Shown here: positions 1 through 57,719 of the stretch, piece by piece
How the letters are laid out: each line of letters starts with the position of its first letter
Numbering within the stretch: position 1 is the first letter of the stretch
Virus record (IMG/VR): IMGVR_UViG_3300037963_001723
Location: 1-57,719 of that record
Origin: a virus
Taxonomy: Duplodnaviria > Caudoviricetes
Direction: 5' to 3' (one strand)
DNA: 57,719 bases
Notes under the pieces: generated by a model
Told to the model about the DNA's origin: nothing
Seen by the model: the letters and a program-made list of their open reading frames with translations, nothing else
Database searches by the model: none
Translations under genes and position numbers: made by a program

Positions 1-117
1 TAAAGTGCTAAATGCTTGAAATCCAGCTTTAGCTCCTGCAAGCGTAAGTGTTCCTGTACCAGAAGTAGTGCTGGTTTCTTTCACTCTGTCTGCTATTTTC
101 AGACTAAAGTGAGGCAT
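1..117 (-). CDS. Tail fibre-type protein, N-terminal fragment (runs off the left edge)
   Basis: ATG at 117 directly follows the upstream stop. Translates MPHFSLKIADRVKETSTTSGTGTLTLAGA..., a typical DRVKET tail-protein N-terminus. Not in the ORF track. Confidence 0.7.
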   Translation of the reverse strand, partial: MPHFSLKIADRVKETSTTSGTGTLTLAGAKAGFQAFSTL

Positions 118-552
118 TTAGACAATCCTAATTATAGCATTAGTTGCATCTGGAGTAGGAAATTGAATTGTAAAATCCCCACTTGTTGAGCTTTTATCTG
201 AACCAAAATCTAAAACCGCAACAGCAGTATCTGAATTAGTATCATTAAAAATTAATGCACCTCTTGCTGTAATTGTTGAACTACTCCATGTAACATTATC
301 AAAATCAACAAATGCAGTTGTACCGCCTGTTGTTGGCGTTACATTAGTAAGAAGTTTACCTTTAGCAGTATAACCTGTACCACTTGCTTCATTAGATGTA
401 GTATATGCAGTTGTAGAAGCATCTAAACTAGCTGAACTTGTATATAAAGCTATATTAAATGAGTTACCTCCTGCACCACTTGTTTTAAAGTTATGCCCAG
501 CTTCTAATAATTCTTTTTTAAAAGATGTGCACATTGCTTGAGTAATTGCCAT
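118..552 (-). CDS. Conserved virion structural protein (tail/baseplate-associated)
   Basis: 144 aa, Thr/Ser/Ala-rich (MAITQAMCTSFK...VLDFGSDK), in the late operon. Confidence 0.6.
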   Translation of the reverse strand: MAITQAMCTSFKKELLEAGHNFKTSGAGGNSFNIALYTSSASLDASTTAYTTSNEASGTGYTAKGKLLTNVTPTTGGTTAFVDFDNVTWSSSTITARGALIFNDTNSDTAVAVLDFGSDKSSTSGDFTIQFPTPDATNAIIRIV

Positions 553-845
553 TACATTCTCCTAATTATATCAGAGCCACATTTATGACCCTCTTTTTCT
601 AAAGTATATACTAATGTAGTTCTGTCAGATTGAACAGCTTTTTTCATATAGTCAAGAACAACAGTATATATAACATTCTTAAACTCTTTTGCTTGTTGTT
701 GCAACACAGGATCAACATTATCTGAATATTTTATAATTCTATGTGTTGCTTTTTCTGCCCAATATTCTATTGGATGTCCTGAATTTTCTGTTGTATCAAC
801 TATAACATTTCCTAATGACATTTCTGTGTTTACTGTAATAGACAT
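552..845 (-). CDS. Hypothetical phage protein
   Basis: 97 aa, GGAG RBS, stop/start overlap with the next gene. Confidence 0.75.
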   Translation of the reverse strand: MSITVNTEMSLGNVIVDTTENSGHPIEYWAEKATHRIIKYSDNVDPVLQQQAKEFKNVIYTVVLDYMKKAVQSDRTTLVYTLEKEGHKCGSDIIRRM

Positions 846-855
846 TATATCTCCT

Positions 856-1500
856 CTACTCTACTATTTGTCTTGGCTGACCATATCTATAGCTATCTTG
901 CATACTTTTACCAGCTGATTCGTTTCTTAGTCTTGCTAACGCCTCCTGGTACTGAGTTTCATACAATTGCTGCATATCAGCTTCACCCTTTAAAAATAAA
1001 TTTGCTTGCACCATACTACCATATAATAAACATTCAGGAGCATTAGTTCCTAACCATGTTTGACCTCCTGCAACTTCAGTTATTGACGGAGGACTATAAA
1101 AATAATGTAATTCTGTTGTATAACCACTTGTAGGTGTAGGAGCTAACATAAAAGTATCATCATCAAACAAAGCATAGTATTTTGGCTCTCCTTCTACAGA
1201 TGCATTAGGATATGCCTCTCTTAAAAAAGCTACTTCTTTTAACAATAAAAAAGACTGTTTATTTGAATCTGTAACAGATAAAGAAAAAGGAGCTAAAAAA
1301 TCAGAAGGAGTAGCAAGATATTGAGTTCCTGCTGACATTTGACCTTCTACATTTTTTCTAAAATTTGGTAATTGACAAGTTCTTAATATTCTATCTTCTG
1401 CACTTGTTATAAAATTATCAATATTGTTATTAAAGGAAGTTTCATTTGTATTAGCGTAATCTTTAATTGCTTGTTTTAATGTAGTGTAAGTAAATGACAT
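856..1500 (-). CDS. Head-tail adaptor / tail tubular protein A-like
   Basis: 214 aa with motifs FITSAEDRI, GEPKYY, APTP and LLYGS typical of phage adaptors. Confidence 0.65.
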   Translation of the reverse strand: MSFTYTTLKQAIKDYANTNETSFNNNIDNFITSAEDRILRTCQLPNFRKNVEGQMSAGTQYLATPSDFLAPFSLSVTDSNKQSFLLLKEVAFLREAYPNASVEGEPKYYALFDDDTFMLAPTPTSGYTTELHYFYSPPSITEVAGGQTWLGTNAPECLLYGSMVQANLFLKGEADMQQLYETQYQEALARLRNESAGKSMQDSYRYGQPRQIVE

Positions 1501-1503
1501 AAT

Positions 1504-1839
1504 CTAACTCGTTACTATTGTTACAGAACCTACTGTTCCGTTAATTATTAAATTTCCTCCTCCCCCACCATTGCCGTTTCCTACAGGATCAAAAGCAGAC
1601 ATTCTTCTACTTTCTTCTAAATTTTGATCAGGCCTAGCAAATGGTAATGCTTGTGCGTCAAGAAACTTATATCTTCCTTGAAAGTTTTGACCTTGATCTT
1701 TATCCCATACATCTTTTCCAACTAAAAATCCTGTTTTACTACCACCAACAAATTCTTGTTTTAAATCTTTTAATTTGTAACGAAAACCTGTTCTGTCACA
1801 AAATCCAAATGCATGTTTTCCTGTAGCGTATTTAGGCAT
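1504..1839 (-). CDS. Conserved hypothetical phage protein
   Basis: 111 aa, CDRTGFRY motif, coupled to the upstream gene. Confidence 0.7.
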   Translation of the reverse strand: MPKYATGKHAFGFCDRTGFRYKLKDLKQEFVGGSKTGFLVGKDVWDKDQGQNFQGRYKFLDAQALPFARPDQNLEESRRMSAFDPVGNGNGGGGGNLIINGTVGSVTIVTS

Positions 1840-2537
1840 TATTCACCATAACTATAACTATAAGGAACAAACTGAAAAGATGCTTTTACTCTATCTTCTT
1901 GAGCAGCTAAATCAAATTGCTCCATATAATATTCTCTTAATAAAACAACTCTATCAGCAAGTTCAGGTCTTTTCATAGCAATATGAAAAGCAAGACCTGC
2001 TATTAAAGCTGGTAAAAATCTTACAGGAACATCAGCATTATTGTTTGCTGTATCACCTACATCAAAAATTCTTCTTAAATAATAATACACAAAAGTATAT
2101 GTGTCAGCTCCATCAGGAACTGGCCAAAAATTAATTACTGGAGCTTCTCTTTGTCTGTTTATCCATAATTGAATAGGTCTACCTTTACTTAATTTATTTG
2201 GTAATGCTGAATATGTAGAATTACTTATTCTAGTTATTGGTATATCATTTTGTTTACTAGAATCTCCTGAATCAGTTCTTATAGTATATTCAATTAAATC
2301 AATTATATCTGATCCTAATGTATATTCTCCAGTTCCTTCTGTAAGAACTTTCGTACCTTTAGCAACAGTCCAAAGATTAACCCCTCTATTTTGCCATTCA
2401 AGACATAATAAATCTAACGATCTTCTTGCAGTTCTTAAGTCATAGCCAGTTCTCATTTCTAAGCCAGCTCTTTCAAAAGCTTCTTCACAAATCTCACCGA
2501 TGTCTAAATTAAATGTTGATGTATTTGTTACTGCCAT
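1839..2537 (-). CDS. Head completion/adaptor protein (P22 gp4-like)
   Basis: 232 aa (EEAFERAG...ARRSL...W.NRG.NLW; WPVPD), downstream of the capsid genes. Confidence 0.6.
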   Translation of the reverse strand: MAVTNTSTFNLDIGEICEEAFERAGLEMRTGYDLRTARRSLDLLCLEWQNRGVNLWTVAKGTKVLTEGTGEYTLGSDIIDLIEYTIRTDSGDSSKQNDIPITRISNSTYSALPNKLSKGRPIQLWINRQREAPVINFWPVPDGADTYTFVYYYLRRIFDVGDTANNNADVPVRFLPALIAGLAFHIAMKRPELADRVVLLREYYMEQFDLAAQEDRVKASFQFVPYSYSYGE

Positions 2538-2549
2538 ATTTATTCCTTG

Positions 2550-3635
2550 TTATTTCTTTTTATCAGAATATTTATCTAAAAGAAACAAAAGAAAGTCTCT
2601 TCCTACTTCTATATCCTTAAAACACTGTACCATATTATGTTCTTCAGCGTTAGGGTCAATTACTTGCATTATAGCTTGTCCATGACTTTGTTCGTCTAAA
2701 CCTTTATCTCTAGCATACTTATCAAAAAATTTATACCCACGAGCACGAGCTAACCAATGTATTTTACCATCATATAACTCATGTTGTGCTAATGCCCAAG
2801 TATGTCTATGACCTGCTATATACAAATGAGCATCTCCTTGAAAATTAGCTTTTTTCATCTGCGCATGAAGTGGGTTCCACATAGAATGCCCAGGCATATC
2901 ATGGGCCGTATAAATCTTACATTGTTTTCCATTAGGAAAATCAAGAGATATTCTGCTTTCCCAAGGATCATATATCGTATGAGGAGATTTCATATAATTT
3001 ATTGGGTCTCCAGCTCCACTCCATAAATCGTGGTTACCCCCAATCAATAAAAGAAAATCAGTTTCTTTAATAAACCATTCCACGAGCTTCCATGCAGTTG
3101 ACTCACTCGTGTCCTGGTCGCCATATAGGCGTGCCAATCTCCCCACCCAATTATTGCTCATATCTCCCAAACTTGCGCCTTTTATGTTTTCGTGAGAGTT
3201 TATAATGTCTATATCTCTTCTTAATGTAGTCCAATCACAACCATTATCATCAATATGAGGGTCTCCCATCCAAACAATCGCTATAGGTTCATCAGATTTT
3301 ATTTTTATGTGATGCCATTTAGTTTTCTTTTTTCTGTTTCTATATTTTTCAAATCTATTTGTTAAATGATCTACATATTCTGACATATCTTCTTTTTCTT
3401 CAATAGTTTCAGAATCTATCTCAAACATCATATCGTTAGGAAGTTTATGAGCAAATTCACGAGCCCAATATTCTTCTTCAGATATTTTAAATTTTCTTTT
3501 CCCCATATCAATATGTGACCTATATGTGGTCATAGGCAACCCAAGTTCGTGAGCTGCCTGTTTTTGACTGTCGCAATATAAAAATTGTTTTAAAGCACGA
3601 ATCAGAATTTTATCGTCTAGCTTATGATTAGCCAT
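2550..3635 (-). CDS. Calcineurin-like metallophosphoesterase with N-terminal HTH
   Basis: Motifs GDPH, GD, GNHD, AH and GHRH. N-terminal SQKQAAHELGLPMTTYRSHI is HTH-like. Confidence 0.8.
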   Translation of the reverse strand: MANHKLDDKILIRALKQFLYCDSQKQAAHELGLPMTTYRSHIDMGKRKFKISEEEYWAREFAHKLPNDMMFEIDSETIEEKEDMSEYVDHLTNRFEKYRNRKKKTKWHHIKIKSDEPIAIVWMGDPHIDDNGCDWTTLRRDIDIINSHENIKGASLGDMSNNWVGRLARLYGDQDTSESTAWKLVEWFIKETDFLLLIGGNHDLWSGAGDPINYMKSPHTIYDPWESRISLDFPNGKQCKIYTAHDMPGHSMWNPLHAQMKKANFQGDAHLYIAGHRHTWALAQHELYDGKIHWLARARGYKFFDKYARDKGLDEQSHGQAIMQVIDPNAEEHNMVQCFKDIEVGRDFLLFLLDKYSDKKK

Positions 3636-3660
3636 GATTTCTCCCTTTTAAAAATTGATT

Positions 3661-4071
3661 TTAATAGTATTTTTTAAATTCAATAACAATTGTATAAGTG
3701 TCACCTGAACCTGCACCAACAGTAGTAAATAATACATCTCCATTAGCACCTGTTGCTTCGCTATTAGTTAAGGCAGTAAATTCTTTAAAACATATTGTAT
3801 CTGACCAATCTTCTTTTAATTCAATTGCAAGATCGTTAGAATTAGCTTTCCAAAGAATTTTTACACCCATACCCACATTAGAATACCATATTTTTGATAT
3901 TCCAACTCTTCTACACGCTTTTCCTAATTGATTTGGTTCTAGTGTAAGACCTGTTCCACCACTATTTAAATCAATTTTAACTGCATTAGTTTCTGCTGTA
4001 TTGTCAGGATTAGTAAAAACACAGATAGCTTTAGATGGTCCATCTTGAAGTTTTCTTAATTGTGCTGCCAT
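3661..4071 (-). CDS. Hypothetical structural protein
   Basis: 136 aa, beta-rich, late operon, GGAG RBS. Confidence 0.6.
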   Translation of the reverse strand: MAAQLRKLQDGPSKAICVFTNPDNTAETNAVKIDLNSGGTGLTLEPNQLGKACRRVGISKIWYSNVGMGVKILWKANSNDLAIELKEDWSDTICFKEFTALTNSEATGANGDVLFTTVGAGSGDTYTIVIEFKKYY

Positions 4072-4194
4072 TTACTTCTCCTTTTTATTGGATTTTACAG
4101 CTTGAACAAAACCAACTCTAGTGTATTTATCTTTTACTTTTTTAGGTTTTGACTTAGCTTTAGACTTAGCTTTGCTTTCTTTTTCTTCTGCCAT
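4072..4194 (-). CDS. Small Lys-rich protein (40 aa)
   Basis: MAEEKESKAKSKAKSKPKKVKDKYTRVGFVQAVKSNKKEK. AAGGAGG RBS; fills the gap exactly. Not in the ORF track. Confidence 0.75.
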   Translation of the reverse strand: MAEEKESKAKSKAKSKPKKVKDKYTRVGFVQAVKSNKKEK

Positions 4195-4211
4195 TTAGAC
4201 CTCCTTAGTTA

Positions 4212-4667
4212 TTAAGAAAGGTTATTGTTTTGAACATAAAGAACAGTAACTGTAGCAACACCTGCTGTTCCGTTACCATTAGCTCCTGTAAAGTCAGCAA
4301 GAACTTCTAAATCAGTTGCTCCTACATTTGTAGCTTCAGTATCTAAAGTTCCGTGTGTTGTCGCAACAGCTTTTACATTAACAGTACCTAAAAAGGCATC
4401 TGCGTCTGCTGCAGTACCAACTGAAATTGTTGCTGCACCGCCATCATTACTTGCAGTTGTTACATTTAAAATAACATCTACAATTTGTGAGTTTGCAGGA
4501 ACTACTGCAACTCTTTGGTTAAGATGACTTGCACCTGTGATATCTGCTAAAATTGATTGTGACATTACAACAGAACCAACATTAGTAACATTAGTTCCTA
4601 CTGTTGTACCTGTGGTATCGTTAATAGTGCCTGCTTTAATTGGCCCTGAAAATGTTGTTTTACCCAT
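4212..4667 (-). CDS. Putative minor capsid/decoration protein
   Basis: 151 aa, MGKTTFSGPIKAG N-terminus, directly downstream of the major capsid gene. Confidence 0.55.
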   Translation of the reverse strand: MGKTTFSGPIKAGTINDTTGTTVGTNVTNVGSVVMSQSILADITGASHLNQRVAVVPANSQIVDVILNVTTASNDGGAATISVGTAADADAFLGTVNVKAVATTHGTLDTEATNVGATDLEVLADFTGANGNGTAGVATVTVLYVQNNNLS

Positions 4668-4739
4668 GTTAATCTCCTTGTCGTTGGGTTGTCTAACCGA
4701 AGTTAGTCAAGTGATTCGTTTTCATATATTTAAAATACA

Positions 4740-4775
4740 CGAAAAAAAAGGAGGATGCAAGACATCCTCCTTTAA
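4740..4775 (-). terminator. Intrinsic terminator after the major capsid gene
   Basis: AAAGGAGGATG-caaga-CATCCTCCTTT hairpin with a T-run on the minus strand. Confidence 0.85.
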
Positions 4776-4795
4776 TTGTTCTATACGCTTAAAAC

Positions 4796-5734
4796 CTATG
4801 AAGAACCAGGACTTCCGTATATTCCTAGAGGGTCTGATACACCGAAGCTGTATCTTTCTCTAGCACGATATCTCACATTACCTGTGTCGAAATCGCCATC
4901 CATACCTGTTTCTAATGGTGTTCTAACGAAGTGCTTCATACCATTAGGTATATCAGTAAGTAAGAACCAAGCGTTAGTATCAGTTAAATAGTGATTAACT
5001 GAATAACCGTCAGGTATTACTCCTAATGATTTGATAGCATTAATATCGTTATCAGCAGTATTTGGTCTTAAATCGGTTGCTAGTATCCTTTGAGCAACGA
5101 ACATTAGATTAGATGGTACAATAAGTTTTCTTGCACGACCTGCAACTAATAATCCTCTTTCATCGGTATAACCAGAAATGTCGATTATCGCAGCTTCTAA
5201 TGAAGTTTCATTAAGGTCTGCAGCTGTTACAGGGCGGTTACTGTTCTTACCACCATTAACTAGTGGGTGACCATCACCTCCTGCAACACCATCACCATCG
5301 GCAGTAAATAAATTTACGCCATCTCCTGATTGATATGTGTTAGTAAAACCATTATTTAGAGGAAAAGCAGCTTTTACTTGCTTAGTATAAGCCATTGCTC
5401 TAGCTAGTGCTTTCGTGTATCTGCTTGATAGACTATCGTATAGATTGTCTTCCATAGCTTCTTCAGTAATTGCGAAGCCGAGAGCAATTGTTTCGTGGTT
5501 ATATCTAGCTGTAAAAGATTCCTGAGCAGAATCATAAGTCATTGCTGCTCCTTCATTTTTTACTGGTGCTTGACCAAAACCAGAAAGTTTTACTTCCTCT
5601 TCAAATGAACGATCAGAATTTTCAGTTTCATAAATTTCTGCGTGTTCTGAATCGTATCCTTCATACTCTAAACCAAACAAAGCATTTAAGCCTGGTAAGA
5701 GTTCTTTAAGCATCTGGGCTCTTGAAATTGCCAT
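4796..5734 (-). CDS. Major capsid protein (HK97 fold, Mu gpT-like family)
   Basis: 312 aa, MAISRAQ..KEL.PGLNALFG and RERYSFG.SDP.G motifs. Lies after scaffold and portal and is followed by a terminator. Confidence 0.9.
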   Translation of the reverse strand: MAISRAQMLKELLPGLNALFGLEYEGYDSEHAEIYETENSDRSFEEEVKLSGFGQAPVKNEGAAMTYDSAQESFTARYNHETIALGFAITEEAMEDNLYDSLSSRYTKALARAMAYTKQVKAAFPLNNGFTNTYQSGDGVNLFTADGDGVAGGDGHPLVNGGKNSNRPVTAADLNETSLEAAIIDISGYTDERGLLVAGRARKLIVPSNLMFVAQRILATDLRPNTADNDINAIKSLGVIPDGYSVNHYLTDTNAWFLLTDIPNGMKHFVRTPLETGMDGDFDTGNVRYRARERYSFGVSDPLGIYGSPGSS

Positions 5735-5746
5735 ATCTTATTCCTC

Positions 5747-6337
5747 CTATACGCCTGTTGCTTTATCGTATGCATGCATTCCTGCGTTGAATGTCACAAT
5801 AAGATCAGTATATGCATCTCCTGCTGTGCTTTCTCCGCTTTCAACGAATCCAAGTATACGAAGTGGTAGAGTGTTAGTTGTAGCGACTGTACTCGCATCT
5901 AGTGCATTTTTGCTTCTACCAATATCTGCACTACCTGCTGTTTGTACAACGCCTGCGTTTTTACCAAATGCGTCTTTCGTTACAGCGCCATCTGCTTGCA
6001 TTCTGAACTCTACATTAGGATCGTCTAAGACAATCGCTTCGATATCAGAAGCAGCAATTGGTTGGTTGTAAGATTGAGCAAAGGTAAGTTGATTGGTGTT
6101 AGGGTCAGTATATCTAACTCCTAAAAAGATACCAATAGGTGTTAATGTTGCAGTTCCAGTATCTTTAGCGATAGTTGTTGTTGCTCCATTATCTACTAGC
6201 TTAACGAAATCACCATAGAAAATACTTGTAGCATATCCTGATGCAATCGGAATATGTCTTGTTTTTCCACTAAATGATCCACTAGCTGAAGTAGTTCCTA
6301 CTGGCTCTGCACCCATAGGTGTAGCTGTTGTAGCCAT
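5747..6337 (-). CDS. Capsid cement/decoration-type protein
   Basis: 196 aa, Ala/Thr-rich, directly upstream of the major capsid gene. Confidence 0.55.
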   Translation of the reverse strand: MATTATPMGAEPVGTTSASGSFSGKTRHIPIASGYATSIFYGDFVKLVDNGATTTIAKDTGTATLTPIGIFLGVRYTDPNTNQLTFAQSYNQPIAASDIEAIVLDDPNVEFRMQADGAVTKDAFGKNAGVVQTAGSADIGRSKNALDASTVATTNTLPLRILGFVESGESTAGDAYTDLIVTFNAGMHAYDKATGV

Positions 6338-6356
6338 AACTTACTCCTTAAGTTAA

Positions 6357-6908
6357 TTAATGTTTACCGAATGTAACCCTTGATTGTCTTTGCGGTTCTA
6401 GCATTGGCATTCTTGGATCACTTTCTCTTAAATAATTGTTATCTATTGATTCTACCTGTTGTTGAGCTAACTGATCATAGTATGCTCGTCTTGCTTCCAC
6501 AGTTTCAACAGGAGCTTTACATAATAGTAGACCACCTATTTCAATACATCCATCATCTGCCCATCTTGAGTTTTGATCGCACAAGATTTTTAATTCTGGA
6601 TGGTCTTCTGATTTACAAGCTTCCCAGCCCTCTCTGAATCTATAAGATACATTTGGGTTATCTGATTGACCTACAATAGAAGTTCTTATCCACCTAAACA
6701 CATAACCAGCTTGTGGTTTTGGATCAGGCAATACTGAAGGTGGTTGCCACGCTTTTGTTCGTTGCGTGTTATCACGATTGGTTTCTTCACGAGCTTCTCG
6801 TGGAGTGCGCCCAGACTCAGCAGTCTCTAGCACATCGGATTCAATGTTTTCTTGTTGATCAGTATTCTTACCAACTTCTACATCTTCAAATTTTTTATTT
6901 TTAGTCAT
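6357..6908 (-). CDS. Conserved head-assembly region protein
   Basis: 183 aa (W.PPS.LP.P, RWIR, REGWE, GGLLLCK), between scaffold and capsid genes. Confidence 0.6.
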   Translation of the reverse strand: MTKNKKFEDVEVGKNTDQQENIESDVLETAESGRTPREAREETNRDNTQRTKAWQPPSVLPDPKPQAGYVFRWIRTSIVGQSDNPNVSYRFREGWEACKSEDHPELKILCDQNSRWADDGCIEIGGLLLCKAPVETVEARRAYYDQLAQQQVESIDNNYLRESDPRMPMLEPQRQSRVTFGKH

Positions 6909-7939
6909 TATCTATCCTTTACTAATTGAGCTGCATATTGCTCTGGTGTTATACCAAGTTTCCTTGCGAGAGAAACTTGAGTAGCAGTTAATTTGACCTT
7001 TTTAGGTCTTGCTCCGTTATTTCTAGTCGCTGGAGCTACTACTTCTGCCGACTTGCGAGGTTCTTCAGGCTCTGCTACTGCCTGTTCTGTACCCTCGAAC
7101 GAATCAGGAAATACTTCCCTCATTCGTGAATTAATGCGATCATAATACTCATCTGTAGTTGGGTCAAGCCCTTCTTTAGTGACGAGCTTATTGTGTAAGC
7201 CATATGCAAAACTTGTCATTTCTTCATCTTTACCAAACCATTCATTCTTTTCTGCCCAAGCCTGCGCTTTTGCATCTGGTTGAACTGGTTCAGGTATAGG
7301 TTCTGGTTGTCGTTGTTGCGGTTGTGTATTTTGATTATTTCTAGCAATTTGTTGCTCTTCAGCTATTACTTTATTTGCTATATCAGTAGGAAGGTTTACT
7401 GCCTCTTGATGTGCAAATGTTGCTTCTGTGAGAGCTGTTTGAGCTTTTGCAATCGCCTCAGCGTCTCCAGACTCATAGGCCTCCTTATACGCTTTAGTTG
7501 CTGATTTTTTTGCATATTCAGCTTTTTCTTGGGCTTGCTTAACGAGCTCTTGCTGGCCACTTCCGACAAGTCGAGAAAGGCGTTGATTTTCAGCAACTGC
7601 CCTTTTAGCATGAGTAACAGCTTCATCCCTGAGCCGTAATGCTTTTTCTTTTTCTCTTCTTTCTTCGTGGTAATCATATTTTAATTTTTGTATTCTTTTA
7701 GTTGCTCCTTCAGATAAATCTTCAACTTCTTTCTTATTACCTGCTTTAGCATCTTGTCGAGGTGGCTTTCTATCTTCTTCAGGCCTGTCATCTACGACTT
7801 CTACCTCTATGTTTTCGGAGTCTTTATTAGTGCCTACAGTAGATTTAACTCCTAAAAATTTATCTTCTGTACTTGTTTGAGGCTCAGGAAGCGGTGATTC
7901 GCTTTCTAAAGACTCTTCGGCTAGTTGTGTTTCGGTCAT
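6908..7939 (-). CDS. Capsid scaffolding protein
   Basis: 343 aa, acidic coiled-coil, C-terminal ARKLGITPEQYA. Confidence 0.7.
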   Translation of the reverse strand: MTETQLAEESLESESPLPEPQTSTEDKFLGVKSTVGTNKDSENIEVEVVDDRPEEDRKPPRQDAKAGNKKEVEDLSEGATKRIQKLKYDYHEERREKEKALRLRDEAVTHAKRAVAENQRLSRLVGSGQQELVKQAQEKAEYAKKSATKAYKEAYESGDAEAIAKAQTALTEATFAHQEAVNLPTDIANKVIAEEQQIARNNQNTQPQQRQPEPIPEPVQPDAKAQAWAEKNEWFGKDEEMTSFAYGLHNKLVTKEGLDPTTDEYYDRINSRMREVFPDSFEGTEQAVAEPEEPRKSAEVVAPATRNNGARPKKVKLTATQVSLARKLGITPEQYAAQLVKDR

Positions 7940-8361
7940 ACTCTTTCTATGCCTCTTGGGTCTTGAACGACAGCTTCTACATTGTCGTCATTAATAATTC
8001 TAAATTCTTTGCCGTGTATTTTCAAGCGTGTGCCTGTAAAAGCACGAAAAACAATCCAGTCTCCTTCTTTACACCATGCTCCTGATGGGAATTTCTTCTT
8101 ATCATCATAGCAATCTTCACCCATTTTTAGCACAAAACCTACTACTGTGGCAATCTCTTCCGTTTGTAATATTGATTCTGTCTTATAAATACCACCCTCT
8201 GTCTTATCGTCAGGCTCAGGTAAAGCAATTAAAATTCTATATCCTTTAGGTTCAGGAAGTTGGTTTGCAGTTTCTTTTTCTTCCTTTTCTTTCTTTTCTT
8301 TTCTTTTATCTGTAACTTTTGTAAGTTTTGATGTTGTAGTCATTTCTGATGGTACTCCCAT
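7936..8361 (-). CDS. groES: Co-chaperonin GroES (Cpn10)
   Basis: P.GYRILI, KTEGGI mobile loop, KEGD.IVF, GKEFRIINDDNVEAVV. Confidence 0.85.
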   Translation of the reverse strand: MGVPSEMTTTSKLTKVTDKRKEKKEKEEKETANQLPEPKGYRILIALPEPDDKTEGGIYKTESILQTEEIATVVGFVLKMGEDCYDDKKKFPSGAWCKEGDWIVFRAFTGTRLKIHGKEFRIINDDNVEAVVQDPRGIERV

Positions 8362-8550
8362 TTATTCCTCCATTAATCTAGCTTCTAAATCTGCGACTTC
8401 TCTATCAGCGATTGATAATCCTTCTATAATTCCTATTATTTTTTTATATTGAGCAAAATCTTTAGCAGAACCTTGACCAAGATTCTCCTCATGTTGTTTT
8501 CTCATTTTTTGTAAATTTTGTCTTAAAAGACTAAAAGCTGATTCTGCCAT
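8362..8550 (-). CDS. Hypothetical protein (62 aa)
   Basis: GGAG RBS; small helical ORF just upstream of GroES. Confidence 0.75.
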   Translation of the reverse strand: MAESAFSLLRQNLQKMRKQHEENLGQGSAKDFAQYKKIIGIIEGLSIADREVADLEARLMEE

Positions 8551-8568
8551 GTTTCTCCCTAAATATAT

Positions 8569-8742
8569 TTATAATAAATATTTTCTTCTATTGTACCATA
8601 ATATAAAAGCTATGTTTACAGGTAATATAAACATAAACATAGGAATATCAAGAGGTGGCAATAAAGATTTTATCGTTACATAAAAACTAAAGACACCAAC
8701 AATACAAAATAATATTTTAAAAAACTCTAGTAACGCAAACAT
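8569..8742 (-). CDS. Small membrane protein (57 aa, 2 hydrophobic segments)
   Basis: MFALLEFFKILFCIVGVFSFYVTIKSLLPPLDIPMFMFILPVNIAFILWYNRRKYLL, translated by hand. Confidence 0.55.
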   Translation of the reverse strand: MFALLEFFKILFCIVGVFSFYVTIKSLLPPLDIPMFMFILPVNIAFILWYNRRKYLL

Positions 8743-8744
8743 CT

Positions 8745-8885
8745 TTAAGATGTTTCGTTATCTTGAGTTGATATTCTTATATCTATCTGTTGGGATTCTG
8801 GTATATCAGCGTTCAACATAATTCTTGAACTACCACATCCTGCTAGAAAGATAGTTAATATAAAAATAATTGTTATATTTTTCAT
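8745..8885 (-). CDS. Small lipoprotein (46 aa)
   Basis: MKNITIIFILTIFLAGC|GSS... with a LAGC lipobox and GGAGGAG RBS. Not in the ORF track. Confidence 0.75.
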   Translation of the reverse strand: MKNITIIFILTIFLAGCGSSRIMLNADIPESQQIDIRISTQDNETS

Positions 8886-8893
8886 AACTCCTC

Positions 8894-11374
8894 CTATTCT
8901 GTTATTCCTTTTTTACTTAATTCTCTTTGTATTTCTATAGCTAATCTTATTCCTTCTGCAAATTCTTTTGAATGCGAGCTTTCACCTTCCATTGCAGCTT
9001 CTAATAAAGCGTCTCCAATTTTTTGACCTATCTTAGCTCCTTCAATTTTCTCATCTGATTCAATTCTTCTTAATTCAGTCATTACATCTGCTTTAATTCT
9101 AGCTCTATTAGCCGCAGCTTTTTCTTCATCTGCTTTAGCTTTTCTTATTAGCTCGCCTTCTTGTATATCCAACTCTCTATTTCTTTGTTGAATAATTGGG
9201 TCTTCAAGCTGTTCTTGAATTTGTTGTTGTTGAGCTTGTTGTTGTTTGCGAGCAGTTAATTTTTCAGCTGCTTGAGCAACAAGGTCTGAAAGTCTTTTCT
9301 CTACATCTGCTGGTAAAGGTTCTCCAATAGGTGGTAATGGAGTTCCTAATTCATTTTCAATTTCTTCTCTATATTGGAAAGCTAAATGTTCTCTAATATG
9401 ATCATCAATAGCCATCATTATAACTCCGCTAGAAGCGCTTTGTTGAGATTGCTCTTGGAACTCTGGGTCTTGCATTCCTGCCATATGAACTGCAATATGA
9501 GCTTCATGGTCTTGAAACTCAAAGGCTTTATTTGGTTTCATATTTAAGAAGTTCATATTTTCAGTTACTGGATCAGTAGGTTTAAAGTCATCAGGGTTAG
9601 GAATAACTTTATCAACATTTTCAATACCTAATACTTCTAACATTTGTCTATGAAGTTCTGGCATATCATACATATCTGGCGCTTGTTGAGCTAACTGTAA
9701 AGCTGCTTGATACTGCATAATTCTTTGAGACATTGTAGCAGCGTTTGGATTACTTACTGGTATAACATCTACACGACCATCAAAATCTTCAGACTTTAAA
9801 AATTCATCTGGGTCTTCATAATAAGGATATTCTGGTGGAGTAAAATCTCTAATTATATCTGTAAGTATTGTAAATTCTTTGTGCATTGCAGCATGAAGCC
9901 TTGATTGTATTGCTCCCATAACTTTCATTTGTCTTTCCATAAGAGCAAGTGTTGTTCCAACTGGAGCTTCATTATTCATATCAGCAATTTTTAAATCGCC
10001 TAAACTTGCAAACCTTCTTCCTTCATCAACTATTGTTGTTAATAATTGATACAATGTAGGGCTTGGTTCTTTATAAGGTAAGAAAGAAATGTTTTCTGCT
10101 ATAGTTCCGCCTGGAACATCTACATCTCTAAACTCACCTGGCATTATAGGTGTGTCATCACCTTTAATTCTTAAACCTCTGGTTTTTAATCCGCCTGGAA
10201 GATTTGATAAAGTACCAGCGTCAATAAGTTGTCTTAATAAAGAAGTGGCCGATCTACTTAATCCACCAATCATATGTATTAATCCAAATCCATAAAAACC
10301 TATTCCAGGCAAATATTGATAATGAACAAAGTGTTGAATTCTTCTTTTCTTAGGATCGCCTTCTTCATAGTTTCTTCTAATAGCTAAAACTTTAGCACTC
10401 GATTTATCAACAGTTACTATATAAGGAAGAGCAATACCTGTGGGCTCACCATTTACCGTATCTTCAAAGCCAGGAAGGTCAAGGTCAACTTGCATTTCAA
10501 GAATAGTGTAACGGCCATCATTATCATACTCTACGCTGCTTTCACCTGTTAATTTGTTATATTTATCTGTTATTTCGTCAATATCAGGGCTTGGATTAGG
10601 TAAATCACATTCTTTAAAGAAACCAGAATACATTAGTTTTTTGATTTCATTTTCTGTTTTTTTCATTACATGAGTAGCTCTTTCACATGTAAGAAGATCA
10701 CTTGCTCCATAACTAACTACAAAATCTTCTGCTGGAACGAATATAGAGCAAGGTCTTCCCATGTTTGAGTCATAATAGACTTTACGAAAAGCTGATCCTG
10801 CTAAGGGGAGAGAAAAAAGTAGCTTTTCTGTTTCAGTTCTATACTCAACCATTTTTTCAGTTAATAGATAATTCATATACTCTTGAATTCTATTAGCTTG
10901 TTTTTCTTTTTCATCGTTAATAGTTCCCAGAATTTTAGTTTTTACTGGACCTTCTGCTGGAAATATTTCTGATATAGCTTGTGATTGAAACCTTATAACT
11001 GCCTCAGATAAAAGTGGATGAAAAACTCCACAAGCTCCTGGCCAAGGTTCTGTTCTTTCATCAACAGTTAATCCAAGTTGATCTAAACCTTTTATATATG
11101 TTTCTTCCCAATCAGCTCTTGATTCTTTATCAGCTGAAAAATCACTAACAATTTGACTACCTAAAGCATCTAATTCACTTTCATCTAAAATCTCAGCTAA
11201 ATTTTCTCCAAAGCCAGACTCAAGACCAGTAGGCCCTCCACCAAAATCAATTTCTATACCGCCATCTTCTGTTTCTATTCCAACTGATTCTGGGTTAACT
11301 ATTTCTATTTCTATAGCTTCACCGTTTAAATTTTTTTTATCTTCTACTTGTTGTATGCCTTTTTCTATCGCCAT
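8894..11374 (-). CDS. Portal protein (P22-like)
   Basis: 826 aa directly after TerL; HPLLSEAV.RFQ, YGFGLIH, QLIDAGTLSNLP; Gln-rich C-terminal coil. Confidence 0.9.
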   Translation of the reverse strand: MAIEKGIQQVEDKKNLNGEAIEIEIVNPESVGIETEDGGIEIDFGGGPTGLESGFGENLAEILDESELDALGSQIVSDFSADKESRADWEETYIKGLDQLGLTVDERTEPWPGACGVFHPLLSEAVIRFQSQAISEIFPAEGPVKTKILGTINDEKEKQANRIQEYMNYLLTEKMVEYRTETEKLLFSLPLAGSAFRKVYYDSNMGRPCSIFVPAEDFVVSYGASDLLTCERATHVMKKTENEIKKLMYSGFFKECDLPNPSPDIDEITDKYNKLTGESSVEYDNDGRYTILEMQVDLDLPGFEDTVNGEPTGIALPYIVTVDKSSAKVLAIRRNYEEGDPKKRRIQHFVHYQYLPGIGFYGFGLIHMIGGLSRSATSLLRQLIDAGTLSNLPGGLKTRGLRIKGDDTPIMPGEFRDVDVPGGTIAENISFLPYKEPSPTLYQLLTTIVDEGRRFASLGDLKIADMNNEAPVGTTLALMERQMKVMGAIQSRLHAAMHKEFTILTDIIRDFTPPEYPYYEDPDEFLKSEDFDGRVDVIPVSNPNAATMSQRIMQYQAALQLAQQAPDMYDMPELHRQMLEVLGIENVDKVIPNPDDFKPTDPVTENMNFLNMKPNKAFEFQDHEAHIAVHMAGMQDPEFQEQSQQSASSGVIMMAIDDHIREHLAFQYREEIENELGTPLPPIGEPLPADVEKRLSDLVAQAAEKLTARKQQQAQQQQIQEQLEDPIIQQRNRELDIQEGELIRKAKADEEKAAANRARIKADVMTELRRIESDEKIEGAKIGQKIGDALLEAAMEGESSHSKEFAEGIRLAIEIQRELSKKGITE

Positions 11375-11383
11375 TTATAATCC

Positions 11384-12898
11384 TTAATAGTACTCAGCTC
11401 TTTTTCTGTCATCAAACGGTTCTTCTAGCTCATCACTAAATAAACTAACAAAACCACCTTGTCTAAACCTTATTAAAGCTTGAGTACTGCTATCAACAAG
11501 GTCATCGTGTTCTGCATTTGGAAAAGCAGCAAACTGCTCAACCACTTCTTCTGCCCATCTAGTTTCTGGACACCATACTACACCAGAAGCAAACAAGTCT
11601 GCAACTGCATTCACACGAGCTATCTTATCATTTCCTCTGCTTGGTGTATACTCTGAAACTGGAATACCCATAGAACGCAATTCAAATATTAAAGGAGTAC
11701 CTGCTGCTTTAGCTTCAACTACAAAAGCGTCAGGTTGATATGATTTATACATTTCCATTGCTTTTGCTTTTAATTCTGGAAACTCTAATCTTTCTTGATA
11801 TGCATCTAATAAAATTAATTGTGGCGCTAATGCTCCATCAAACTCATCTTCTGCATAAAAAACACCCCATGTAGTGCAAGCAGAAAAGTCTGCTCTTTGT
11901 GTTTTTAAAAAAGCAGTATCCCAAGATTGAATAATAAACTGACAATTAGGTGGGTTTTCATGTTCCCATATTCTCCACCATTCTCTTTTTACTAAAGCTC
12001 CTTCTTCTGAGCTAGGGTTTTGTTGATACTGAGCAGACCATTTAGAAACTGGAAGTTCAGCTTTTAATGCCTCAAGTTCTTCTTGAGACCAAAATTCTGG
12101 CCACAGAGGATTTCCAGACGGCATTATTGCAGGAAGTTCAATAACTTTCCATTCATCTGCTCCGCCTCTTTTAATACTAGCGTCAATAATTTGACCAGTT
12201 AAATCACGCTCGTGCCATCTTGTCATAACAATAACAATAGCTCCGCCTGGCTGAAGTCTTTGTCTAGGACCAGAAGTATACCATTCATAAGTTTTATTAA
12301 AAACATTTACATCAGCTGAAGCGCCTTCTTGTTCAGAATGAGGATCGTCAATGATAAGTAAGTCAGCACCTTTACCTGTAACAGCACCACCTACACCAAT
12401 CGCAAAGTATTCTCCGCCTTTATTAGTGTTCCATCTACCAGCAGCTTTACTGTCTGATTGTAATTTAACTTCACCAAAAACACCGCTAAAATCTTTATCA
12501 CCAACTAAGTTTCTTACTTTACGACCAAAGCCTACAGCTAATTCTGCAGTATGGGCTGTTTGAATAACTTTCTTTTCAGGAAACTTACCTAAAAACCAAG
12601 CAGGTAAAAGATAACTAGCAAACTCTGATTTAGTATGACGAGGGGGCATATTAATAATTAATCTTTTTAATTTGCCATCAACAACATCTTGAAATGCATC
12701 AGCCATAATTTTATGATGATTACCGCTAATAAATGCAGGCCACATCTTTTTTACAAAAGGAAGATACTCATCTTTGCATTTCTCTCTTGTTTTTGCGTCT
12801 TCATACTCGTGTAATAACTCAAGTATTTCTTTACGCTTATTAGGAGGAAAAGTAGATATATTACTTAAAACATCTCCTGGATTTATTTCAAGCGTCAT
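11384..12898 (-). CDS. terL: Terminase large subunit
   Basis: MPPRHTKS Walker A, LLIIDD Walker B, MTRW, SWDTA and HDDLVD nuclease motifs. Confidence 0.95.
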   Translation of the reverse strand: MTLEINPGDVLSNISTFPPNKRKEILELLHEYEDAKTREKCKDEYLPFVKKMWPAFISGNHHKIMADAFQDVVDGKLKRLIINMPPRHTKSEFASYLLPAWFLGKFPEKKVIQTAHTAELAVGFGRKVRNLVGDKDFSGVFGEVKLQSDSKAAGRWNTNKGGEYFAIGVGGAVTGKGADLLIIDDPHSEQEGASADVNVFNKTYEWYTSGPRQRLQPGGAIVIVMTRWHERDLTGQIIDASIKRGGADEWKVIELPAIMPSGNPLWPEFWSQEELEALKAELPVSKWSAQYQQNPSSEEGALVKREWWRIWEHENPPNCQFIIQSWDTAFLKTQRADFSACTTWGVFYAEDEFDGALAPQLILLDAYQERLEFPELKAKAMEMYKSYQPDAFVVEAKAAGTPLIFELRSMGIPVSEYTPSRGNDKIARVNAVADLFASGVVWCPETRWAEEVVEQFAAFPNAEHDDLVDSSTQALIRFRQGGFVSLFSDELEEPFDDRKRAEYY

Positions 12899-13140
12899 TT
12901 TTTTCTAGCCTTTTTAGTTCTAGGAAACGATCTGTTTTTACTTCTTGATTTTACAACTAAGTTCTTTTTTGAATTGTTTTTAGGGTTTCCGTCTTTGTGA
13001 TGAACATCTTTGTTATCACCTTTGCGGACTTTACCACTCTTTAATGCTCTACTCCTAGCTGTATTCCGAGAAGCTCTACGCTTCTTTTGTTTATCAGTTC
13101 CCTGATAATTCTTATATTCTTTTTTGTAATTTCTAGCCAT
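12895..13140 (-). CDS. Small basic HNH-like protein
   Basis: DVHHKDGNPKNN...N motif, adjacent to TerL. Confidence 0.7.
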   Translation of the reverse strand: MARNYKKEYKNYQGTDKQKKRRASRNTARSRALKSGKVRKGDNKDVHHKDGNPKNNSKKNLVVKSRSKNRSFPRTKKARKK

Positions 13141-13382
13141 TATCTTTTTTTACCTTTATGTAAACCATGTCTAGCATGTTGTTTACCTTTAGATGTGGCT
13201 TCTCTTTTCTTTTTGTTTGCTCTTGAAAGTTTGGCTCTTCCTTTTGCAGTAGATTTTAATTTTTTAATAGTAGAAGAAGGTGCATATACTTCTCCAGTCT
13301 CAGATGATTTTTTTCCACTAGGAGTTCTCCATTTTTGTTTACCCCATCTTTTTAAAGATTTTTGTGTTTTTTTAAGTGCCAT
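13140..13382 (-). CDS. Small basic conserved phage protein
   Basis: 80 aa, K/R-rich, SLKRW.KQKWRT motif. Confidence 0.7.
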   Translation of the reverse strand: MALKKTQKSLKRWGKQKWRTPSGKKSSETGEVYAPSSTIKKLKSTAKGRAKLSRANKKKREATSKGKQHARHGLHKGKKR

Positions 13383-13582
13383 TATTTATAGCCACCACCT
13401 TTTGATTTATATTGTTTAGCAAGCATTTGTGCTTTTCTAGCAGACCATTGACCTGCTTTGCCACCTTTAGTTCCTGCTTTTATTTTACTAAATAATCTTT
13501 TTCTCATAGTAGGTTTAGTATAATTACCTGCTTCATTTACACGAGATTTAGTTTTCTTTTTTGTTTTTTTCTTTGTAGCCAT
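13382..13582 (-). CDS. Small basic conserved phage protein
   Basis: 66 aa, NYTKP...GQWSARKAQ...YK.KGGGY. Confidence 0.7.
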   Translation of the reverse strand: MATKKKTKKKTKSRVNEAGNYTKPTMRKRLFSKIKAGTKGGKAGQWSARKAQMLAKQYKSKGGGYK

Positions 13583-13597
13583 TTTTTTTACATTACC

Positions 13598-14251
13598 TTA
13601 TTTATATAAATTATTAAAGGTTATATTGGGATCAGTATAACTTTCATGTTCTTCACTACTATGTATTTCTTGACTAGGCATAAAATCAGGAGGTCCTTCT
13701 CCTGTTACCCAAAGAGCTGGATTTGTTACTCTAACTCTATTATTTGGTAAAGCAACTAAGTTACCTTTCCATTGACCTTCAGTTAAGTATAACACATGAC
13801 TTTGTTTATGTTGATCTGGACTGTCAGCTATTTCATGTTCAGTATAATCAACTGTAAAAATATATTTAGCCATATAAAACTCACCATCTATTTTTGCATA
13901 CCAAGGTGATGATGATGCTCTATCTATTGATACAACTGAATGATGATGTGACATGCAATCCCAAGGTTGACATAAATGATTCTCCATTCTGTCAGGCCAT
14001 TCTTTTACAGGAATATCTGCTACAATTCCTTGTATTGGCATTCTAGCCCACATAGCACCACCATGAACATTATTGTCCATGTCTTCACAACCTGTAAAAA
14101 TTATTTGAAATGATAATGACCTATCTGGAATGCAATTAACTGCTACAGCTAATCCATGAATAAACTCTCCATGATATTTCTCGTGATTAGCCGTAAACTC
14201 TTTTCTTACCCACACTTTAAAGTATGGAATATTAGATATTAGATAAGACAT
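13598..14251 (-). CDS. Conserved hypothetical phage protein
   Basis: 217 aa, GGAMWARMP, QPWDC and PNNR motifs; GGAGG RBS. Confidence 0.75.
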   Translation of the reverse strand: MSYLISNIPYFKVWVRKEFTANHEKYHGEFIHGLAVAVNCIPDRSLSFQIIFTGCEDMDNNVHGGAMWARMPIQGIVADIPVKEWPDRMENHLCQPWDCMSHHHSVVSIDRASSSPWYAKIDGEFYMAKYIFTVDYTEHEIADSPDQHKQSHVLYLTEGQWKGNLVALPNNRVRVTNPALWVTGEGPPDFMPSQEIHSSEEHESYTDPNITFNNLYK

Positions 14252-14270
14252 AAAACCTCCCTATGTTTAG

Positions 14271-14441
14271 TTATCTTTTGCCGCCTCTCATTTTACCTTT
14301 AACTTTTTTGCCGTATTTCATACGAGTAACTCCACCTCTCGGTTTTGCTTTAACAGATTTGCCACCCATCATTCTGCGAGACTTTGCTTTTACGGATTTG
14401 CCACCCATCATTCTACGAGGTTTACCTTTAGATTTTTTCAT
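14271..14441 (-). CDS. Small basic repeat protein (56 aa, MMGG repeats)
   Basis: MKKSKGKPRRMMGGKSVKAKSRRMMGGKSVKAKPRGGVTRMKYGKKVKGKMRGGKR, AAGGAG RBS. Not in the ORF track. Confidence 0.8.
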   Translation of the reverse strand: MKKSKGKPRRMMGGKSVKAKSRRMMGGKSVKAKPRGGVTRMKYGKKVKGKMRGGKR

Positions 14442-14456
14442 AATTATCTCCTTTTG

Positions 14457-14798
14457 TTAACATTTCCACCTTCTTCTCGCTTGTCTGATTCGAGAATTAG
14501 GATCATTTCTAGTTTTAGCACTACTTCTTTTTAACTGACCTAATGATCTAGCACAATAAGATTTTCTTCTTTTTGCAGCTTTACTACCTTTTTTAACTTT
14601 GCCTGTTACAGCAGTCTTTAATTTAGAGCCAGGATTAGCCTTACGATAAGCCCTAACTCCCTTTTTCGTCATTCCTGCGCCTTTTTTAGTAGGGCGATAA
14701 TTAGCATTCTTACCTTTAGTAGTCTTTCTTATTGCTTTTTCTTTTCTTTTCGCCATTACTTGCTTTCTAAACTCCGCACATTCCTTCGCATTCGCCAA
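14457..14798 (-). CDS. Small basic conserved phage protein (true start probably the internal MAKRK)
   Basis: GMT.KG..AY...NPGSKLK, RRKSYCARS, RRRWKC. Confidence 0.7.
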   Translation of the reverse strand: MANAKECAEFRKQVMAKRKEKAIRKTTKGKNANYRPTKKGAGMTKKGVRAYRKANPGSKLKTAVTGKVKKGSKAAKRRKSYCARSLGQLKRSSAKTRNDPNSRIRQARRRWKC

Positions 14799-15627
14799 GA
14801 AAATTTAATTGACCTTTATCTTCTGCATTAGAAAAATCAACTTCATCTAGTGGCTCACAACTTCTATGAAGATATTGTTCATTTTCTAATTTAGAATTTT
14901 CACGAACATAATCTTCTCGTAACATTTTGTCATATTTAACTGCAAAATCCCAGCTCTTTTTATCATTAATCTTCATATCTCTCCATGTTGCTTGATCGTG
15001 GAAAGGACAAAATATACAAGCAGATTTAGCTAAAGTTCTTCCTGGATAACGACTTTCAAACCAATCAATAAGTTGATGTCTTCTTAATTCTAATTCTAAA
15101 AGAGGCCATCTATTGTATGTCCATTTATCACGAGCTTCTTTTGCACGAATCATTTCATCGTAACTAATACCAATCCATTGTTCTACAACAACATCTTTAG
15201 GAACTTGTTTGTGTTTTTTAACGCCTAATAGTTCTCTTACTTTTTTTCTAATTGGTCTTATTTTATAATCTGTAGTGCATTGTCTTCTACCCATTCCACC
15301 ATCACCACCTTTTTTATGTTTAGGTGTTTTTAAATAAAAAGGTACTGCTGCAAAGTGATTAGGCCTACCAACTCTACCTTTTACAGCATCGTGCCCTAAA
15401 TCCCCTGCTGTGACAATATGAATAGGAAAATCTAATTGTTCTTGTAACCATTCTAAATGTTCATAAACATGATCTGGTTCTGATTGAGTATCTGCAAATA
15501 TACCGCAGTCTGGTTTATCTTTTATTTCTCCAGTCATTGTCATCAAAGCCATTACTGTTGATTGAACGCCTGCACCTAAACTAAGAACTCTTAATGTAGG
15601 TTTTTCGTGTAATTCAGCTAATTGCAT
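14767..15627 (-). CDS. PAPS reductase-like PP-loop protein
   Basis: SLGAGVQS PP-loop, FADT, RQCT..YKI.P, SACIFCPFH and C-terminal CEGMC. Confidence 0.8.
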   Translation of the reverse strand: MQLAELHEKPTLRVLSLGAGVQSTVMALMTMTGEIKDKPDCGIFADTQSEPDHVYEHLEWLQEQLDFPIHIVTAGDLGHDAVKGRVGRPNHFAAVPFYLKTPKHKKGGDGGMGRRQCTTDYKIRPIRKKVRELLGVKKHKQVPKDVVVEQWIGISYDEMIRAKEARDKWTYNRWPLLELELRRHQLIDWFESRYPGRTLAKSACIFCPFHDQATWRDMKINDKKSWDFAVKYDKMLREDYVRENSKLENEQYLHRSCEPLDEVDFSNAEDKGQLNFLGECEGMCGV

Positions 15628-15634
15628 ATCTAAC

Positions 15635-15892
15635 CTATATATGTTTCATAACATTAATCATAGCTTCTGTTTTTTCAAGAAGTTTTTCTGATTGTTTCTC
15701 TATTCTTACAGCATCATTAAGTAAAGCAATAGATTTTTTTTGAAAATACGATTGAAAACATGATTGCAAAATATTCCCATGTTGTTCTTCAGTTAAATAC
15801 TTTTTATGATATTCACCATCAATATTTACTAAAACATATACTCCTTCATGGTCAGGATTAAATGTTATTGTTAATTGTTTTACTTCTTTCAT
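15635..15892 (-). CDS. Hypothetical protein
   Basis: 85 aa with GGAG upstream. Confidence 0.65.
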   Translation of the reverse strand: MKEVKQLTITFNPDHEGVYVLVNIDGEYHKKYLTEEQHGNILQSCFQSYFQKKSIALLNDAVRIEKQSEKLLEKTEAMINVMKHI

Positions 15893-16096
15893 TTGTTTTA
15901 ACTATCTCCCTGCTCTCTATTTTTTTTAAAGTAATTATCCAGTTTTTTGTATTGGTCTTAATAGACCCCCCTTTTTTATTCATTAGTTTTTTTCTCCATA
16001 AATGTATAATAGGGCATTGTAACTTTGTTTTTTCGATTTTTTTGATATGCCTTCAGTTCATATTTCCATCTAGGCATATTAGTTTTTTTGTATTGT

Positions 16097-16318
16097 TTAC
16101 GCATTTTTATTGCTATTAGTTTCTCCAACTAGAAAATTACCTCTAACTTCAAAGACTTGGTCATTGTGAACTAACTTCTCAGCTCTCTCTTGGCGCTTTT
16201 TCTTCTTTCTAGCTGACCTTTTGCCAGAACCACTAAAGAGTTCTGGAAACATTTTTCTAATCCAAGGTCTTTTCTGCGCAGTATGCGATCTTTTACCTTT
16301 ATAGTTTTTATCTTTCAT
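16097..16318 (-). CDS. Hypothetical basic protein (start revised to MKDKNYK)
   Basis: GGGAG RBS precedes the in-frame ATG at 16318. Confidence 0.6.
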   Translation of the reverse strand: MKDKNYKGKRSHTAQKRPWIRKMFPELFSGSGKRSARKKKKRQERAEKLVHNDQVFEVRGNFLVGETNSNKNA

Positions 16319-16738
16319 TGAAATCTCCCTTTGTTTCGTAAAACATAGCATTGTTCGGAAAGATTTGGAAGCCCTAAAACAAGGGAGGGTGCTGAAGGGC
16401 TTCCTCGCCTTAACCGAATCACAAAGTCTCACCCATTCATCATGGAGCATTGCTGACGGTTAACAGCGAAACCAAACACTTGCATAAATTTACGCAAGAG
16501 TATATACTTATACTAGGTAATAACTAGTTAGTATCTTACTATATATTATCTATACTAGGTAATTACCTATTATCTAGTATTATACTAAGGGGGTTGTAGG
16601 AATGCTACTGAAAAGAAGAGAAAAAAAAGAGAAAGTTTAAATAATTAAAAAAAATTTTTTGAATTAAGGGATTGTTTGCCTTATATTCTGAAAAAAAGGG
16701 GGTGCTGACCCCTATAAACTTACCTAGAGGAGGAAAAA

Positions 16739-16975
16739 ATGCCAGCAAAACGAAAAAGAGCTCGTAATAAGAAGGGCCACTACATTAAAGACGATCCAAA
16801 TACGCCAGATATAAATGAAGCGTATGAACAACCTAAGAAAAAAGCTAAGAAAACAGTAAAAAAACCAAAAATTACTAAAAAAACGCCTGAACCTGTGCAA
16901 CCAATTACACCATATGGGGTGTTAGGTGTATGTTTAGCGCTACTTTTGATAGGTTTATACTTTTTATCTAACTAA
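16739..16975 (+). CDS. Small protein with C-terminal transmembrane helix
   Basis: GAGGAGG RBS; RARNKKGHYIKDDPNTPDINEAY motif; hydrophobic tail. Confidence 0.75.
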   Translation: MPAKRKRARNKKGHYIKDDPNTPDINEAYEQPKKKAKKTVKKPKITKKTPEPVQPITPYGVLGVCLALLLIGLYFLSN

Positions 16976-17177
16976 ATGTTGTATTAATACTACTATTATT
17001 ACTAGAAACGACTAGCCAATTAGGAAATTAACCTAATTATTTGAGCAAATCACTGTGTATATGGTAATCAACTAATCGTTATGTATCTAAGGGGGTGGGT
17101 ATCTGCATTTCCATGTGATAATTAACCTTAATTAAATCCTGAGAAATTAGTTTTTTTCTGTCTTGGTATGCTGTCTG

Positions 17178-17675
17178 TTAATCTGATAAACCTAATTTCT
17201 TTCTAAGCTCTGACTCCAACTGTTCAATAGATTTATCTTCTTCAGAATTTTCTATCTTGTCAGTAAACATGGCTACAGATTTTCCTAGCCAAGACAATGC
17301 CGAAACCTTTGCGTTAGAATTTGTTTCTTCATCTTCAATTATTTCCTTGAGTCCATTTTCGACATACTCTTTGACAGAGAGCTGTGTAGCGACTGAATTC
17401 AAAGTTATGGACTCCTCATACTCCTTGAGTCGTAGTGAAATCTTAGGGTGAGTCATTAGCCGACTCGACTCAACATACACAGACGAGTCTTTCATGTTCT
17501 CGCAATCATATGCTTTCCTATAACTCTCTGTCGCTGTTAGTTTTTCTTTCGTTATGCCTTGAATAAATGCTAACTGTTTCGCAGTCAGTCTGTCTTTCTT
17601 CTTCGGCTCTTTTTCATTACTTGCCGAATTCGATACTAAAACTAATTTCGGTTTATCTTCTTCACTATCTTTCAT
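17178..17675 (-). CDS. terS: Terminase small subunit
   Basis: LTAKQLAF...ATESYRKAY...SSRLMTHPKI...ALSWLGK...MFTDK, a TerS HTH pattern. Confidence 0.8.
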   Translation of the reverse strand: MKDSEEDKPKLVLVSNSASNEKEPKKKDRLTAKQLAFIQGITKEKLTATESYRKAYDCENMKDSSVYVESSRLMTHPKISLRLKEYEESITLNSVATQLSVKEYVENGLKEIIEDEETNSNAKVSALSWLGKSVAMFTDKIENSEEDKSIEQLESELRKKLGLSD

Positions 17676-17850
17676 AATAATTTATACTCCAAATAATTTT
17701 GATTATTACCACTACTTCCTCATCTGTTCAATCTTAAATTTACAAACTCTCCGCTGTATCTTGGTTTAAAATATTTACCTCTTTACCTGTTTTAGCTGTG
17801 ATTGTGATTTTCTAATTTTCAAAGAAACTTGGGCGAAAGTAAATTTAAGG

Positions 17851-17868
17851 AATTATACTAGTATTATT
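17851..17868. promoter_or_regulatory. 18-bp palindrome, copy 1 (AATTATACTAGTATTATT)
   Basis: One mismatch to AATAATACTAGTATTATT, which recurs in five intergenic regions. Confidence 0.7.
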
Positions 17869-18018
17869 CTATTTTTTTATCCGACAATTTTCCTCTTTCG
17901 GTTGTTATATACATAGAGCTTATAAAATCGAATTATGTCTAAAGGTCTTGATAAATCGTTAATATTTTGATACTTTTAGATATGAACGAATCAATAAAAT
18001 TTTTTACGAGGTTTAACA

Positions 18019-18198
18019 ATGTCAAAACAAAATAAGACTGAAACAAAAATTTCAGAGTTAATTATTTCATTACAAGGTCAGGTTGATATGCTTGAACATA
18101 TCAATGAAATTCTAATGGAAAATATAGACTACGAAAAGTATGCAGAAATTGAAGATAGAATTCAAAATATTATTACAACATTTAATGGTGGAAAATAA
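18019..18198 (+). CDS. Hypothetical early protein (59 aa)
   Basis: MSKQNKTETKISELII..., GAGGT RBS, TAATG overlap with the next gene. Not in the ORF track. Confidence 0.7.
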   Translation: MSKQNKTETKISELIISLQGQVDMLEHINEILMENIDYEKYAEIEDRIQNIITTFNGGK

Positions 18199-18575
18199 TG
18201 GAACAACTAAAATTATATCCCACAGCTGACGCAGTTATTAATGTAAATTTACACTCCAGCGGTGGAAAAATCTCGACCCCTGTTTTGAAAAAAAACTGGA
18301 TTTGCAAGAATGTGGGAAAGAAATTTTTTACAGTTCTTGATTATGAGAAATTAGAACAAGATGAAAATGAAAAGCCATTGATAAGAAATATCAACTGCCA
18401 AATAGCTGTTGATGATTTTCAAAGATTATCTAATGGAAAAGAATTAACCGAGAAACATTTAATGGTTAAAGATTTGAAACAGAATAATGGTTTCAAATTA
18501 TTAAGAATGGAATCCTTACTCGCCATAAAATTCAAAGGAGTAATTTTTAACTTTCCAAATAACGAGGTATCATAA
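18198..18575 (+). CDS. Hypothetical early protein
   Basis: 125 aa, coupled on both sides. Confidence 0.7.
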   Translation: MEQLKLYPTADAVINVNLHSSGGKISTPVLKKNWICKNVGKKFFTVLDYEKLEQDENEKPLIRNINCQIAVDDFQRLSNGKELTEKHLMVKDLKQNNGFKLLRMESLLAIKFKGVIFNFPNNEVS

Positions 18576-19684
18576 TGGAAAACTTGAACGAACAGTCATT
18601 TAATATTTTAAATGCAAAAGACTCAGTTAAGAAAATTTTAACTGATAAAAAAACAAAGCATAAGCCATGCTTATTAAGAGGAGCTAGTGGGATTGGAAAA
18701 TCTGACTGCGTCAAACAACTTTGGTTAGATGAAGAAATAAATGGTGGATTGAAACCAACTACTAATTCTCAACCAAAGAAAAATGAATTTGCTCTTATCA
18801 CTCTGATAGGGAGTCAAATCGAACCGCAAGATTTATATTTGCCAAGATACGACTCCGAAACAGACACTCAGAAATATGCTTTCACAGACAGACTGCCAAA
18901 GGATAAAGACTCAAAAGGAATTTTGTTTCTTGATGAAATTGGTAGTGCGAGTCCAACTATTCAGAAAGCATTTCAACAATTAGTTCTAGCTAGAGAATTC
19001 AATGGCTATGTTCTTCCTGAGAATTTTGTAATTCTTGGAGCAACAAATAGACAAGAAGATAATGCTGGAGTCGGTGTTCAGAATTCTGCATTGATGAATA
19101 GGTTTCAAATATTTGATGTCGAAATGAATACTGACATTTGGCAAAAATGGGCTAGTGAAAATGGTGTTAATCCTCTAGTTCAAGCATACTTCAGATATGA
19201 ACCACAGAATCTTCACAACTTTACAAAGGACAAAAGGAATGAACAATTCTGTTCACCAAGAAGTGCTGTTACTCTTTCAGATTTAGTTTATCAGAATCAT
19301 GATGATTTAATTCAACTACCACTCTATACAGGTTGTGTCGGTTTTGATGTTGCTCAAAGTTTTATAGCGTTTTCAAAAGTTATTGTTAATGCTCCAAGCA
19401 TTGATGACATAATTGAAAAACCTATGGAAACAGAATCAATAGACCAAAATCAAACGAATGTAAGATTTGCTGTTGTTGGAGCTTTACTACAAAAGCTGAA
19501 AGAAAATTCAGGTAAGAAACAGGAAAAGATTTTCTCTAGTGCTACAAAATATTTAAGTAGATTTGAGAATCCTGAGTTCGTTATATTTTTTGTAAAACAA
19601 TCTATCAATATGGAAAGAGGATTATTAGTAACAAAAACTTATACTGATTTTTCTCTTGAACATACTGATGTTAATTTTGAATAG
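18575..19684 (+). CDS. MoxR-like AAA+ ATPase
   Basis: GASGIGKS Walker A, ILFLDE Walker B, ATNR sensor 1, ALMNRF Arg finger, SPRS. Confidence 0.9.
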   Translation: MENLNEQSFNILNAKDSVKKILTDKKTKHKPCLLRGASGIGKSDCVKQLWLDEEINGGLKPTTNSQPKKNEFALITLIGSQIEPQDLYLPRYDSETDTQKYAFTDRLPKDKDSKGILFLDEIGSASPTIQKAFQQLVLAREFNGYVLPENFVILGATNRQEDNAGVGVQNSALMNRFQIFDVEMNTDIWQKWASENGVNPLVQAYFRYEPQNLHNFTKDKRNEQFCSPRSAVTLSDLVYQNHDDLIQLPLYTGCVGFDVAQSFIAFSKVIVNAPSIDDIIEKPMETESIDQNQTNVRFAVVGALLQKLKENSGKKQEKIFSSATKYLSRFENPEFVIFFVKQSINMERGLLVTKTYTDFSLEHTDVNFE

Positions 19685-19694
19685 GGAGAAAAAA

Positions 19695-20672
19695 ATGCTT
19701 AGTAATAAATTTGATTTAACAGACTCATTTAGAGCCAAAGGTAAATTAGTTAAAGTTCAAACTAAAATTTGGGGTGGGAAAAAGCTATCTCCTGAATTAA
19801 GTTCCCATGTTGCTACCGCAGTTAGCGGTAGCGACAAATCTTTCAAGGTTAATAAATGTCTTATTGATGAAGATAGAATAAAAACCATGAGAGGAATTGA
19901 TAGGAAAAGAAGAAATGCTTTCAATCCATATGTTTGTATGTGGGATAGGGAATGGCAATTACTACCAAATAAGAATGAAGAAATAATAACTTCTGCTTGG
20001 AATGATTTTTCTAAAGAATTCAATGATGAAAAAGATAAGTTAGTAGCTGATTATCCTGATTTAAAAGAACAAGCGAAATTTGATTTAGGAGATTCTTACA
20101 ATGAAGATGATTACCCAACTATCGAAAGATTGAAAGGTGGCAAAGTTCAAGTAAGAATTGGCGGAACAGATTCCGAACCTGAGTATAAAGAAAAAGAGGT
20201 TAAAGGATTATTCCATGCTGACATTTTCTTTGACCAAGTGCCTGAGTTAAATATGGTAGAGGACAATGCTTACTACCAAGACTCAGGTATAGGTGGATTG
20301 ATTGGAAATGTTGCCTACAATTCTCACGAATATTATGAAGATAAAATCATAGAATTAAATCAGAGAAATAAACAAGATTTAATTTCTTCTCTCGGTGGTT
20401 TTGCTAATGCTATTAGCGGTTACGATAAATCCAATAAGAAAGGTAAGTTCTTCAAAAATTCTATTGTAGATAATTTAGAAAAATCTCTTAATGGATTGAA
20501 AGGTAAAAACGATTTCTTTGAAGATGACTATTATGATGAAATCATAGAACAAGCTAAAGAAATTGTTAAAGGTAAAACTGCTCAAGAGTTAAGAGAAGAT
20601 GATTCACTAAGAGAATCTGTAGCTGAAGAAATTAAAGGTTTAGAAACCAAAGCTACAGATATTTTCGGATAA
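19695..20672 (+). CDS. Hypothetical protein (DUF3150-like), between the AAA and VWA genes
   Basis: GGGAG RBS before the ATG at 19695; IWGGKKL and YP motifs; position in the module. Confidence 0.55.
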   Translation: MLSNKFDLTDSFRAKGKLVKVQTKIWGGKKLSPELSSHVATAVSGSDKSFKVNKCLIDEDRIKTMRGIDRKRRNAFNPYVCMWDREWQLLPNKNEEIITSAWNDFSKEFNDEKDKLVADYPDLKEQAKFDLGDSYNEDDYPTIERLKGGKVQVRIGGTDSEPEYKEKEVKGLFHADIFFDQVPELNMVEDNAYYQDSGIGGLIGNVAYNSHEYYEDKIIELNQRNKQDLISSLGGFANAISGYDKSNKKGKFFKNSIVDNLEKSLNGLKGKNDFFEDDYYDEIIEQAKEIVKGKTAQELREDDSLRESVAEEIKGLETKATDIFG

Positions 20673-20710
20673 TCCAAGTTAACTGGACTTACTTAAAAAA
20701 AGGAAAAAAA

Positions 20711-22003
20711 ATGATAAATGCAGACATAGAAATGAAAAAAGCTAAGACAAAAATTATTAGCAAACACTCAGGTTGGGCTACTATTGTGATACCTCTTAAT
20801 TTAGTTAAGACTGATGAAGTAGAGGTTATGGCTACAAATGGAAAATCTATTTTCTATAATCCAACAGCTATTGAAAAATGGTTTGAAGAAAATGGTAGAA
20901 GAAAAGGACAGGATTTTATTCAGACTGTTATTCTTCACGAGGTTCTTCATGTAGGTTGGCAACATTGTTTTCGTAAAGGTAATAGAGAACATGAATTATG
21001 GAATATAGCTACTGATTTGGTTATTAATTATCATCTTAGCGGAATTAGTAATAGCGATATGACTACCTCTTATGACCATTGTCTACAACATCTTGGTGGT
21101 TTAAGTATTTTTGATTATCGAGAATGGTTAGATAGTAAGAGAGATTTAAATTCTTATGGAGCAGAAGAATTATATTCTATTCTTCAGAAGAACCAAGATG
21201 AAGATACTCAAAAAAATAATGGTGGCGGTTATCATAATCCACAAGGAGATGAGATAACAGGACATAAAACATTAGGTGGCGAGGTTCAAGAATATGAGGG
21301 TAGCGAAGAAGAAAAACAAAAAGTTTCCCAAAATATTTCTGAAAGAATTATTCAATCTCATCAAGTTCAAAAAAAGGTTGGTGGCGGTAGTGATTTTCAA
21401 TCTATTGAAAAAGCTAGACAAGGACAAAAGAAACCTTTGGATTGGAGAGAAGTTTTAAGAGATAAAATTGCAAACCAAGTTCAAAGCGATTATCAATCTT
21501 ATGCTAGACCAAGCCGAAGATTTTTAGCTAATGGAGATTACTTACCTAGTAATGTTCCGACACCGAGTTTGAGTTTGGCTATTGGAATTGATATTTCAGG
21601 AAGTGTAGGTCTAGAAGAAAGACAACAATTCAATTCTGAGATTCAAAGAATTGCTGAAGATTTTCAGATTGAAAGAGTTCTTATTGCCTACATAAATGAA
21701 ACAACTGTTTGTCTTGATAAATCAAAAAGCGATACTGATTTGACTCGATTTTGGGATTGCTTTGAGTATGGCGAAGAAATAGAAACAAGAGATTTTATGA
21801 ATGGTGGAACAGAGTTCAAACCATTTTTTAATCTGATAGAAAGAACAGGAGAAGATGAAAATATTTCTTGTGCTATCTATTTCACAGACTGCTATGCCTA
21901 TGATTTAGAAGAAGAAGATGAACCAAATTATCCTGTGATATGGGCTACTACCTCTGCAAAACCGCCTGTGAATTGGGGAGAAGAAGTGAGGATAATAGAC
22001 TGA
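20711..22003 (+). CDS. DUF2201-type metallopeptidase + VWA domain protein
   Basis: ATNG, HEVLH zincin motif, WNIATD..IN, DISGS MIDAS, GGTEF, FTD. Confidence 0.85.
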   Translation: MINADIEMKKAKTKIISKHSGWATIVIPLNLVKTDEVEVMATNGKSIFYNPTAIEKWFEENGRRKGQDFIQTVILHEVLHVGWQHCFRKGNREHELWNIATDLVINYHLSGISNSDMTTSYDHCLQHLGGLSIFDYREWLDSKRDLNSYGAEELYSILQKNQDEDTQKNNGGGYHNPQGDEITGHKTLGGEVQEYEGSEEEKQKVSQNISERIIQSHQVQKKVGGGSDFQSIEKARQGQKKPLDWREVLRDKIANQVQSDYQSYARPSRRFLANGDYLPSNVPTPSLSLAIGIDISGSVGLEERQQFNSEIQRIAEDFQIERVLIAYINETTVCLDKSKSDTDLTRFWDCFEYGEEIETRDFMNGGTEFKPFFNLIERTGEDENISCAIYFTDCYAYDLEEEDEPNYPVIWATTSAKPPVNWGEEVRIID

Positions 22004-22164
22004 TGAAACATATTTCCTCTTATTTAGATTTATCAGTTATCAATGTAGCTAAGAAAGGTTTGGAGTCAGGTAGTCTGACTCCAAATCAAGTTATTAGAGC
22101 TTTGGAAAAATTTGATAATCCAAGCTATCAAAATTTTATCAGGGAATTACAAGATGAATCTTAG
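22003..22164 (+). CDS. Hypothetical protein (53 aa)
   Basis: TGATG coupling to the VWA gene. Confidence 0.6.
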   Translation: MKHISSYLDLSVINVAKKGLESGSLTPNQVIRALEKFDNPSYQNFIRELQDES

Positions 22165-22179
22165 CGGTGGGTATAAGTT

Positions 22180-22333
22180 TGTAAATGGGCCAAAAAGTTT
22201 GGTAATTTTACGAAGTTTTGCGGCCCCAACTTTTCGTAAATTTACTCGAATAATACAAGTATTATTCCTTCCATTTTTTAAAAAAAAATTTTTGATGACT
22301 ACTATCATTCTTTGTGATTGTCGATTGGGGTTT
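22180..22333. repeat. Composite intergenic module copy
   Basis: GTAATTTTAC 22202, GTAAATTTAC 22236, AATAATACAAGTATTATT 22249-22266, TACTATCAT-TCTT-TGTGATTGTCG 22300-22323. Confidence 0.8.
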
Positions 22334-22338
22334 GCGAT

Positions 22339-22692
22339 ATGAAATTAAGACAGATAATCGGTATGTATGGTTGCAGACAACCACACCATAAAACAGACAC
22401 GCATTATGAATGGGCTACCTCTGAAGAAAATTTAATATTTCATTTTAATAATTTAGACGATTTGATTATGGAAAATATTACTGTTTATGAATTGTCATTT
22501 GATGTGATTATCAACGACATAAATACAAAAAAATATTTTTATCAGTCTGAAGATATGAAATGGAAACTGCAAAGAATTTTAGACACCTTTGAATATAAAG
22601 GAGTTGATACCTCTAAAGATAAAATAAAAGAATTAAACTTTAACAACACTATTGAATTTTTAAATTACCTAAAGGAGAAACACTATGGTTAA
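22339..22692 (+). CDS. Hypothetical protein
   Basis: In-frame ATG at 22339; overlaps the next gene. Confidence 0.65.
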   Translation: MKLRQIIGMYGCRQPHHKTDTHYEWATSEENLIFHFNNLDDLIMENITVYELSFDVIINDINTKKYFYQSEDMKWKLQRILDTFEYKGVDTSKDKIKELNFNNTIEFLNYLKEKHYG

Positions 22693-23173
22693 AAATAAAA
22701 TAAAACAGCATTTAATTGAAGAAGAAGATAATGATTATATAGATGTAATTATTAAGTTAGCATTAGAACAAAATGATATTGGAAAAAATATTGATACTGT
22801 TATGAAAGAAATCGCAAAAGCTATTTCTTTTGATGATGTGAATATTGATGATTATGATAAGGATAATTTTGGTTACAAAGATGTAGAACCTATATTTTCA
22901 AGAGCATTTGATTTATCTCAAGCTATCTTTTCAATTATTGCTTTATGTTCAATCGCACAATCATTAATAGAACATGATGATGACGCAAAATCTCATTACG
23001 AAAAATCATTTGCTATAAACTTTAAAAGGTATATCAAATCTTGTCCTGAATTTTTGGCAGAACTTTTAAAAAGATTTCGTAAAGAGGGATTTATGATTAA
23101 CAAAGAATTAATAGAAAAATTTATGGAAAACGCATTTGAAGATATTGGCGGTAAAAAAGGCATGGAGAATTAA
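22685..23173 (+). CDS. Hypothetical protein
   Basis: 162 aa, AAGGAG RBS. Confidence 0.7.
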   Translation: MVKNKIKQHLIEEEDNDYIDVIIKLALEQNDIGKNIDTVMKEIAKAISFDDVNIDDYDKDNFGYKDVEPIFSRAFDLSQAIFSIIALCSIAQSLIEHDDDAKSHYEKSFAINFKRYIKSCPEFLAELLKRFRKEGFMINKELIEKFMENAFEDIGGKKGMEN

Positions 23174-23174
23174 A

Positions 23175-23516
23175 ATGGGAACTACTAATGTAAATTTACA
23201 AAAAGAAGAACTGGCCACAAACTTTAAGGTTTTTGACAGGGAAAAATTCCCACATTTAATTGAAAGAGTTGAGTCAGAATTAGATAAATTTTATGAAGAA
23301 CAGGAATGGCATTTCATTGAAGATATTTATGTAGAAGAAAATACATTGTATTTTTGGATAAACTCAGGTTGGGATAGGAACAGCTCAAGAGTAACTATGT
23401 TTAGTTATTTCGTTCCTAATGGGAAACTTTCTCATGTCTTTAATCCTGATGAAATGTTCATAATTCAGTCTAAAATCGACAGTTTTAAAGGAAAATTAGA
23501 AAATCGACCTTTTTAA
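23175..23516 (+). CDS. Hypothetical protein
   Basis: GGAG RBS before the ATG at 23175. Confidence 0.7.
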   Translation: MGTTNVNLQKEELATNFKVFDREKFPHLIERVESELDKFYEEQEWHFIEDIYVEENTLYFWINSGWDRNSSRVTMFSYFVPNGKLSHVFNPDEMFIIQSKIDSFKGKLENRPF

Positions 23517-23569
23517 ATGCGATTACAGAGGGTTTTAGGGGTTGCCCAATAGTAGAATACCCCCCAAAA

Positions 23570-24346
23570 ATGATAAAAATGAGGGAAAATATGCCTGATA
23601 TAGTAACTAATAAAGTGAGATTAACACTTAAAAATGATGATTATAATTTTTTTGAAGATTATGATAAAGCCATTAGAGATATAGTTGATAATTATTTTGA
23701 AATAAGATTCGACTCCTTTAATGAGAACGACAACAATCTTTATCCACAGTTTGATTTTAATAAACTAATTAAAATGCCTGATGATGTTTTTATCGGACAT
23801 TTAACTGTTAGTTTAAGAGAAGAACATAATAATAATTGGTATGATTGGAGAGTTAAAAATTGGGGTTGTAAATGGAACGCAAAGGAAAGCTCTATTGGTT
23901 TTGATGAAGATAAACATATATTTGAATTAAAATTTGAAACACCAAACACACCACCATTAAAAGTAATTAAAAAGTTTTATAGTTTGTTTGAGGATAAAGT
24001 TAATATTGAATGGCATATAAGAACTGAAAATGACGAAACATTTAATATAGGAGATATGTTGAAAAGTAAAAAATTTGTTATGAATAAAGCTATGAAACAA
24101 ATTAAAGAAGATAATGAAAACACTACTTGGAATGTTATAAAAAGACTAAGCGAAACAAAAAAAATTTCAGAAATAGCTATAGTAAAAGATGAACAAGGTA
24201 ATAAATTATCTGATAAAGAAGTCGAGGAAAAATTAGATGATATTTCTGTTCAAGAAATTTTTGATAATTTTGTTGTAGTTAGTGATTTAATTCCGCATGA
24301 TGTTGATGTTAAAGAGGGAGTAAAAGAAAATGCAATTATCAATTAA
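23570..24346 (+). CDS. DUF1281/YubB-like ferredoxin-fold protein
   Basis: FDFNKLI.MP, WYDWRVKNWGCKWNA and FETPNTPP motifs. Confidence 0.7.
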   Translation: MIKMRENMPDIVTNKVRLTLKNDDYNFFEDYDKAIRDIVDNYFEIRFDSFNENDNNLYPQFDFNKLIKMPDDVFIGHLTVSLREEHNNNWYDWRVKNWGCKWNAKESSIGFDEDKHIFELKFETPNTPPLKVIKKFYSLFEDKVNIEWHIRTENDETFNIGDMLKSKKFVMNKAMKQIKEDNENTTWNVIKRLSETKKISEIAIVKDEQGNKLSDKEVEEKLDDISVQEIFDNFVVVSDLIPHDVDVKEGVKENAIIN

Positions 24347-24530
24347 AGAATTAACAGACAAATCAAAAGAGCATTTAGAGTTTGTTAATAAAATATCTTT
24401 TGATTTACACGACTGTCTTAAACTAATTAAAGACATTGAGATATGGTCTAATAATAAAAATTTAGATGACGAAACTAAAATAACTTTAATTCAATCAAGA
24501 ATTAAATCTTTTAATGAGGAGAGAAAATAA
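24330..24530 (+). CDS. Hypothetical protein
   Basis: 66 aa, GGAG upstream. Confidence 0.65.
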   Translation: MQLSIKELTDKSKEHLEFVNKISFDLHDCLKLIKDIEIWSNNKNLDDETKITLIQSRIKSFNEERK

Positions 24531-24623
24531 TGGATAAATACCCAACAACAATGCAAAAAGTTTGTTTAGTAGTCGCATTTTTAACTATAATAATGTATTA
24601 TTTTGTGAGATAAGGAGAGAGAT

Positions 24624-24875
24624 ATGGCTAGAGAATTAACTCATGTTTATAAAGGTAAGTTAAGCGGTCTTAAAGTTTGGACTAATAACTTATTAGAACA
24701 ATGGGAAAACGATAAAAAGAAAACAGATGATTTAAGAAAAGCTGTTTTTATCGTTAACCAAAGATTACAAGAAATTGATTTCACAAGAGAGAAATCAGAC
24801 TTTGATGTCTTAGACTCTTGGAGAAAAATAACAAGATACCTCTTAAATACACCTAAGTATTGGGGTAAAGAATAA
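24624..24875 (+). CDS. Hypothetical protein
   Basis: 83 aa, TAAGGAG RBS. Confidence 0.7.
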   Translation: MARELTHVYKGKLSGLKVWTNNLLEQWENDKKKTDDLRKAVFIVNQRLQEIDFTREKSDFDVLDSWRKITRYLLNTPKYWGKE

Positions 24876-24911
24876 ACCACAAAAACAAATAAACCTCGTA
24901 GTTTGTGGTTG

Positions 24912-24986
24912 AAACCTAGCGATTAGGTTTGTATCTTCTTCTTCGTTCAAAGATACAAGCCGACTAAAAAATCGCTAGGTTTTTTT
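24912..24986 (+). terminator. Long hairpin terminator / structured RNA ending the early operon
   Basis: AACCTAGCGATT pairs with AATCGCTAGGTT, inner GGTTTGTATCTT pairs with AAGATACAAGCC, followed by a T-run. Confidence 0.75.
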
Positions 24987-25024
24987 ATGTCTAAAAAATA
25001 TATCCCATAAATTCAGCGACCTAC

Positions 25025-25272
25025 ATTTGTAAATTCACGAAATGCGTGGCGCCCTTCTTTTTGTAAATTCACGCAAAACTTTCTTGCGCCCAGTTGTTCT
25101 TTTGTAATTTTACAAAATAAAAAAGTGATGTAAAAAAAGTTAATTTATAAGTGCGTAATGCAAAAATGAAAATAGAATAATACTAGTATTATTTAAGTGT
25201 CATTTTTTTTTGCTTTCAATAAAAAGGGTGGGGTGGCTACTATCATGATGTGTGATTGTCGTCTGGAGTTTT
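25025..25272. repeat. Composite intergenic module copy
   Basis: GTAAATTCAC 25029 and 25063, GTAATTTTAC 25104, AATAATACTAGTATTATT 25176-25193, TACTATCAT-GATG-TGTGATTGTCG 25238-25261. Confidence 0.8.
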
Positions 25273-25276
25273 TACC

Positions 25277-25305
25277 TTGACAACTTTTTCATTATATGTG
25301 ATAGA
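25277..25305 (+). promoter_or_regulatory. Possible sigma70 promoter
   Basis: TTGACA-N17-GATAGA, just upstream of the ATG at 25311, which has no RBS (possibly leaderless). Confidence 0.4.
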
Positions 25306-25310
25306 CGAGT

Positions 25311-25625
25311 ATGGCAGAGATTTTTGATATAAAAACTCGCAAGAAAATTAGCAACAACAATCAAGAAAATTCTGAAATTGATATTCTTTATGAACTAGGA
25401 GATGAACAGTCTATTATATTCTCAGAGGGGGAAATACTAGTAACTATTCAATCAGAAAAGATTGGTTCAGATTCTTTTTGGTCTATGATGTGTGCGTTGC
25501 TTTTCCTTTATGAAGATACAGATGAACTTGATGATGTCAGGTTAAAGGTATTAAAAAAGGCCATAAAAAAGGGCATACCCATAATGACACCAACTATTAA
25601 TTTTGATTTCGACACAGACGAATAA
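25311..25625 (+). CDS. Hypothetical protein
   Basis: 104 aa, isolated between two module copies. Confidence 0.7.
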   Translation: MAEIFDIKTRKKISNNNQENSEIDILYELGDEQSIIFSEGEILVTIQSEKIGSDSFWSMMCALLFLYEDTDELDDVRLKVLKKAIKKGIPIMTPTINFDFDTDE

Positions 25626-25958
25626 ACCTGCACTTTAGACCTGTATAACCTGCACTCAGTAAATTTACAATGAAGCGTTGCGATCCCAGTTTGTTAAATT
25701 TACTTAAACCTTCTTGGGCTGCACATTTAAAAATTTACATAACCCATCTGGCTCGGGCAGCTAACCTGTTAAGTATTTAAACTATGAAGATGATTTAGAA
25801 TAATACTAGTATTATTTTATTTATTTTTTTTTATCTCTTTGACTGCAAAGCAAACAGAGTTACTATCATTGAATGTGATTGTCGCCTGAACTGGTTTGGT
25901 CAAAGCAAAAAACAGGCCTGATTTCTTAAAAATTTTAAAGCATAAAATGTGATTGTCG
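25625..25958. repeat. Composite intergenic module copy
   Basis: AACCTGCACT x2, AAATTTAC boxes at 25659/25694/25729, AATAATACTAGTATTATT 25799-25816, TACTATCAT-TGAA-TGTGATTGTCG 25861-25884, and a partial copy at 25941-25958. Confidence 0.8.
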
Positions 25959-25959
25959 G

Positions 25960-27717
25960 CTAGAAGTCATCAAGAAATTCCCAATTTTCTGGGTTGTAAC
26001 CTGCTACTTTAGAAAAAGCTCCTGTTCTTGGGTTGTGGTCAAGATGTATGGTTTGAGGTTTCCCAAGCCAACTCCATCTAACTTTCCAAATTTTACATAA
26101 AGGGTCACCAGTTTCTTTTTCTCTATGTATAGTAATTCCGTTATCTGTTTTTGCAAACCAAGCCATACTACCTGATATTTCCATTCCTTCTGGAACATTT
26201 CTATCTTGAAGTTTTGATGGGTGTGCCACAAAGATAACATGAGAGTCATTTGCTACTGCCCAGTTTTGAACTTTTGTTAACATATTACTTATGCCTTCTG
26301 ACATATTTGTGTTTTGTTCTGGCTCAATCCAGTTATAAGGGTCTATAACTAATATTGAACTACCCCACATTGTTCCAGCACTCGCAACATCTAAAACTTC
26401 TTCTATTTTCGTACTTCTCCCAGAGGTGAAGTCCTGGAAGATAAAATGTTGATTTACAAAGTCCAACGCTGCGTCTAATTCTAACGAACTAATTCTTTCA
26501 TCTTTTCCATCAAAGAATGGTTTCTGAGCTACATGAGTTACTAATTGTGTTATGTGTTCGGCTATTGGTTTCTCGAAGCTGGAATAACATATCTTTAATC
26601 CGTAAGTCCTAGCTAAATGAATACAACAATCATCAACAAAATTAGATTTACCTGACGCTGGTAGTCCAGTAACAACAGTCATCTGCTGTCTTGCTATTTC
26701 AAGTGGTATAACTGGGTGTATTTGATAACCAGTTGGTTTACCATCCGTGTAAAGCTCTTGTATTTTTGATATGACATCTTCGGCTCGGTATAAACCTGAA
26801 ACAGGATAAGGTTTTGCTTGTGCTAGTCTATCAAGTAAAAATTGTTTACCTTCTTTTTGTAAAGCTTCATTTGCATCTTTGTGATCCCCCAGGTCAATAA
26901 TTGTACATTTACCTCGGCCTAATCTTTTTGCCATTTCCTCCAACAGGGCGTTACCTTGTTCATCGTTATCTCCTGAGAATACAATCTCTGGTATTGCGTT
27001 TAGTTTCTCTCGTGCAGACCAAATGTATTTATATTTCTTATCTTCATCTGGTTCTAATTTTTGGTCAGATACTTTAAGAGGCGCACCATTAGGAACGGAA
27101 ACAACTCCGTAGTGCTGATTGTCCTCTAAAACAGTCATCCATGTTAAAGCATCTATTTCGCCTTCACATATTATTAGTGCCTGTTGTTCGACTATACTAT
27201 TTATATTAAAGAATTCATTACAACTGTTAGTCTGCGAAAAAAACTTTTCATCACCAGCGCTTCTCCACTTTACAGCAACTGTATTGTTATCTTTATCGTA
27301 ATAAGGAAAGCCAATCGCTTCTGCTGTTTTCTCTCTAAATTTATACAGTTTGCCCACTGTATGTTTTTTAATTATATCTTCAGATATTCCTCTCTCTTTT
27401 AGAAAGTTAATCGTCTTGTCTGTATGTTTAAAATCTTCCAGTTCTATCTCCCTTTGTATTTCTTCAACTTTTTTTCTGCTAATGTTTGTTTTAACATTTC
27501 TTTGTCTATTTTGTAAATTTACATTAGCCCCTTCAAATCCGTTTATACCACAATGATGGCAAAAATATTTTATGCCTTTATCGTCTACTTCTACAGATAG
27601 CTCTCTCTGTGATTGATTATGTTTCTTTCTCTTTGGATGGCATGATGGACATTTTATTCTATGTTTACCATGTGATAATCCTTTAAGAGTTGGTATTATT
27701 AAATCTTTCTCTCCCAT
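25960..27717 (-). CDS. DNA primase-helicase (T7 gp4/Twinkle-like)
   Basis: Zn finger CPSC...CHHC, TOPRIM CEGEID and DND, Walker A GLPASGKS, IDPYN, VAHP, ISGS. Confidence 0.92.
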   Translation of the reverse strand: MGEKDLIIPTLKGLSHGKHRIKCPSCHPKRKKHNQSQRELSVEVDDKGIKYFCHHCGINGFEGANVNLQNRQRNVKTNISRKKVEEIQREIELEDFKHTDKTINFLKERGISEDIIKKHTVGKLYKFREKTAEAIGFPYYDKDNNTVAVKWRSAGDEKFFSQTNSCNEFFNINSIVEQQALIICEGEIDALTWMTVLEDNQHYGVVSVPNGAPLKVSDQKLEPDEDKKYKYIWSAREKLNAIPEIVFSGDNDEQGNALLEEMAKRLGRGKCTIIDLGDHKDANEALQKEGKQFLLDRLAQAKPYPVSGLYRAEDVISKIQELYTDGKPTGYQIHPVIPLEIARQQMTVVTGLPASGKSNFVDDCCIHLARTYGLKICYSSFEKPIAEHITQLVTHVAQKPFFDGKDERISSLELDAALDFVNQHFIFQDFTSGRSTKIEEVLDVASAGTMWGSSILVIDPYNWIEPEQNTNMSEGISNMLTKVQNWAVANDSHVIFVAHPSKLQDRNVPEGMEISGSMAWFAKTDNGITIHREKETGDPLCKIWKVRWSWLGKPQTIHLDHNPRTGAFSKVAGYNPENWEFLDDF

Positions 27718-27727
27718 TTTTTCTCTC

Positions 27728-28129
27728 CTAATTGGTGTCTTTTAAAGTCATCATTTCTATATCATCCCACCATTCTTTAAGCCCCTTAGTTAACTTAAAT
27801 ACCTGTATGTTAGTCCTTGGATTTTCTTTATCTAAATGATGTCTAATTAACTTAACTTTAACTTGTTTATTTTTTTTGTATGCCCTTCCTTCCAATAATT
27901 CTAATATTAGTGATTCGTCTAAATCAAGTTTTCTTACTGAAGAATAAACATCAAAGACAACGCCAACATCCCCCAGTATTAATTCGCCCTCTCCTAATTC
28001 AGGCACCTGATCGTAGAAAGCCTTCTGATAAGATATTGATTTACCGCCAAAATTTCTTGTTAATTTATTTTTAGATTTTGATGCTGGTTCGCCTGAAACA
28101 ATCGTTCTAAATACCCTTGACATTCGCAT
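27728..28129 (-). CDS. RusA-like Holliday junction resolvase
   Basis: GEPASK.K, DLDES.I...LEG..Y.K.KQV and DKENPRT resemble RusA; some acidic catalytic residues look substituted. Confidence 0.6.
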   Translation of the reverse strand: MRMSRVFRTIVSGEPASKSKNKLTRNFGGKSISYQKAFYDQVPELGEGELILGDVGVVFDVYSSVRKLDLDESLILELLEGRAYKKNKQVKVKLIRHHLDKENPRTNIQVFKLTKGLKEWWDDIEMMTLKDTN

Positions 28130-28185
28130 AAAATTTTCCTAATATTCGATTCATTGTTGGATTACATACTTGTAAGTATCTTTAT

Positions 28186-28214
28186 ATATTATCTATCAGT
28201 ATGTTATCTGTCAA
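28186..28214 (-). promoter_or_regulatory. Sigma70-type promoter for the resolvase/primase operon
   Basis: Minus-strand TTGACA-N17-TAATAT in the divergent intergenic region. Confidence 0.6.
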
Positions 28215-28232
28215 TATAAATGAGGAGATAAG

Positions 28233-28529
28233 ATGAACAACATTAACATAAAAATTGAAAGGAATCAAAAACCCACATCCCCTTTAGGAAAGGGGGGTAA
28301 AACCAGATGGAATTTACCTTTAGGTGAGCTTGAGCCACCTAGAAAAGACGAATCAGGAGAGTGGGTTTATGACAAGCTAAGAATAAGCATGACATATAAC
28401 GAAGCAGAAAAAAATATGTTTGCTGTCAGAAGCCATGTTTGGAGATGGAGAAAGAAAAATGATGAAAAAGCAAAATTTTCTGTAAACCACGGAGAAACAT
28501 CGGACATACTTATATGGAGGACAGAATAG
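28233..28529 (+). CDS. Small putative DNA-binding protein
   Basis: 97-98 aa (IKIE...P...W.LP..EL...IWRTE), GAGGAG RBS. Confidence 0.5.
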   Translation: MNNINIKIERNQKPTSPLGKGGKTRWNLPLGELEPPRKDESGEWVYDKLRISMTYNEAEKNMFAVRSHVWRWRKKNDEKAKFSVNHGETSDILIWRTE

Positions 28530-29287
28530 CACATCGTACAAACAATAAAATGATACCTCTTGATATATTAAGAGGGATTCAATCTACATGGACACATAGT
28601 AAAGGTGACGCAGATTATTCTGTTACTGAACTATTAAGTCCACCAAAAGTTAGGGCTTTAAAGATAATTAATAAAGAAGATATAACAGAAGATTACTCTG
28701 ATTCTATTGCTACATTTATAGGAACATCTATTCATAAAACAATAGAAGATGCTAACAAAGATAAAGATGATTGTTTAACAGAAGAAAGAATGGAAGTTTC
28801 TATAAAAGCTGGAGACAAAACTATAACCATTTCTGGAACTGTAGACCATTATCATACAAGTAATCATCTATTAACTGATTATAAGACAACAGGCGCTTAT
28901 GGTATTAATTATGAAAAACCAGAATGGACACAACAATTAAATATATATAGATGGATGTTCAGTAAGGTTAAAGAAAAAGAAATGCCTGACGCTCAGATAA
29001 TTGCTATTTTGAAAGACTGGAGTAAACCAAGGTCAATAAATAGTAATACCTACCCACCTTCACCAGTTATGGTTAAACCAATCGCAAATTGGTCTGAGGA
29101 AGAAATAATAAAATTTATAATGGAAAGAATAGCCCTGCATGAAAAAGCTATAGAAAATCCACAGCAAATTTTATGTTCTGATGAAGAAAGGTGGCTTTCA
29201 CCAAAGGGTGTTTACAACAGATGTGAACACTATTGTAATGTTAATAAATTCTGTGACCAATATATAGGAGAGAAAAATGGCGAATGA
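28514..29287 (+). CDS. PD-(D/E)XK exonuclease (Cas4/RecB-like)
   Basis: GTSIH, E, SGTVD, DYKTT, QLNIY and a C-terminal Cys cluster. Confidence 0.85.
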   Translation: MEDRIAHRTNNKMIPLDILRGIQSTWTHSKGDADYSVTELLSPPKVRALKIINKEDITEDYSDSIATFIGTSIHKTIEDANKDKDDCLTEERMEVSIKAGDKTITISGTVDHYHTSNHLLTDYKTTGAYGINYEKPEWTQQLNIYRWMFSKVKEKEMPDAQIIAILKDWSKPRSINSNTYPPSPVMVKPIANWSEEEIIKFIMERIALHEKAIENPQQILCSDEERWLSPKGVYNRCEHYCNVNKFCDQYIGEKNGE

Positions 29288-30194
29288 ATTAAGTAAGATG
29301 TCTGGAATGACACCAAGCACATTTAATGAAGCAAAAGAATATGCACAATTAATATCTAAATCTGATTTTGTTCCAAGAGAATATAAGAACAAACCAGCTG
29401 AAATATTAATTTGTATACAAATGGGCGCTGAATTAGGATTAAAACCTATCCAGGCGCTTCAAAATATTGCTGTAATAAATGGTAAACCATCAATTTATGG
29501 AGATAGTGCTATTGCATTATGTAGAACTAATCCAGATTTTGCTGGTATAGAAGAAAAAGTTGAAGGAACTGGAGATAATAGAAAAGCTACTTGTACTGTT
29601 AAAAGAAAATTAAAAGCTACTGGAGAGATAGAAGTAACTATAAGGACATTTAGTATGCAAGAAGCTAAACAAGCTAACCTTTCATCAAGAGGCCCTTGGA
29701 AAAGCTATCCAGATAGAATGTTACAAATGAGGGCAAGAGGTTTTGCATTAAGAGACTCTTTCCCTGATTCTTTAAAAGCATTAATAACAACAGAAGAAGC
29801 AGCAGATTACCCATCAGAAGAAAATAAAACTACAGTTGAAGTAGAAATACCCAAACAGAATGGTTTTGATACAGAATCTTTAATGGAAGAAGCTGAAGAA
29901 CTGACTCCTGTTCAACCAACAGACGAACAAGTTGAAGCTGAAGAAGTTGAGCCAGAAAGTGACTTTGATCCAAACAGTGGGGTAGTTACCTCTTATAGAG
30001 AAGCTGTAATGTTTCACGATATGATTAAAGCATTAGTTCCAGAAATTGATAATTTAGAAGAATTAACTGATTTATGGAAAAACAATAAAGATCAGTTTGA
30101 AAGAGTTAATGCTTTAGCAGAACCTAACTACAAAGAAATATTAGAATTATTTAAACAACAAAAAGCTAAGATAAAAGGAGAAAACAATGGCTAA
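29277..30194 (+). CDS. RecT-like single-strand annealing protein
   Basis: G.ELGL.P.QAL.NI.VINGKP, W..YP.RML..RA...ALRD.FPD. Confidence 0.85.
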   Translation: MANELSKMSGMTPSTFNEAKEYAQLISKSDFVPREYKNKPAEILICIQMGAELGLKPIQALQNIAVINGKPSIYGDSAIALCRTNPDFAGIEEKVEGTGDNRKATCTVKRKLKATGEIEVTIRTFSMQEAKQANLSSRGPWKSYPDRMLQMRARGFALRDSFPDSLKALITTEEAADYPSEENKTTVEVEIPKQNGFDTESLMEEAEELTPVQPTDEQVEAEEVEPESDFDPNSGVVTSYREAVMFHDMIKALVPEIDNLEELTDLWKNNKDQFERVNALAEPNYKEILELFKQQKAKIKGENNG

Positions 30195-30504
30195 ATATGA
30201 CACAACACTACAAACGGAAGGCGCTATCTTTTTAAATGGTTATAAAGATAACGCAAAAAAACCTGACTATTTAGGTAGTATTAAAATAAATAGACAGCAA
30301 ATTAAGGCGATGGCCGAAATCGCTAAAGGCAATAACCTTGAAGAAGTAGAATGTAAAATTGCTTTATGGAACAGAGAAGCTAGAGAATCTGGCAAGAAAT
30401 ATAAATATTGTAAGTTTGAAGTTCCACAGGATGCTGTTAAAGAAGAATCACCTGCACAGGAAATTTCTACACCTGCTCCAGATGATGATATTCCTTGGGA
30501 GTAA
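30187..30504 (+). CDS. Putative ssDNA-binding protein
   Basis: KPDYLG motif, acidic DDDIPW tail, follows RecT. Confidence 0.65.
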   Translation: MAKYDTTLQTEGAIFLNGYKDNAKKPDYLGSIKINRQQIKAMAEIAKGNNLEEVECKIALWNREARESGKKYKYCKFEVPQDAVKEESPAQEISTPAPDDDIPWE

Positions 30505-30511
30505 CATAAAA

Positions 30512-30613
30512 ATGTTAAACTTTAGGGAGATTTTAGCAATTGCTATAGGGTTGATTTTAATGGCTTTTTTTGTCATTAGGTCAACCTTACTAGCTATGGA
30601 AAGTATTTTATAA
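30512..30613 (+). CDS. Small hydrophobic peptide
   Basis: MLNFREILAIAIGLILMAFFVIRSTLLAMESIL, one TM-like segment. Confidence 0.4.
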   Translation: MLNFREILAIAIGLILMAFFVIRSTLLAMESIL

Positions 30614-30823
30614 ATAAATAGTGTCTATGTTAATAATTCGTTTGAAAAATATTTTATCAGGTATATATACATTTTTATCTAACTACTTATTGGAGAGAAA
30701 AAATGGAAAAACTATTGGACATAATGTCATTATATACAATACTAATTTGCCTGCTAAAAATTATATAATAGTCAAAGAGTTTAGAACATCACACAAATGA
30801 ACGCTAATAAAGGGAGAGAAAAA

Positions 30824-31654
30824 ATGCGTGCGCAAACCACATTAACGCCAGTTAAAAAAATGGAAAAAGACATCTTAAACACTGCTAAGGCTTTTAATGA
30901 AACAGAAATAAGAGTTTTAGTAGATAGATATTATCAAACACAAGAAAACAGAAAGAGAAGTGCGAATCAGTTAAGAGCTGCAATAGAAGATGGAGAGGAG
31001 TGTACTGCTCTTACATATCTTCTTGAGCAAGATAAACTTATTGAAAATCAAATTAAAAAGTTTCTTACTGAATTTTCTAATTCTCATAAAGTAGGTAGAT
31101 GGTGTATGGCTAATTACGGTATAGGTGGTGTAATAACTGCTGGGTTATTAGCTCATATAGATATAAAAAAAGCTCCTACAGCTGGTCATATTTGGAATTA
31201 CGCTGGATTAAATCCTGATCAAGTATGGAAAAAGGGAAGTAAAAGACCTTGGAATGCTCAGTTAAAAACGCTTTGTTGGAAGATAGGGGAAAGTTTTGTT
31301 AAAGTTTCCAATCAAGATGAGGCATTTTATGGTCAATTATATTCTCAAAGAAAAGAATTAGAAGTTAATAAAAACGCTTCTGGTCAATATAAAGACCATG
31401 CAGAAAAACAATTAAAAGAAAAAAATTATAATAAATCTACTGTAGCTTATAAACATTACATAAAAGGGGAACTACCTCCAGGTCATGTTCATGCAATAGC
31501 TAAGAGATGGACTGTTAAATTGTTTTTAAGTCACTTACATTATATTTGGTATCAACATGAGCACAGCGACACCCCTCCCCAACCTTATGCGCTGGCCCAA
31601 CTAGGGCATGCTCATTTGATAGAACCCCCTATTAGTCTTGAGGACATTGATTGA
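30824..31654 (+). CDS. tasA: TIGR-associated TasA-like protein (Nop / IS110 C-terminal RNA-binding domain, no nuclease domain)
   Basis: Coiled-coil, then GIG.V.TAGLLAHID, IWNYAGL, WN..LK...W, FYGQLY...K and GH.HA.AKR..VKLFL. No DEDD RuvC and no HNH. A dual-repeat array lies about 600 bp downstream. GGGAG RBS favours the ATG at 30824 over 30797. Confidence 0.85.
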   Translation: MRAQTTLTPVKKMEKDILNTAKAFNETEIRVLVDRYYQTQENRKRSANQLRAAIEDGEECTALTYLLEQDKLIENQIKKFLTEFSNSHKVGRWCMANYGIGGVITAGLLAHIDIKKAPTAGHIWNYAGLNPDQVWKKGSKRPWNAQLKTLCWKIGESFVKVSNQDEAFYGQLYSQRKELEVNKNASGQYKDHAEKQLKEKNYNKSTVAYKHYIKGELPPGHVHAIAKRWTVKLFLSHLHYIWYQHEHSDTPPQPYALAQLGHAHLIEPPISLEDID

Positions 31655-31668
31655 GGGAGATAGGGGTC

Positions 31669-31703
31669 GTGGTGGTTGCTAATTCACTCCTAGTAACCAC
31701 CGC
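31669..31703 (+). promoter_or_regulatory. 13-bp hairpin between the tas-like gene and the nuclease gene
   Basis: GTGGTGGTTGCTA-N9-TAGTAACCACCGC, no T-tail. Confidence 0.55.
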
Positions 31704-31720
31704 ATTCTAAGGAGAAAAAA

Positions 31721-32107
31721 ATGAGTAAAAATAAAAAAGTTGAAGCATTTATATATAATGCTGAATTAGAAAGAGTTGTTGATGGCGATACTATAGATAT
31801 TACTATTGACCTTGGCTTTAATGTTAAACTACATAAACAAAGATGTCGTTTAGCTGGTATAGACACACCAGAATCCAGAACTAAAGATTTAGCTGAGAAA
31901 GCATTAGGTAAGAAAGCATCCGCAAGATTAAAAGAGTTATGTGGAAAAAAATTAAAGATTAAATCATTAGGTAAAGGAAAGTATGGAAGAATATTAGCAA
32001 TACCATACACAGAAGATGGCCAAGATATTTGTAAAATACTAATTGAAGAAGGTCATGCTGTTGAGTATCACGGTGGAACTAAAGTAAAAGTATGGGGGGA
32101 TTACTAA
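31721..32107 (+). CDS. Thermonuclease (staphylococcal nuclease-like)
   Basis: VVDGDT, RLAGIDTPE, KYGRILA, LIEEGHA. Confidence 0.9.
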   Translation: MSKNKKVEAFIYNAELERVVDGDTIDITIDLGFNVKLHKQRCRLAGIDTPESRTKDLAEKALGKKASARLKELCGKKLKIKSLGKGKYGRILAIPYTEDGQDICKILIEEGHAVEYHGGTKVKVWGDY

Positions 32108-32274
32108 TGAAAAAAGAACCAATATTTAAATGGCATGAAAAACTATTAATGTATTTTGTAGCTCTTGTTGTCATAGCATTTATAATTATAATGCAAGATG
32201 TTAAGGCAGAACGAGAAAAGAGCGAAAAGATAAAAGAGTGTGTTCAGTTTTTAGAAGATAATCAAATAGAATAA
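32107..32274 (+). CDS. Small membrane protein
   Basis: TAATG coupling to the nuclease gene, one TM segment; its stop codon overlaps the first array repeat. Confidence 0.6.
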   Translation: MKKEPIFKWHEKLLMYFVALVVIAFIIIMQDVKAEREKSEKIKECVQFLEDNQIE

Positions 32275-32640
32275 ACATCAACATCCAAGAATGAGCCAAT
32301 GCCGATGAACATCATTTCGATCGAACGAATCATGGACTGCGAACATCACAACATATAAATGAACCAGAGGAGTTAAACATCAAATTTTGCGAATGAATCA
32401 TAATTAATAAACATCAAATGAATAGAATGAATCACTAGTCATGAACATCAAGTGATAAGAATGAATCAGGACAAATGAACATCAATAAAAATAAATGAAT
32501 CAATATCAACGAACATCATGGCTAATAAATGAACCAACATACCTGAACTTTATTATATCATAGTGAACCAATGTGGATAAACATCATATCGCTCGAGTGA
32601 ACCACGGACTTTGAACTTCATTAGAGGCAAGTGCCTTTTT
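32256..32640 (+). ncRNA. TIGR-like dual-repeat guide RNA array (11 units, 34-nt period)
   Basis: AACATCA (or AACTTTA/AACTTCA) at 32274, 32308, 32342, 32376, 32410, 32444, 32478, 32512, 32546, 32580 and 32614. It alternates with AATGAATCA-like repeats at 32290 + 34n, separated by unique 9-nt segments. Confidence 0.9.
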
Positions 32641-32642
32641 AT
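32624..32642 (+). terminator. Short terminator-like hairpin at the array end
   Basis: GAGGC-AAGT-GCCTT followed by a T-run. Confidence 0.45.
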
Positions 32643-33029
32643 AGCCATAATTAGCTTAGATTCCTATGCTGAAAAAAAATGTAAAGTCAATCTTCTAATT
32701 ATAGATTAGACCCCCTACTTATTTACTGGGTGGTTTTCTTTTTTTTAAGGAGAAAACCATGGGAGTAGAAATTCTTCATAATTAATAAAGAAAGAAAACA
32801 CTTACTAGTGAACATTATAAGTTTATTAGTGGTGTGTGCTTACGAGTTAACGCTCGACTACGATATTCGTAATTTCATGGATATTGATTGCGCTATAACT
32901 TGTGGCACAAGAAGAAAACTAAATAACGAATTAGAAGGAGAAACATATGACTTTTACTAAATTCTTATCAATGATAATGGTTATCCAACTTCTTGGTGTG
33001 ACTTTGTTTACTATAATTGTTGGCTAATC

Positions 33030-33170
33030 ACGATCCCTGGAATATATATGTAAATTTACAGTTTTGCTTGTTTTGCAAATAATTCTAACAAAATCTATTC
33101 GTAAATTTACATTGCTGGATACGCAGCGTGGAATCATCTGCATGTTAATGGAATAATACTAGTATTATTC
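33030..33170. repeat. Composite intergenic module copy (partial)
   Basis: GTAAATTTAC at 33050 and 33101; perfect 20-bp palindrome GAATAATACTAGTATTATTC at 33151-33170. Confidence 0.8.
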
Positions 33171-33173
33171 TAT

Positions 33174-33686
33174 CTATAACCACCACAGAGTTGGTCTGTC
33201 TTTATTACCTTTTTCCCAGACATACCAAGCATATGGTGTTATTCCTGATCCATTTCTTTTTTCATCACCTCGCCAAAGGGTAAATCTTTTACTCATAACC
33301 CATACTCTTACTGGTGGATTTTCCTGAAAAAACGATCTTCGTTTAACGCTTTCTAGGAAAGATAATCTAAGAAACATGGCTATCTTTTCTACTTCGAGGT
33401 CAAAACACTTCTGTATGAACTCCTGAGCGAGTTTAAAGGGTGGATTAGTACAGACATTTGGTGCCAATTTTTCCTTCTCTAATAAAAAGTCTCTTCCAGG
33501 CACTCCATAATCGTAATAATTAAGGTCAGTAGCAACTACTGTATACCCATTTTCTTCTAATGTTTTAGCCATTGCTCCATTACCACAGGCGCATTCCCAT
33601 ACCAAACCATCAAATGATTCGTTATCTAATAGTAATTGAGTCGCCTCTGGTGGAGTCGGATAGAAATCATCCTTCTGTCTTGCCAT
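33174..33686 (-). CDS. Orphan amino-DNA methyltransferase
   Basis: DFYPTP, WECACGNG SAM-binding motif, TNPPF catalytic motif, YAWYVW. Confidence 0.85.
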   Translation of the reverse strand: MARQKDDFYPTPPEATQLLLDNESFDGLVWECACGNGAMAKTLEENGYTVVATDLNYYDYGVPGRDFLLEKEKLAPNVCTNPPFKLAQEFIQKCFDLEVEKIAMFLRLSFLESVKRRSFFQENPPVRVWVMSKRFTLWRGDEKRNGSGITPYAWYVWEKGNKDRPTLWWL

Positions 33687-33709
33687 AATTAATCTCCCTA
33701 ATTTAATTA

Positions 33710-33943
33710 TTATTGTGCTAGTGGATTTTTATTGTTGTTCTCTAATTTATCTATAGTTTTTTCTAAATTATCTACTTTAGTCTCAAGTGTTACAATTTTT
33801 TCATTTATAGGGCCAACATCAACAGAAGAAGCGCTTTCTAATACTTCTAATCTATTGTTAAATACACCCCAAGTGTAAAATCCTCCTCCAATAGCGCTTA
33901 CTAACGCTAAAAGAGTTCCAATACTTTGTAATTTATTAATCAT
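33710..33943 (-). CDS. Small TM + coiled-coil protein
   Basis: 77 aa, N-terminal TM segment, NPL C-terminus. Confidence 0.65.
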   Translation of the reverse strand: MINKLQSIGTLLALVSAIGGGFYTWGVFNNRLEVLESASSVDVGPINEKIVTLETKVDNLEKTIDKLENNNKNPLAQ

Positions 33944-35862
33944 CTAAAAAACTCCATGTTTTGAGAACCTATTAAGTTACTTTGTTGTTCTAAGTTAGTT
34001 CCCACTAAATCATAATATCCCTCAATATTATCATTTAAAACTACATTTGCATATATTATTCTTGGCTCATACCAATTTGAATTATCTGGTATATCCATTT
34101 GTTGATATTGATTAAAACCAGCTGAATACCCCATATAAGCTAATAGATTAGCTTGTCCTTGAGTATTATATTCTCCAGACTCATTTTGACTTCTTTCGTT
34201 TTCTTCCTGTTGAGATTGTATATTTTGGGCTACAATTTGATCTGCAACCTGATCTGCTTCCGATGCAGTCATTACAGATGATGTAACGCTTTCTATTTGA
34301 TTTTCCATTGTAGTAACCTGAACTTCTGCCATTACAACAGAAGGCGTGTTATCAACACTAGGCATAGGCATTATTGTAATAGATTGTAACACATTATTAG
34401 TTTGAACTTGGTCTGCAGCGACCTGGTTGGACACAGTAGGTGAATTTACATTTGCTGCTGTAGCGCCAGAAACGCTTACAGAGCCGTTACTACTATCACT
34501 TCTTGTGTTATTTGATGAACTGTAACTACCTCTTACAACGCTTGTAACAAGGTTAGAAACAAGGTTTCTTGTCGTTACTATATTTCTTCTGGTAGCTCCC
34601 TTTTCTTCCTGTTCTTCTTCAACTTCTTCTGGGCTTATTTCATCAATAGCTTCGTCTAATGCCTCTTCCTCTTCCTCTATTGCTTCTTCTTCATCAAATA
34701 GTTCTTCTACAATATCAACAAATTCTTCTTCAGAAACTTCTTCTTCCATAAACACAAGAAAGTCTTCTTCCATTCTTTCGTGGACTTCTTCAAAATGTTG
34801 GATAAATTCTTCTTCTTCTATCTCGACTATTTCTAAAAAGTCGATTTCTTCCACATCAGGCAATGGATCAAAAAACTCAATATCGTACTCGCCATCAAGA
34901 TGTATAAATAATGTGTCATCTTCTAATTCAAACTCTTGACCAGGTTCAATATCGTTAAAGATAAGAAAAGTATCGTCATAATGACCATCATCACTCCAAT
35001 CACCGTCATCCTCAAAAACAACTGAAATGGAGAAAAGCTGTTCATCTTCATCCATATCATATCCATAATAGATTTCATCTTCGTCATAACCAAATATTAT
35101 ATCTTCATCTACACCATAAAGATAGTCATCATCTTCAAAATTGTTGCTTAAATCATACACATCACACAATGTAGAAAAGCTAGAATCAATTAAACATTCA
35201 GAAGAAAGATTGCTAAATGATTCATCAATAGCTGTGCTTACACTAAAATCATCTGTCTCAACAAAAGTTGTGCTATTAGTATCTTCATATCTCAGATAAG
35301 TCACAGCTTCGTTATTACCTTGTAATCCTATTGTTATGTCGTGATTCTGTATGCGTAATTCATCATACCTAAAAGCAATTTCATTAGTCGTTTCATATAG
35401 TATAGCTTGAAAGGTACTTTTTAACCCATTACTATACTCAGAAACATTGTCCCACATAATGACAAAGTATTGATCTGTATCTGATGTTTGTCCAAATGTT
35501 TGTATGTAGGGAGATTGATTGCCACTAGACCTTCTAATAAAATCACTCCATGCAGGGAATACAGAATAATTAAATGAAGTGGCTGGAAGCGTTTCCGATC
35601 TGTAATTTCTTACTCTAGGCACAGAAAAATTTGACTGAAAGGTAAAGAATCCGTTCATAGATATATTTACTTGAGAGAAAGTCTGATCATAGAAGGTGAA
35701 GTCAAAACCGATATTTTTCATCCCAGACATTTGATCGTCTCCAAGGCTTAATCCTTGGCCAGTTCCAGTTATATCAATTATAGGATCAGAACCAAGAGTG
35801 AATACAGGATCGGTTGCCCATGCAGATGTCGTTAAAAATAATAGTGTGATTAGCCTGAACAT
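33940..35862 (-). CDS. Secreted-type protein with NIDO-like N-terminal domain and acidic linker
   Basis: Signal-like N-terminus; IGFDFTFY, ISMNGFF.F, PAWSD, TFQAILYE; D/E-rich middle. Confidence 0.6.
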   Translation of the reverse strand: MFRLITLLFLTTSAWATDPVFTLGSDPIIDITGTGQGLSLGDDQMSGMKNIGFDFTFYDQTFSQVNISMNGFFTFQSNFSVPRVRNYRSETLPATSFNYSVFPAWSDFIRRSSGNQSPYIQTFGQTSDTDQYFVIMWDNVSEYSNGLKSTFQAILYETTNEIAFRYDELRIQNHDITIGLQGNNEAVTYLRYEDTNSTTFVETDDFSVSTAIDESFSNLSSECLIDSSFSTLCDVYDLSNNFEDDDYLYGVDEDIIFGYDEDEIYYGYDMDEDEQLFSISVVFEDDGDWSDDGHYDDTFLIFNDIEPGQEFELEDDTLFIHLDGEYDIEFFDPLPDVEEIDFLEIVEIEEEEFIQHFEEVHERMEEDFLVFMEEEVSEEEFVDIVEELFDEEEAIEEEEEALDEAIDEISPEEVEEEQEEKGATRRNIVTTRNLVSNLVTSVVRGSYSSSNNTRSDSSNGSVSVSGATAANVNSPTVSNQVAADQVQTNNVLQSITIMPMPSVDNTPSVVMAEVQVTTMENQIESVTSSVMTASEADQVADQIVAQNIQSQQEENERSQNESGEYNTQGQANLLAYMGYSAGFNQYQQMDIPDNSNWYEPRIIYANVVLNDNIEGYYDLVGTNLEQQSNLIGSQNMEFFR

Positions 35863-36797
35863 ATCTTGTGCTTAGGATATTTTTTACAGAAGTCACCTTT
35901 TTTGTATGCTTTTATTTCATAACCAGTAAGTTCTTTTTTTACCTCATCCCAGTCTGGTCTATCTTGTGGGTTTTCTTCCCATGCAATTTTTGCTTCAGCA
36001 CCTATCTTACCTTTATACGGACAGGGACTGCCAGCTTGCATCATCGAACGCCACACGCGAGCATCCTCACAAAGTAAGGCAACAGCTGCTACCTTCATCC
36101 CCATGTCATAGAGACCTTTGGAAAGTTTCAGTCTTTCGCAGTTTTCGTCTCGTACACTTCTACCAGTAGATATACCAAAGAATTGTGTCTGAACGGCTGA
36201 TGAAGCGCCTGAAGTGCAAAGGTCTTGAGAATAAGACATTATAGATGGAGCCACCGCTGAAGGTGGAGGGCTCTTAACTCTTTGCGTTACCTTTTGTGAA
36301 CTTTGGCTTGTGGAATTATTCGTGTTCACATTTTGTGAAGTGTTGTTGTTAGTGTTAAAATTTTGGTTATTTGTTGTAACATCGGAACTTGATGTTGAAA
36401 CATTGTTGTTATTGTTTGTCGAAACACTTGTTGAATTGTTGGTGTTTAAGTTGGTATTTTCTGATGTAGAGTTGTTAGTTATCAGTGAGGTGTTGTTAAC
36501 ATTTTGTGTCTGATTAATTGTGCTCGTCACCGTTGATGTGTTTACATTTGTATTGTTCGATGTGGAATTGTTTGTCTGAGAAATTGTCGTGTTGTTGGTG
36601 TTAAAATTGGTATTTGTGCTTGTGCTGGTGCTTTGATTCACATTGGTATTATTGTTGGTATTGGTATTGTTCGAGGTCACTGTGGAGGTCGTAGTGGTCG
36701 TGTTTGTAATATTAGAATCCTCAGCAAAAGCAATTATGCTGACTAAACTAACTGCCGAAATTAATATCGTTATATCTCTTAAATAAGTTCTTATCAT
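35850..36797 (-). CDS. Secreted-type Asn/Thr-rich protein with Cys-rich C-terminal domain
   Basis: Signal-like N-terminus, low-complexity N/T tract, PPPSA.AP...DLC...NCERLKL...MKVAAV...PCP. Confidence 0.7.
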   Translation of the reverse strand: MIRTYLRDITILISAVSLVSIIAFAEDSNITNTTTTTSTVTSNNTNTNNNTNVNQSTSTSTNTNFNTNNTTISQTNNSTSNNTNVNTSTVTSTINQTQNVNNTSLITNNSTSENTNLNTNNSTSVSTNNNNNVSTSSSDVTTNNQNFNTNNNTSQNVNTNNSTSQSSQKVTQRVKSPPPSAVAPSIMSYSQDLCTSGASSAVQTQFFGISTGRSVRDENCERLKLSKGLYDMGMKVAAVALLCEDARVWRSMMQAGSPCPYKGKIGAEAKIAWEENPQDRPDWDEVKKELTGYEIKAYKKGDFCKKYPKHKICSG

Positions 36798-39700
36798 ATT
36801 CCCCAGAGAGGCGAGCCTACCATCTTCTTAATTTTTGGTACTTCCATTAACACTCTATCTCTCTCAAGGTTCATCTGTTCTATTAAAGCTTTTCTGGTAT
36901 CAGAGTCAATAGTTTTATCCCTCATCACAAGATTTCTTCTTTGTCTCCATTTAGAAAGGTATCTTTCTATCCACCTTAATCTGCCTTTTTGTTTATAAAG
37001 GTCTCCATGACTTTGCATTAAAGCTTCTACATCCTCTAATCTTCCTTGCTTTCTAAGCTCATTCATTGTTCCTACTAATCTATCAAGCTCTCCTCTCATT
37101 TGATAAAAATCTTGAACAAGACCACCGCCATATGCTCTATCTCCAATAAATCTTTTTACTACATAAGCATTATGGAAACCCATAGGAATTTGAGGAGTTC
37201 CTGTAGCCATTCTTGAAGCTCTGTCAGTTAAATCTAAAGCATACCCACCAAGAGTTCCGAAATAACCTTTACCAACATGTTCTATTTTCATTGGGGATAT
37301 ATTAAGAGCTGCTCCAAGAGTTCTTGCCCATAGCTGTGTATTATCTGTATATCTTTCTTCAGGAATTCTACTTGATAACATCCAGTAAGGAACAATCTCT
37401 CTACCAGTGTAATCACTTCTATTATTAAAAGCTTCTTGTAATGGAGCCCAAATTTGCCAGTTAAATGGATTAACTTTAAATGTTGTTTCAGCTTGTCTCC
37501 ATGTAGCTTGAGCAAAATCATTAATATTATCGTCACCTAAAAATAGATTAAAGAATCTTTCTGGTAATACTTTTGTTAATACCCCTACTTCAAAAGGTAT
37601 TGGTATTTTAAAGCTGTATCTATCCCCTAAAGGTATAATGTAATTATCATCTCTTATTTCTTTTTTAGAATTTAACTCTTTATATTCTTCACTGTCACTT
37701 ACAAATAACCAATACAATGCTGTGACACCAATAAGAAGAGCTATTCTGTTAAGAAATCTTCTAGCTGCTGCACTGCTAATTTGTTTTTTACCTTCTTCTG
37801 TTAATGTGTCCATAACATTAGCAGAGTACCTACCAGCTCCAGCTCTATAAAGAACATCAAGACCTTGTATTCTGGCATTTAAAAATGGAATAGCTGTAGT
37901 TAATACTTTAAATAATGGGTCTCCACCTCTTCTGTTAAAGTTAATTATCTCTAACGCTTGAAAAGCAGCTTCTATTTGATTGCCTGTTTTTTTCAATACA
38001 TCTTGATAAACTGCTTGTCTAGTTGCAGCATCAGATTTTGTTGTAACTCTACCTAAAGCATCCCATATTCTTACTACTGCATTTTCAGTATCAAGACCTC
38101 CGTTTTTATCTCTACCCATTCTCCTCATTTCTTTATTAATAAACTTCATAAAGTCTTTTGGATCACCAGCTAAATCGTAACCACCAACAACTCCAAGCGC
38201 CTCAAGCTCAGATATTTCAGAAAAGAATCCATTAATAGTACTTATAAATGGTTTTATATCAGCACCAGATGTAGTGTATGCTGATAAAGTATCTCTCATC
38301 ATATTCACCATAATAAACCCAGGGTCTCTTGTTACCATTTCTCTTAATACAGAAGAAGGAGCTCCAACAAATCTTAAAAATCCTTTTAATATTGGTTCTC
38401 CCATAGTTTCTAAAGAATAAAGAATAGCTGGGTCATCTATGTAGTATATATGTTCCTCGCCATTTCTTTTAACTGATATAAGTTGACTTGAATCTATAGG
38501 GATATTTGTTCCATCTACATCAATGCCTTGTTCTAATTTTCTCTTTAAAGATGTTGAGTCTTTTTTAGGGCCTAAATCTATAACTAAATTTTCTATATTA
38601 TTAGGTGAAGTTACACCTTCTGGTTTTAATTCTTTAGTAAATTCTAAATCATCAACTATTCTTTGCCTTGCAACATTTTTAGCAGCAGCTGTAGCTAAAG
38701 ATAAATGATTTAATACCATTGCTTCTAAAGGATTTTGAAAATCACCGCCTATATTTTCTGGGTCAACCTTTTGATCAAACACACTAAACTGTCTGTTCAT
38801 TTCATCAGTATTAAATATTCCGTAACCAGGGGTATCTATATTTTCATGCTCTCTGTAGAAAGGATAGAAAGAAGAAAGCTCAGTAAATATAGCTGCTTTT
38901 TCATCTGTTATTAAACCAGTCTTTCTTGCAAGTTCAATCATTGAGTCATTAATAGCATCATATATTTCAGCAGCTCTTATTAGTTGAGGATATTTATTAG
39001 TAAGTTGACTAAAATAATCATCATTTAAAAAATCTTTTAATTTACCAGTTGCTTCTAGTTGTTTAAATAACTCTGATCCTTCAAACATTTCATTAGCTTG
39101 TAATGACCTTATTCTTCTCCATATCATGTAGTTACCAAAATGTTCATCAAGAAGTATTTCTTTTCCTTCTGCATTTTTTGTATGAAGTAAAGCCATAAGC
39201 TCTTTCATATCTACTAAACTGCCGTCTTCTAAATATTTTGGAACTCTTTTTATTGTTCCTGATGTGTAATCATTAGCAGGTAATACTCCACCTTTTCCAT
39301 CTGATTTAACAAACTCTAAAACCCCACCTTGTTTAATATATGCTGAAACATGACCTCTTGCTCTGTCTGCAAATGTTAAAGCTCCTATAGCGTTAGCATC
39401 GTGCATTATTCTTCTATCAGCTTCATCCATATTTATTTGCTTGGCTTTACCTATTGTTTTTGCCCAAACTTTTCTAAAAGCATCATGTCTATCAACTATT
39501 TTTTGTCTTAATGTTGTAAAAGTTTTTTCATTAAAGAAATTTTCTCCTGGGTCTGCATTTTTACCTCTCATAAACTGGAAAGGTAAGGTAAGAGTATTTA
39601 ATAGTTTTCTTGCAAAAGGTACTGTTTGATCTTCAGCAAATTTTATTGGTTTAAAACCAGTGCCAAAGTCATCAAACTCATCTCTAGTTCTTTGTCTACT

Positions 39701-42700
39701 AGCTTTATAATCATCATCTATAATTTCATCATATTTAAAACTAAAATCATTATCTGAATTTAATTGTTTACCAGCAGAATCTATAGAAGTAGGTAGTGCG
39801 TTTCTTAAATTATACGGAGGTATACCGCCTGGCCATTGAATTTCATTAGATTCTTCTAAATCTATTTTATATTGTTCAGTACTTTCTGTTGATTTTTCTG
39901 TGTATAAAGCAGAATTAGGTTTGTCTACTTGTGAAAATCCTTGAGGAGGTGGTACTAATCCTTCTTCTTCGTAGAATTGGTTAAGGACTCTGGAGATCGG
40001 TTCAAAAAGCGTATTGTTGGCTGCTGTTTGTATATTGGGTGATTTGGAGACACTACTGAAGCGTTGGATTCCTTCAAAGCCATCTCTATAATCTCCCTCT
40101 TCGTAAGCATAATAATCTCCATCTGTAAAAAAGTTGTCTAATATTACAGGAGTTTGCAGTATTCTTGCAAGTTCTTTTTCTATATGGTCTTTAAATGTAT
40201 TTACTCTGTTGTATATTACCTCCTGTGGAACATCTTCAACTTTGTAAGACAATAATGTATCATCTATAAAGTAAACACTGTTATCCTCTGGTATTACATT
40301 AAAAGTAAATCCTAATGCTTGACCGTCAAGATCGTTCATTCCTTTAGTTATTGCTTCTGCGTCTTGTCTAGTAAATGGTTCATTATTTTCTTTTCTAACT
40401 ATTACACCAGTATTATCTCCACCATAATCTGGTTGTATTGTAACAACCGCATCTTGATGTAATGCAGAGGCAAGAATTTTAGCTATTGATTCAACCTCTC
40501 CTTCTGATCCTTTTTTACCAACTTTCATTCCTGGTAAAGTTACAAGATATGTTGGTTCTGCTACAGCTCCCCACCCACCATATGTTTTTTGTATTTCGTG
40601 AGGTATGCCTAAATCTTTTAAGAATTTTATTTGCGGTCTTCCGTTGCTTTCAATTGTTATAGCATTAAATATTTCATCAGATAATTTTTCCCACTGAGAT
40701 AACTCTAAGTCACCTTCGTATATATTAGAACCTAATTTAGGAGATACAGCTATTTGTGGAGCAACTGCTCTTTGTAAATAATAAAGAGGGTCTGCTCCTG
40801 CATCCCAACTTAAAAAATCTTGCCTGCCTTTATATAAAATATCTGATATATCTTGTAGACCTATATCTAATGATTGATCTGTATTAAACAATCCTTTTTC
40901 CATTAATTCTTTTGATTTTTTAACAGCAGGAGCAACTAAAGAATCTTGTAATAAAGATTCTATATCTGCCTCACCATATTGATCTTCATTACTTCTTTGG
41001 TCAAACCATATTAATGCTTGTATTTCATCTGGAGCAAATGTCTGAAACTTTTTACCTCCTCTCGTATCATTAACTTCATATCTTTTTGTTGATAAAACTG
41101 TATTAATAAATTGAAGAACACCTTGTTCATTAGTGTTAAACATTGGTTGTCTTCTTTTGCCTTCTTTATCAAGAGGAGTAACACCATACGCATTACCCAT
41201 ATGAGTGTCCATTACTCCAAACGGAAAATATTCTCCTTGAGATGTTAAAAATAAACTTCTTACATATGTAGGTGTTTTAGCTGATGTAAGAGCTTTAACA
41301 TCCCACTCACCATTAACATATGTTCTTGCAATAGACCTCGCTTCTTTTTCAGATATATTATATTTCCTAATTAATTCATGTAAATTAGTTGTTAAGCTTT
41401 CTACAGAATAGGTTTGACCACTTGCTAAAATTTGCCTAACTCTATTCATAACTTCTAAAGTAGCTCTTAAATTTTTGTTTGGTGGATTTTGAGCTGATGT
41501 AATACCAAACACTACAGAAAACTCAACCATGTTTGGTCTTCCTACTAATGCTTCTATTGATCTTCCTAATTTTCTATACCAGTCGTAATCATTACCTTCA
41601 TTAAAGCTTCTTGTAACTCTTTCCATTAAACTTCCAACAGATGGAACATTAATTCCTTCTGGCATAGTTAATCCAAGTGCTTCATAAGCTTGTTCTACTT
41701 GCGCTTGTCCAAAACTATTCTCATTGCCATTAGCTCTCATTTCTTCGTATATTTTAATAAGTTCTTGAGCAACCTTATCTTCTGACATTAAAGGATATCC
41801 TTGCCCTGTATTGTTTAAATACTCATAAGCAGCTCCTTGCGGACCTGGAACTTTAGGCATAGTTATTCTGCTAAAGAAAAGACCTTGTGGTAATTCTGTT
41901 TGTAATTCTGTATCAATTAAACTTCTTGTAGCTAACTCAAAACCTCTACCAGCTTCAAATGGTCTATCTTCTTCTTCAGAATCATCAAGTGCTCCTACCG
42001 CTTCTTCTCCTGTTTCAACAGCTATATCTCTACCGCCTATTTCACCAGCTTGTAATCTTGTTGCTATAGTTGCAAAAACCTCTACAGAAGGTAAGTCAGA
42101 TTGTTTTAAACCTTTAATTAAATTTTGGAAGAAGTCTAATATTCTTTGCATTACACTTCTTGGTTGACCTGATAAAAGTTTAGCGTCTTTAGACCAAGCC
42201 CTATACAGTTCTGCTACAGCTTCTTCTTCTTGAACTGGTATAGACCTATCTCCATACATTTTTCTAGCTCTGTCATAAAATGTTTCGTTGTTTTGAAAAG
42301 CTACTGAATCCGTTGCCTCTGGAACTAATATTCTTTTTGACGAATTAACAAGATTTTCCCATTCTTTGTTTGTAAATAAATCTAAATTTTTTAAAGCATG
42401 AACAACTTCGTGATTTAAAACTTGTTCTAATCTTGCTTTTATCTCTCCCTCACTTAAATTTAAATCAGGATCAACTGCTTCAATATTTAAAAATATAGTA
42501 TTTAACGGAGCATAATAAGCTCCTTCATCTTTTCCTAATTCTCCAACTTTCTTTTGTTTGCTTTTACTTCTTATTATTGGGGAAAGGGCAACTCTTACAT
42601 CATGTTTTTTATCAATTAATTTACTTAGGCTTTTTTCAATATCTTTTCCTATTTTATCAGCCATTCTTTCTCTATTAAAAATTTCATCTGTAGAACGATT

Positions 42701-45103
42701 AATACTAGTTAAAGGTACCTCACCTCTCATATTTCCAGCTACAAGTCTTTCTTTTAAATTAGCTTCTTGAACATCAGACAATCCTCTTTTATTTACAGTT
42801 CCTTTTCTTTTGCCTTCAGAGTTAACTAAATTGTTTACCTCTTCACGAGTAAACATATTTTGATTACCTATCTTGTAATTAGAAAGTCTTTGAGCGTATT
42901 CTTGTGGGGTTTCCATAAAGGAAGTTCCGTTTTCATAAGAATATTTTTTAAACCAATCTTCATTTATAACTGGTTGATTATTTTTTGTTTTTAAACTTCC
43001 ATCAAAGAAAATATATTTATTACCTTTTTTAGTTAATCTTTTACTAGACAATAACCTGTTTATTAATTGAGTTGCTTCTGCTCCTTTTAAACCAGAGTAT
43101 TCTGATATTTGTTTTCTTGTATATTCTATTGGATTATTAGGATCAGTTTGTTCTTCTCTTACTTTGTTTAATAAATTATCTAATGGCCTTCTATCAAATC
43201 TTTGAGATTGTTCTTGAGATTTTTCTAAAACATTAGAAACATCAATCATAGGACTTGGCGTTCTTTGTTTTGGAATGTCAGCTAATCTTACAACTAATAG
43301 TTCTTTTTGACCTTTAGTCATTTCAGTTAATTTTTTAGCGCCAGTAACTTTTAATGCATATGCTTGAAATTCTTTAGAATTTACTTTTGATGTTATATTT
43401 TTTGAGTTAAGAATTTTTTGAACATTGTTTACAGTTATGTTACCACTTTTAGTTCTTGCTCTTTTTAAAGCTCCCTTACCTTGCTTTTTATTAGAAAACT
43501 CAGCTCTTCTAGCAAAAAAATCACTTATAGATTGTTTATTTGGTAACAATCTATATTTAATAGCTTCTTCAAAAGTAAATGGAATATTTCGTTCTAATTT
43601 ATTTTTTACTTCTTTATTTTTAATTTTAGAAATTCTTGATCTTAATTTATTGTTTAAAGCTAATCTGTATTCTTTATTAGGAACTTCATCTTTTCCTAAT
43701 CCATATAAATCTTGAGCTAATTCTGTTTTGCTTATTGAAGAATATTCTGGAGCAGATGTTTGTATTAATATTGTTTGCGCTGATGAATTACCTTCCACTC
43801 CTAATTCATAAGCATCTTTACTTGTTTGAGCCATTTTTTTAGCATCACTAACAGCTCTTATTAATTTATTAGCATTTATATTTGCTTGTTCTTCTGTGTT
43901 ATAAGTTCCTAATATTCTGCTGTTATCATTTAAATCTACAATATCAAAAAGACCAGAACTTTTATCTTCTACTACTGATGGTTGAAAGTTAACAATGTTT
44001 TGATCGTAAACCTTATGTTGATTTTTTAATTTTTTTACACCAATTCTTTCTTGTTCTTCAGCTAAAATATTTTGTTCTTCTGTGGAATTTATTTCTACTT
44101 CTGATAATGGTATAGCTTTACCTTCATCATCAAATCCCATTCTATATCTACTTCTTGGTAACATAGTTTCAGAAAGTAAATCTACAGTAGCACCCACAGC
44201 ACCACCAACAGTAAACTCATCAAATATACTTTCTCCAATATCTAATGTAGGATCATACAATCCTTTTGCTACTGCTCTTTGTAATAAACCAGCACCAGCT
44301 TCTTGAATACCTTCTGCTAAAGCCTGAGCCCCAACAGAACCAGCTAAGTAAGCTCTTCTTTGTGAACCTAATAATTGACTTAAAGCATCATCAACTAAAA
44401 CTTTACCTTCAGCTGTTTTAGGTATCTTTCTAAATAATCTCCAAAGAGGAGCTAATTCTGTTAAACCTATTGCTCCGCCAGATAACTTAGAAAGAAACTG
44501 TTCCCCACCACTTATTTCAATACCTTTTTCTCTAGCTCTTTCTCTATAATCTAATTGTTCAGAAGCTCCCATACCTACTGCTAAAGGAACTGTTGATATA
44601 GGTATGCCATATTTACTGTATTTTAATGCGTTAGAAGCGATATTTGCTGTCTGACCAACCCTACTAGCAGCTCCTAAACCTGATCCTATGGCGCTTAAAC
44701 CGCCTGATAAGACCATTGGAGCAAAGAAAGAGCCAACATTACCTATACCAGTACCAAATTTAACCGCCCAAGAATCTTCATATCCTTCTCCTATAGAATC
44801 ATTCCAACTATCTGTCCAATCTTGTACAGCATCAAGCATAGGATTATCGTCATCCATACCTCCTAAACTTAAAAGGCCTTCTGCGGTCATTCCTAAACCT
44901 TGCATAAAACCTCTAGGAACAGCTTTTATTGTTTCTTTTACAGTTCCAAATACTGTTGTATTTTCTTGAGAGTCAAAACCTTCTCCAAACTCTTCTGGAA
45001 AATCTTCAGCTAACATTGTATCTAATTGAGATTGTTGTTCCTGACTCATATTGTCAGGTAACTCTAATGTTCTACCGTCTGGAAGTCTTACATACTCAGG
45101 CAT
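36794..45103 (-). CDS. Giant ejection / large polyvalent protein (2769 aa) with LPD38-like C-terminus
   Basis: HEVVH zincin-like motif; C-terminal PFLNARIQG and KIPIPFEVG; last of the ejection-type genes. Confidence 0.75.
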   Translation of the reverse strand: MPEYVRLPDGRTLELPDNMSQEQQSQLDTMLAEDFPEEFGEGFDSQENTTVFGTVKETIKAVPRGFMQGLGMTAEGLLSLGGMDDDNPMLDAVQDWTDSWNDSIGEGYEDSWAVKFGTGIGNVGSFFAPMVLSGGLSAIGSGLGAASRVGQTANIASNALKYSKYGIPISTVPLAVGMGASEQLDYRERAREKGIEISGGEQFLSKLSGGAIGLTELAPLWRLFRKIPKTAEGKVLVDDALSQLLGSQRRAYLAGSVGAQALAEGIQEAGAGLLQRAVAKGLYDPTLDIGESIFDEFTVGGAVGATVDLLSETMLPRSRYRMGFDDEGKAIPLSEVEINSTEEQNILAEEQERIGVKKLKNQHKVYDQNIVNFQPSVVEDKSSGLFDIVDLNDNSRILGTYNTEEQANINANKLIRAVSDAKKMAQTSKDAYELGVEGNSSAQTILIQTSAPEYSSISKTELAQDLYGLGKDEVPNKEYRLALNNKLRSRISKIKNKEVKNKLERNIPFTFEEAIKYRLLPNKQSISDFFARRAEFSNKKQGKGALKRARTKSGNITVNNVQKILNSKNITSKVNSKEFQAYALKVTGAKKLTEMTKGQKELLVVRLADIPKQRTPSPMIDVSNVLEKSQEQSQRFDRRPLDNLLNKVREEQTDPNNPIEYTRKQISEYSGLKGAEATQLINRLLSSKRLTKKGNKYIFFDGSLKTKNNQPVINEDWFKKYSYENGTSFMETPQEYAQRLSNYKIGNQNMFTREEVNNLVNSEGKRKGTVNKRGLSDVQEANLKERLVAGNMRGEVPLTSINRSTDEIFNRERMADKIGKDIEKSLSKLIDKKHDVRVALSPIIRSKSKQKKVGELGKDEGAYYAPLNTIFLNIEAVDPDLNLSEGEIKARLEQVLNHEVVHALKNLDLFTNKEWENLVNSSKRILVPEATDSVAFQNNETFYDRARKMYGDRSIPVQEEEAVAELYRAWSKDAKLLSGQPRSVMQRILDFFQNLIKGLKQSDLPSVEVFATIATRLQAGEIGGRDIAVETGEEAVGALDDSEEEDRPFEAGRGFELATRSLIDTELQTELPQGLFFSRITMPKVPGPQGAAYEYLNNTGQGYPLMSEDKVAQELIKIYEEMRANGNENSFGQAQVEQAYEALGLTMPEGINVPSVGSLMERVTRSFNEGNDYDWYRKLGRSIEALVGRPNMVEFSVVFGITSAQNPPNKNLRATLEVMNRVRQILASGQTYSVESLTTNLHELIRKYNISEKEARSIARTYVNGEWDVKALTSAKTPTYVRSLFLTSQGEYFPFGVMDTHMGNAYGVTPLDKEGKRRQPMFNTNEQGVLQFINTVLSTKRYEVNDTRGGKKFQTFAPDEIQALIWFDQRSNEDQYGEADIESLLQDSLVAPAVKKSKELMEKGLFNTDQSLDIGLQDISDILYKGRQDFLSWDAGADPLYYLQRAVAPQIAVSPKLGSNIYEGDLELSQWEKLSDEIFNAITIESNGRPQIKFLKDLGIPHEIQKTYGGWGAVAEPTYLVTLPGMKVGKKGSEGEVESIAKILASALHQDAVVTIQPDYGGDNTGVIVRKENNEPFTRQDAEAITKGMNDLDGQALGFTFNVIPEDNSVYFIDDTLLSYKVEDVPQEVIYNRVNTFKDHIEKELARILQTPVILDNFFTDGDYYAYEEGDYRDGFEGIQRFSSVSKSPNIQTAANNTLFEPISRVLNQFYEEEGLVPPPQGFSQVDKPNSALYTEKSTESTEQYKIDLEESNEIQWPGGIPPYNLRNALPTSIDSAGKQLNSDNDFSFKYDEIIDDDYKASRQRTRDEFDDFGTGFKPIKFAEDQTVPFARKLLNTLTLPFQFMRGKNADPGENFFNEKTFTTLRQKIVDRHDAFRKVWAKTIGKAKQINMDEADRRIMHDANAIGALTFADRARGHVSAYIKQGGVLEFVKSDGKGGVLPANDYTSGTIKRVPKYLEDGSLVDMKELMALLHTKNAEGKEILLDEHFGNYMIWRRIRSLQANEMFEGSELFKQLEATGKLKDFLNDDYFSQLTNKYPQLIRAAEIYDAINDSMIELARKTGLITDEKAAIFTELSSFYPFYREHENIDTPGYGIFNTDEMNRQFSVFDQKVDPENIGGDFQNPLEAMVLNHLSLATAAAKNVARQRIVDDLEFTKELKPEGVTSPNNIENLVIDLGPKKDSTSLKRKLEQGIDVDGTNIPIDSSQLISVKRNGEEHIYYIDDPAILYSLETMGEPILKGFLRFVGAPSSVLREMVTRDPGFIMVNMMRDTLSAYTTSGADIKPFISTINGFFSEISELEALGVVGGYDLAGDPKDFMKFINKEMRRMGRDKNGGLDTENAVVRIWDALGRVTTKSDAATRQAVYQDVLKKTGNQIEAAFQALEIINFNRRGGDPLFKVLTTAIPFLNARIQGLDVLYRAGAGRYSANVMDTLTEEGKKQISSAAARRFLNRIALLIGVTALYWLFVSDSEEYKELNSKKEIRDDNYIIPLGDRYSFKIPIPFEVGVLTKVLPERFFNLFLGDDNINDFAQATWRQAETTFKVNPFNWQIWAPLQEAFNNRSDYTGREIVPYWMLSSRIPEERYTDNTQLWARTLGAALNISPMKIEHVGKGYFGTLGGYALDLTDRASRMATGTPQIPMGFHNAYVVKRFIGDRAYGGGLVQDFYQMRGELDRLVGTMNELRKQGRLEDVEALMQSHGDLYKQKGRLRWIERYLSKWRQRRNLVMRDKTIDSDTRKALIEQMNLERDRVLMEVPKIKKMVGSPLWGI

Positions 45104-46960
45104 TTAATTGCCTTTTCTGTTTTCTTTATACTCTTGATATGTTTGCACGCCAATATTAGAAGTGCCTAATGACGCATCAATTAGTAAATTAAGATCAGCT
45201 ATCTTTTTTAGAATAACCTCTCTTTCTTTCTCACTTATAGGTTGTTCTAATTGTTTTTGCAAAGTTTCTACCTGACCTTGTAATAAAGTAAGTTTATCTT
45301 TTTTACTTAATGTTCCTAATTTTTGTTGATTAGCCATTAAATTTAAAATACCCATTTTATCTTTTGAAGCTTGTCTATCTTCAGCTACTAACATTTTCTG
45401 TATTCCTGGGAAACCTTTAGCTATATCACCAGGTTGAGTTGCTTGAGAAATAGCACTACCTAAACCAAGTAATAAAGATGTTGTTTTGTTTCTTTGTCTT
45501 TCTTCTGCGCTAGGTAATCCTAATATTCCAGCATATCTTTCTACTTCACTAGCTAACATATCTGGAGTATTTTCTAATTCATCTATTTCAGTTTGTGTAT
45601 CTTCTTTTGGTTGTACTTCTTCAACAACTTTATCATCAGTGCCTACAAAATCACTTACAATAGTTTGACCTTCTTCAGTTTCAAAAGGAACTCTTTCAGC
45701 TTTTCTTTTAATTCTTTTATTAATTCTATCTAAATTAGATTGAGTTTTTTCTATTTCAAGATCTAAAAACTCTAACGCTCTACTATCTCTAAATGTAAGT
45801 TTAGAAGCATCTCCTCCAACTCTTTCTAATATTTCTTTTTCTTTTTGTAATCTTTGATTTTTTAATGTTTCTAGTCCAGCACTGTAATAGTCTAATACTG
45901 CATCATCACCTTCACTAGTAATTTGAGGAGGAACAGCTCTCATAGTATTAAATCTACCTCCTTGATTAAATCTAGCAATACCACCTGTCTTATAACGATT
46001 TTCATTTGTTGTAATATCCATAGTATCAATACCTGCTGCAATATCTAATATTGTTTCATAATCAGCGTCAGGGTACATTTCTCTAGCTTTTGCTATTTCT
46101 TCCCTAGTGGGTTTTGGGATTGAGGTATCTAAACTAGTTAAACCACCTTCGTTATATAATTTAGATTTAACTCCGTCTTTTTTTAGTCTATCTTTATACT
46201 TATCATACTTACCAGAAAAATTTTCAAGTTCAAATTGATAGCTATCTTCGTGAACTAATTCAGGATAACCTCTTGCTAAATTTATTGAATCTTTTTTAGA
46301 AGTGCCTTCAATACCATCAAAAGTGTTTAAAAATAAATCAGGAATATTCATTATCATTCCTATAGTATTATCAACTGCTTCATTTCCTGTATCAGTAACT
46401 GGCGTAAATATATTTCTAAAAGCACTTGGAAGTTCTTTTTTAGAATCTACATTTAAATAATCAGCAAATTTTTTACCTAATTCTGTTCTTGTATCATAAT
46501 CTACAATATTTCCATCATCATCATATATAGGTGGATAATCTTCACGCTGTGTAAAACCTTCTCTTGGAATACCAAGCATTTCTCTAATATCTCCTAATCC
46601 ACCTTCATTATACCTAACAGCTCCTCCATCTGCCATCATTTGAGGGCCAGCTTGAGCAATTCCCCCTGCTGGATTAACCTGGTTTGAGAGAGATGAGGAG
46701 GGACCAAGTGTATTAATGCCAGCAGGAGGTTCGCTTGCAGATTCATTAACTAAATCTTGAGCGACAGTAGTGTCACCAACCATTGACGCTTTTTCAGCGT
46801 CATAAGCCTGCTTATAACGGTTTCTTCTTTCTAACTCTGTTAAAACAAGATACTGAGGAAAAAGACCATCTGGTTGTTGTGCCATTTGTACTAATCTTTG
46901 CATAGGAACATTTTCAAGTTCGTATTGTTGTTCAACTAAATTTTGTCCTAAATTTGCCAT
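45104..46960 (-). CDS. Putative internal virion/ejection protein
   Basis: 618 aa, repeated [YFM]xxGG motifs, helical C-terminus. Confidence 0.6.
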   Translation of the reverse strand: MANLGQNLVEQQYELENVPMQRLVQMAQQPDGLFPQYLVLTELERRNRYKQAYDAEKASMVGDTTVAQDLVNESASEPPAGINTLGPSSSLSNQVNPAGGIAQAGPQMMADGGAVRYNEGGLGDIREMLGIPREGFTQREDYPPIYDDDGNIVDYDTRTELGKKFADYLNVDSKKELPSAFRNIFTPVTDTGNEAVDNTIGMIMNIPDLFLNTFDGIEGTSKKDSINLARGYPELVHEDSYQFELENFSGKYDKYKDRLKKDGVKSKLYNEGGLTSLDTSIPKPTREEIAKAREMYPDADYETILDIAAGIDTMDITTNENRYKTGGIARFNQGGRFNTMRAVPPQITSEGDDAVLDYYSAGLETLKNQRLQKEKEILERVGGDASKLTFRDSRALEFLDLEIEKTQSNLDRINKRIKRKAERVPFETEEGQTIVSDFVGTDDKVVEEVQPKEDTQTEIDELENTPDMLASEVERYAGILGLPSAEERQRNKTTSLLLGLGSAISQATQPGDIAKGFPGIQKMLVAEDRQASKDKMGILNLMANQQKLGTLSKKDKLTLLQGQVETLQKQLEQPISEKEREVILKKIADLNLLIDASLGTSNIGVQTYQEYKENRKGN

Positions 46961-47850
46961 TAGCTACCTCCTCTCATTGCATTAAACATACCTAAACCAC
47001 CTAGACCTAATCCAAGTGCCTGAGAAAATAATCCTGGTCTTTGTTGATACTGACTTACAGCTCTATCTGGTTGTGTGAAAGAACCATGTAACATATTGCC
47101 ATACATACCTAATTGTTGCTGAGGATATCCTTGCTGTCTTAAGAAATCTTCATAACCTATATCAAGACTTGCTTGTTGCATTCCTCTTTGATCTGCTCCT
47201 ACTGCTTGTAAAGCTCTTAATCTTTCCATAGCAGCAGCTTGTCTTGCTTGACCCATTTCATTTAAATACTTAGCTTGTTCCATTCTTGACAATCTATCTT
47301 GATTAAATCTATTTGAAGCATCCATAAATGCGTCTTGTCTTCCTCTATATTCTAAATCTTCTAATTGTCTATTTCTATTACGCATTCTTTCAGTTTGCAT
47401 AATAGCTTCTCTATATCCTCCAAGACCACCTGTTCTTGCAGCCTCATCTCTTATATCTCTGCCCATCATAGCAGACTCTCTTCTTATTTCTCTTTTAGCT
47501 GGGTCTAATGCTTGAGCAAAATAAGGAGACATATATGTTCTTGATATTGTGTTATTCATAGCAGCTGGAAGAGATTCCATCATGCGAACACCTTGTCTTA
47601 CTTGCCTTGGATCACCAACTCTTGCAATATTAGCAATACCTTGTTGAGCAAATTGTTCTGCTGGAGAATAACCTACTAATCTAGCTTGGCCATAAGGCTG
47701 ATAAGGTTGAAGGCTTTCAAACTCTGAACGCCTAAGTAATGCCTCAAATTCATCTTGAACATATTCAGGTAAATTAGACTGTGTTACAGTTGATGTTGTA
47801 TGGCTTGGTCCGCCACCACCTTTAAATCTTCTTACTCTTCTTCTAAACAT
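46960..47850 (-). CDS. Putative DNA pilot/ejection protein
   Basis: 296 aa, Q/R-rich, YMSPY motif, Gly-rich hydrophobic C-terminus. Confidence 0.6.
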   Translation of the reverse strand: MFRRRVRRFKGGGGPSHTTSTVTQSNLPEYVQDEFEALLRRSEFESLQPYQPYGQARLVGYSPAEQFAQQGIANIARVGDPRQVRQGVRMMESLPAAMNNTISRTYMSPYFAQALDPAKREIRRESAMMGRDIRDEAARTGGLGGYREAIMQTERMRNRNRQLEDLEYRGRQDAFMDASNRFNQDRLSRMEQAKYLNEMGQARQAAAMERLRALQAVGADQRGMQQASLDIGYEDFLRQQGYPQQQLGMYGNMLHGSFTQPDRAVSQYQQRPGLFSQALGLGLGGLGMFNAMRGGS

Positions 47851-48284
47851 TAATTTAAAAACCTTTTCTGATAAGCTACTGCTATTTTATCCCAAGAATC
47901 ATCTTTCAACCAGTTCCAAAAACCAGGTCTTCCTAAAGCTTCAATTCCATCACACTCAGAATCTTTAGCAAATTTTTCTACAACCTCTAATCCTTCTTTA
48001 GTCCATTTATCTTGATGTCTACCAGCTAAATGATCAATATTAAGCATTCTTAATCCTGACGGATAGTCGTTTATTTGAGTTATACCACATCCTAATATTT
48101 CAGGATATCTTTCTTCTTCATAAAAAATCCATAAATGACTTTCGCCATATAAACATTCTTGTAATAAATCTGATGTGCTTGTTCTTCCGTAACTTCTTTT
48201 AATACTTTTATTTAATAGTTTCTCTACGAAAGGCCACACATGACCTAAATCTTTTGGTTGTACTAATGTTTGTTTTACCTTCAT
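47850..48284 (-). CDS. GNAT-like internal virion protein
   Basis: 144 aa, C..IEA.GR.G.W motif, located among ejection genes. Confidence 0.55.
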   Translation of the reverse strand: MKVKQTLVQPKDLGHVWPFVEKLLNKSIKRSYGRTSTSDLLQECLYGESHLWIFYEEERYPEILGCGITQINDYPSGLRMLNIDHLAGRHQDKWTKEGLEVVEKFAKDSECDGIEALGRPGFWNWLKDDSWDKIAVAYQKRFLN

Positions 48285-51200
48285 GCTGGCATTACCTCAT
48301 CTAAATCAATTGGATCAGGTTGTTTAGGAGTTCCATGTTTAGCGTAACGAACTCTTTGCATAAAATCATCCATTATCTCTGCGCCTTTTTCATTATTACC
48401 ATCACCCAAATCACTTACAACATCAGCAGTAACAATATATTCACCTGGGCTTAAAGCAACCTGTTCTTCTCCTAGAGTTCCAGAAACTCTATCATCCATT
48501 CCTCCGCCTTCACCTTCAATCATTCCTTTTGTTTGTTCTGCTTCAGGGTTTAAATAAGCTTTTAAATTATCTAATTGCTCACTTCCAAATAAAGCAACAA
48601 ATTGAGAAATTATTGTTCCATCATCTTGTATTTCACCTAAAATTACAGAAGATGTTTTTCTTAATAAATCTTTATCTCCTTCTGATAAAGGTTGTCCTTT
48701 TTGTTCTGCAACATCTTCAAAAGAAGATACTAATTGTTCTACTTTAGGATTAGACATCGGTTGTTGCATACGACCTTGAGGTAAAGGTTGCGCATAATCT
48801 TCTATTGTTGCTAATGAAGGACCTCCTTCTTGATATCTATTTACAGTTCCGCCTTCAGCCCATCCTATATTTCCAAAATTAAATCCTGCCCCATAAGGGT
48901 TAAAATCAATTCCATAAGGATTATTGTAAGGTTGAACTGTATTATTTGTTGTATTAGTAGTTGTATTATCTGTTGTATTAGCTGTTGTATTGTTGGTTAT
49001 AGTGTCTGTTCCAGCTCCCCCTGGTAATGTAGTTGTAATATTACCTCCAGTTAAACCGCTTGTATCAGGAATAGTAAAACTACCTCCGCCTACACTTGAA
49101 AGGTCAATATTTGTTCCTGCAGGCAGATAATCTTCAACAGTAACTATACCATCGCCATTAGTATCGCCATCAACACCTGCACCACCGTCTACGGTATCAG
49201 TGCCTGAACTACCGTCAACTGTACTTGAACTTGAAGTGTCTGATGATGAACTTGAAGTTTCTGATGATGAGCTTGAAGTTTCTGATGAACTTGAAGTGTC
49301 TGATGAACTTGAAGTGTCTGATGAACTTGAAGTGTCTGATGAACTTGAGCTTGATCCTATTAGAACCCACTTACCATCAACTAATTCATGCGTTGCTTCA
49401 CCTACAATTTCTTTCGTAGTCTCACCGAATGTTGGTGAATCAGGGTTTTGATCTGTTTTTGTAATTTCTGTTCGACCATCATTTAATGTAACACTTCCTG
49501 TTTGTTGCCAATCAGGTTCTGTATTTTTATCTTCATCATCATCTGAACTTATTGGAACCCAATTTCCGTTTTCATCTTGTTCATGTGTTATTTCACCAGT
49601 ATATTCTTGTTTTTCTTGATTATAACTAGGTGAGTATGGATTAGTATCAATAGATGTAACTAACATTTGACCATTGTCTACTCTTACACTAGTTTTTACT
49701 TCCCAAATAGGTGTTTTGTTACTTTCAGCTACCTCTTGTTCTGTTTTTGTATCACCAAATGTAGGTGAATTAGGATTTTCATCTGTAAATGTTTTTACAA
49801 GGTTTCCGTCATCATTTGTATATGAACCAGTTAAAACCCATTTTGGTTCTTTATCGCCTTTATCTTCTTTATCCTCTTTATTTTCATTTTCATCTTCTGT
49901 AGTTTCTGTTTCTGTAGTTTTACCTTCTATTTGAGCTAATAATTCATCTATTCTTGCATTAAGTGAAGCTATTTGCTCTTCATAAGGATTAGGTTGAGGT
50001 TGTGTGTCTGCTGGCGGTAAAACTGGAGCAGGTCCTCCCATTATTGGATAAGGATATCCTGTAAAAGAAGGAGTTCCATATCCACCGCCACCGAATATTT
50101 CGTCAAATGATTGGTCAGCATATTGATAATAAGGCATATTAGCCATATATTCATCCATATATGAAGACCTACCTATTTCCTCATTACCCATTAAAAACTC
50201 ATTCCAGTCTGAACCGTAAGCATATGGATTGACACTTAAATCTCTTTTAGTAGGATCAATTTCTGGAATACCTCCAGGATTATCTGGAACTTCTATTCTT
50301 CCCATAGGAGTATCATAAGTGCCTCCTACTCCTCCACTAAGAGCTGGATTTCCTCTAATATCAGTAGCGCTTGGAGAAAGATTAGTTAAGTATTGCCATT
50401 CTGGCATAAACCCAGGCATATAATTGCTAGGTGTAGCGTTATAACCACGAGGAGGTGTTGCTCCTACTTCTGTAGGAGGTCTAAACTGACCTGGTTCTCC
50501 TTCATACTGATACCCTGTCTCTTCTGTTGCTCCGTCTCCTCCGTCTCCTCCGTCTCCTCCTGCGTCTGCTCCATCACCTGGTTTTCTCCAGTATGGGTCT
50601 TGGAATGTTGCTCCATTAGGACCTGACCAAGTTCCTGTGCTTGAATCATATGACCAACCATTTGCTACTAAATAAGGATTGTTACCAACTCCAAAATGAC
50701 CTGGAGTAATGCCACCTATATTAAATCTTCTAACAGCTCCGCCTTCATTTCCGTATCTATTAGCATAAGGACCGCCTAATCCTGTTGGTCCAGAACCCCC
50801 AGCTGTTCTTGTTGGGCCAGTTGGATTTAAAGCTACTCTTCCTGGTATTTGTTCTACATAAGCTGCTTTATCAGCTGCTCTTTTATCTTTTCTTGCTTGT
50901 TCTGCATTTTCCATGCTTTCTACATAATTTTTATAGTCTTCTTCTACAGCAATTCCACCCATACCAACTCCTATAGGAGCAAGGTTTGCTGGGCTCATTA
51001 AAGCACTACCAGCGCCTTTCATTCCTGCTTCAGTAAATAAATTGCTCATTCCTGGTTTATTTACAGCAGTTGTTAAATCTGTAATTTGATTACTAGTTAA
51101 ATTTGCAAGCGTATCTTTACCTGTAAGAGTTAATGCGCCTTTAGCACCATCAACTCCTGGAACCCATTCAGTTCCTATACTAGATATCGTTTCAGGGTTA

Positions 51201-51604
51201 AGGCCAAGTTTAGTTCCTTCTTTTGTTAAAGTTCCTGCTGTTTGCCCTGCTTGAGCTACTTGACCAATACCAAAGCCAGTAAGACCAGCTAAAAGACCTT
51301 CTTCAAGACTTCCTGTTACAGCTGTTGTTGCAAGTCCAGAACCTAGAGCAGCGATACCTGAAGTTGCTAAAGGAGATAAAGCCATACTACTTGCTAATGC
51401 TGTGCCACCTAAACTACCTAAAACAGGAGCTAAGAAAGGAAGAAAAGCTTCTGGATATCCTGTATCTGGATTTACAGTTAATGGTGTTAAACTTGCTAAT
51501 CCTTCTACTTCAGCTGGATTAACATGCATTAAGGTAGTATCTCCGTAACGACCTCTGCTCGCTACTTGGTCTGCCATACTCTTATAAGGTCTATTATAGT
51601 TCAT
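48281..51604 (-). CDS. Large putative internal virion protein (1107 aa)
   Basis: N-terminal GRYGDT.L.H.NP.E and NP.TG.PEAF; C-terminal G.GGGMDD...LSPGEY...ADVVS.LG.G; repeat-rich middle. Confidence 0.65.
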   Translation of the reverse strand: MNYNRPYKSMADQVASRGRYGDTTLMHVNPAEVEGLASLTPLTVNPDTGYPEAFLPFLAPVLGSLGGTALASSMALSPLATSGIAALGSGLATTAVTGSLEEGLLAGLTGFGIGQVAQAGQTAGTLTKEGTKLGLNPETISSIGTEWVPGVDGAKGALTLTGKDTLANLTSNQITDLTTAVNKPGMSNLFTEAGMKGAGSALMSPANLAPIGVGMGGIAVEEDYKNYVESMENAEQARKDKRAADKAAYVEQIPGRVALNPTGPTRTAGGSGPTGLGGPYANRYGNEGGAVRRFNIGGITPGHFGVGNNPYLVANGWSYDSSTGTWSGPNGATFQDPYWRKPGDGADAGGDGGDGGDGATEETGYQYEGEPGQFRPPTEVGATPPRGYNATPSNYMPGFMPEWQYLTNLSPSATDIRGNPALSGGVGGTYDTPMGRIEVPDNPGGIPEIDPTKRDLSVNPYAYGSDWNEFLMGNEEIGRSSYMDEYMANMPYYQYADQSFDEIFGGGGYGTPSFTGYPYPIMGGPAPVLPPADTQPQPNPYEEQIASLNARIDELLAQIEGKTTETETTEDENENKEDKEDKGDKEPKWVLTGSYTNDDGNLVKTFTDENPNSPTFGDTKTEQEVAESNKTPIWEVKTSVRVDNGQMLVTSIDTNPYSPSYNQEKQEYTGEITHEQDENGNWVPISSDDDEDKNTEPDWQQTGSVTLNDGRTEITKTDQNPDSPTFGETTKEIVGEATHELVDGKWVLIGSSSSSSDTSSSSDTSSSSDTSSSSETSSSSSETSSSSSDTSSSSTVDGSSGTDTVDGGAGVDGDTNGDGIVTVEDYLPAGTNIDLSSVGGGSFTIPDTSGLTGGNITTTLPGGAGTDTITNNTTANTTDNTTTNTTNNTVQPYNNPYGIDFNPYGAGFNFGNIGWAEGGTVNRYQEGGPSLATIEDYAQPLPQGRMQQPMSNPKVEQLVSSFEDVAEQKGQPLSEGDKDLLRKTSSVILGEIQDDGTIISQFVALFGSEQLDNLKAYLNPEAEQTKGMIEGEGGGMDDRVSGTLGEEQVALSPGEYIVTADVVSDLGDGNNEKGAEIMDDFMQRVRYAKHGTPKQPDPIDLDEVMPA
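49219..49352. repeat. Coding tandem repeat (18-21 bp units) encoding SS(S)DTSS
   Basis: TGATGAACTTGAAGTGTC-type units, about 7 copies. Confidence 0.85.
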
Positions 51605-51966
51605 TATGTTGTTTCTACTCCAAATAAGTTAAAACTTAAAGTGCCATTTGTAGAGTATACTTCTATGACATCCGATTCATTTAGCGTAATACCAATTACT
51701 GCTGCAAGAGTATCTTTAGCATTAACGCTTTTATCATAATATATGAATTGTTTATTGTCATCACTTTCGTTACGAACTTTTACTCTTACTCTAAATGTAT
51801 CGGCATTTGTTCCATGTCTATTGCATACTACTAATGAGCTTACGGTTGTTTGTGCTGGAAATGAAGCATTAACACCTGTTCCTTCTCTAACTGGAACAGT
51901 ATAAAGAACTGTTGAAGTTGCTGAACTAGGGTTTAACTGAGCTAATACTTTATAATTATCCGCCAT
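51604..51966 (-). CDS. Conserved tail-region protein
   Basis: 120 aa, YKVLAQ..P...LYTVP...SFNLFG.E. Confidence 0.6.
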   Translation of the reverse strand: MADNYKVLAQLNPSSATSTVLYTVPVREGTGVNASFPAQTTVSSLVVCNRHGTNADTFRVRVKVRNESDDNKQFIYYDKSVNAKDTLAAVIGITLNESDVIEVYSTNGTLSFNLFGVETT

Positions 51967-52167
51967 TTAATTTGTCCAATTTGGTGCTCCAAGTAACATT
52001 AATTGAAGCCTTCTAACGCTTTTAGAGCTGTTAGTTGTTTTTGTTTCTTCTATTAAATCTACTTTATTGCTTATCTCATTCATAAAATTAATTACTTGTT
52101 GTCTAAATAAATCTTCATCTACTGAATTATATTCTTGTTGTGCTGGTCTTAAAGGTTGTCTTGCCAT
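51967..52167 (-). CDS. Hypothetical tail-region protein
   Basis: 66 aa, coupled to both neighbours. Confidence 0.65.
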   Translation of the reverse strand: MARQPLRPAQQEYNSVDEDLFRQQVINFMNEISNKVDLIEETKTTNSSKSVRRLQLMLLGAPNWTN

Positions 52168-54362
52168 TATCTTCTTCCATCAGGGTGTATATCTGCTCTT
52201 ATACCATATAATTTAAAGAATGAATCTTGATTTTTATGTTCATAACGAAGTATAGCTGATCTTCCTCTTGCACGAACATCTGTTTTTGTTGTTGTGTTTG
52301 TTACAATATTCGTAGAAGATGATGTTGGTGATTCGGAAGGGTAATTACTTACAGATAGCTTTGTTGTAACATCTGATTCAGTTTGACCGCCTATTTCAAG
52401 ATCATGTATCAATGATTTTATAGCTATAAATTCATTTCCATCAGCAATAGGAATAGAGCCACTTTCAATAAATGAACTAAAATCAGTTCCTTCAGCATCA
52501 GCTGATAAACTATTAGCTCTATCTCCATCATCCTGTCTTACTAAATAACTATTTGTTGTATTGTATTGTTGACCTAACAACATATAATCTTCCTCATATG
52601 CTGTTGCTCCTGCAGAACGCCACATATTACTAACTGTCCAAGTATTTTCTACATAATTATAAATAATACATCTAGTTGGGTCTGCAGCTTGAGCTGCTTG
52701 AATTAAATCAATATTAGCTGTTTGACTTCCTGAATAAGTAGCATTCATTTCATTACTTGGATAAAACCACCAAACTTCATTATACCTAGGATTAGCAACA
52801 GAAAATACTTTTTGTTGCTCACTAACATCTAAATCATCAAATATATAATTTAATATTGGGCAAGGTATTGGCTCTACAGCACCTGAATATTTATAAAAAC
52901 CTCTTTCTCCCATAAAGTATGTACTAGCTCCAGCATTAGAAGCAGCTCTAGGAGAAATCATTGTAATGCCATCTTGAATTTCATCGAATTGAAAAACAAG
53001 ATTTCCTCCAATAAATTTCATTGAATACATAGCTTTATCTGTCCATATAAGTATTTCTGATCTTCCTGATAAGGCTCCAACTATTTCTGAACCACTGCTT
53101 AAATCAACACCACCTGCTGAATTTGTAGCACGAGGTGTCCAATCCATAGCATTTTCTGAATCTGACCATCTTATATGCATAGGATTAATACTGTCTTCAT
53201 AATATGGATTACAGCCAAATGAGATACAGTGGCCATCTTGGTCACTTGTTAATACCTGCAAAGAAAAGAAAGGAGCATTTGATTGGTACTGTTGCAGGTT
53301 AGCTCCTGAAGAATGAGCTTTAGCAATAGTATTATTTTTTCCTCTTATACATCCTGTAAATGATGTTGCTGTTGAACTAGCGTAAAAAATAACTTCATTA
53401 CCTACTATTATGTATCCGTTTTCTTTATAAAATCCATCTGTTGATGTAACATTAATTGTTGTAGCAGTTCTAGTTAAAGCACCATTTAATGCTGTTGATC
53501 CTATTTCTGTTTGACTAATAGGAAATAAACTTTGAGATTGCGTTGAAATTAACTTAGCTCTTTGACTTGTTCCAGTTGATTTTTTCCAATAATATATAGG
53601 ACCTCCTCTAGGATTTATAAGAAGATCATCACCAAAATTATCTTCAGACCATAATCTTAATTGATTTTTATAATCTAAAGCAGCTGTACTGCCCCAAGCT
53701 GTATTATCAATTAAACCACCCCAATCACTAGCTCCCCATCCAGTACCTTGTAAAAAACTATTTGATCCAACAGATAAATAAGCATCAACAACAACACTAT
53801 TACCTCCACCACTTGTCGTAGCATTAGCAGAAGAAGAACTTGATAATGTAAAAGTTGTTGTACTTGGAGCGCTTAAAACAACCCTTGTGTCATATGAATT
53901 AGTAGCCACAGCGTTATATGTAGTTAAATCTATGCCGCCTATTGTTCCTGTTAACCCTGATACTCTTACAAGGTCTCCTGATTTTAATCCATGTGGGTCT
54001 GTGCAAGTAAAAGTTACAAAAGCATTTCCTGTAGCACAAGAAACAGGATTATTTCCTAAAACTAAAGATGTAACAGGTGTTATATCTGTAGGAGATGTTC
54101 CTTCTATAATAGTATAATTAGATGTAGTTCCTACTCCTGTATACCTAGTATTATCACTAGATTTATAAAGATATATTGATCTAATATTATTATTAGGAGA
54201 AGCTGTTTGAGAAAGACTAACCCAAGAAGTCCAGCCCCCTAATTTTTCAGGAACACCATTAAAGAATCTCATAAGGTTTGCATTAAACCATTGACCTCTC
54301 GCAGTATAGCGAGAACCTATTTTGTTTAATCCTGGCGGTGGTGTTATATCAGTATAAGGCAT
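52167..54362 (-). CDS. Tail tubular/stabilisation protein (P22 gp10-like)
   Basis: 731 aa; RF..G.PEK.GGW, WS.DNFG.DL, IRWSD.E, EVWWFYP, PDGRR terminus. Confidence 0.75.
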   Translation of the reverse strand: MPYTDITPPPGLNKIGSRYTARGQWFNANLMRFFNGVPEKLGGWTSWVSLSQTASPNNNIRSIYLYKSSDNTRYTGVGTTSNYTIIEGTSPTDITPVTSLVLGNNPVSCATGNAFVTFTCTDPHGLKSGDLVRVSGLTGTIGGIDLTTYNAVATNSYDTRVVLSAPSTTTFTLSSSSSANATTSGGGNSVVVDAYLSVGSNSFLQGTGWGASDWGGLIDNTAWGSTAALDYKNQLRLWSEDNFGDDLLINPRGGPIYYWKKSTGTSQRAKLISTQSQSLFPISQTEIGSTALNGALTRTATTINVTSTDGFYKENGYIIVGNEVIFYASSTATSFTGCIRGKNNTIAKAHSSGANLQQYQSNAPFFSLQVLTSDQDGHCISFGCNPYYEDSINPMHIRWSDSENAMDWTPRATNSAGGVDLSSGSEIVGALSGRSEILIWTDKAMYSMKFIGGNLVFQFDEIQDGITMISPRAASNAGASTYFMGERGFYKYSGAVEPIPCPILNYIFDDLDVSEQQKVFSVANPRYNEVWWFYPSNEMNATYSGSQTANIDLIQAAQAADPTRCIIYNYVENTWTVSNMWRSAGATAYEEDYMLLGQQYNTTNSYLVRQDDGDRANSLSADAEGTDFSSFIESGSIPIADGNEFIAIKSLIHDLEIGGQTESDVTTKLSVSNYPSESPTSSSTNIVTNTTTKTDVRARGRSAILRYEHKNQDSFFKLYGIRADIHPDGRR

Positions 54363-54363
54363 T

Positions 54364-54834
54364 TTATTTCATTGCCTTTCTTATTGATTTCATACCTCTT
54401 TGGCCAAACCAGAACGAAATTATGGTTGAAAATAAAATTTTCGATTCTTCATCCCAACTATTTAATATAGCTTGGTAAGCATCGTCACCTTCTTGTATGG
54501 CTACATAAACAGCTAATCCTTTAATAAGACCAAATACTACAAAGAAAAAATAAGTAATTACAGGTCTAACAGAAGCTTGTAAAGCAGACACAAAAGATGA
54601 TTTATTAGCTTTAGCTAATTCAGTTGCGTGTTTATATATATTCTCAGCTTCAGATACATCAGCTTGTGCGTCAAGTTCTTCTACTTTTAGTTTACTAAGA
54701 ACTTCAGCGTGTTTTGCCTGCGCATCCAATAATTTTAATTGATGACGATTTTTCTGTCCTTGTTCTAAGAATGAAAGAATTGAAGGGAGAAAAGAAGTTC
54801 CAAAGCCGAGTAAACTGCCGAAAAGTGATAGCAT
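54364..54834 (-). CDS. Holin-like 3-TM protein
   Basis: SVRPVITY and FWFG.R motifs with hydrophobic segments. Confidence 0.55.
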   Translation of the reverse strand: MLSLFGSLLGFGTSFLPSILSFLEQGQKNRHQLKLLDAQAKHAEVLSKLKVEELDAQADVSEAENIYKHATELAKANKSSFVSALQASVRPVITYFFFVVFGLIKGLAVYVAIQEGDDAYQAILNSWDEESKILFSTIISFWFGQRGMKSIRKAMK

Positions 54835-54836
54835 AA

Positions 54837-55028
54837 TTACCCCTTAGATATTAAATATAATCCGTATGCACCTAAGCCTATAGCTAAAATAAATAAGGTA
54901 ATTGAAGACATAAAATATCCTATACCTAAAAGTAACCATGAAACGCCTAAAGCTATATGAGGTTCTTTTGTCCACTCAGTTAGTGTACATGCGTTTGATT
55001 TTATTGTTTCTATTATTTTGTTTAACAT
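54837..55028 (-). CDS. Small membrane protein
   Basis: 63 aa, two hydrophobic segments. Confidence 0.65.
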   Translation of the reverse strand: MLNKIIETIKSNACTLTEWTKEPHIALGVSWLLLGIGYFMSSITLFILAIGLGAYGLYLISKG

Positions 55029-55036
55029 ATTATCTC

Positions 55037-55246
55037 CTAATTTAAACTTCTTGTAATAAGTTGAACTACTACTAATACAGTTCCCCCAACTACTGATAAA
55101 AGGGTAGCTATAATAAAATATTCTAATCTTTTAACTCTTTCTAATGTTTCTTCTGCTAATTGTTCACACGATTTTACATGGTCAACTAACTGTTGTTCAA
55201 TTACGGCAACTTTTTTGTCTACTTCTGCAACAGTTACTTTAGCCAT
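55037..55246 (-). CDS. Coiled-coil + TM protein (XhlA/holin-like)
   Basis: 69 aa, H...C motif, RLE, C-terminal TM segment. Confidence 0.55.
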   Translation of the reverse strand: MAKVTVAEVDKKVAVIEQQLVDHVKSCEQLAEETLERVKRLEYFIIATLLSVVGGTVLVVVQLITRSLN

Positions 55247-55258
55247 GTATAACTCCTA

Positions 55259-56314
55259 TTAATTACTAGCTTCTATTAAATAATGACCTGATATAACATT
55301 AGCAGGTGTTGTAAATCTTAAACCACCAAATGTATTCCAAGAACCATTATTTGTAGCTCCCATAGAAACCTCTACTACATAAGATTTATCTGCATCTTTA
55401 CCTGATCTTGAATAAATTTTACCAAATCCATAATAAGGATAACCATTACCAGATTGATAAGTTGGGTCTCTTTGTAAATTAATCTCCCACCAAACATCTT
55501 GTTGATTAGATGAGCCAACACCACTCAAAGGAACTGTCCATGAAGTTGTTACACCATTTGTAAGTTGTGCAGTAGTTAAACTATTACTTCCTAAATCAGT
55601 TCTCATTCCTGATCCTAAAAAGTTTCCTACACCTGTAGCATTGCCAGTTGTTACTGGTTGAATAGTTAAATTTCCTGCTGAACTTGTACTTATTTGCAAA
55701 GAGCCTGTAAATTTATATCTGTTATAATTAGTTCCATTATAAAAATTATTAGTAACAGTACCTGTTGCAGCATTTCCTGATGCTATTTTTCTCATAATAC
55801 TGCCGTCTAAAGTCAAACCAACATTTCCTGTTGTAGCACTTGTTACTATTTGATTAGCAGTTCCTGTAACTTGAGTAACACCTGGCGAAGCTGATTCGGA
55901 TTGTTTCATAGCTCCTGCACCTGTAGAATATAAAAGAGCGTCTTTACCAGCTGCTATAGTTATTCCAGAATCTCCATTTGACATTTTTAATACAAGACTT
56001 TGGGCAGTTGAGTTTTTAAATAACCACATTTTTTTTAATGTAGATGGTTGTAATACAACATTTCTTGTTGCTGTAAGAACCGTTCCTGTATCAGTAAATT
56101 CTAAAATTTGTTCACGGCCACTAGGAGAACCTGAAGAACCTACTGTTCCATCAGCTACTGTTATTGTTAAGTTTGCATCAGATGTAAAGTTTTTTGAGTT
56201 ATATTGAAATGTTTCATCAACAATATCTAAATTAGTGTTTGTGGTTGTGCCCCATGTACCTGCTTCATCACCTTGAGTGATTAATTTTATTCCTAAATTA
56301 CTATATGTAGCCAT
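55259..56314 (-). CDS. Tail fibre/spike-type protein
   Basis: 351 aa, G..AGTWG.TTN.NL N-terminus, T/G/S-rich. Confidence 0.65.
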   Translation of the reverse strand: MATYSNLGIKLITQGDEAGTWGTTTNTNLDIVDETFQYNSKNFTSDANLTITVADGTVGSSGSPSGREQILEFTDTGTVLTATRNVVLQPSTLKKMWLFKNSTAQSLVLKMSNGDSGITIAAGKDALLYSTGAGAMKQSESASPGVTQVTGTANQIVTSATTGNVGLTLDGSIMRKIASGNAATGTVTNNFYNGTNYNRYKFTGSLQISTSSAGNLTIQPVTTGNATGVGNFLGSGMRTDLGSNSLTTAQLTNGVTTSWTVPLSGVGSSNQQDVWWEINLQRDPTYQSGNGYPYYGFGKIYSRSGKDADKSYVVEVSMGATNNGSWNTFGGLRFTTPANVISGHYLIEASN

Positions 56315-56325
56315 TATTTAATCCT

Positions 56326-57291
56326 TTATGCCGCAATCTCAGTCCAATTTGGGTTTTGACTTGTATCAATTTCACTCCAAACTAACACATTTGATGTAGA
56401 TACTGAAGCAAAAACTCCAGTGACATCAACATCTGCACTTAATGATATACTTACAGTGCCTATTGCTGTTGATGCTGAAACTCCTGATGGGAATGATGTA
56501 ACTCCTGTATGTACTGTAGAACCTGTTCCTAAGGTAGTATTTCCTTTAATTTGTACATTTTCACCTATAGTAACGGCAAATCCCATTCCGCTATGGATAT
56601 TACATTTTACATACAAAGTGCTAGGCGCATCATCAGCAACAACAATTTGTGTATAAGCTCCTGATTGACCTGCTGTGCCTACTACTGTAACTCCATCAGT
56701 ATAATTTGAACCATCTTGTGTAGTGCTAAATCTTAAAGGATGACCTGAATTACTTATATCTGATTGGTCAAACTTATAAGTAAAACCTTTATGCAATGCT
56801 GTAGGCATTTGTTGTTGGGAGCCATTAACAAAATATTTATTACCACTGCCAGTGCTTTTTACTGTTACATCAAAGTCTTCGCTTTGTCTTGGTTCTGTTG
56901 TAACATCTATCTTAAAGTCTACAGAATTAACAGAAGCACTAGCTTCTACTCCTGTCATAGTAAGAACGCAATCTAAGCTAAGGGTTTCATTTCCAAGATG
57001 GGTTGTTGCTGTTACAGGAGTTTCTAAGATAATAGTAACATTGCTTTCAGTAGCAATAGAATAAGGACCAATAGAAGTTGTAGCAGAAACACCTGTTACA
57101 AATTGTCCGAGTTTTCCTGCTAATGCTTGTGCTTGTACGCCTGTTGGTAATACTGTTACAAATTGACCTGCATGGGCATTACCTATCTGTCCTGTACCTG
57201 CAACACCATTTACAACAATAGATATGCTTTGTGTAAATTCACCTGCACCTGCGTAAGTATCTTCTGAATATGCTGTAAAGCCGTATGACAT
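56326..57291 (-). CDS. Virion structural protein with an inserted cupredoxin-like domain
   Basis: V.GV.A repeats flank NKYF.NG...TYKFDQSD.SN.GHP...LY..C..HSGMG. Confidence 0.6.
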   Translation of the reverse strand: MSYGFTAYSEDTYAGAGEFTQSISIVVNGVAGTGQIGNAHAGQFVTVLPTGVQAQALAGKLGQFVTGVSATTSIGPYSIATESNVTIILETPVTATTHLGNETLSLDCVLTMTGVEASASVNSVDFKIDVTTEPRQSEDFDVTVKSTGSGNKYFVNGSQQQMPTALHKGFTYKFDQSDISNSGHPLRFSTTQDGSNYTDGVTVVGTAGQSGAYTQIVVADDAPSTLYVKCNIHSGMGFAVTIGENVQIKGNTTLGTGSTVHTGVTSFPSGVSASTAIGTVSISLSADVDVTGVFASVSTSNVLVWSEIDTSQNPNWTEIAA

Positions 57292-57324
57292 TGTCTAAAT
57301 TACTCCTAATATAGACAATTTACA

Positions 57325-57534
57325 CTATTCTATTGTGTATTGTCTATTTTCTTCTTTAATGAGTTTTTTTATTTGATCGCCTAATTCATTAGAATCAATT
57401 TCAAGCAATGCATCTAAAAAATTATTAGTTTTGCTCATAACAGAAAAATTAACTTCGTAATTATGAAGTGTTTTAGAAGAATGTAATTTTTCTATTTCTA
57501 TCTGTTGTGGTTCAAATTCTTCTTGAGAAGACAT
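57325..57534 (-). CDS. Hypothetical protein (start revised to MSSQEE)
   Basis: TAATG overlap with the upstream gene at 57534. Confidence 0.65.
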   Translation of the reverse strand: MSSQEEFEPQQIEIEKLHSSKTLHNYEVNFSVMSKTNNFLDALLEIDSNELGDQIKKLIKEENRQYTIE

Positions 57535-57719
57535 TAAGCAGAACCTTGAACAGGTACTTGACTTACTGTAATACCTAATGAAGCTACTGGACAATCAGGA
57601 ATTGTAATTTCATCAGCTTTATCATCAGATTTAGTAGATGGCAAGTCTCTTAATTGTTGTCTCCAAGTTTTTAATTTAGCTAAATCGTCAGAACTAAGAG
57701 TTGAATCAGGTAAAACTGC
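57534..57719 (-). CDS. Tail fibre assembly chaperone, C-terminal fragment
   Basis: ...LPDS...WRQQLRDLP... motif; enters from the right edge. Not in the ORF track. Confidence 0.75.
   Translation of the reverse strand, partial: AVLPDSTLSSDDLAKLKTWRQQLRDLPSTKSDDKADEITIPDCPVASLGITVSQVPVQGSA

Follow-up and report, generated by a model that had tools for sequence, protein, structure and literature searches.

A probable phage-encoded dual-repeat TIGR-TasA system in a marine phage genome

At positions 30824-32640 of a marine phage genome, a gene for a nuclease-less Tas protein (tasA) is followed on the same strand by an array of two alternating short repeats. The whole stretch of DNA that we analysed (57,719 bp, "the window") is a complete phage genome, and nearly identical relatives are present in marine samples from 11 studies. 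About 600 bp separate the stop codon of tasA (31654) from the start of the array (32256), as the initial annotation of this DNA had described. The locus is within a replication/recombination module that includes RecT, a PD-(D/E)XK nuclease, and a primase-helicase (Pfam and PHROG).

The gene tasA (30824..31654, + strand) encodes a protein that combines a coiled coil with a Nop domain, as identified by sequence and fold matches to the PDB. The ORF caller starts it at 30797 (285 amino acids). The ATG at 30824 is preceded by a GGGAGAG ribosome-binding site and gives the 276 amino acids that were originally reported. [quoted passage not shown] A profile built from 24 sequences matched TasR (6.8e-22), TasH (2.7e-13), IS621 (1.9e-4), and ISCro4 (4.4e-4). 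Using the AlphaFold model (pLDDT 86.7), the best 10 Foldseek matches were all TasH or TasR chains (E = 1.8e-7 to 2.6e-6, including 9w04_B and 9mty_B), with IS110-family recombinases next at ranks 12-17; the fold comparison that had been proposed as a check thus did find relatives with the Nop fold. Long helices in the model (residues 35-64 and 70-95 in the 285-residue reading) precede a helical domain and would form the coiled coil that had been noticed in the sequence. The GIG, YAGL, and GH.HA.A.R..VK.FL motifs that had been pointed out are all in the protein.

This family of proteins is large: 3,463 of 3,939 scored candidates were homologs at E ≤ 1e-3, and nearly all of them have 260-290 amino acids. 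PHROG family phrog_4285, which matches TasA at 7e-49, is labelled "transposase," and this label is a naming legacy. The single Pfam match is to Transposase_20 and is below threshold (residues 108-142, 18 bits versus a cutoff of 21.3 bits).

We found no HNH, RuvC, or other nuclease family in TasA, either with Pfam or by sequence search of the PDB, in agreement with the original claim that RuvC/DEDD and HNH domains are missing. The alignments (phmmer) begin at residue 48 of TasH and at residue 124 of TasR, and TasA has 276-285 amino acids as compared to 354 for TasH and 331 for TasR. Residues 1-47 of SpTasH have no counterpart in TasA, and H54 of SpTasH aligns with a lysine. (The H54A mutant of SpTasH is catalytically inactive.) Y289 and H296 of SpTasH, which are named as catalytic (PMC13421893), align at the same spacing with Y264 and H271 of TasA (285-residue numbering; Y255 and H262 in the 276-residue protein). 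Across 24 relatives, conservation of H271 is 90% or higher. The loop with these two residues has pLDDT under 50 in the AlphaFold model, which is in line with a flexible loop. Going by the alignment, TasA has retained the Tyr and His with which dual-repeat systems cut their guide precursors.

Two other identities for the protein were tried and rejected. For an IS110-family transposase, there is no DEDD domain, and the Transposase_20 match is partial and sub-threshold (Pfam). For Nop5, Nop56, or Nop58, no such chain is among the fold matches listed with E < 0.001, which are 10 Tas chains; an eleventh match under this value is an additional chain from one of the entries in the list. The PDB sequence matches include none either.

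The array (32256..32638, + strand) has 11 units of 34 nt and was delimited by periodicity, motif scanning, and comparison with relatives. Each unit consists of an edge repeat R-AATGAAYCA (10 nt), spacer A (8 nt), a loop repeat R-AACATCA (8 nt), and spacer B (8 nt). The AACATCA-type repeat occurs 11 times in 34-nt register, from 32274 to 32614, with an AATGAAYCA-type repeat between each pair of copies, so the two alternating repeats, the exact 34-nt period, and the 11 units of the initial annotation are confirmed. If we search both strands of the window for the combined loop and edge motif with up to two mismatches, we find 10 matches between 32274 and 32580, each exactly 34 nt from the next, and none outside of the array. 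Self-match at period 34 is 0.68 at the array; the next-best value in the window is 0.54, at a coding repeat. Tandem Repeats Finder reported just the central array (32376-32533, with periods of 34 and 68).

The 11 segment pairs that were listed originally have the right sequences and the right pairing. The segments are indeed variable, but they were described as unique over 9 nt, and only 8 nt vary. Among distinct units of this repeat type, position 9 is a purine in 42/44 and 43/44, and the true spacer length is therefore 8 nt. According to PMC12045711, dual-repeat arrays start and end with truncated edge repeats. This array begins with a degenerate edge (..ATCA) and ends with an edge that is truncated at its 3' end (AGTG..), followed by a hairpin and a U-run, so the published rule makes AATGAAYCA the edge repeat and AACATCA the loop repeat. 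Arrays also end in a truncated edge in SpTIGR and in the related loci L003, L005, L184, L185, and L187. The degenerate edge AGATAATCA and the first segment of unit 1 are contained in the 3'-terminal part of the ORF ending at 32274, and the second segment of unit 11 is part of the terminal hairpin, so we expect 9 to 11 functional guides. The degenerate loop or edge copies in the array are AACTTTA, AACTTCA, and AGATAATCA.

Both repeats end in YCA in all 10 of the first units scored (TCA in 9-10 of them). This resembles "box C," which is CCA in TasR arrays (PMC12045711). Candidates for box D, which is UG in TasR arrays, are the R-A-A at the start of both repeats and a UG inside the edge. A simple test of R:Y pairing held in just 7 of 10 units. 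In its layout, the array has what characterizes dual-repeat arrays: two alternating repeats of 8-12 nt, spacers of about 8-9 nt, and 5-15 units, beside a tas gene. We also considered CRISPR-Cas and rejected it: repeats of 8 and 10 nt alternate with 8-nt spacers, and there is no single repeat of 25-36 nt. Pfam found no Cas families in the seven ORFs between 28514 and 33686.

Just 3' of the tasA stop codon is a hairpin with a 13-bp core stem (31663..31708, + strand; -23.2 kcal/mol, z = -3.24, with 1 of 200 shuffled sequences folding as well). L001 has a homologous hairpin after its tasA (z = -2.48). Candidate roles for this hairpin are attenuator, processing site, or stabiliser. Next is a gene for a staphylococcal-nuclease-like protein of 128 amino acids (31721..32107, + strand; Pfam SNase, 1.8e-13; PHROG endonuclease, 6e-39). 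We searched for this gene in 131 loci that contain TasA or have the window's type of repeat (tblastn, E ≤ 1e-4) and found it in none of them, including the syntenic loci L001, L003, and L184. At the DNA level, the gene has 72-76% identity with endonuclease genes of cyanophages. Judged by its distribution, the nuclease gene was inserted in this phage alone (0/131 loci) and is not a conserved part of the system.

The nuclease gene is followed by a small ORF of 60 amino acids (32092..32274, + strand), whose likelier start is the ATG at 32107. It has a hydrophobic stretch that is probably membrane-spanning, and no Pfam or PHROG family matches it. The small ORF is conserved between tasA and the array within the clade (by tblastn, 81% identity in L184, 46% in L003/L186, and 38% in L001/L002). 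Unit 1 of the array overlaps this ORF: the last 18 nt of the ORF are also the truncated edge repeat and spacer A of that unit.

At the end of the array is a short hairpin with a U-run (32624..32641, + strand), with a 5-bp stem that has three G-C pairs and includes part of spacer B of unit 11. We take this to be a weak intrinsic terminator: its z is 0.43, and a scan with a consensus terminator does not call it. At the same position, L003 and L005 have strong hairpins (z = -4.64 and -3.33) and then T-runs. Downstream of the array is an intergenic block (32663..32700, + strand) with an A-run and then TGTAAAGTCAATCTTCT. This block is common to all the relatives (seen in L001, L003, L005, L184, and L185) and is possibly a promoter region; L001 aligns to positions 32609-33063 of the window at 80.7% identity. 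A promoter scan did not find a sigma-70-like promoter directly 5' of the array, so we assume that one transcript covers tasA, the nuclease gene, the small ORF, and the array.

To find relatives in viral contigs, an alignment-based query was needed, as a query with a single protein found none. We collected 31 arrays with the window's type of repeat from marine samples, of which 27 are distinct, and these contain 122 distinct guides. Variable segments that are invariant across related phages had been named as a sign against a guide array, and this diversity shows otherwise. Sixteen of the guides recur in three or more arrays. A core of guides is shared, mostly in the same order, by the 31 marine arrays, while the other units turn over. 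For instance, guides 1, 7, 8, and 10 of the window are identical to guides of L184 at all 16 variable positions and are in the same order, and the TasA proteins of these two phages are 57% identical and the flanking DNA is 67-82% identical in seven aligned segments. Given this deep conservation of core guides across diverged marine phages, we argue that the guides are used. The conservation could partly come from recent recombination of array segments instead of selection. Units that are unique to one array are internal, and the first and last units are conserved, which would mean that arrays change by internal insertion, loss, or recombination and not by addition at one end as in CRISPR.

The closest relative (L001/L002, with TasA 72% identical) has about two isolated array units left, and in its TasA, both histidines of the GHAH motif are replaced by asparagine. 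With most of the array and the catalytic histidine gone, the system is dispensable in that lineage. More broadly, a periodic signal was seen at 68 viral TasA loci, and at 61 of these, an array with a 36-nt unit is next to tasA. Unit lengths of 34, 35, and 37 nt also occur, both here and in other lineages, and 36 nt is the usual length. In contigs from bacterial and archaeal genomes, we found TasA relatives in 45 contigs from many phyla, all at ≤55% identity.

What might the guides target? The closest terminases to this phage's are from Phage DSL-LC04, 023Pt_psg01, and the Pelagibacter phages HTVC027P and HTVC023P (52-57% identity). As for tRNA genes, which could have given a clue to the host, we found none in the phage genome. 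Within the 57,719-bp genome and outside of the array, no guide, searched as 9+9 nt, has a match with two or fewer mismatches out of 18, in either register. At three mismatches out of 18, there are three matches per register versus 1.1-1.4 for shuffled pairs. If the two 8-nt spacers are allowed a gap of 0-2 bp, again in both registers, there are three matches with up to two mismatches, versus 3.5 in the control. With no targets in the phage's own genome, the targets are most likely in the host, in competing phages, or in other mobile elements.

Matches of the guides to about 4 Mb of viral loci were no better than those of shuffled guide pairs, and across the relatives and all of the loci that we collected, there were 15 matches with one mismatch versus 16.7 in the control. 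We also scanned IMG/VR with five guides and obtained 57, 97, 31, 69, and at least 119 matching stretches, which we estimate is about chance level for 16 specified bases. Most clusters among these matches come from nearly identical contigs or from coding motifs that are conserved: MDCDML in one gene family (which we guess could encode a glycosyltransferase), QNIAVG-type repeats, and IPTAYFD in a family of proteins of about 780 amino acids.

There are three weak leads. The guides of units 2 and 9 of the window both have exact matches, 1.3 kb apart, in the packaging module of a complete 69-kb phage contig (L248/G001), whose nearest terminase relatives (57%) are from phages named DSS3. One site is on a TGATATAAT box before a gene that, from its position, is taken to be the small terminase, and the other is inside terL. 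We estimate p ~ 0.03-0.1 for this double match, after correcting for 2.36 Mb and for base composition, so we view it as a lead only. The two sites require different gaps (2 and 1 bp), and no other guides match G001 with up to two mismatches, versus 2.7 matches expected. For the second lead, a guide that is present in four arrays matches the conserved intergenic block of sibling phages at 15 of 16 positions. The sole mismatch is at the first position, where mismatches are tolerated, and the phages that carry this guide lack the site. Third, the most widespread guide matches the stretch encoding IPTAYFD in the ~780-residue gene family, in 11 diverged low-GC viral contigs. (Proteins of this family contain an HExxH-type motif and acidic stretches.)

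These leads would fit with core guides that are aimed at conserved sites in phages that share a host, as an inherited and slowly edited "exclusion list" for competition between phages. They do not establish this role, which we put forward as a speculation that is probably not correct. If it is correct, it would provide a TIGR-TasA system with natural targets for the first time.

Could the guides instead regulate the phage's own genes, with TasA as a programmable transcription factor for its own genome? Regulation of the viral life cycle is listed among possible roles in a preprint (10.64898/2026.09.09.750476), and the locus does lie in a replication/recombination module. Against this, the genome outside of the array has no guide match with up to two mismatches of 18, and the gapped search gave no more matches than its control (3 vs. 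3.5), so we consider self-regulation to be extremely improbable. A partnership, in which the guide complex finds the DNA and the adjacent staphylococcal-type nuclease cuts it in trans, is suggested by that gene's location: it is on the same strand, inside the interval between tasA and the array, and probably co-transcribed. The 2025 account of TasA notes no clear protein partners for it (PMC12045711), so such a partnership would be new, and if real, it would be a two-protein RNA-guided nuclease of a kind that has not been described for TIGR systems. But the nuclease gene is absent from all 131 loci, including syntenic loci with the same repeats (L003, L005, L184, and L185), and in L001/L002, the closest relative, the small ORF comes directly after tasA. 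Also, the DNA of the nuclease gene resembles free-standing endonuclease genes of cyanophages, as expected for a mobile gene that landed here by chance. This lack of co-occurrence largely refutes the partnership, and we view it as very improbable.

The array and the protein might also be a decaying relic that persists by descent and no longer acts. In favour of this, the sister lineage L001/L002 has just two or so isolated units and Asn for both GHAH histidines, and the window itself has three degenerate repeat copies and a weak terminator behind the array. However, the window's tasA is intact and its Tyr/His pair is present; 10 of the 11 units hold the exact 34-nt register with near-perfect repeats; and several guides are shared without change by phages with flanking genes that are only 67-82% identical. 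We think that a relic is quite improbable.

We conclude that the locus is very probably a phage-encoded dual-repeat TIGR-TasA system. The matches to TasH and TasR and the periodic array bear out the original description of a TIGR-Tas-like system with a nuclease-less Nop-domain protein and a dual-repeat guide array. This is a genuine TIGR-Tas locus of a type that is already known and was first described in 2025. TIGR-Tas systems, including TasA in phages, were published by Faure et al. (2025, PMC12045711), who catalogued 20,096 tas loci, and repression by TasA is the subject of a 2026 preprint (Xu et al., 10.64898/2026.09.09.750476). The initial annotation overstated the novelty of the locus, which is a further member of this published family.

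We propose a mechanism for this TIGR-TasA system by analogy to published work on other Tas proteins, from which each step (transcription, processing, pairing, and blocking) is drawn. The array would be transcribed with or after tasA. A dimer of TasA would bind the precursor and use its C-terminal Tyr/His pair to cut within every edge repeat, which would release about ten tigRNAs of 34 nt. Spacer A would then pair with one strand of the DNA, and spacer B would pair with the stretch next to it on the opposite strand, so that a target would read as spacer A and then the reverse complement of spacer B. This register was also given in the initial annotation, and both it and the pairing of segments fit the description in PMC12045711. 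As it has no nuclease, the complex would stay on the DNA and block transcription or replication. TasA is reported to bind processed tigRNA (PMC12045711), and MbTasA is reported to bind DNA and to repress both reporter and chromosomal genes (10.64898/2026.09.09.750476).

This locus is one more TIGR-TasA among thousands. Its value is in the complete 57.7-kb phage genome and in about 30 related arrays that are aligned unit by unit. Natural targets and the gain of spacers are given as open questions for TIGR systems (PMC12045711; 10.64898/2026.09.09.750476), and this clade is suitable for testing both, as it has a conserved core of guides, known turnover, and a sister lineage without the array and the catalytic histidine. 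Also, the "36-nt" rule for dual-repeat guides has exceptions (34, 35, and 37 nt), which bears on how the Tyr/His loop gets to its cut site.

[quoted passage not shown] They share with the window two short spacers per unit, truncated edges at both ends followed by a terminator, and occurrence in phages. The window differs in its unit of 34 nt instead of 36 nt, in its spacers of 8 nt instead of 9 nt, and in the two ORFs between tasA and the array.

The closest solved structure to the window's TasA is from SpTIGR-TasH of Salicola phage CGphi29 (PDB 9w02-9w04 and 21kl; PMC13421893). Both systems are from phages and have 8-nt spacers and a Tyr/His pair at the same spacing. The SpTIGR edge AAGCGAGCCA (10 nt) has the same design as the window's RAATGAAYCA, while the SpTIGR loop AAGACAACCA is 10 nt and the window's loop, at 8 nt, is 2 nt shorter. 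SpTasH cuts DNA and has an HNH nuclease at its N terminus, a part that the window's TasA lacks, and the two proteins are just 26.8% identical.

MbTasA and catalytically dead TasR, which are nuclease-less and are reported to give tigRNA-guided DNA binding and gene silencing, are the precedent for the mechanism that we propose (10.64898/2026.09.09.750476). That preprint is mainly about stem-loop systems without the Tyr/His loop, whereas the window has a dual-repeat array and its TasA keeps the Tyr/His pair. [quoted passage not shown] Their proteins are unrelated to TasA, and they use a single long spacer on one strand, with repeats of 25-36 nt. Finally, the bridge-RNA recombinases of the IS110 family (IS621 and ISCro4) share with the window an RNA-binding Nop-like domain and the logic of a two-part guide; in contrast to them, the window's TasA has no DEDD/RuvC domain and no transposon ends, and it is accompanied by an array of many guides instead of one bridge RNA.

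We conclude that tasA (30824-31654, + strand, 276 aa) and the adjacent array of 11 units (32256-32638, + strand) form a genuine dual-repeat TIGR-TasA system, of an already known kind. The initial annotation had proposed this identity, and it is borne out by sequence and fold similarity to TasH and TasR, by the lack of a nuclease, and by the alternating-repeat array. We prefer the ATG at 30824 as the start of tasA, as there is a strong ribosome-binding site upstream. Among proteins of solved structure, TasA matched TasH of Salicola phage CGphi29 over almost its full length (E = 1.6e-11) and TasR (E = 1.8e-10). A profile of 24 relatives gave 6.8e-22 for TasR, 2.7e-13 for TasH, and about 1e-4 for IS110-family recombinases. 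When the suggested AlphaFold and Foldseek check was run on 30824-31654, all 10 of the 10 best matches to the model (pLDDT 86.7, pTM 0.83) were TasH or TasR chains; ISCro4 and IS621 came next. The N-terminal nuclease parts of TasH and TasR have no counterpart in the window's protein, which was rightly described as nuclease-less. At the C-terminus, a PY....GH motif falls opposite Y289/H296 of the Salicola phage TasH in the alignment; PMC13421893 identifies this pair as the catalytic residues for guide maturation. The only Pfam hit was Transposase_20, which was partial and sub-threshold, and we consider the PHROGs label for the family ('transposase') to be a naming legacy.

The array has an exact 34-nt period with two alternating short repeats. 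A two-motif scan of both strands of the window gave 10 matches, all in register (32274-32580), and none outside the array; the periodic self-match was 0.68 at the array and at most 0.54 elsewhere in the window. The eleven segment pairs first listed are correct, but their length of 9 nt is not: position 9 is a purine in 42/44 and 43/44 distinct units of this repeat type, so the unit actually consists of a 10-nt repeat, an 8-nt variable segment, an 8-nt repeat, and another 8-nt variable segment.

In the window and in five related loci (L003, L005, L184, L185, and L187), the array closes with a truncated AGTG... copy of AATGAAYCA leading into a hairpin and a T-run. The array of the Salicola phage has the same type of ending, in its AAGCGAGCCA repeat, and PMC12045711 gives the rule that arrays start and finish with truncated edge repeats. 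Because of these endings, we assign AATGAAYCA as the edge repeat, where precursor processing would fall, and AACATCA as the loop repeat. It follows that the segments before and after AACATCA make up one guide, as originally paired; independently, units that are kept between phages are conserved as exactly these pairs. Since TasR cleavage leaves 8-nt 3' overhangs (PMC12045711), geometric reasoning suggests that each spacer would anneal, on its own strand, to the 3' half of the site, and the target would read spacer A and then the reverse complement of spacer B.

The mechanism proposed for this locus draws on the literature about other Tas proteins. The relevant passages report that TasA binds processed tigRNA and that tandem spacers recognise both DNA strands (PMC12045711), that the Y/H pair processes guides in dual-repeat systems (10.64898/2026.09.09.750476; PMC13421893), and that TasA represses genes (10.64898/2026.09.09.750476).

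The TasA family is very large (3463 matches at E ≤ 1e-3), with relatives in 427 viral stretches (80 retained) and at 45 loci in genomes from many phyla. A periodic signal was present in 68 of the 80 viral loci, and the period was 36 in 61 of these. Period 34 was found in L003, in L005 (just under the threshold), and in two genome loci, and periods of 35 and 37 are also present. A statement in the 2026 preprint (10.64898/2026.09.09.750476) gives dual-repeat guides a fixed length of 36 nt; given units of 34, 35, and 37 nt, this has exceptions, the window's clade among them, and 36 is the mode rather than the rule. Other TasA lineages also have dual-repeat arrays with 34-, 35-, or 37-nt units (L095, L103, L107, L011, L038, and L068); the L095 array has loop GAACAGCA and edge GAGCGAGCCA. 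Few contigs have the window's exact repeat type: 4 from IMG/VR and 25 from metagenomes.

The window takes in the full record, a single virus contig of 57,719 bp with G+C of about 33%, and it encodes a portal, large terminase, primase-helicase, RecT, and PD-(D/E)XK nuclease (Pfam, PHROGs). The nearest large terminases are from Phage DSL-LC04 (57%), phage 023Pt_psg01 (55%), and Pelagibacter phages HTVC027P/HTVC023P (52-53%). At least half of the sampled locus words were present in 19 DNA runs from 11 studies; where the run label gives a habitat, it is a marine, seawater, or sponge metagenome, and 2 of the 19 were flagged as a possible source of the window's DNA. The gene content, terminase relatives, and habitats identify a marine tailed phage, whose contig may already be catalogued.

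Just upstream of tasA, an ORF of 57-59 aa (30621-30800; 4732-4905 in the closest relative, L001) has kept its position and part of its sequence, and may represent a small gene or else the conserved leader or promoter region of tasA. Directly 3' of the tasA stop codon is a hairpin with a 13-bp core stem (31663-31708, + strand; z -3.2), which is kept in L001 (about 5767-5800), where both bases of one pair differ. Since the hairpin lacks a downstream T-run, it does not qualify as a classic terminator; it may instead separate tasA from the genes that follow, as a site of processing or attenuation. The interval before the array also includes a staphylococcal-type nuclease gene (31721-32107, + strand; Pfam, PHROGs). 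Over about 140 nt, its DNA shares 72-76% identity with endonuclease genes from myoviruses of Prochlorococcus and Synechococcus (P-SSM4, P-RSM3, S-RIM32), which suggests gene exchange among marine phages. The nuclease was found in none of 131 loci searched (E ≤ 1e-4), every syntenic relative included; given this and the cyanophage likeness, we rejected it as a partner of TasA and regard the gene as an insertion. A + strand ORF of 55-60 aa, with a hydrophobic stretch that probably spans the membrane, also lies between tasA and the array; its 3' end overlaps unit 1, and it is conserved at this position in L184, L003, and L001/L002. Beyond the array terminator, an intergenic block (32663-32700, + strand) has strongly conserved homologs in L003, L005, L184, and L185. 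The L003 block has a near-consensus promoter on its minus strand (TTGACA, 16-17 nt, TATAAA), directed back into the array terminator.

In both registers, guide matches to the phage's own genome did not exceed the shuffled-pair control; the guides of all arrays did no better than controls against 365 kb of related phage DNA; and five IMG/VR guide scans gave match numbers near our chance estimate. Three leads (exact matches of guides 2 and 9 in a 69-kb phage contig, a sibling-phage intergenic block, and an IPTAYFD-coding stretch) are not significant individually. A guide from other phages of the clade matches 15/16 positions in the intergenic block of L003, L185, and L408, and the phages that carry this guide lack the match. 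These null searches agree with both papers, which state that natural targets cannot be assigned as yet (PMC12045711; 10.64898/2026.09.09.750476).

We parsed 31 arrays of the window's repeat type (27 distinct), with 122 distinct guides, so the variable segments are not invariant across related phages; 16 guides recur in at least 3 arrays. L184, L404, and L405 share guides 1, 7, 8, and 10 of the window, together with the second half of guide 5, and their order is unchanged. In another subgroup, guide 3 stands first or second in the array and varies at just one position (position 2 of spacer B); L001 has kept guide 2; and guides 4, 6, 9, and 11 are in the window only. Four guides are identical between the window and L184 at all 16 variable positions, while TasA is 57% identical and the flanking DNA is 67-82% identical in seven alignable segments, which points to either selection on the guides or recombination of array segments. 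The 62.5-kb contig with L184 and L187 has two arrays of this type about 7.5 kb apart: one is directly downstream of tasA, and the other, with five units and its own terminator, lies upstream (L187, about 8340-8545, + strand) and starts with the conserved guide 3.

In the closest relatives, L001/L002 (TasA 72% identical), the array is down to about two isolated guide-like units (L001 5990-6110), one of them homologous to guide 2. Asn replaces both His of GHAH in their TasA, giving NNTN (NYSN in P0002), so in these lineages a decayed array coincides with a missing processing His. When reverse-complemented, spacer A of the first unit that remains in L001 (about 5997-6005) is identical to the 8-nt spacer A of guide 10 (32571-32578). 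This may be chance (estimated at ~0.003 for the comparisons made) or may reflect a shared target half-site that is read from the other strand.

CRISPR arrays grow at one end. Arrays of the window's type differ: units that are unique to one array are internal, flanked by first and last units that are conserved.

What the first reader, a model, noticed from the sequence alone, without database searches (positions are those of the whole stretch)
32256..32640. Atypical array geometry: 34-nt period with possibly only 7-nt variable spacers
Seen: the last two bases before AACATCA are pyrimidine-purine in all 11 units (tg x5, ta x4, cg x2). The base before the AATGAATCA-like repeat position is a purine in 10 of 11. 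The repeats may therefore be YRAACATCA and NRAATGAATCA, with spacers of 7-8 nt. The repeats end in TCA/CCA (one TTA variant) and contain or begin with TG-like dinucleotides, reminiscent of the box C/D-like motifs of tigRNAs. Established: the canonical described units are about 36 nt with 9-nt spacers. Inference: this is a shorter-guide subtype with ~14-16 bp targets, suited to binding or repression.
Basis: partly seen in the sequence, partly recalled or inferred. Interest (0 to 1): 0.7.

Follow-up and report, generated by a model that had tools for sequence, protein, structure and literature searches.

The report
TIGR guide array with short loop
This marine phage carries a TIGR guide-RNA array beside a nuclease-free Tas protein gene, and its odd 34-base unit comes from a two-base-shorter loop repeat, not from shorter guides.

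Summary
An exact 34-nt periodic array lies at window 32255-32633 (+). YR precedes AACATCA in 11 of 11 units, and a purine precedes the other repeat in 10 of 11.

This is a dual-repeat TIGR array of 11 units, 3' of a nuclease-less TasA gene (30797-31654) in a tailed marine phage.

Comparison with 320 non-identical units from other 34-nt arrays, and with 34 related 36-nt arrays, gives four results:
- The purines belong to the repeats.
- The pyrimidine does not: 19/32, 30/47 and 128/255 elsewhere.
- Both spacers have 8 variable bases, the same as in the family's 36-nt arrays.
- The missing 2 nt lie in the loop repeat, RAACAUCA (8 nt, against 10). It has lost the family's invariant central GA and its closing base pair.

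RARUGAAYCA is the edge repeat. Array boundaries and covariation both show this.

I predict 34-nt tigRNAs, cut between edge positions 5 and 6 by TasA's conserved Tyr/His pair, that guide DNA binding without cleavage. No targets and no RNA data were found.

The 34-nt type is a minority but recurs: 9 stretches in IMG/VR, 61 in metagenomes, and one MAG. I found no mention of it in searchable papers.

Verdict: a new variant of a known kind, of modest interest.

The parts
30797..31654 (+). tasA: 285-aa Tas protein (P0001) with coiled coil and Nop domain and no nuclease domain. Tyr264 and His271 align with the pre-tigRNA processing residues Y289 and H296 of SpTasH.
   Evidence: phmmer against PDB: SpTasH 21kl E 1.6e-11 over residues 15-277, and 9mty E 1.8e-10. 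phrog_4285 E 7e-49. Pfam gives only a weak IS110-type hit and no HNH or RuvC. 3463 homologues. Y289/H296 are named in the NAR 2026 paper, section read.
31721..32107 (+). Staphylococcal-nuclease-family gene between tasA and the array. It is a neighbour, not a conserved part of the system.
   Evidence: PF00565 E 1.8e-13; phrog_452. tblastn found it in 0 of 116 related loci.
32092..32274 (+). 60-aa ORF for a small hydrophobic protein. Its 3' end overlaps the first array unit. It is conserved upstream of the array in the close clade.
   Evidence: ORF list. tblastn hits in L082 (81% identity), L002/L003, L004/L084 and L083.
32255..32633 (+). TIGR dual-repeat array, period 34. It has 12 edge-repeat slots (10 nt, R-A-R-T-G-A-A-Y-C-A, at 32255+34i); the first is degenerate in its 5' half and the last is cut after position 5. 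It has 11 loop repeats (8 nt, R-A-A-C-A-T-C-A, at 32273+34i). Spacer A is 8 nt at 32265+34i and spacer B is 8 nt at 32281+34i.
   Evidence: Edge/loop assignment.
32260..32633 (+). Eleven predicted mature tigRNAs of 34 nt each (32260+34i to 32293+34i). Each reads 5' AAYCA, spacer A, RAACAUCA, spacer B, RARUG 3'. This is inferred, not observed.
   Evidence: The cut between edge positions 5 and 6 is inferred from what array ends retain. First slots keep the 3' half in 23/42 arrays (reverse pattern 0). Last slots keep the 5' half in 15/39 (reverse pattern 0). It agrees with 'middle of an edge repeat' in Faure 2025 (passage seen).
32624..32640 (+). Weak terminator-like hairpin (GAGGC-AAGU-GCCUU followed by U-run) that overlaps the last spacer B and the truncated last edge.
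   Evidence: Fold. It was not called by the consensus terminator scan (0 found). Relatives L004, L006, L083 and L085 have strong hairpin plus T-run terminators at the same place.

Best explanation
This is a dual-repeat TIGR array encoding 11 tandem guide RNAs for the adjacent nuclease-less TasA protein of a tailed marine phage. Each 34-nt unit is: a 10-nt edge repeat (RARUGAAYCA), 8 variable nt (spacer A), an 8-nt loop repeat (RAACAUCA), and 8 variable nt (spacer B). The family norm is 10+8+10+8 = 36. Here the loop repeat is 2 nt shorter: it has lost the family's invariant central GA and the base pair that normally closes the loop. Box C (NCA before each spacer), the G-A that follows each spacer, and the spacer length are unchanged. 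Inferred steps: the array is transcribed with tasA from the + strand. A TasA dimer binds the precursor and cuts each edge repeat between positions 5 and 6 with its Tyr264/His271 pair, giving 34-nt tigRNAs. Spacers A and B then pair with opposite strands of adjacent half-sites. Because TasA has no nuclease, the outcome is DNA binding, meaning repression or blocking, rather than cleavage.
For: Shown:
- Exact period 34.
- The Tas homologue lies 620 nt upstream on the same strand.
- Of the top 80 IMG/VR loci of this Tas family, 68 show a periodic array: 61 at period 36, 2 at 34 (L004 and L006, the window's closest array-bearing relatives), 1 at 35, 2 at 37, and 2 whose best period was another repeat. 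Of 25 genome loci, 12 show arrays: 10 at 36, 1 at 34 (L100) and 1 at 38.
- In 34 non-identical 36-nt arrays (68 half-units), offsets +1 to +8 after box C are variable, +9 is G (53/68), +10 is A (68/68) and +13 is G (68/68). So 8 variable nt is the family norm.
- In 34-nt arrays the box-C to box-C distances are 18 and 16. The short half-unit, measured from one box C to the next, ends at the AACATCA repeat.
- The purine before each repeat is conserved elsewhere: loop 30/32, 47/47 and 252/255; edge 32/32, 47/47 and 254/255. The preceding base is not.
- The 10-nt repeat is the edge. Arrays start with its 3' half and end with its 5' half plus a terminator. It also carries two covarying pairs: positions 4:7 are TA 177 and CG 114 of 320, and positions 3:8 are AT 131, GC 94 and GT 45. 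The extra pair is the criterion Faure 2025 gives for edge repeats (section 8, read).
- The 8-nt repeat shows no pairing: positions 3:6 are AT 159 and AG 140, and positions 1:6 are GG 131 and GT 124.
- One array (L115) mixes 8-nt and 9-nt loops, so loop length is tolerated.
- Natural variants of this phage in metagenome contigs differ by insertions of exactly 34 nt (25+9 and 23+11 letters, table 5c).
- Y264 and H271 align with SpTasH Y289 and H296.

From the literature: TasA binds tigRNAs (Faure 2025). A TasA acts as an RNA-guided repressor (Xu 2026 preprint, abstract and passages).
Against: - There is no RNA evidence, so tigRNA ends and length are inferred.
- No natural target was found, so the tandem pairing and the number of paired bases are untested here.
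- The repressor result in the literature is for a stem-loop-class TasA, not a dual-repeat one.
- The window's terminator is weak (one search found none).
- With only 2 nt between box D and box C in the loop, the canonical D2:C1 pair cannot form. The loop must therefore sit on the second Nop domain differently from the solved complexes, and a register shift is not excluded.
- In the window 3 of 10 edge copies have an A/C mismatch at positions 3:8.
- The tree of Tas proteins was FastTree only and leaves open whether the 34-nt type arose once or several times.
Confidence: 0.78

Rival explanations
1. Register-shift reading, close to the first reader's. The loop is bound as a canonical 9-nt repeat Y/N-R-AACA-UCA, with box D = NR, a tetraloop-like AACA and box C = UCA. 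Spacer A then offers only 7 pairing bases while spacer B offers 8-9, giving an asymmetric, shorter guide.
For: YR is 11/11 in the window. R(-1) could pair with U(+4) as G-U or A-U. AACA is A-rich, like the loop segment described for TaTasR (Faure 2025 section 8). A 2-nt gap cannot close a Watson-Crick pair, so some rearrangement is needed.
Against: The base at -2 is unbiased elsewhere (128/255 pyrimidine; 19/32 and 30/47). In 140 of 320 units the would-be partner is G, so G-G cannot pair, and there is no covariation. The invariant family A at box-D position 1 would be displaced into the loop. In 8 clusters of orthologous units the -2 base changed 0 times, like other spacer bases, whereas the purine at -1 changed 4 times (small sample).
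Confidence: 0.1
2. The roles are swapped. AACATCA is the edge repeat, cut during maturation, and ARTGAAYCA is the loop with a UGAA tetraloop. That would give 10 units from 32274 to 32620.
For: GAACATCA resembles the edge repeat GAACGAGTCA of many 36-nt relatives. In L012 (period 37) and L072 (period 35) the length change is in the edge repeat. TGAA occurs in the loop position in L077.
Against: Every 34-nt array whose ends I read starts with the 3' half and ends with the 5' half of the 10-nt repeat, next to a terminator or the tas start. The 10-nt repeat has the covarying extra pair that defines edges, and the 8-nt repeat has none. In L100, L114, L116 and L117 the partner of the 8-nt repeat is the CGAG-type GAGCGAGCCA repeat, which marks both array boundaries there.
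Confidence: 0.06
3. The array is a decaying or non-functional remnant, and its odd period is an accident of deletion.
For: The closest Tas relative (L002/L003, 72% identity) keeps only two isolated units. The window has variant loops in units 9 and 11 and relaxed G-to-R at the repeat starts.
Against: The same 34-nt geometry with intact repeats recurs in dozens of contigs, and 37 of 61 metagenome stretches have 5 or more parsable units. Spacer pairs are conserved between phages whose Tas proteins are only 56-58% identical. Tas keeps its catalytic dyad. Population variants gain whole units.
Confidence: 0.04

Closest known systems
SpTIGR-TasH of Salicola phage CGphi29 (dual-repeat TIGR; structures such as PDB 9W03/9W04, 21kl)
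   Same: The Tas proteins are homologous over nearly the full length, including the Y/H processing dyad. The array lies on the tas strand. Repeats have the form purine-A-N-NNNN-NCA, there are 8 variable nt per spacer, and the last edge overlaps the terminator.
   Different: SpTIGR has two 10-nt repeats and a 36-nt unit, with loop AAG-ACAA-CCA. Here the loop is 8 nt and unpaired, and the unit is 34 nt. SpTasH carries an HNH nuclease; this protein has none (28% identity in the local alignment: 26.8%).
36-nt dual-repeat TasA arrays of the same protein family (for example L055/L081 with GAATGAATCA + GAGAGAACCA; L051 with GAACGAGTCA + GAGAGAACCA)
   Same: The edge repeat family is the same (GAATGAATCA occurs in L055/L081). 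Spacers have the same 8 variable nt followed by G-A. Boundary rules are the same.
   Different: Their loop repeats are 10 nt, with an invariant G at position 5 and a 3:8 pair. The window's loop lacks both.
TaTIGR-TasR (Thermoproteota archaeon; Faure 2025 cryo-EM complex)
   Same: Tandem-spacer architecture, with box C before and box D after each spacer. The edge has an extra covarying pair (section 8).
   Different: TaTIGR has 9 variable nt per spacer, 9-nt repeats UG-NNNN-CCA, a RuvC nuclease and 36-nt tigRNAs.
Archaeal box C/D sRNAs with Nop5
   Same: A Nop-domain dimer binds a bipartite guide with two guide segments flanked by C-like and D-like boxes (Faure 2025 discussion).
   Different: There are no K-turn/L7Ae motifs, no fibrillarin, and the target is DNA rather than RNA. 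The units are arrayed and processed. These points are taken from the paper and were not tested here.

Membership tests
TIGR-Tas, dual-repeat class | An adjacent gene for a Tas protein (coiled coil plus Nop domain) | tested here: met
   P0001 matches solved TasH (E 1.6e-11, residues 15-277) and 9mty (E 1.8e-10). It lies on the same strand, 620 nt upstream of the array.
TIGR-Tas, dual-repeat class | Two distinct alternating short repeats separated by two short variable spacers | tested here: met
   10-nt and 8-nt repeats alternate with 8+8 variable nt.
TIGR-Tas, dual-repeat class | Box C (NCA) at the 3' end and box D at the 5' end of both repeats, with box D position 2 paired to box C position 1 | tested here: inconclusive
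   Both repeats start with R-A and end with C-A. The pair is supported in the edge: AT 131, GC 94 and GT 45 of 320. It is not supported in the 8-nt loop: AT 159 and AG 140, with only 2 nt between the positions.
TIGR-Tas, dual-repeat class | Edge repeat with an additional covarying base pair | tested here: met
   Positions 4:7 of the 10-nt repeat are TA 177 and CG 114 of 320. In the window they are TA in 7 of 10.
TIGR-Tas, dual-repeat class | The array begins with a 5'-truncated edge and ends with a 3'-truncated edge followed by a terminator | tested here: met
   In the window the first slot is AAGAT|AATCA and the last is AAGTG|CCTTT. The pattern is general. The window's terminator is only a weak hairpin.
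TIGR-Tas, dual-repeat class | A unit and mature tigRNA of 36 nt ('typically') | tested here: not met
   The unit is exactly 34 nt. The papers describe 36 as typical, not obligatory.
TIGR-Tas, dual-repeat class | The Y/H processing dyad at the C-terminal end of the Nop domain | tested here: met
   Y264 and H271 align with SpTasH Y289 and H296 (alignment; residues named; dyad stated to be specific to dual-repeat systems).
TIGR-Tas, dual-repeat class | The array is transcribed and processed into Tas-bound tigRNAs | not testable with these tools
   No RNA holder was listed for this stretch.
TIGR-Tas, dual-repeat class | Tandem-spacer pairing to opposite strands of a DNA target | not testable with these tools
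   There were no matches above chance in the phage itself or in IMG/VR for one conserved guide.
TasA subtype (Nop only) | No HNH or RuvC nuclease domain | tested here: met
   The protein is 285 aa. Pfam shows no nuclease domain. Only 14 residues precede the region that aligns with SpTasH residues 48-302.

The most novel reading that the evidence does not exclude
The 8-nt loop is a functional adaptation, not merely a tolerated deletion. By removing the G-A step that is the cleavage site in edge repeats, and by abolishing the closing pair, it would make the two halves of the tigRNA structurally unequal. That would protect the loop from mis-processing. It might also shift the register, so that the two spacers engage the target asymmetrically (7+9 or 8+9 paired bases). 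This would be a naturally minimised, asymmetric 34-nt guide class that arose in several Tas lineages and that motif-based array finders with a fixed 4-nt repeat gap overlook.
Probability: 0.12. Interest if true: 0.6.

Novelty: new variant of a known kind. Interest (0 to 1): 0.36.

Why it matters
TIGR-Tas systems are very recent and are being developed as compact, PAM-free DNA-targeting tools. All characterised dual-repeat guides are 36 nt.

A natural, recurrent 34-nt class has a loop cut down to 8 unpaired bases while the spacers and boxes are unchanged. This shows which part of the guide is dispensable, which is useful for minimising synthetic tigRNAs.

It also marks a blind spot for array annotation that assumes a 4-nt gap between box D and box C, as in the TIGRFinder methods text seen.

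Finally, it corrects a tempting misreading. A shorter period does not mean shorter guides, so target-length and specificity estimates for such arrays should stay at 8 variable nt plus 1 conserved nt per strand.

The biological role in the phage remains open, because no targets were found.

Tried and rejected
- **Close relatives by single protein.** The search for related loci with P0001 alone found none in IMG/VR. An alignment of homologues was needed.
- **Self-targeting.** I scanned the whole window outside the array with the 8+8 cores of all 11 guides, in both strand arrangements and with gaps of 0-6. Hits at up to 2 mismatches occurred at the same rate as for 100 mis-paired spacer combinations, about 0.1 per pair and geometry. 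The expected geometry (A + 2 nt + reverse complement of B) gave 3 hits against about 0.8 expected, which is not significant after 14 geometries.
- **Target search in IMG/VR for the most conserved guide.** There were 84 stretches and no enrichment of any gap length once identical contexts were collapsed: distinct contexts 6, 13, 8, 12 and 5 for gaps 0-4. One exact 18/18 match in the predicted 9+9 geometry (L178, between tail genes) is about what chance gives, roughly 0.5 expected. No other guide of 42 tested matched that contig better than chance.
- **RNA evidence.** No RNA holder was listed, so expression and RNA ends could not be examined.
- **Rfam.** Nothing relevant; one sub-threshold miRNA-model hit on the opposite strand.
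- **Terminator scan.** None by its criteria.
- **Second array.** I looked for one in the window, as the relative's contig has (L085). None was found.
- **SNase as a trans-acting nuclease partner of TasA.** Rejected as a conserved feature, since it is present in 0 of 116 related loci.
- **Structure prediction of TasA and complex prediction.** Not run. The available tools do not model RNA, so they could not settle the loop register.
- **Supplements.** They may already show 34-nt arrays.

Full report
**What is there**

Window 32255-32633 (+) holds a strictly 34-nt periodic array. Self-match at period 34 is 0.73 there and at most 0.46 anywhere else in the window. TRF detects only its centre.

- The two bases before AACATCA are TG x5, TA x4 and CG x2, so YR in 11/11.
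- The base before the ARTGAAYCA-type repeat is a purine in 10/11.

No ORF of 40 aa or more runs through the array. Only the 3' end of a 60-aa ORF (32092-32274) overlaps its first unit.

**Context**

The window is a whole virus record of 57,719 nt with an estimated completeness of 99%. It is a tailed phage, with terminase, portal and primase/helicase genes. Near-identical DNA is held by marine and seawater metagenome runs of 12 studies.

About 620 nt upstream of the array, on the same strand, lies a 285-aa protein, P0001 (30797-31654).
- It matches solved TasH of Salicola phage CGphi29 over residues 15-277 (E 1.6e-11) and a second solved relative, 9mty (E 1.8e-10).
- It matches phrog_4285 (E 7e-49).
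- It has 3463 homologues in the large protein collection.
- Pfam shows no HNH or RuvC domain, so it is a TasA-type protein.
- Its Y264 and H271 align with SpTasH Y289 and H296. The NAR 2026 paper names these as the residues that process pre-tigRNA (section read). [quoted passage not shown]

Two genes lie between tasA and the array:
- A staphylococcal-nuclease-family gene. It is absent from all 116 related loci I held, so it is not a conserved partner.
- The small ORF, which is conserved in the close clade.

**What the literature defines**

Faure et al. 2025 (PMC12045711; abstract, sections 4, 6, 8, 10, 25 and passages read) describe the system as follows:
- Two alternating repeats of 8-12 nt and spacers of 9 nt, exceptionally up to 12.
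- 36-nt tigRNAs cut in the middle of the edge repeat.
- 18 variable nt in two model arrays but 16 in SpTIGR.
- Box D at the start and box C at the end of both repeats, with one base of each paired.
- A tetraloop-like segment in the loop repeat, and an extra covarying pair in the edge repeat.

The Xu et al. 2026 preprint (abstract, sections 3, 5, 10, 21 and passages) calls the unit 'typically 36nt'. Its TIGRFinder links box C + spacer + box D intervals 'separated by exactly 4 bp' and allows spacers of 8-10 nt.

**Comparative survey**

I used an alignment of 30 homologues to fetch loci.
- **IMG/VR, top 80 of 510 confirmed loci.** My periodicity scan found an array in 68. Of these, 61 have period 36; 2 have period 34 (L004 and L006, whose Tas proteins are 56-58% identical to P0001 and are its nearest array-bearing relatives); 1 has period 35; 2 have period 37. 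In 2 more the best period was an unrelated repeat. Twelve loci showed no clear array.
- **Genome-collection loci, 25.** Twelve had arrays: 10 at period 36, 1 at 34 (L100, a MAG) and 1 at 38.

I then profiled 34 non-identical 36-nt arrays, giving 68 half-units:
- The eight positions after box C are variable, with mean top-base frequency 0.42-0.48.
- Position +9 is G in 53/68.
- Position +10 is A in 68/68.
- Position +13 is G in 68/68.
- Each half-unit ends in C-A.

The family's normal unit is therefore two 10-nt repeats of the form G-A-N-N-G-A-N-N-C-A plus two stretches of 8 variable nt. SpTIGR itself has the same layout. Eight variable bases per spacer is thus the norm for this family and is not a peculiarity of the 34-nt array.

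**Where the two bases are missing**

In the 34-nt arrays the distances between successive box-C ends are 18 and 16. The short half-unit, measured from one box C to the next, ends at the AACATCA repeat. The repeat RARTGAAYCA has the normal 10 nt, and RAACATCA has 8.

Pattern scans found more arrays with this geometry:
- 5 and 9 stretches in IMG/VR.
- 61 stretches in metagenome contigs. Of these, 47 have at least 2 parsable units and 37 have at least 5. Successive units are 34 nt apart in 183 cases, against 2 cases at 35.

These include GC-rich phages in which the same 8-nt GAACATCA alternates with the CGAG-type 10-nt repeat GAGCGAGCCA of the 36-nt arrays (L114, L116, L117). L100 has GAACAGCA.

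Counts in other 34-nt arrays:

| Position | AT-rich relatives | GC-rich/other | Metagenome units |
|---|---|---|---|
| Purine before the 8-nt repeat core | 30/32 | 47/47 | 252/255 |
| Purine before the 10-nt repeat core | 32/32 | 47/47 | 254/255 |
| Pyrimidine one base further upstream of AACATCA | 19/32 | 30/47 | 128/255 |

The Y is a spacer base. Both spacers have 8 variable nt.

**Which repeat is the edge**

Two independent criteria agree.

1. **Array boundaries.**
   - The window's array starts with AAGAT|AATCA, where only the 3' half matches the 10-nt repeat. It ends with AAGTG|CCTTT, where only the 5' half matches, inside a hairpin.
   - L004, L006, L083 and L085 end in the same way, directly before strong terminators.
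   - Over 42 arrays of this type, the first slot has a degenerate 5' half and an intact 3' half in 23, both halves intact in 17, both degenerate in 2, and the reverse pattern in 0.
   - Over the 39 last slots not cut by a contig end, 15 have an intact 5' half and a degenerate 3' half, and 0 show the reverse.
   - My chain detection sometimes stopped inside an array, which explains the 'both intact' cases.
2. **Covariation over 320 non-identical units.**
   - In the 10-nt repeat, positions 4:7 are TA 177 and CG 114, and positions 3:8 are AT 131, GC 94 and GT 45. That gives the box pair plus the extra pair that Faure 2025 uses to define edges.
   - In the 8-nt repeat no pairing is seen: positions 3:6 are AT 159 and AG 140, and positions 1:6 are GG 131 and GT 124.

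RARUGAAYCA is therefore the edge and RAACAUCA is the loop. What array ends retain (positions 6-10 at the start, positions 1-5 at the end) places the maturation cut between edge positions 5 and 6. This predicts eleven 34-nt tigRNAs from 32260 to 32633.

**What the short loop lacks**

Compared with the 10-nt loops of relatives, such as GAGAGAACCA, the 8-nt loop differs in two ways:
- It lacks the invariant central G-A.
- With only two bases between box D and box C, it cannot form the closing pair, and the data show none.

One array (L115) mixes 8-nt and 9-nt loops. Edges of 9 and 11 nt occur in L072 and L012. The segment between the boxes is therefore the length-variable part of the guide in this family.

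A FastTree tree of 91 Tas proteins puts the window in a well-supported clade: SH-like support 100, 6 rows, and all 4 with arrays have period 34. L114/L116/L117 and L100 fall elsewhere, among poorly resolved branches. Starred branches force at least 3 changes of the '34' label. Several origins are possible but not shown. Rows found by pattern search bias that sample towards period 34.

**Population evidence**

Metagenome contigs of four runs laid on the window show variants with insertions of exactly one unit. One is 25 new letters plus a 9-letter overlap, after about 32355. The other is 23 new letters plus an 11-letter overlap, after about 32564 (table 5c). The first inserted unit equals a unit of the relative's second array, L085. 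The array therefore evolves by whole 34-nt units.

Spacer pairs are shared between phages whose Tas proteins are only 56-58% identical, for example the TGGACTGC / CAACATAT pair. This argues for conserved targets.

**Function**

What is shown is the anatomy, the homology and the conservation. The rest is inferred:
- Co-transcription with tasA. The scan found no terminator between tasA and the array.
- Processing by the Y/H dyad.
- Tandem-spacer binding of DNA without cleavage, as reported for TasA proteins: binding in Faure 2025, and repression by a stem-loop-class TasA in the Xu 2026 preprint.

I could not find targets, either in the phage itself or in IMG/VR for the conserved guide. No RNA data exist for this stretch.

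**Novelty**

The system is known, and variable repeat and spacer sizes between loci are acknowledged in print. I found no paper in the searchable library that contains 'tigRNA' together with '34-nt' or '34 nt'. Neither term occurs in Faure 2025 or in the Xu preprint.

Read literally, TIGRFinder's fixed 4-nt gap (4-5 on extension) and its 8-10 nt spacers would not fit alternate gaps of a 34-nt array. The part of its Methods that lists dual-repeat motifs was not in the text I saw, so this is a caution and not a finding.

**Verdict**

This is a real, well-conserved TIGR array of a minority short-loop type.

Noticed in passing
L002 about 4540-4740 (and L003): The Tas relative closest to P0001 (72% identity) has no array. 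It has two isolated tigRNA-like units separated by unrelated sequence. One of them carries the same spacer B and a near-identical spacer A (ATGCCTAT vs ATGCCGAT) as the window's unit 2 (ATGCCGAT / TTTCGATC), and a terminator follows.
   Followed up: partly
L115 about 9800-10300 (- strand): One array mixes 9-nt loops (GAAYATGCA, period 35) with 8-nt loops (GAACAGCA, period 34) between identical GAGCGAGCCA edges. A single Tas protein apparently accepts both loop lengths.
   Followed up: partly
L085 about 8200-8750 (- strand), same contig as L005/L082: A relative's genome carries a second 34-nt array of 5 units, with its own terminator, about 7.5 kb from tas, in addition to the array downstream of tas. 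The window has only one array.
   Followed up: partly
L178, - strand position 3133 (+ strand about 8133-8150): An exact 18/18 match to the target predicted for the window's conserved guide (spacer A with its 9th base, then the reverse complement of spacer B with its 9th base). It lies in an AT-rich viral contig between a tape-measure-like ORF and the ORF before it. About 0.5 such hits are expected by chance, and no other guide matches that contig.
   Followed up: yes
window 32670-32702: A conserved intergenic element just after the array (A-run followed by TGTAAAGTCAATCTTCTAATTA). Near-identical copies lie at the same place in L002, L004, L006 and L083. It may be a promoter or regulatory site for the neighbouring genes.
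   Followed up: no
window 31721-32107: A staphylococcal-nuclease-family gene sits directly after the nuclease-less tasA. It is found in none of 116 related loci, so the pairing looks incidental, but a nuclease acting in trans was not excluded experimentally.
   Followed up: partly
window 32355-32363 and 32564-32574: Metagenome contigs of four runs hold variants of this phage with one extra 34-nt unit inserted at these places (table 5c).
   Followed up: partly
window 28514-30504: A recombination module lies upstream of tasA: a PD-(D/E)XK nuclease, a RecT-family protein, and a weak SSB-like hit.
   Followed up: no
window 36794-45103 (-) and 49226-49348: A 2769-aa ORF lies among the late genes. 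An 18-nt tandem repeat (6.5 copies) lies inside the 1107-aa ORF at 48281-51604.
   Followed up: no
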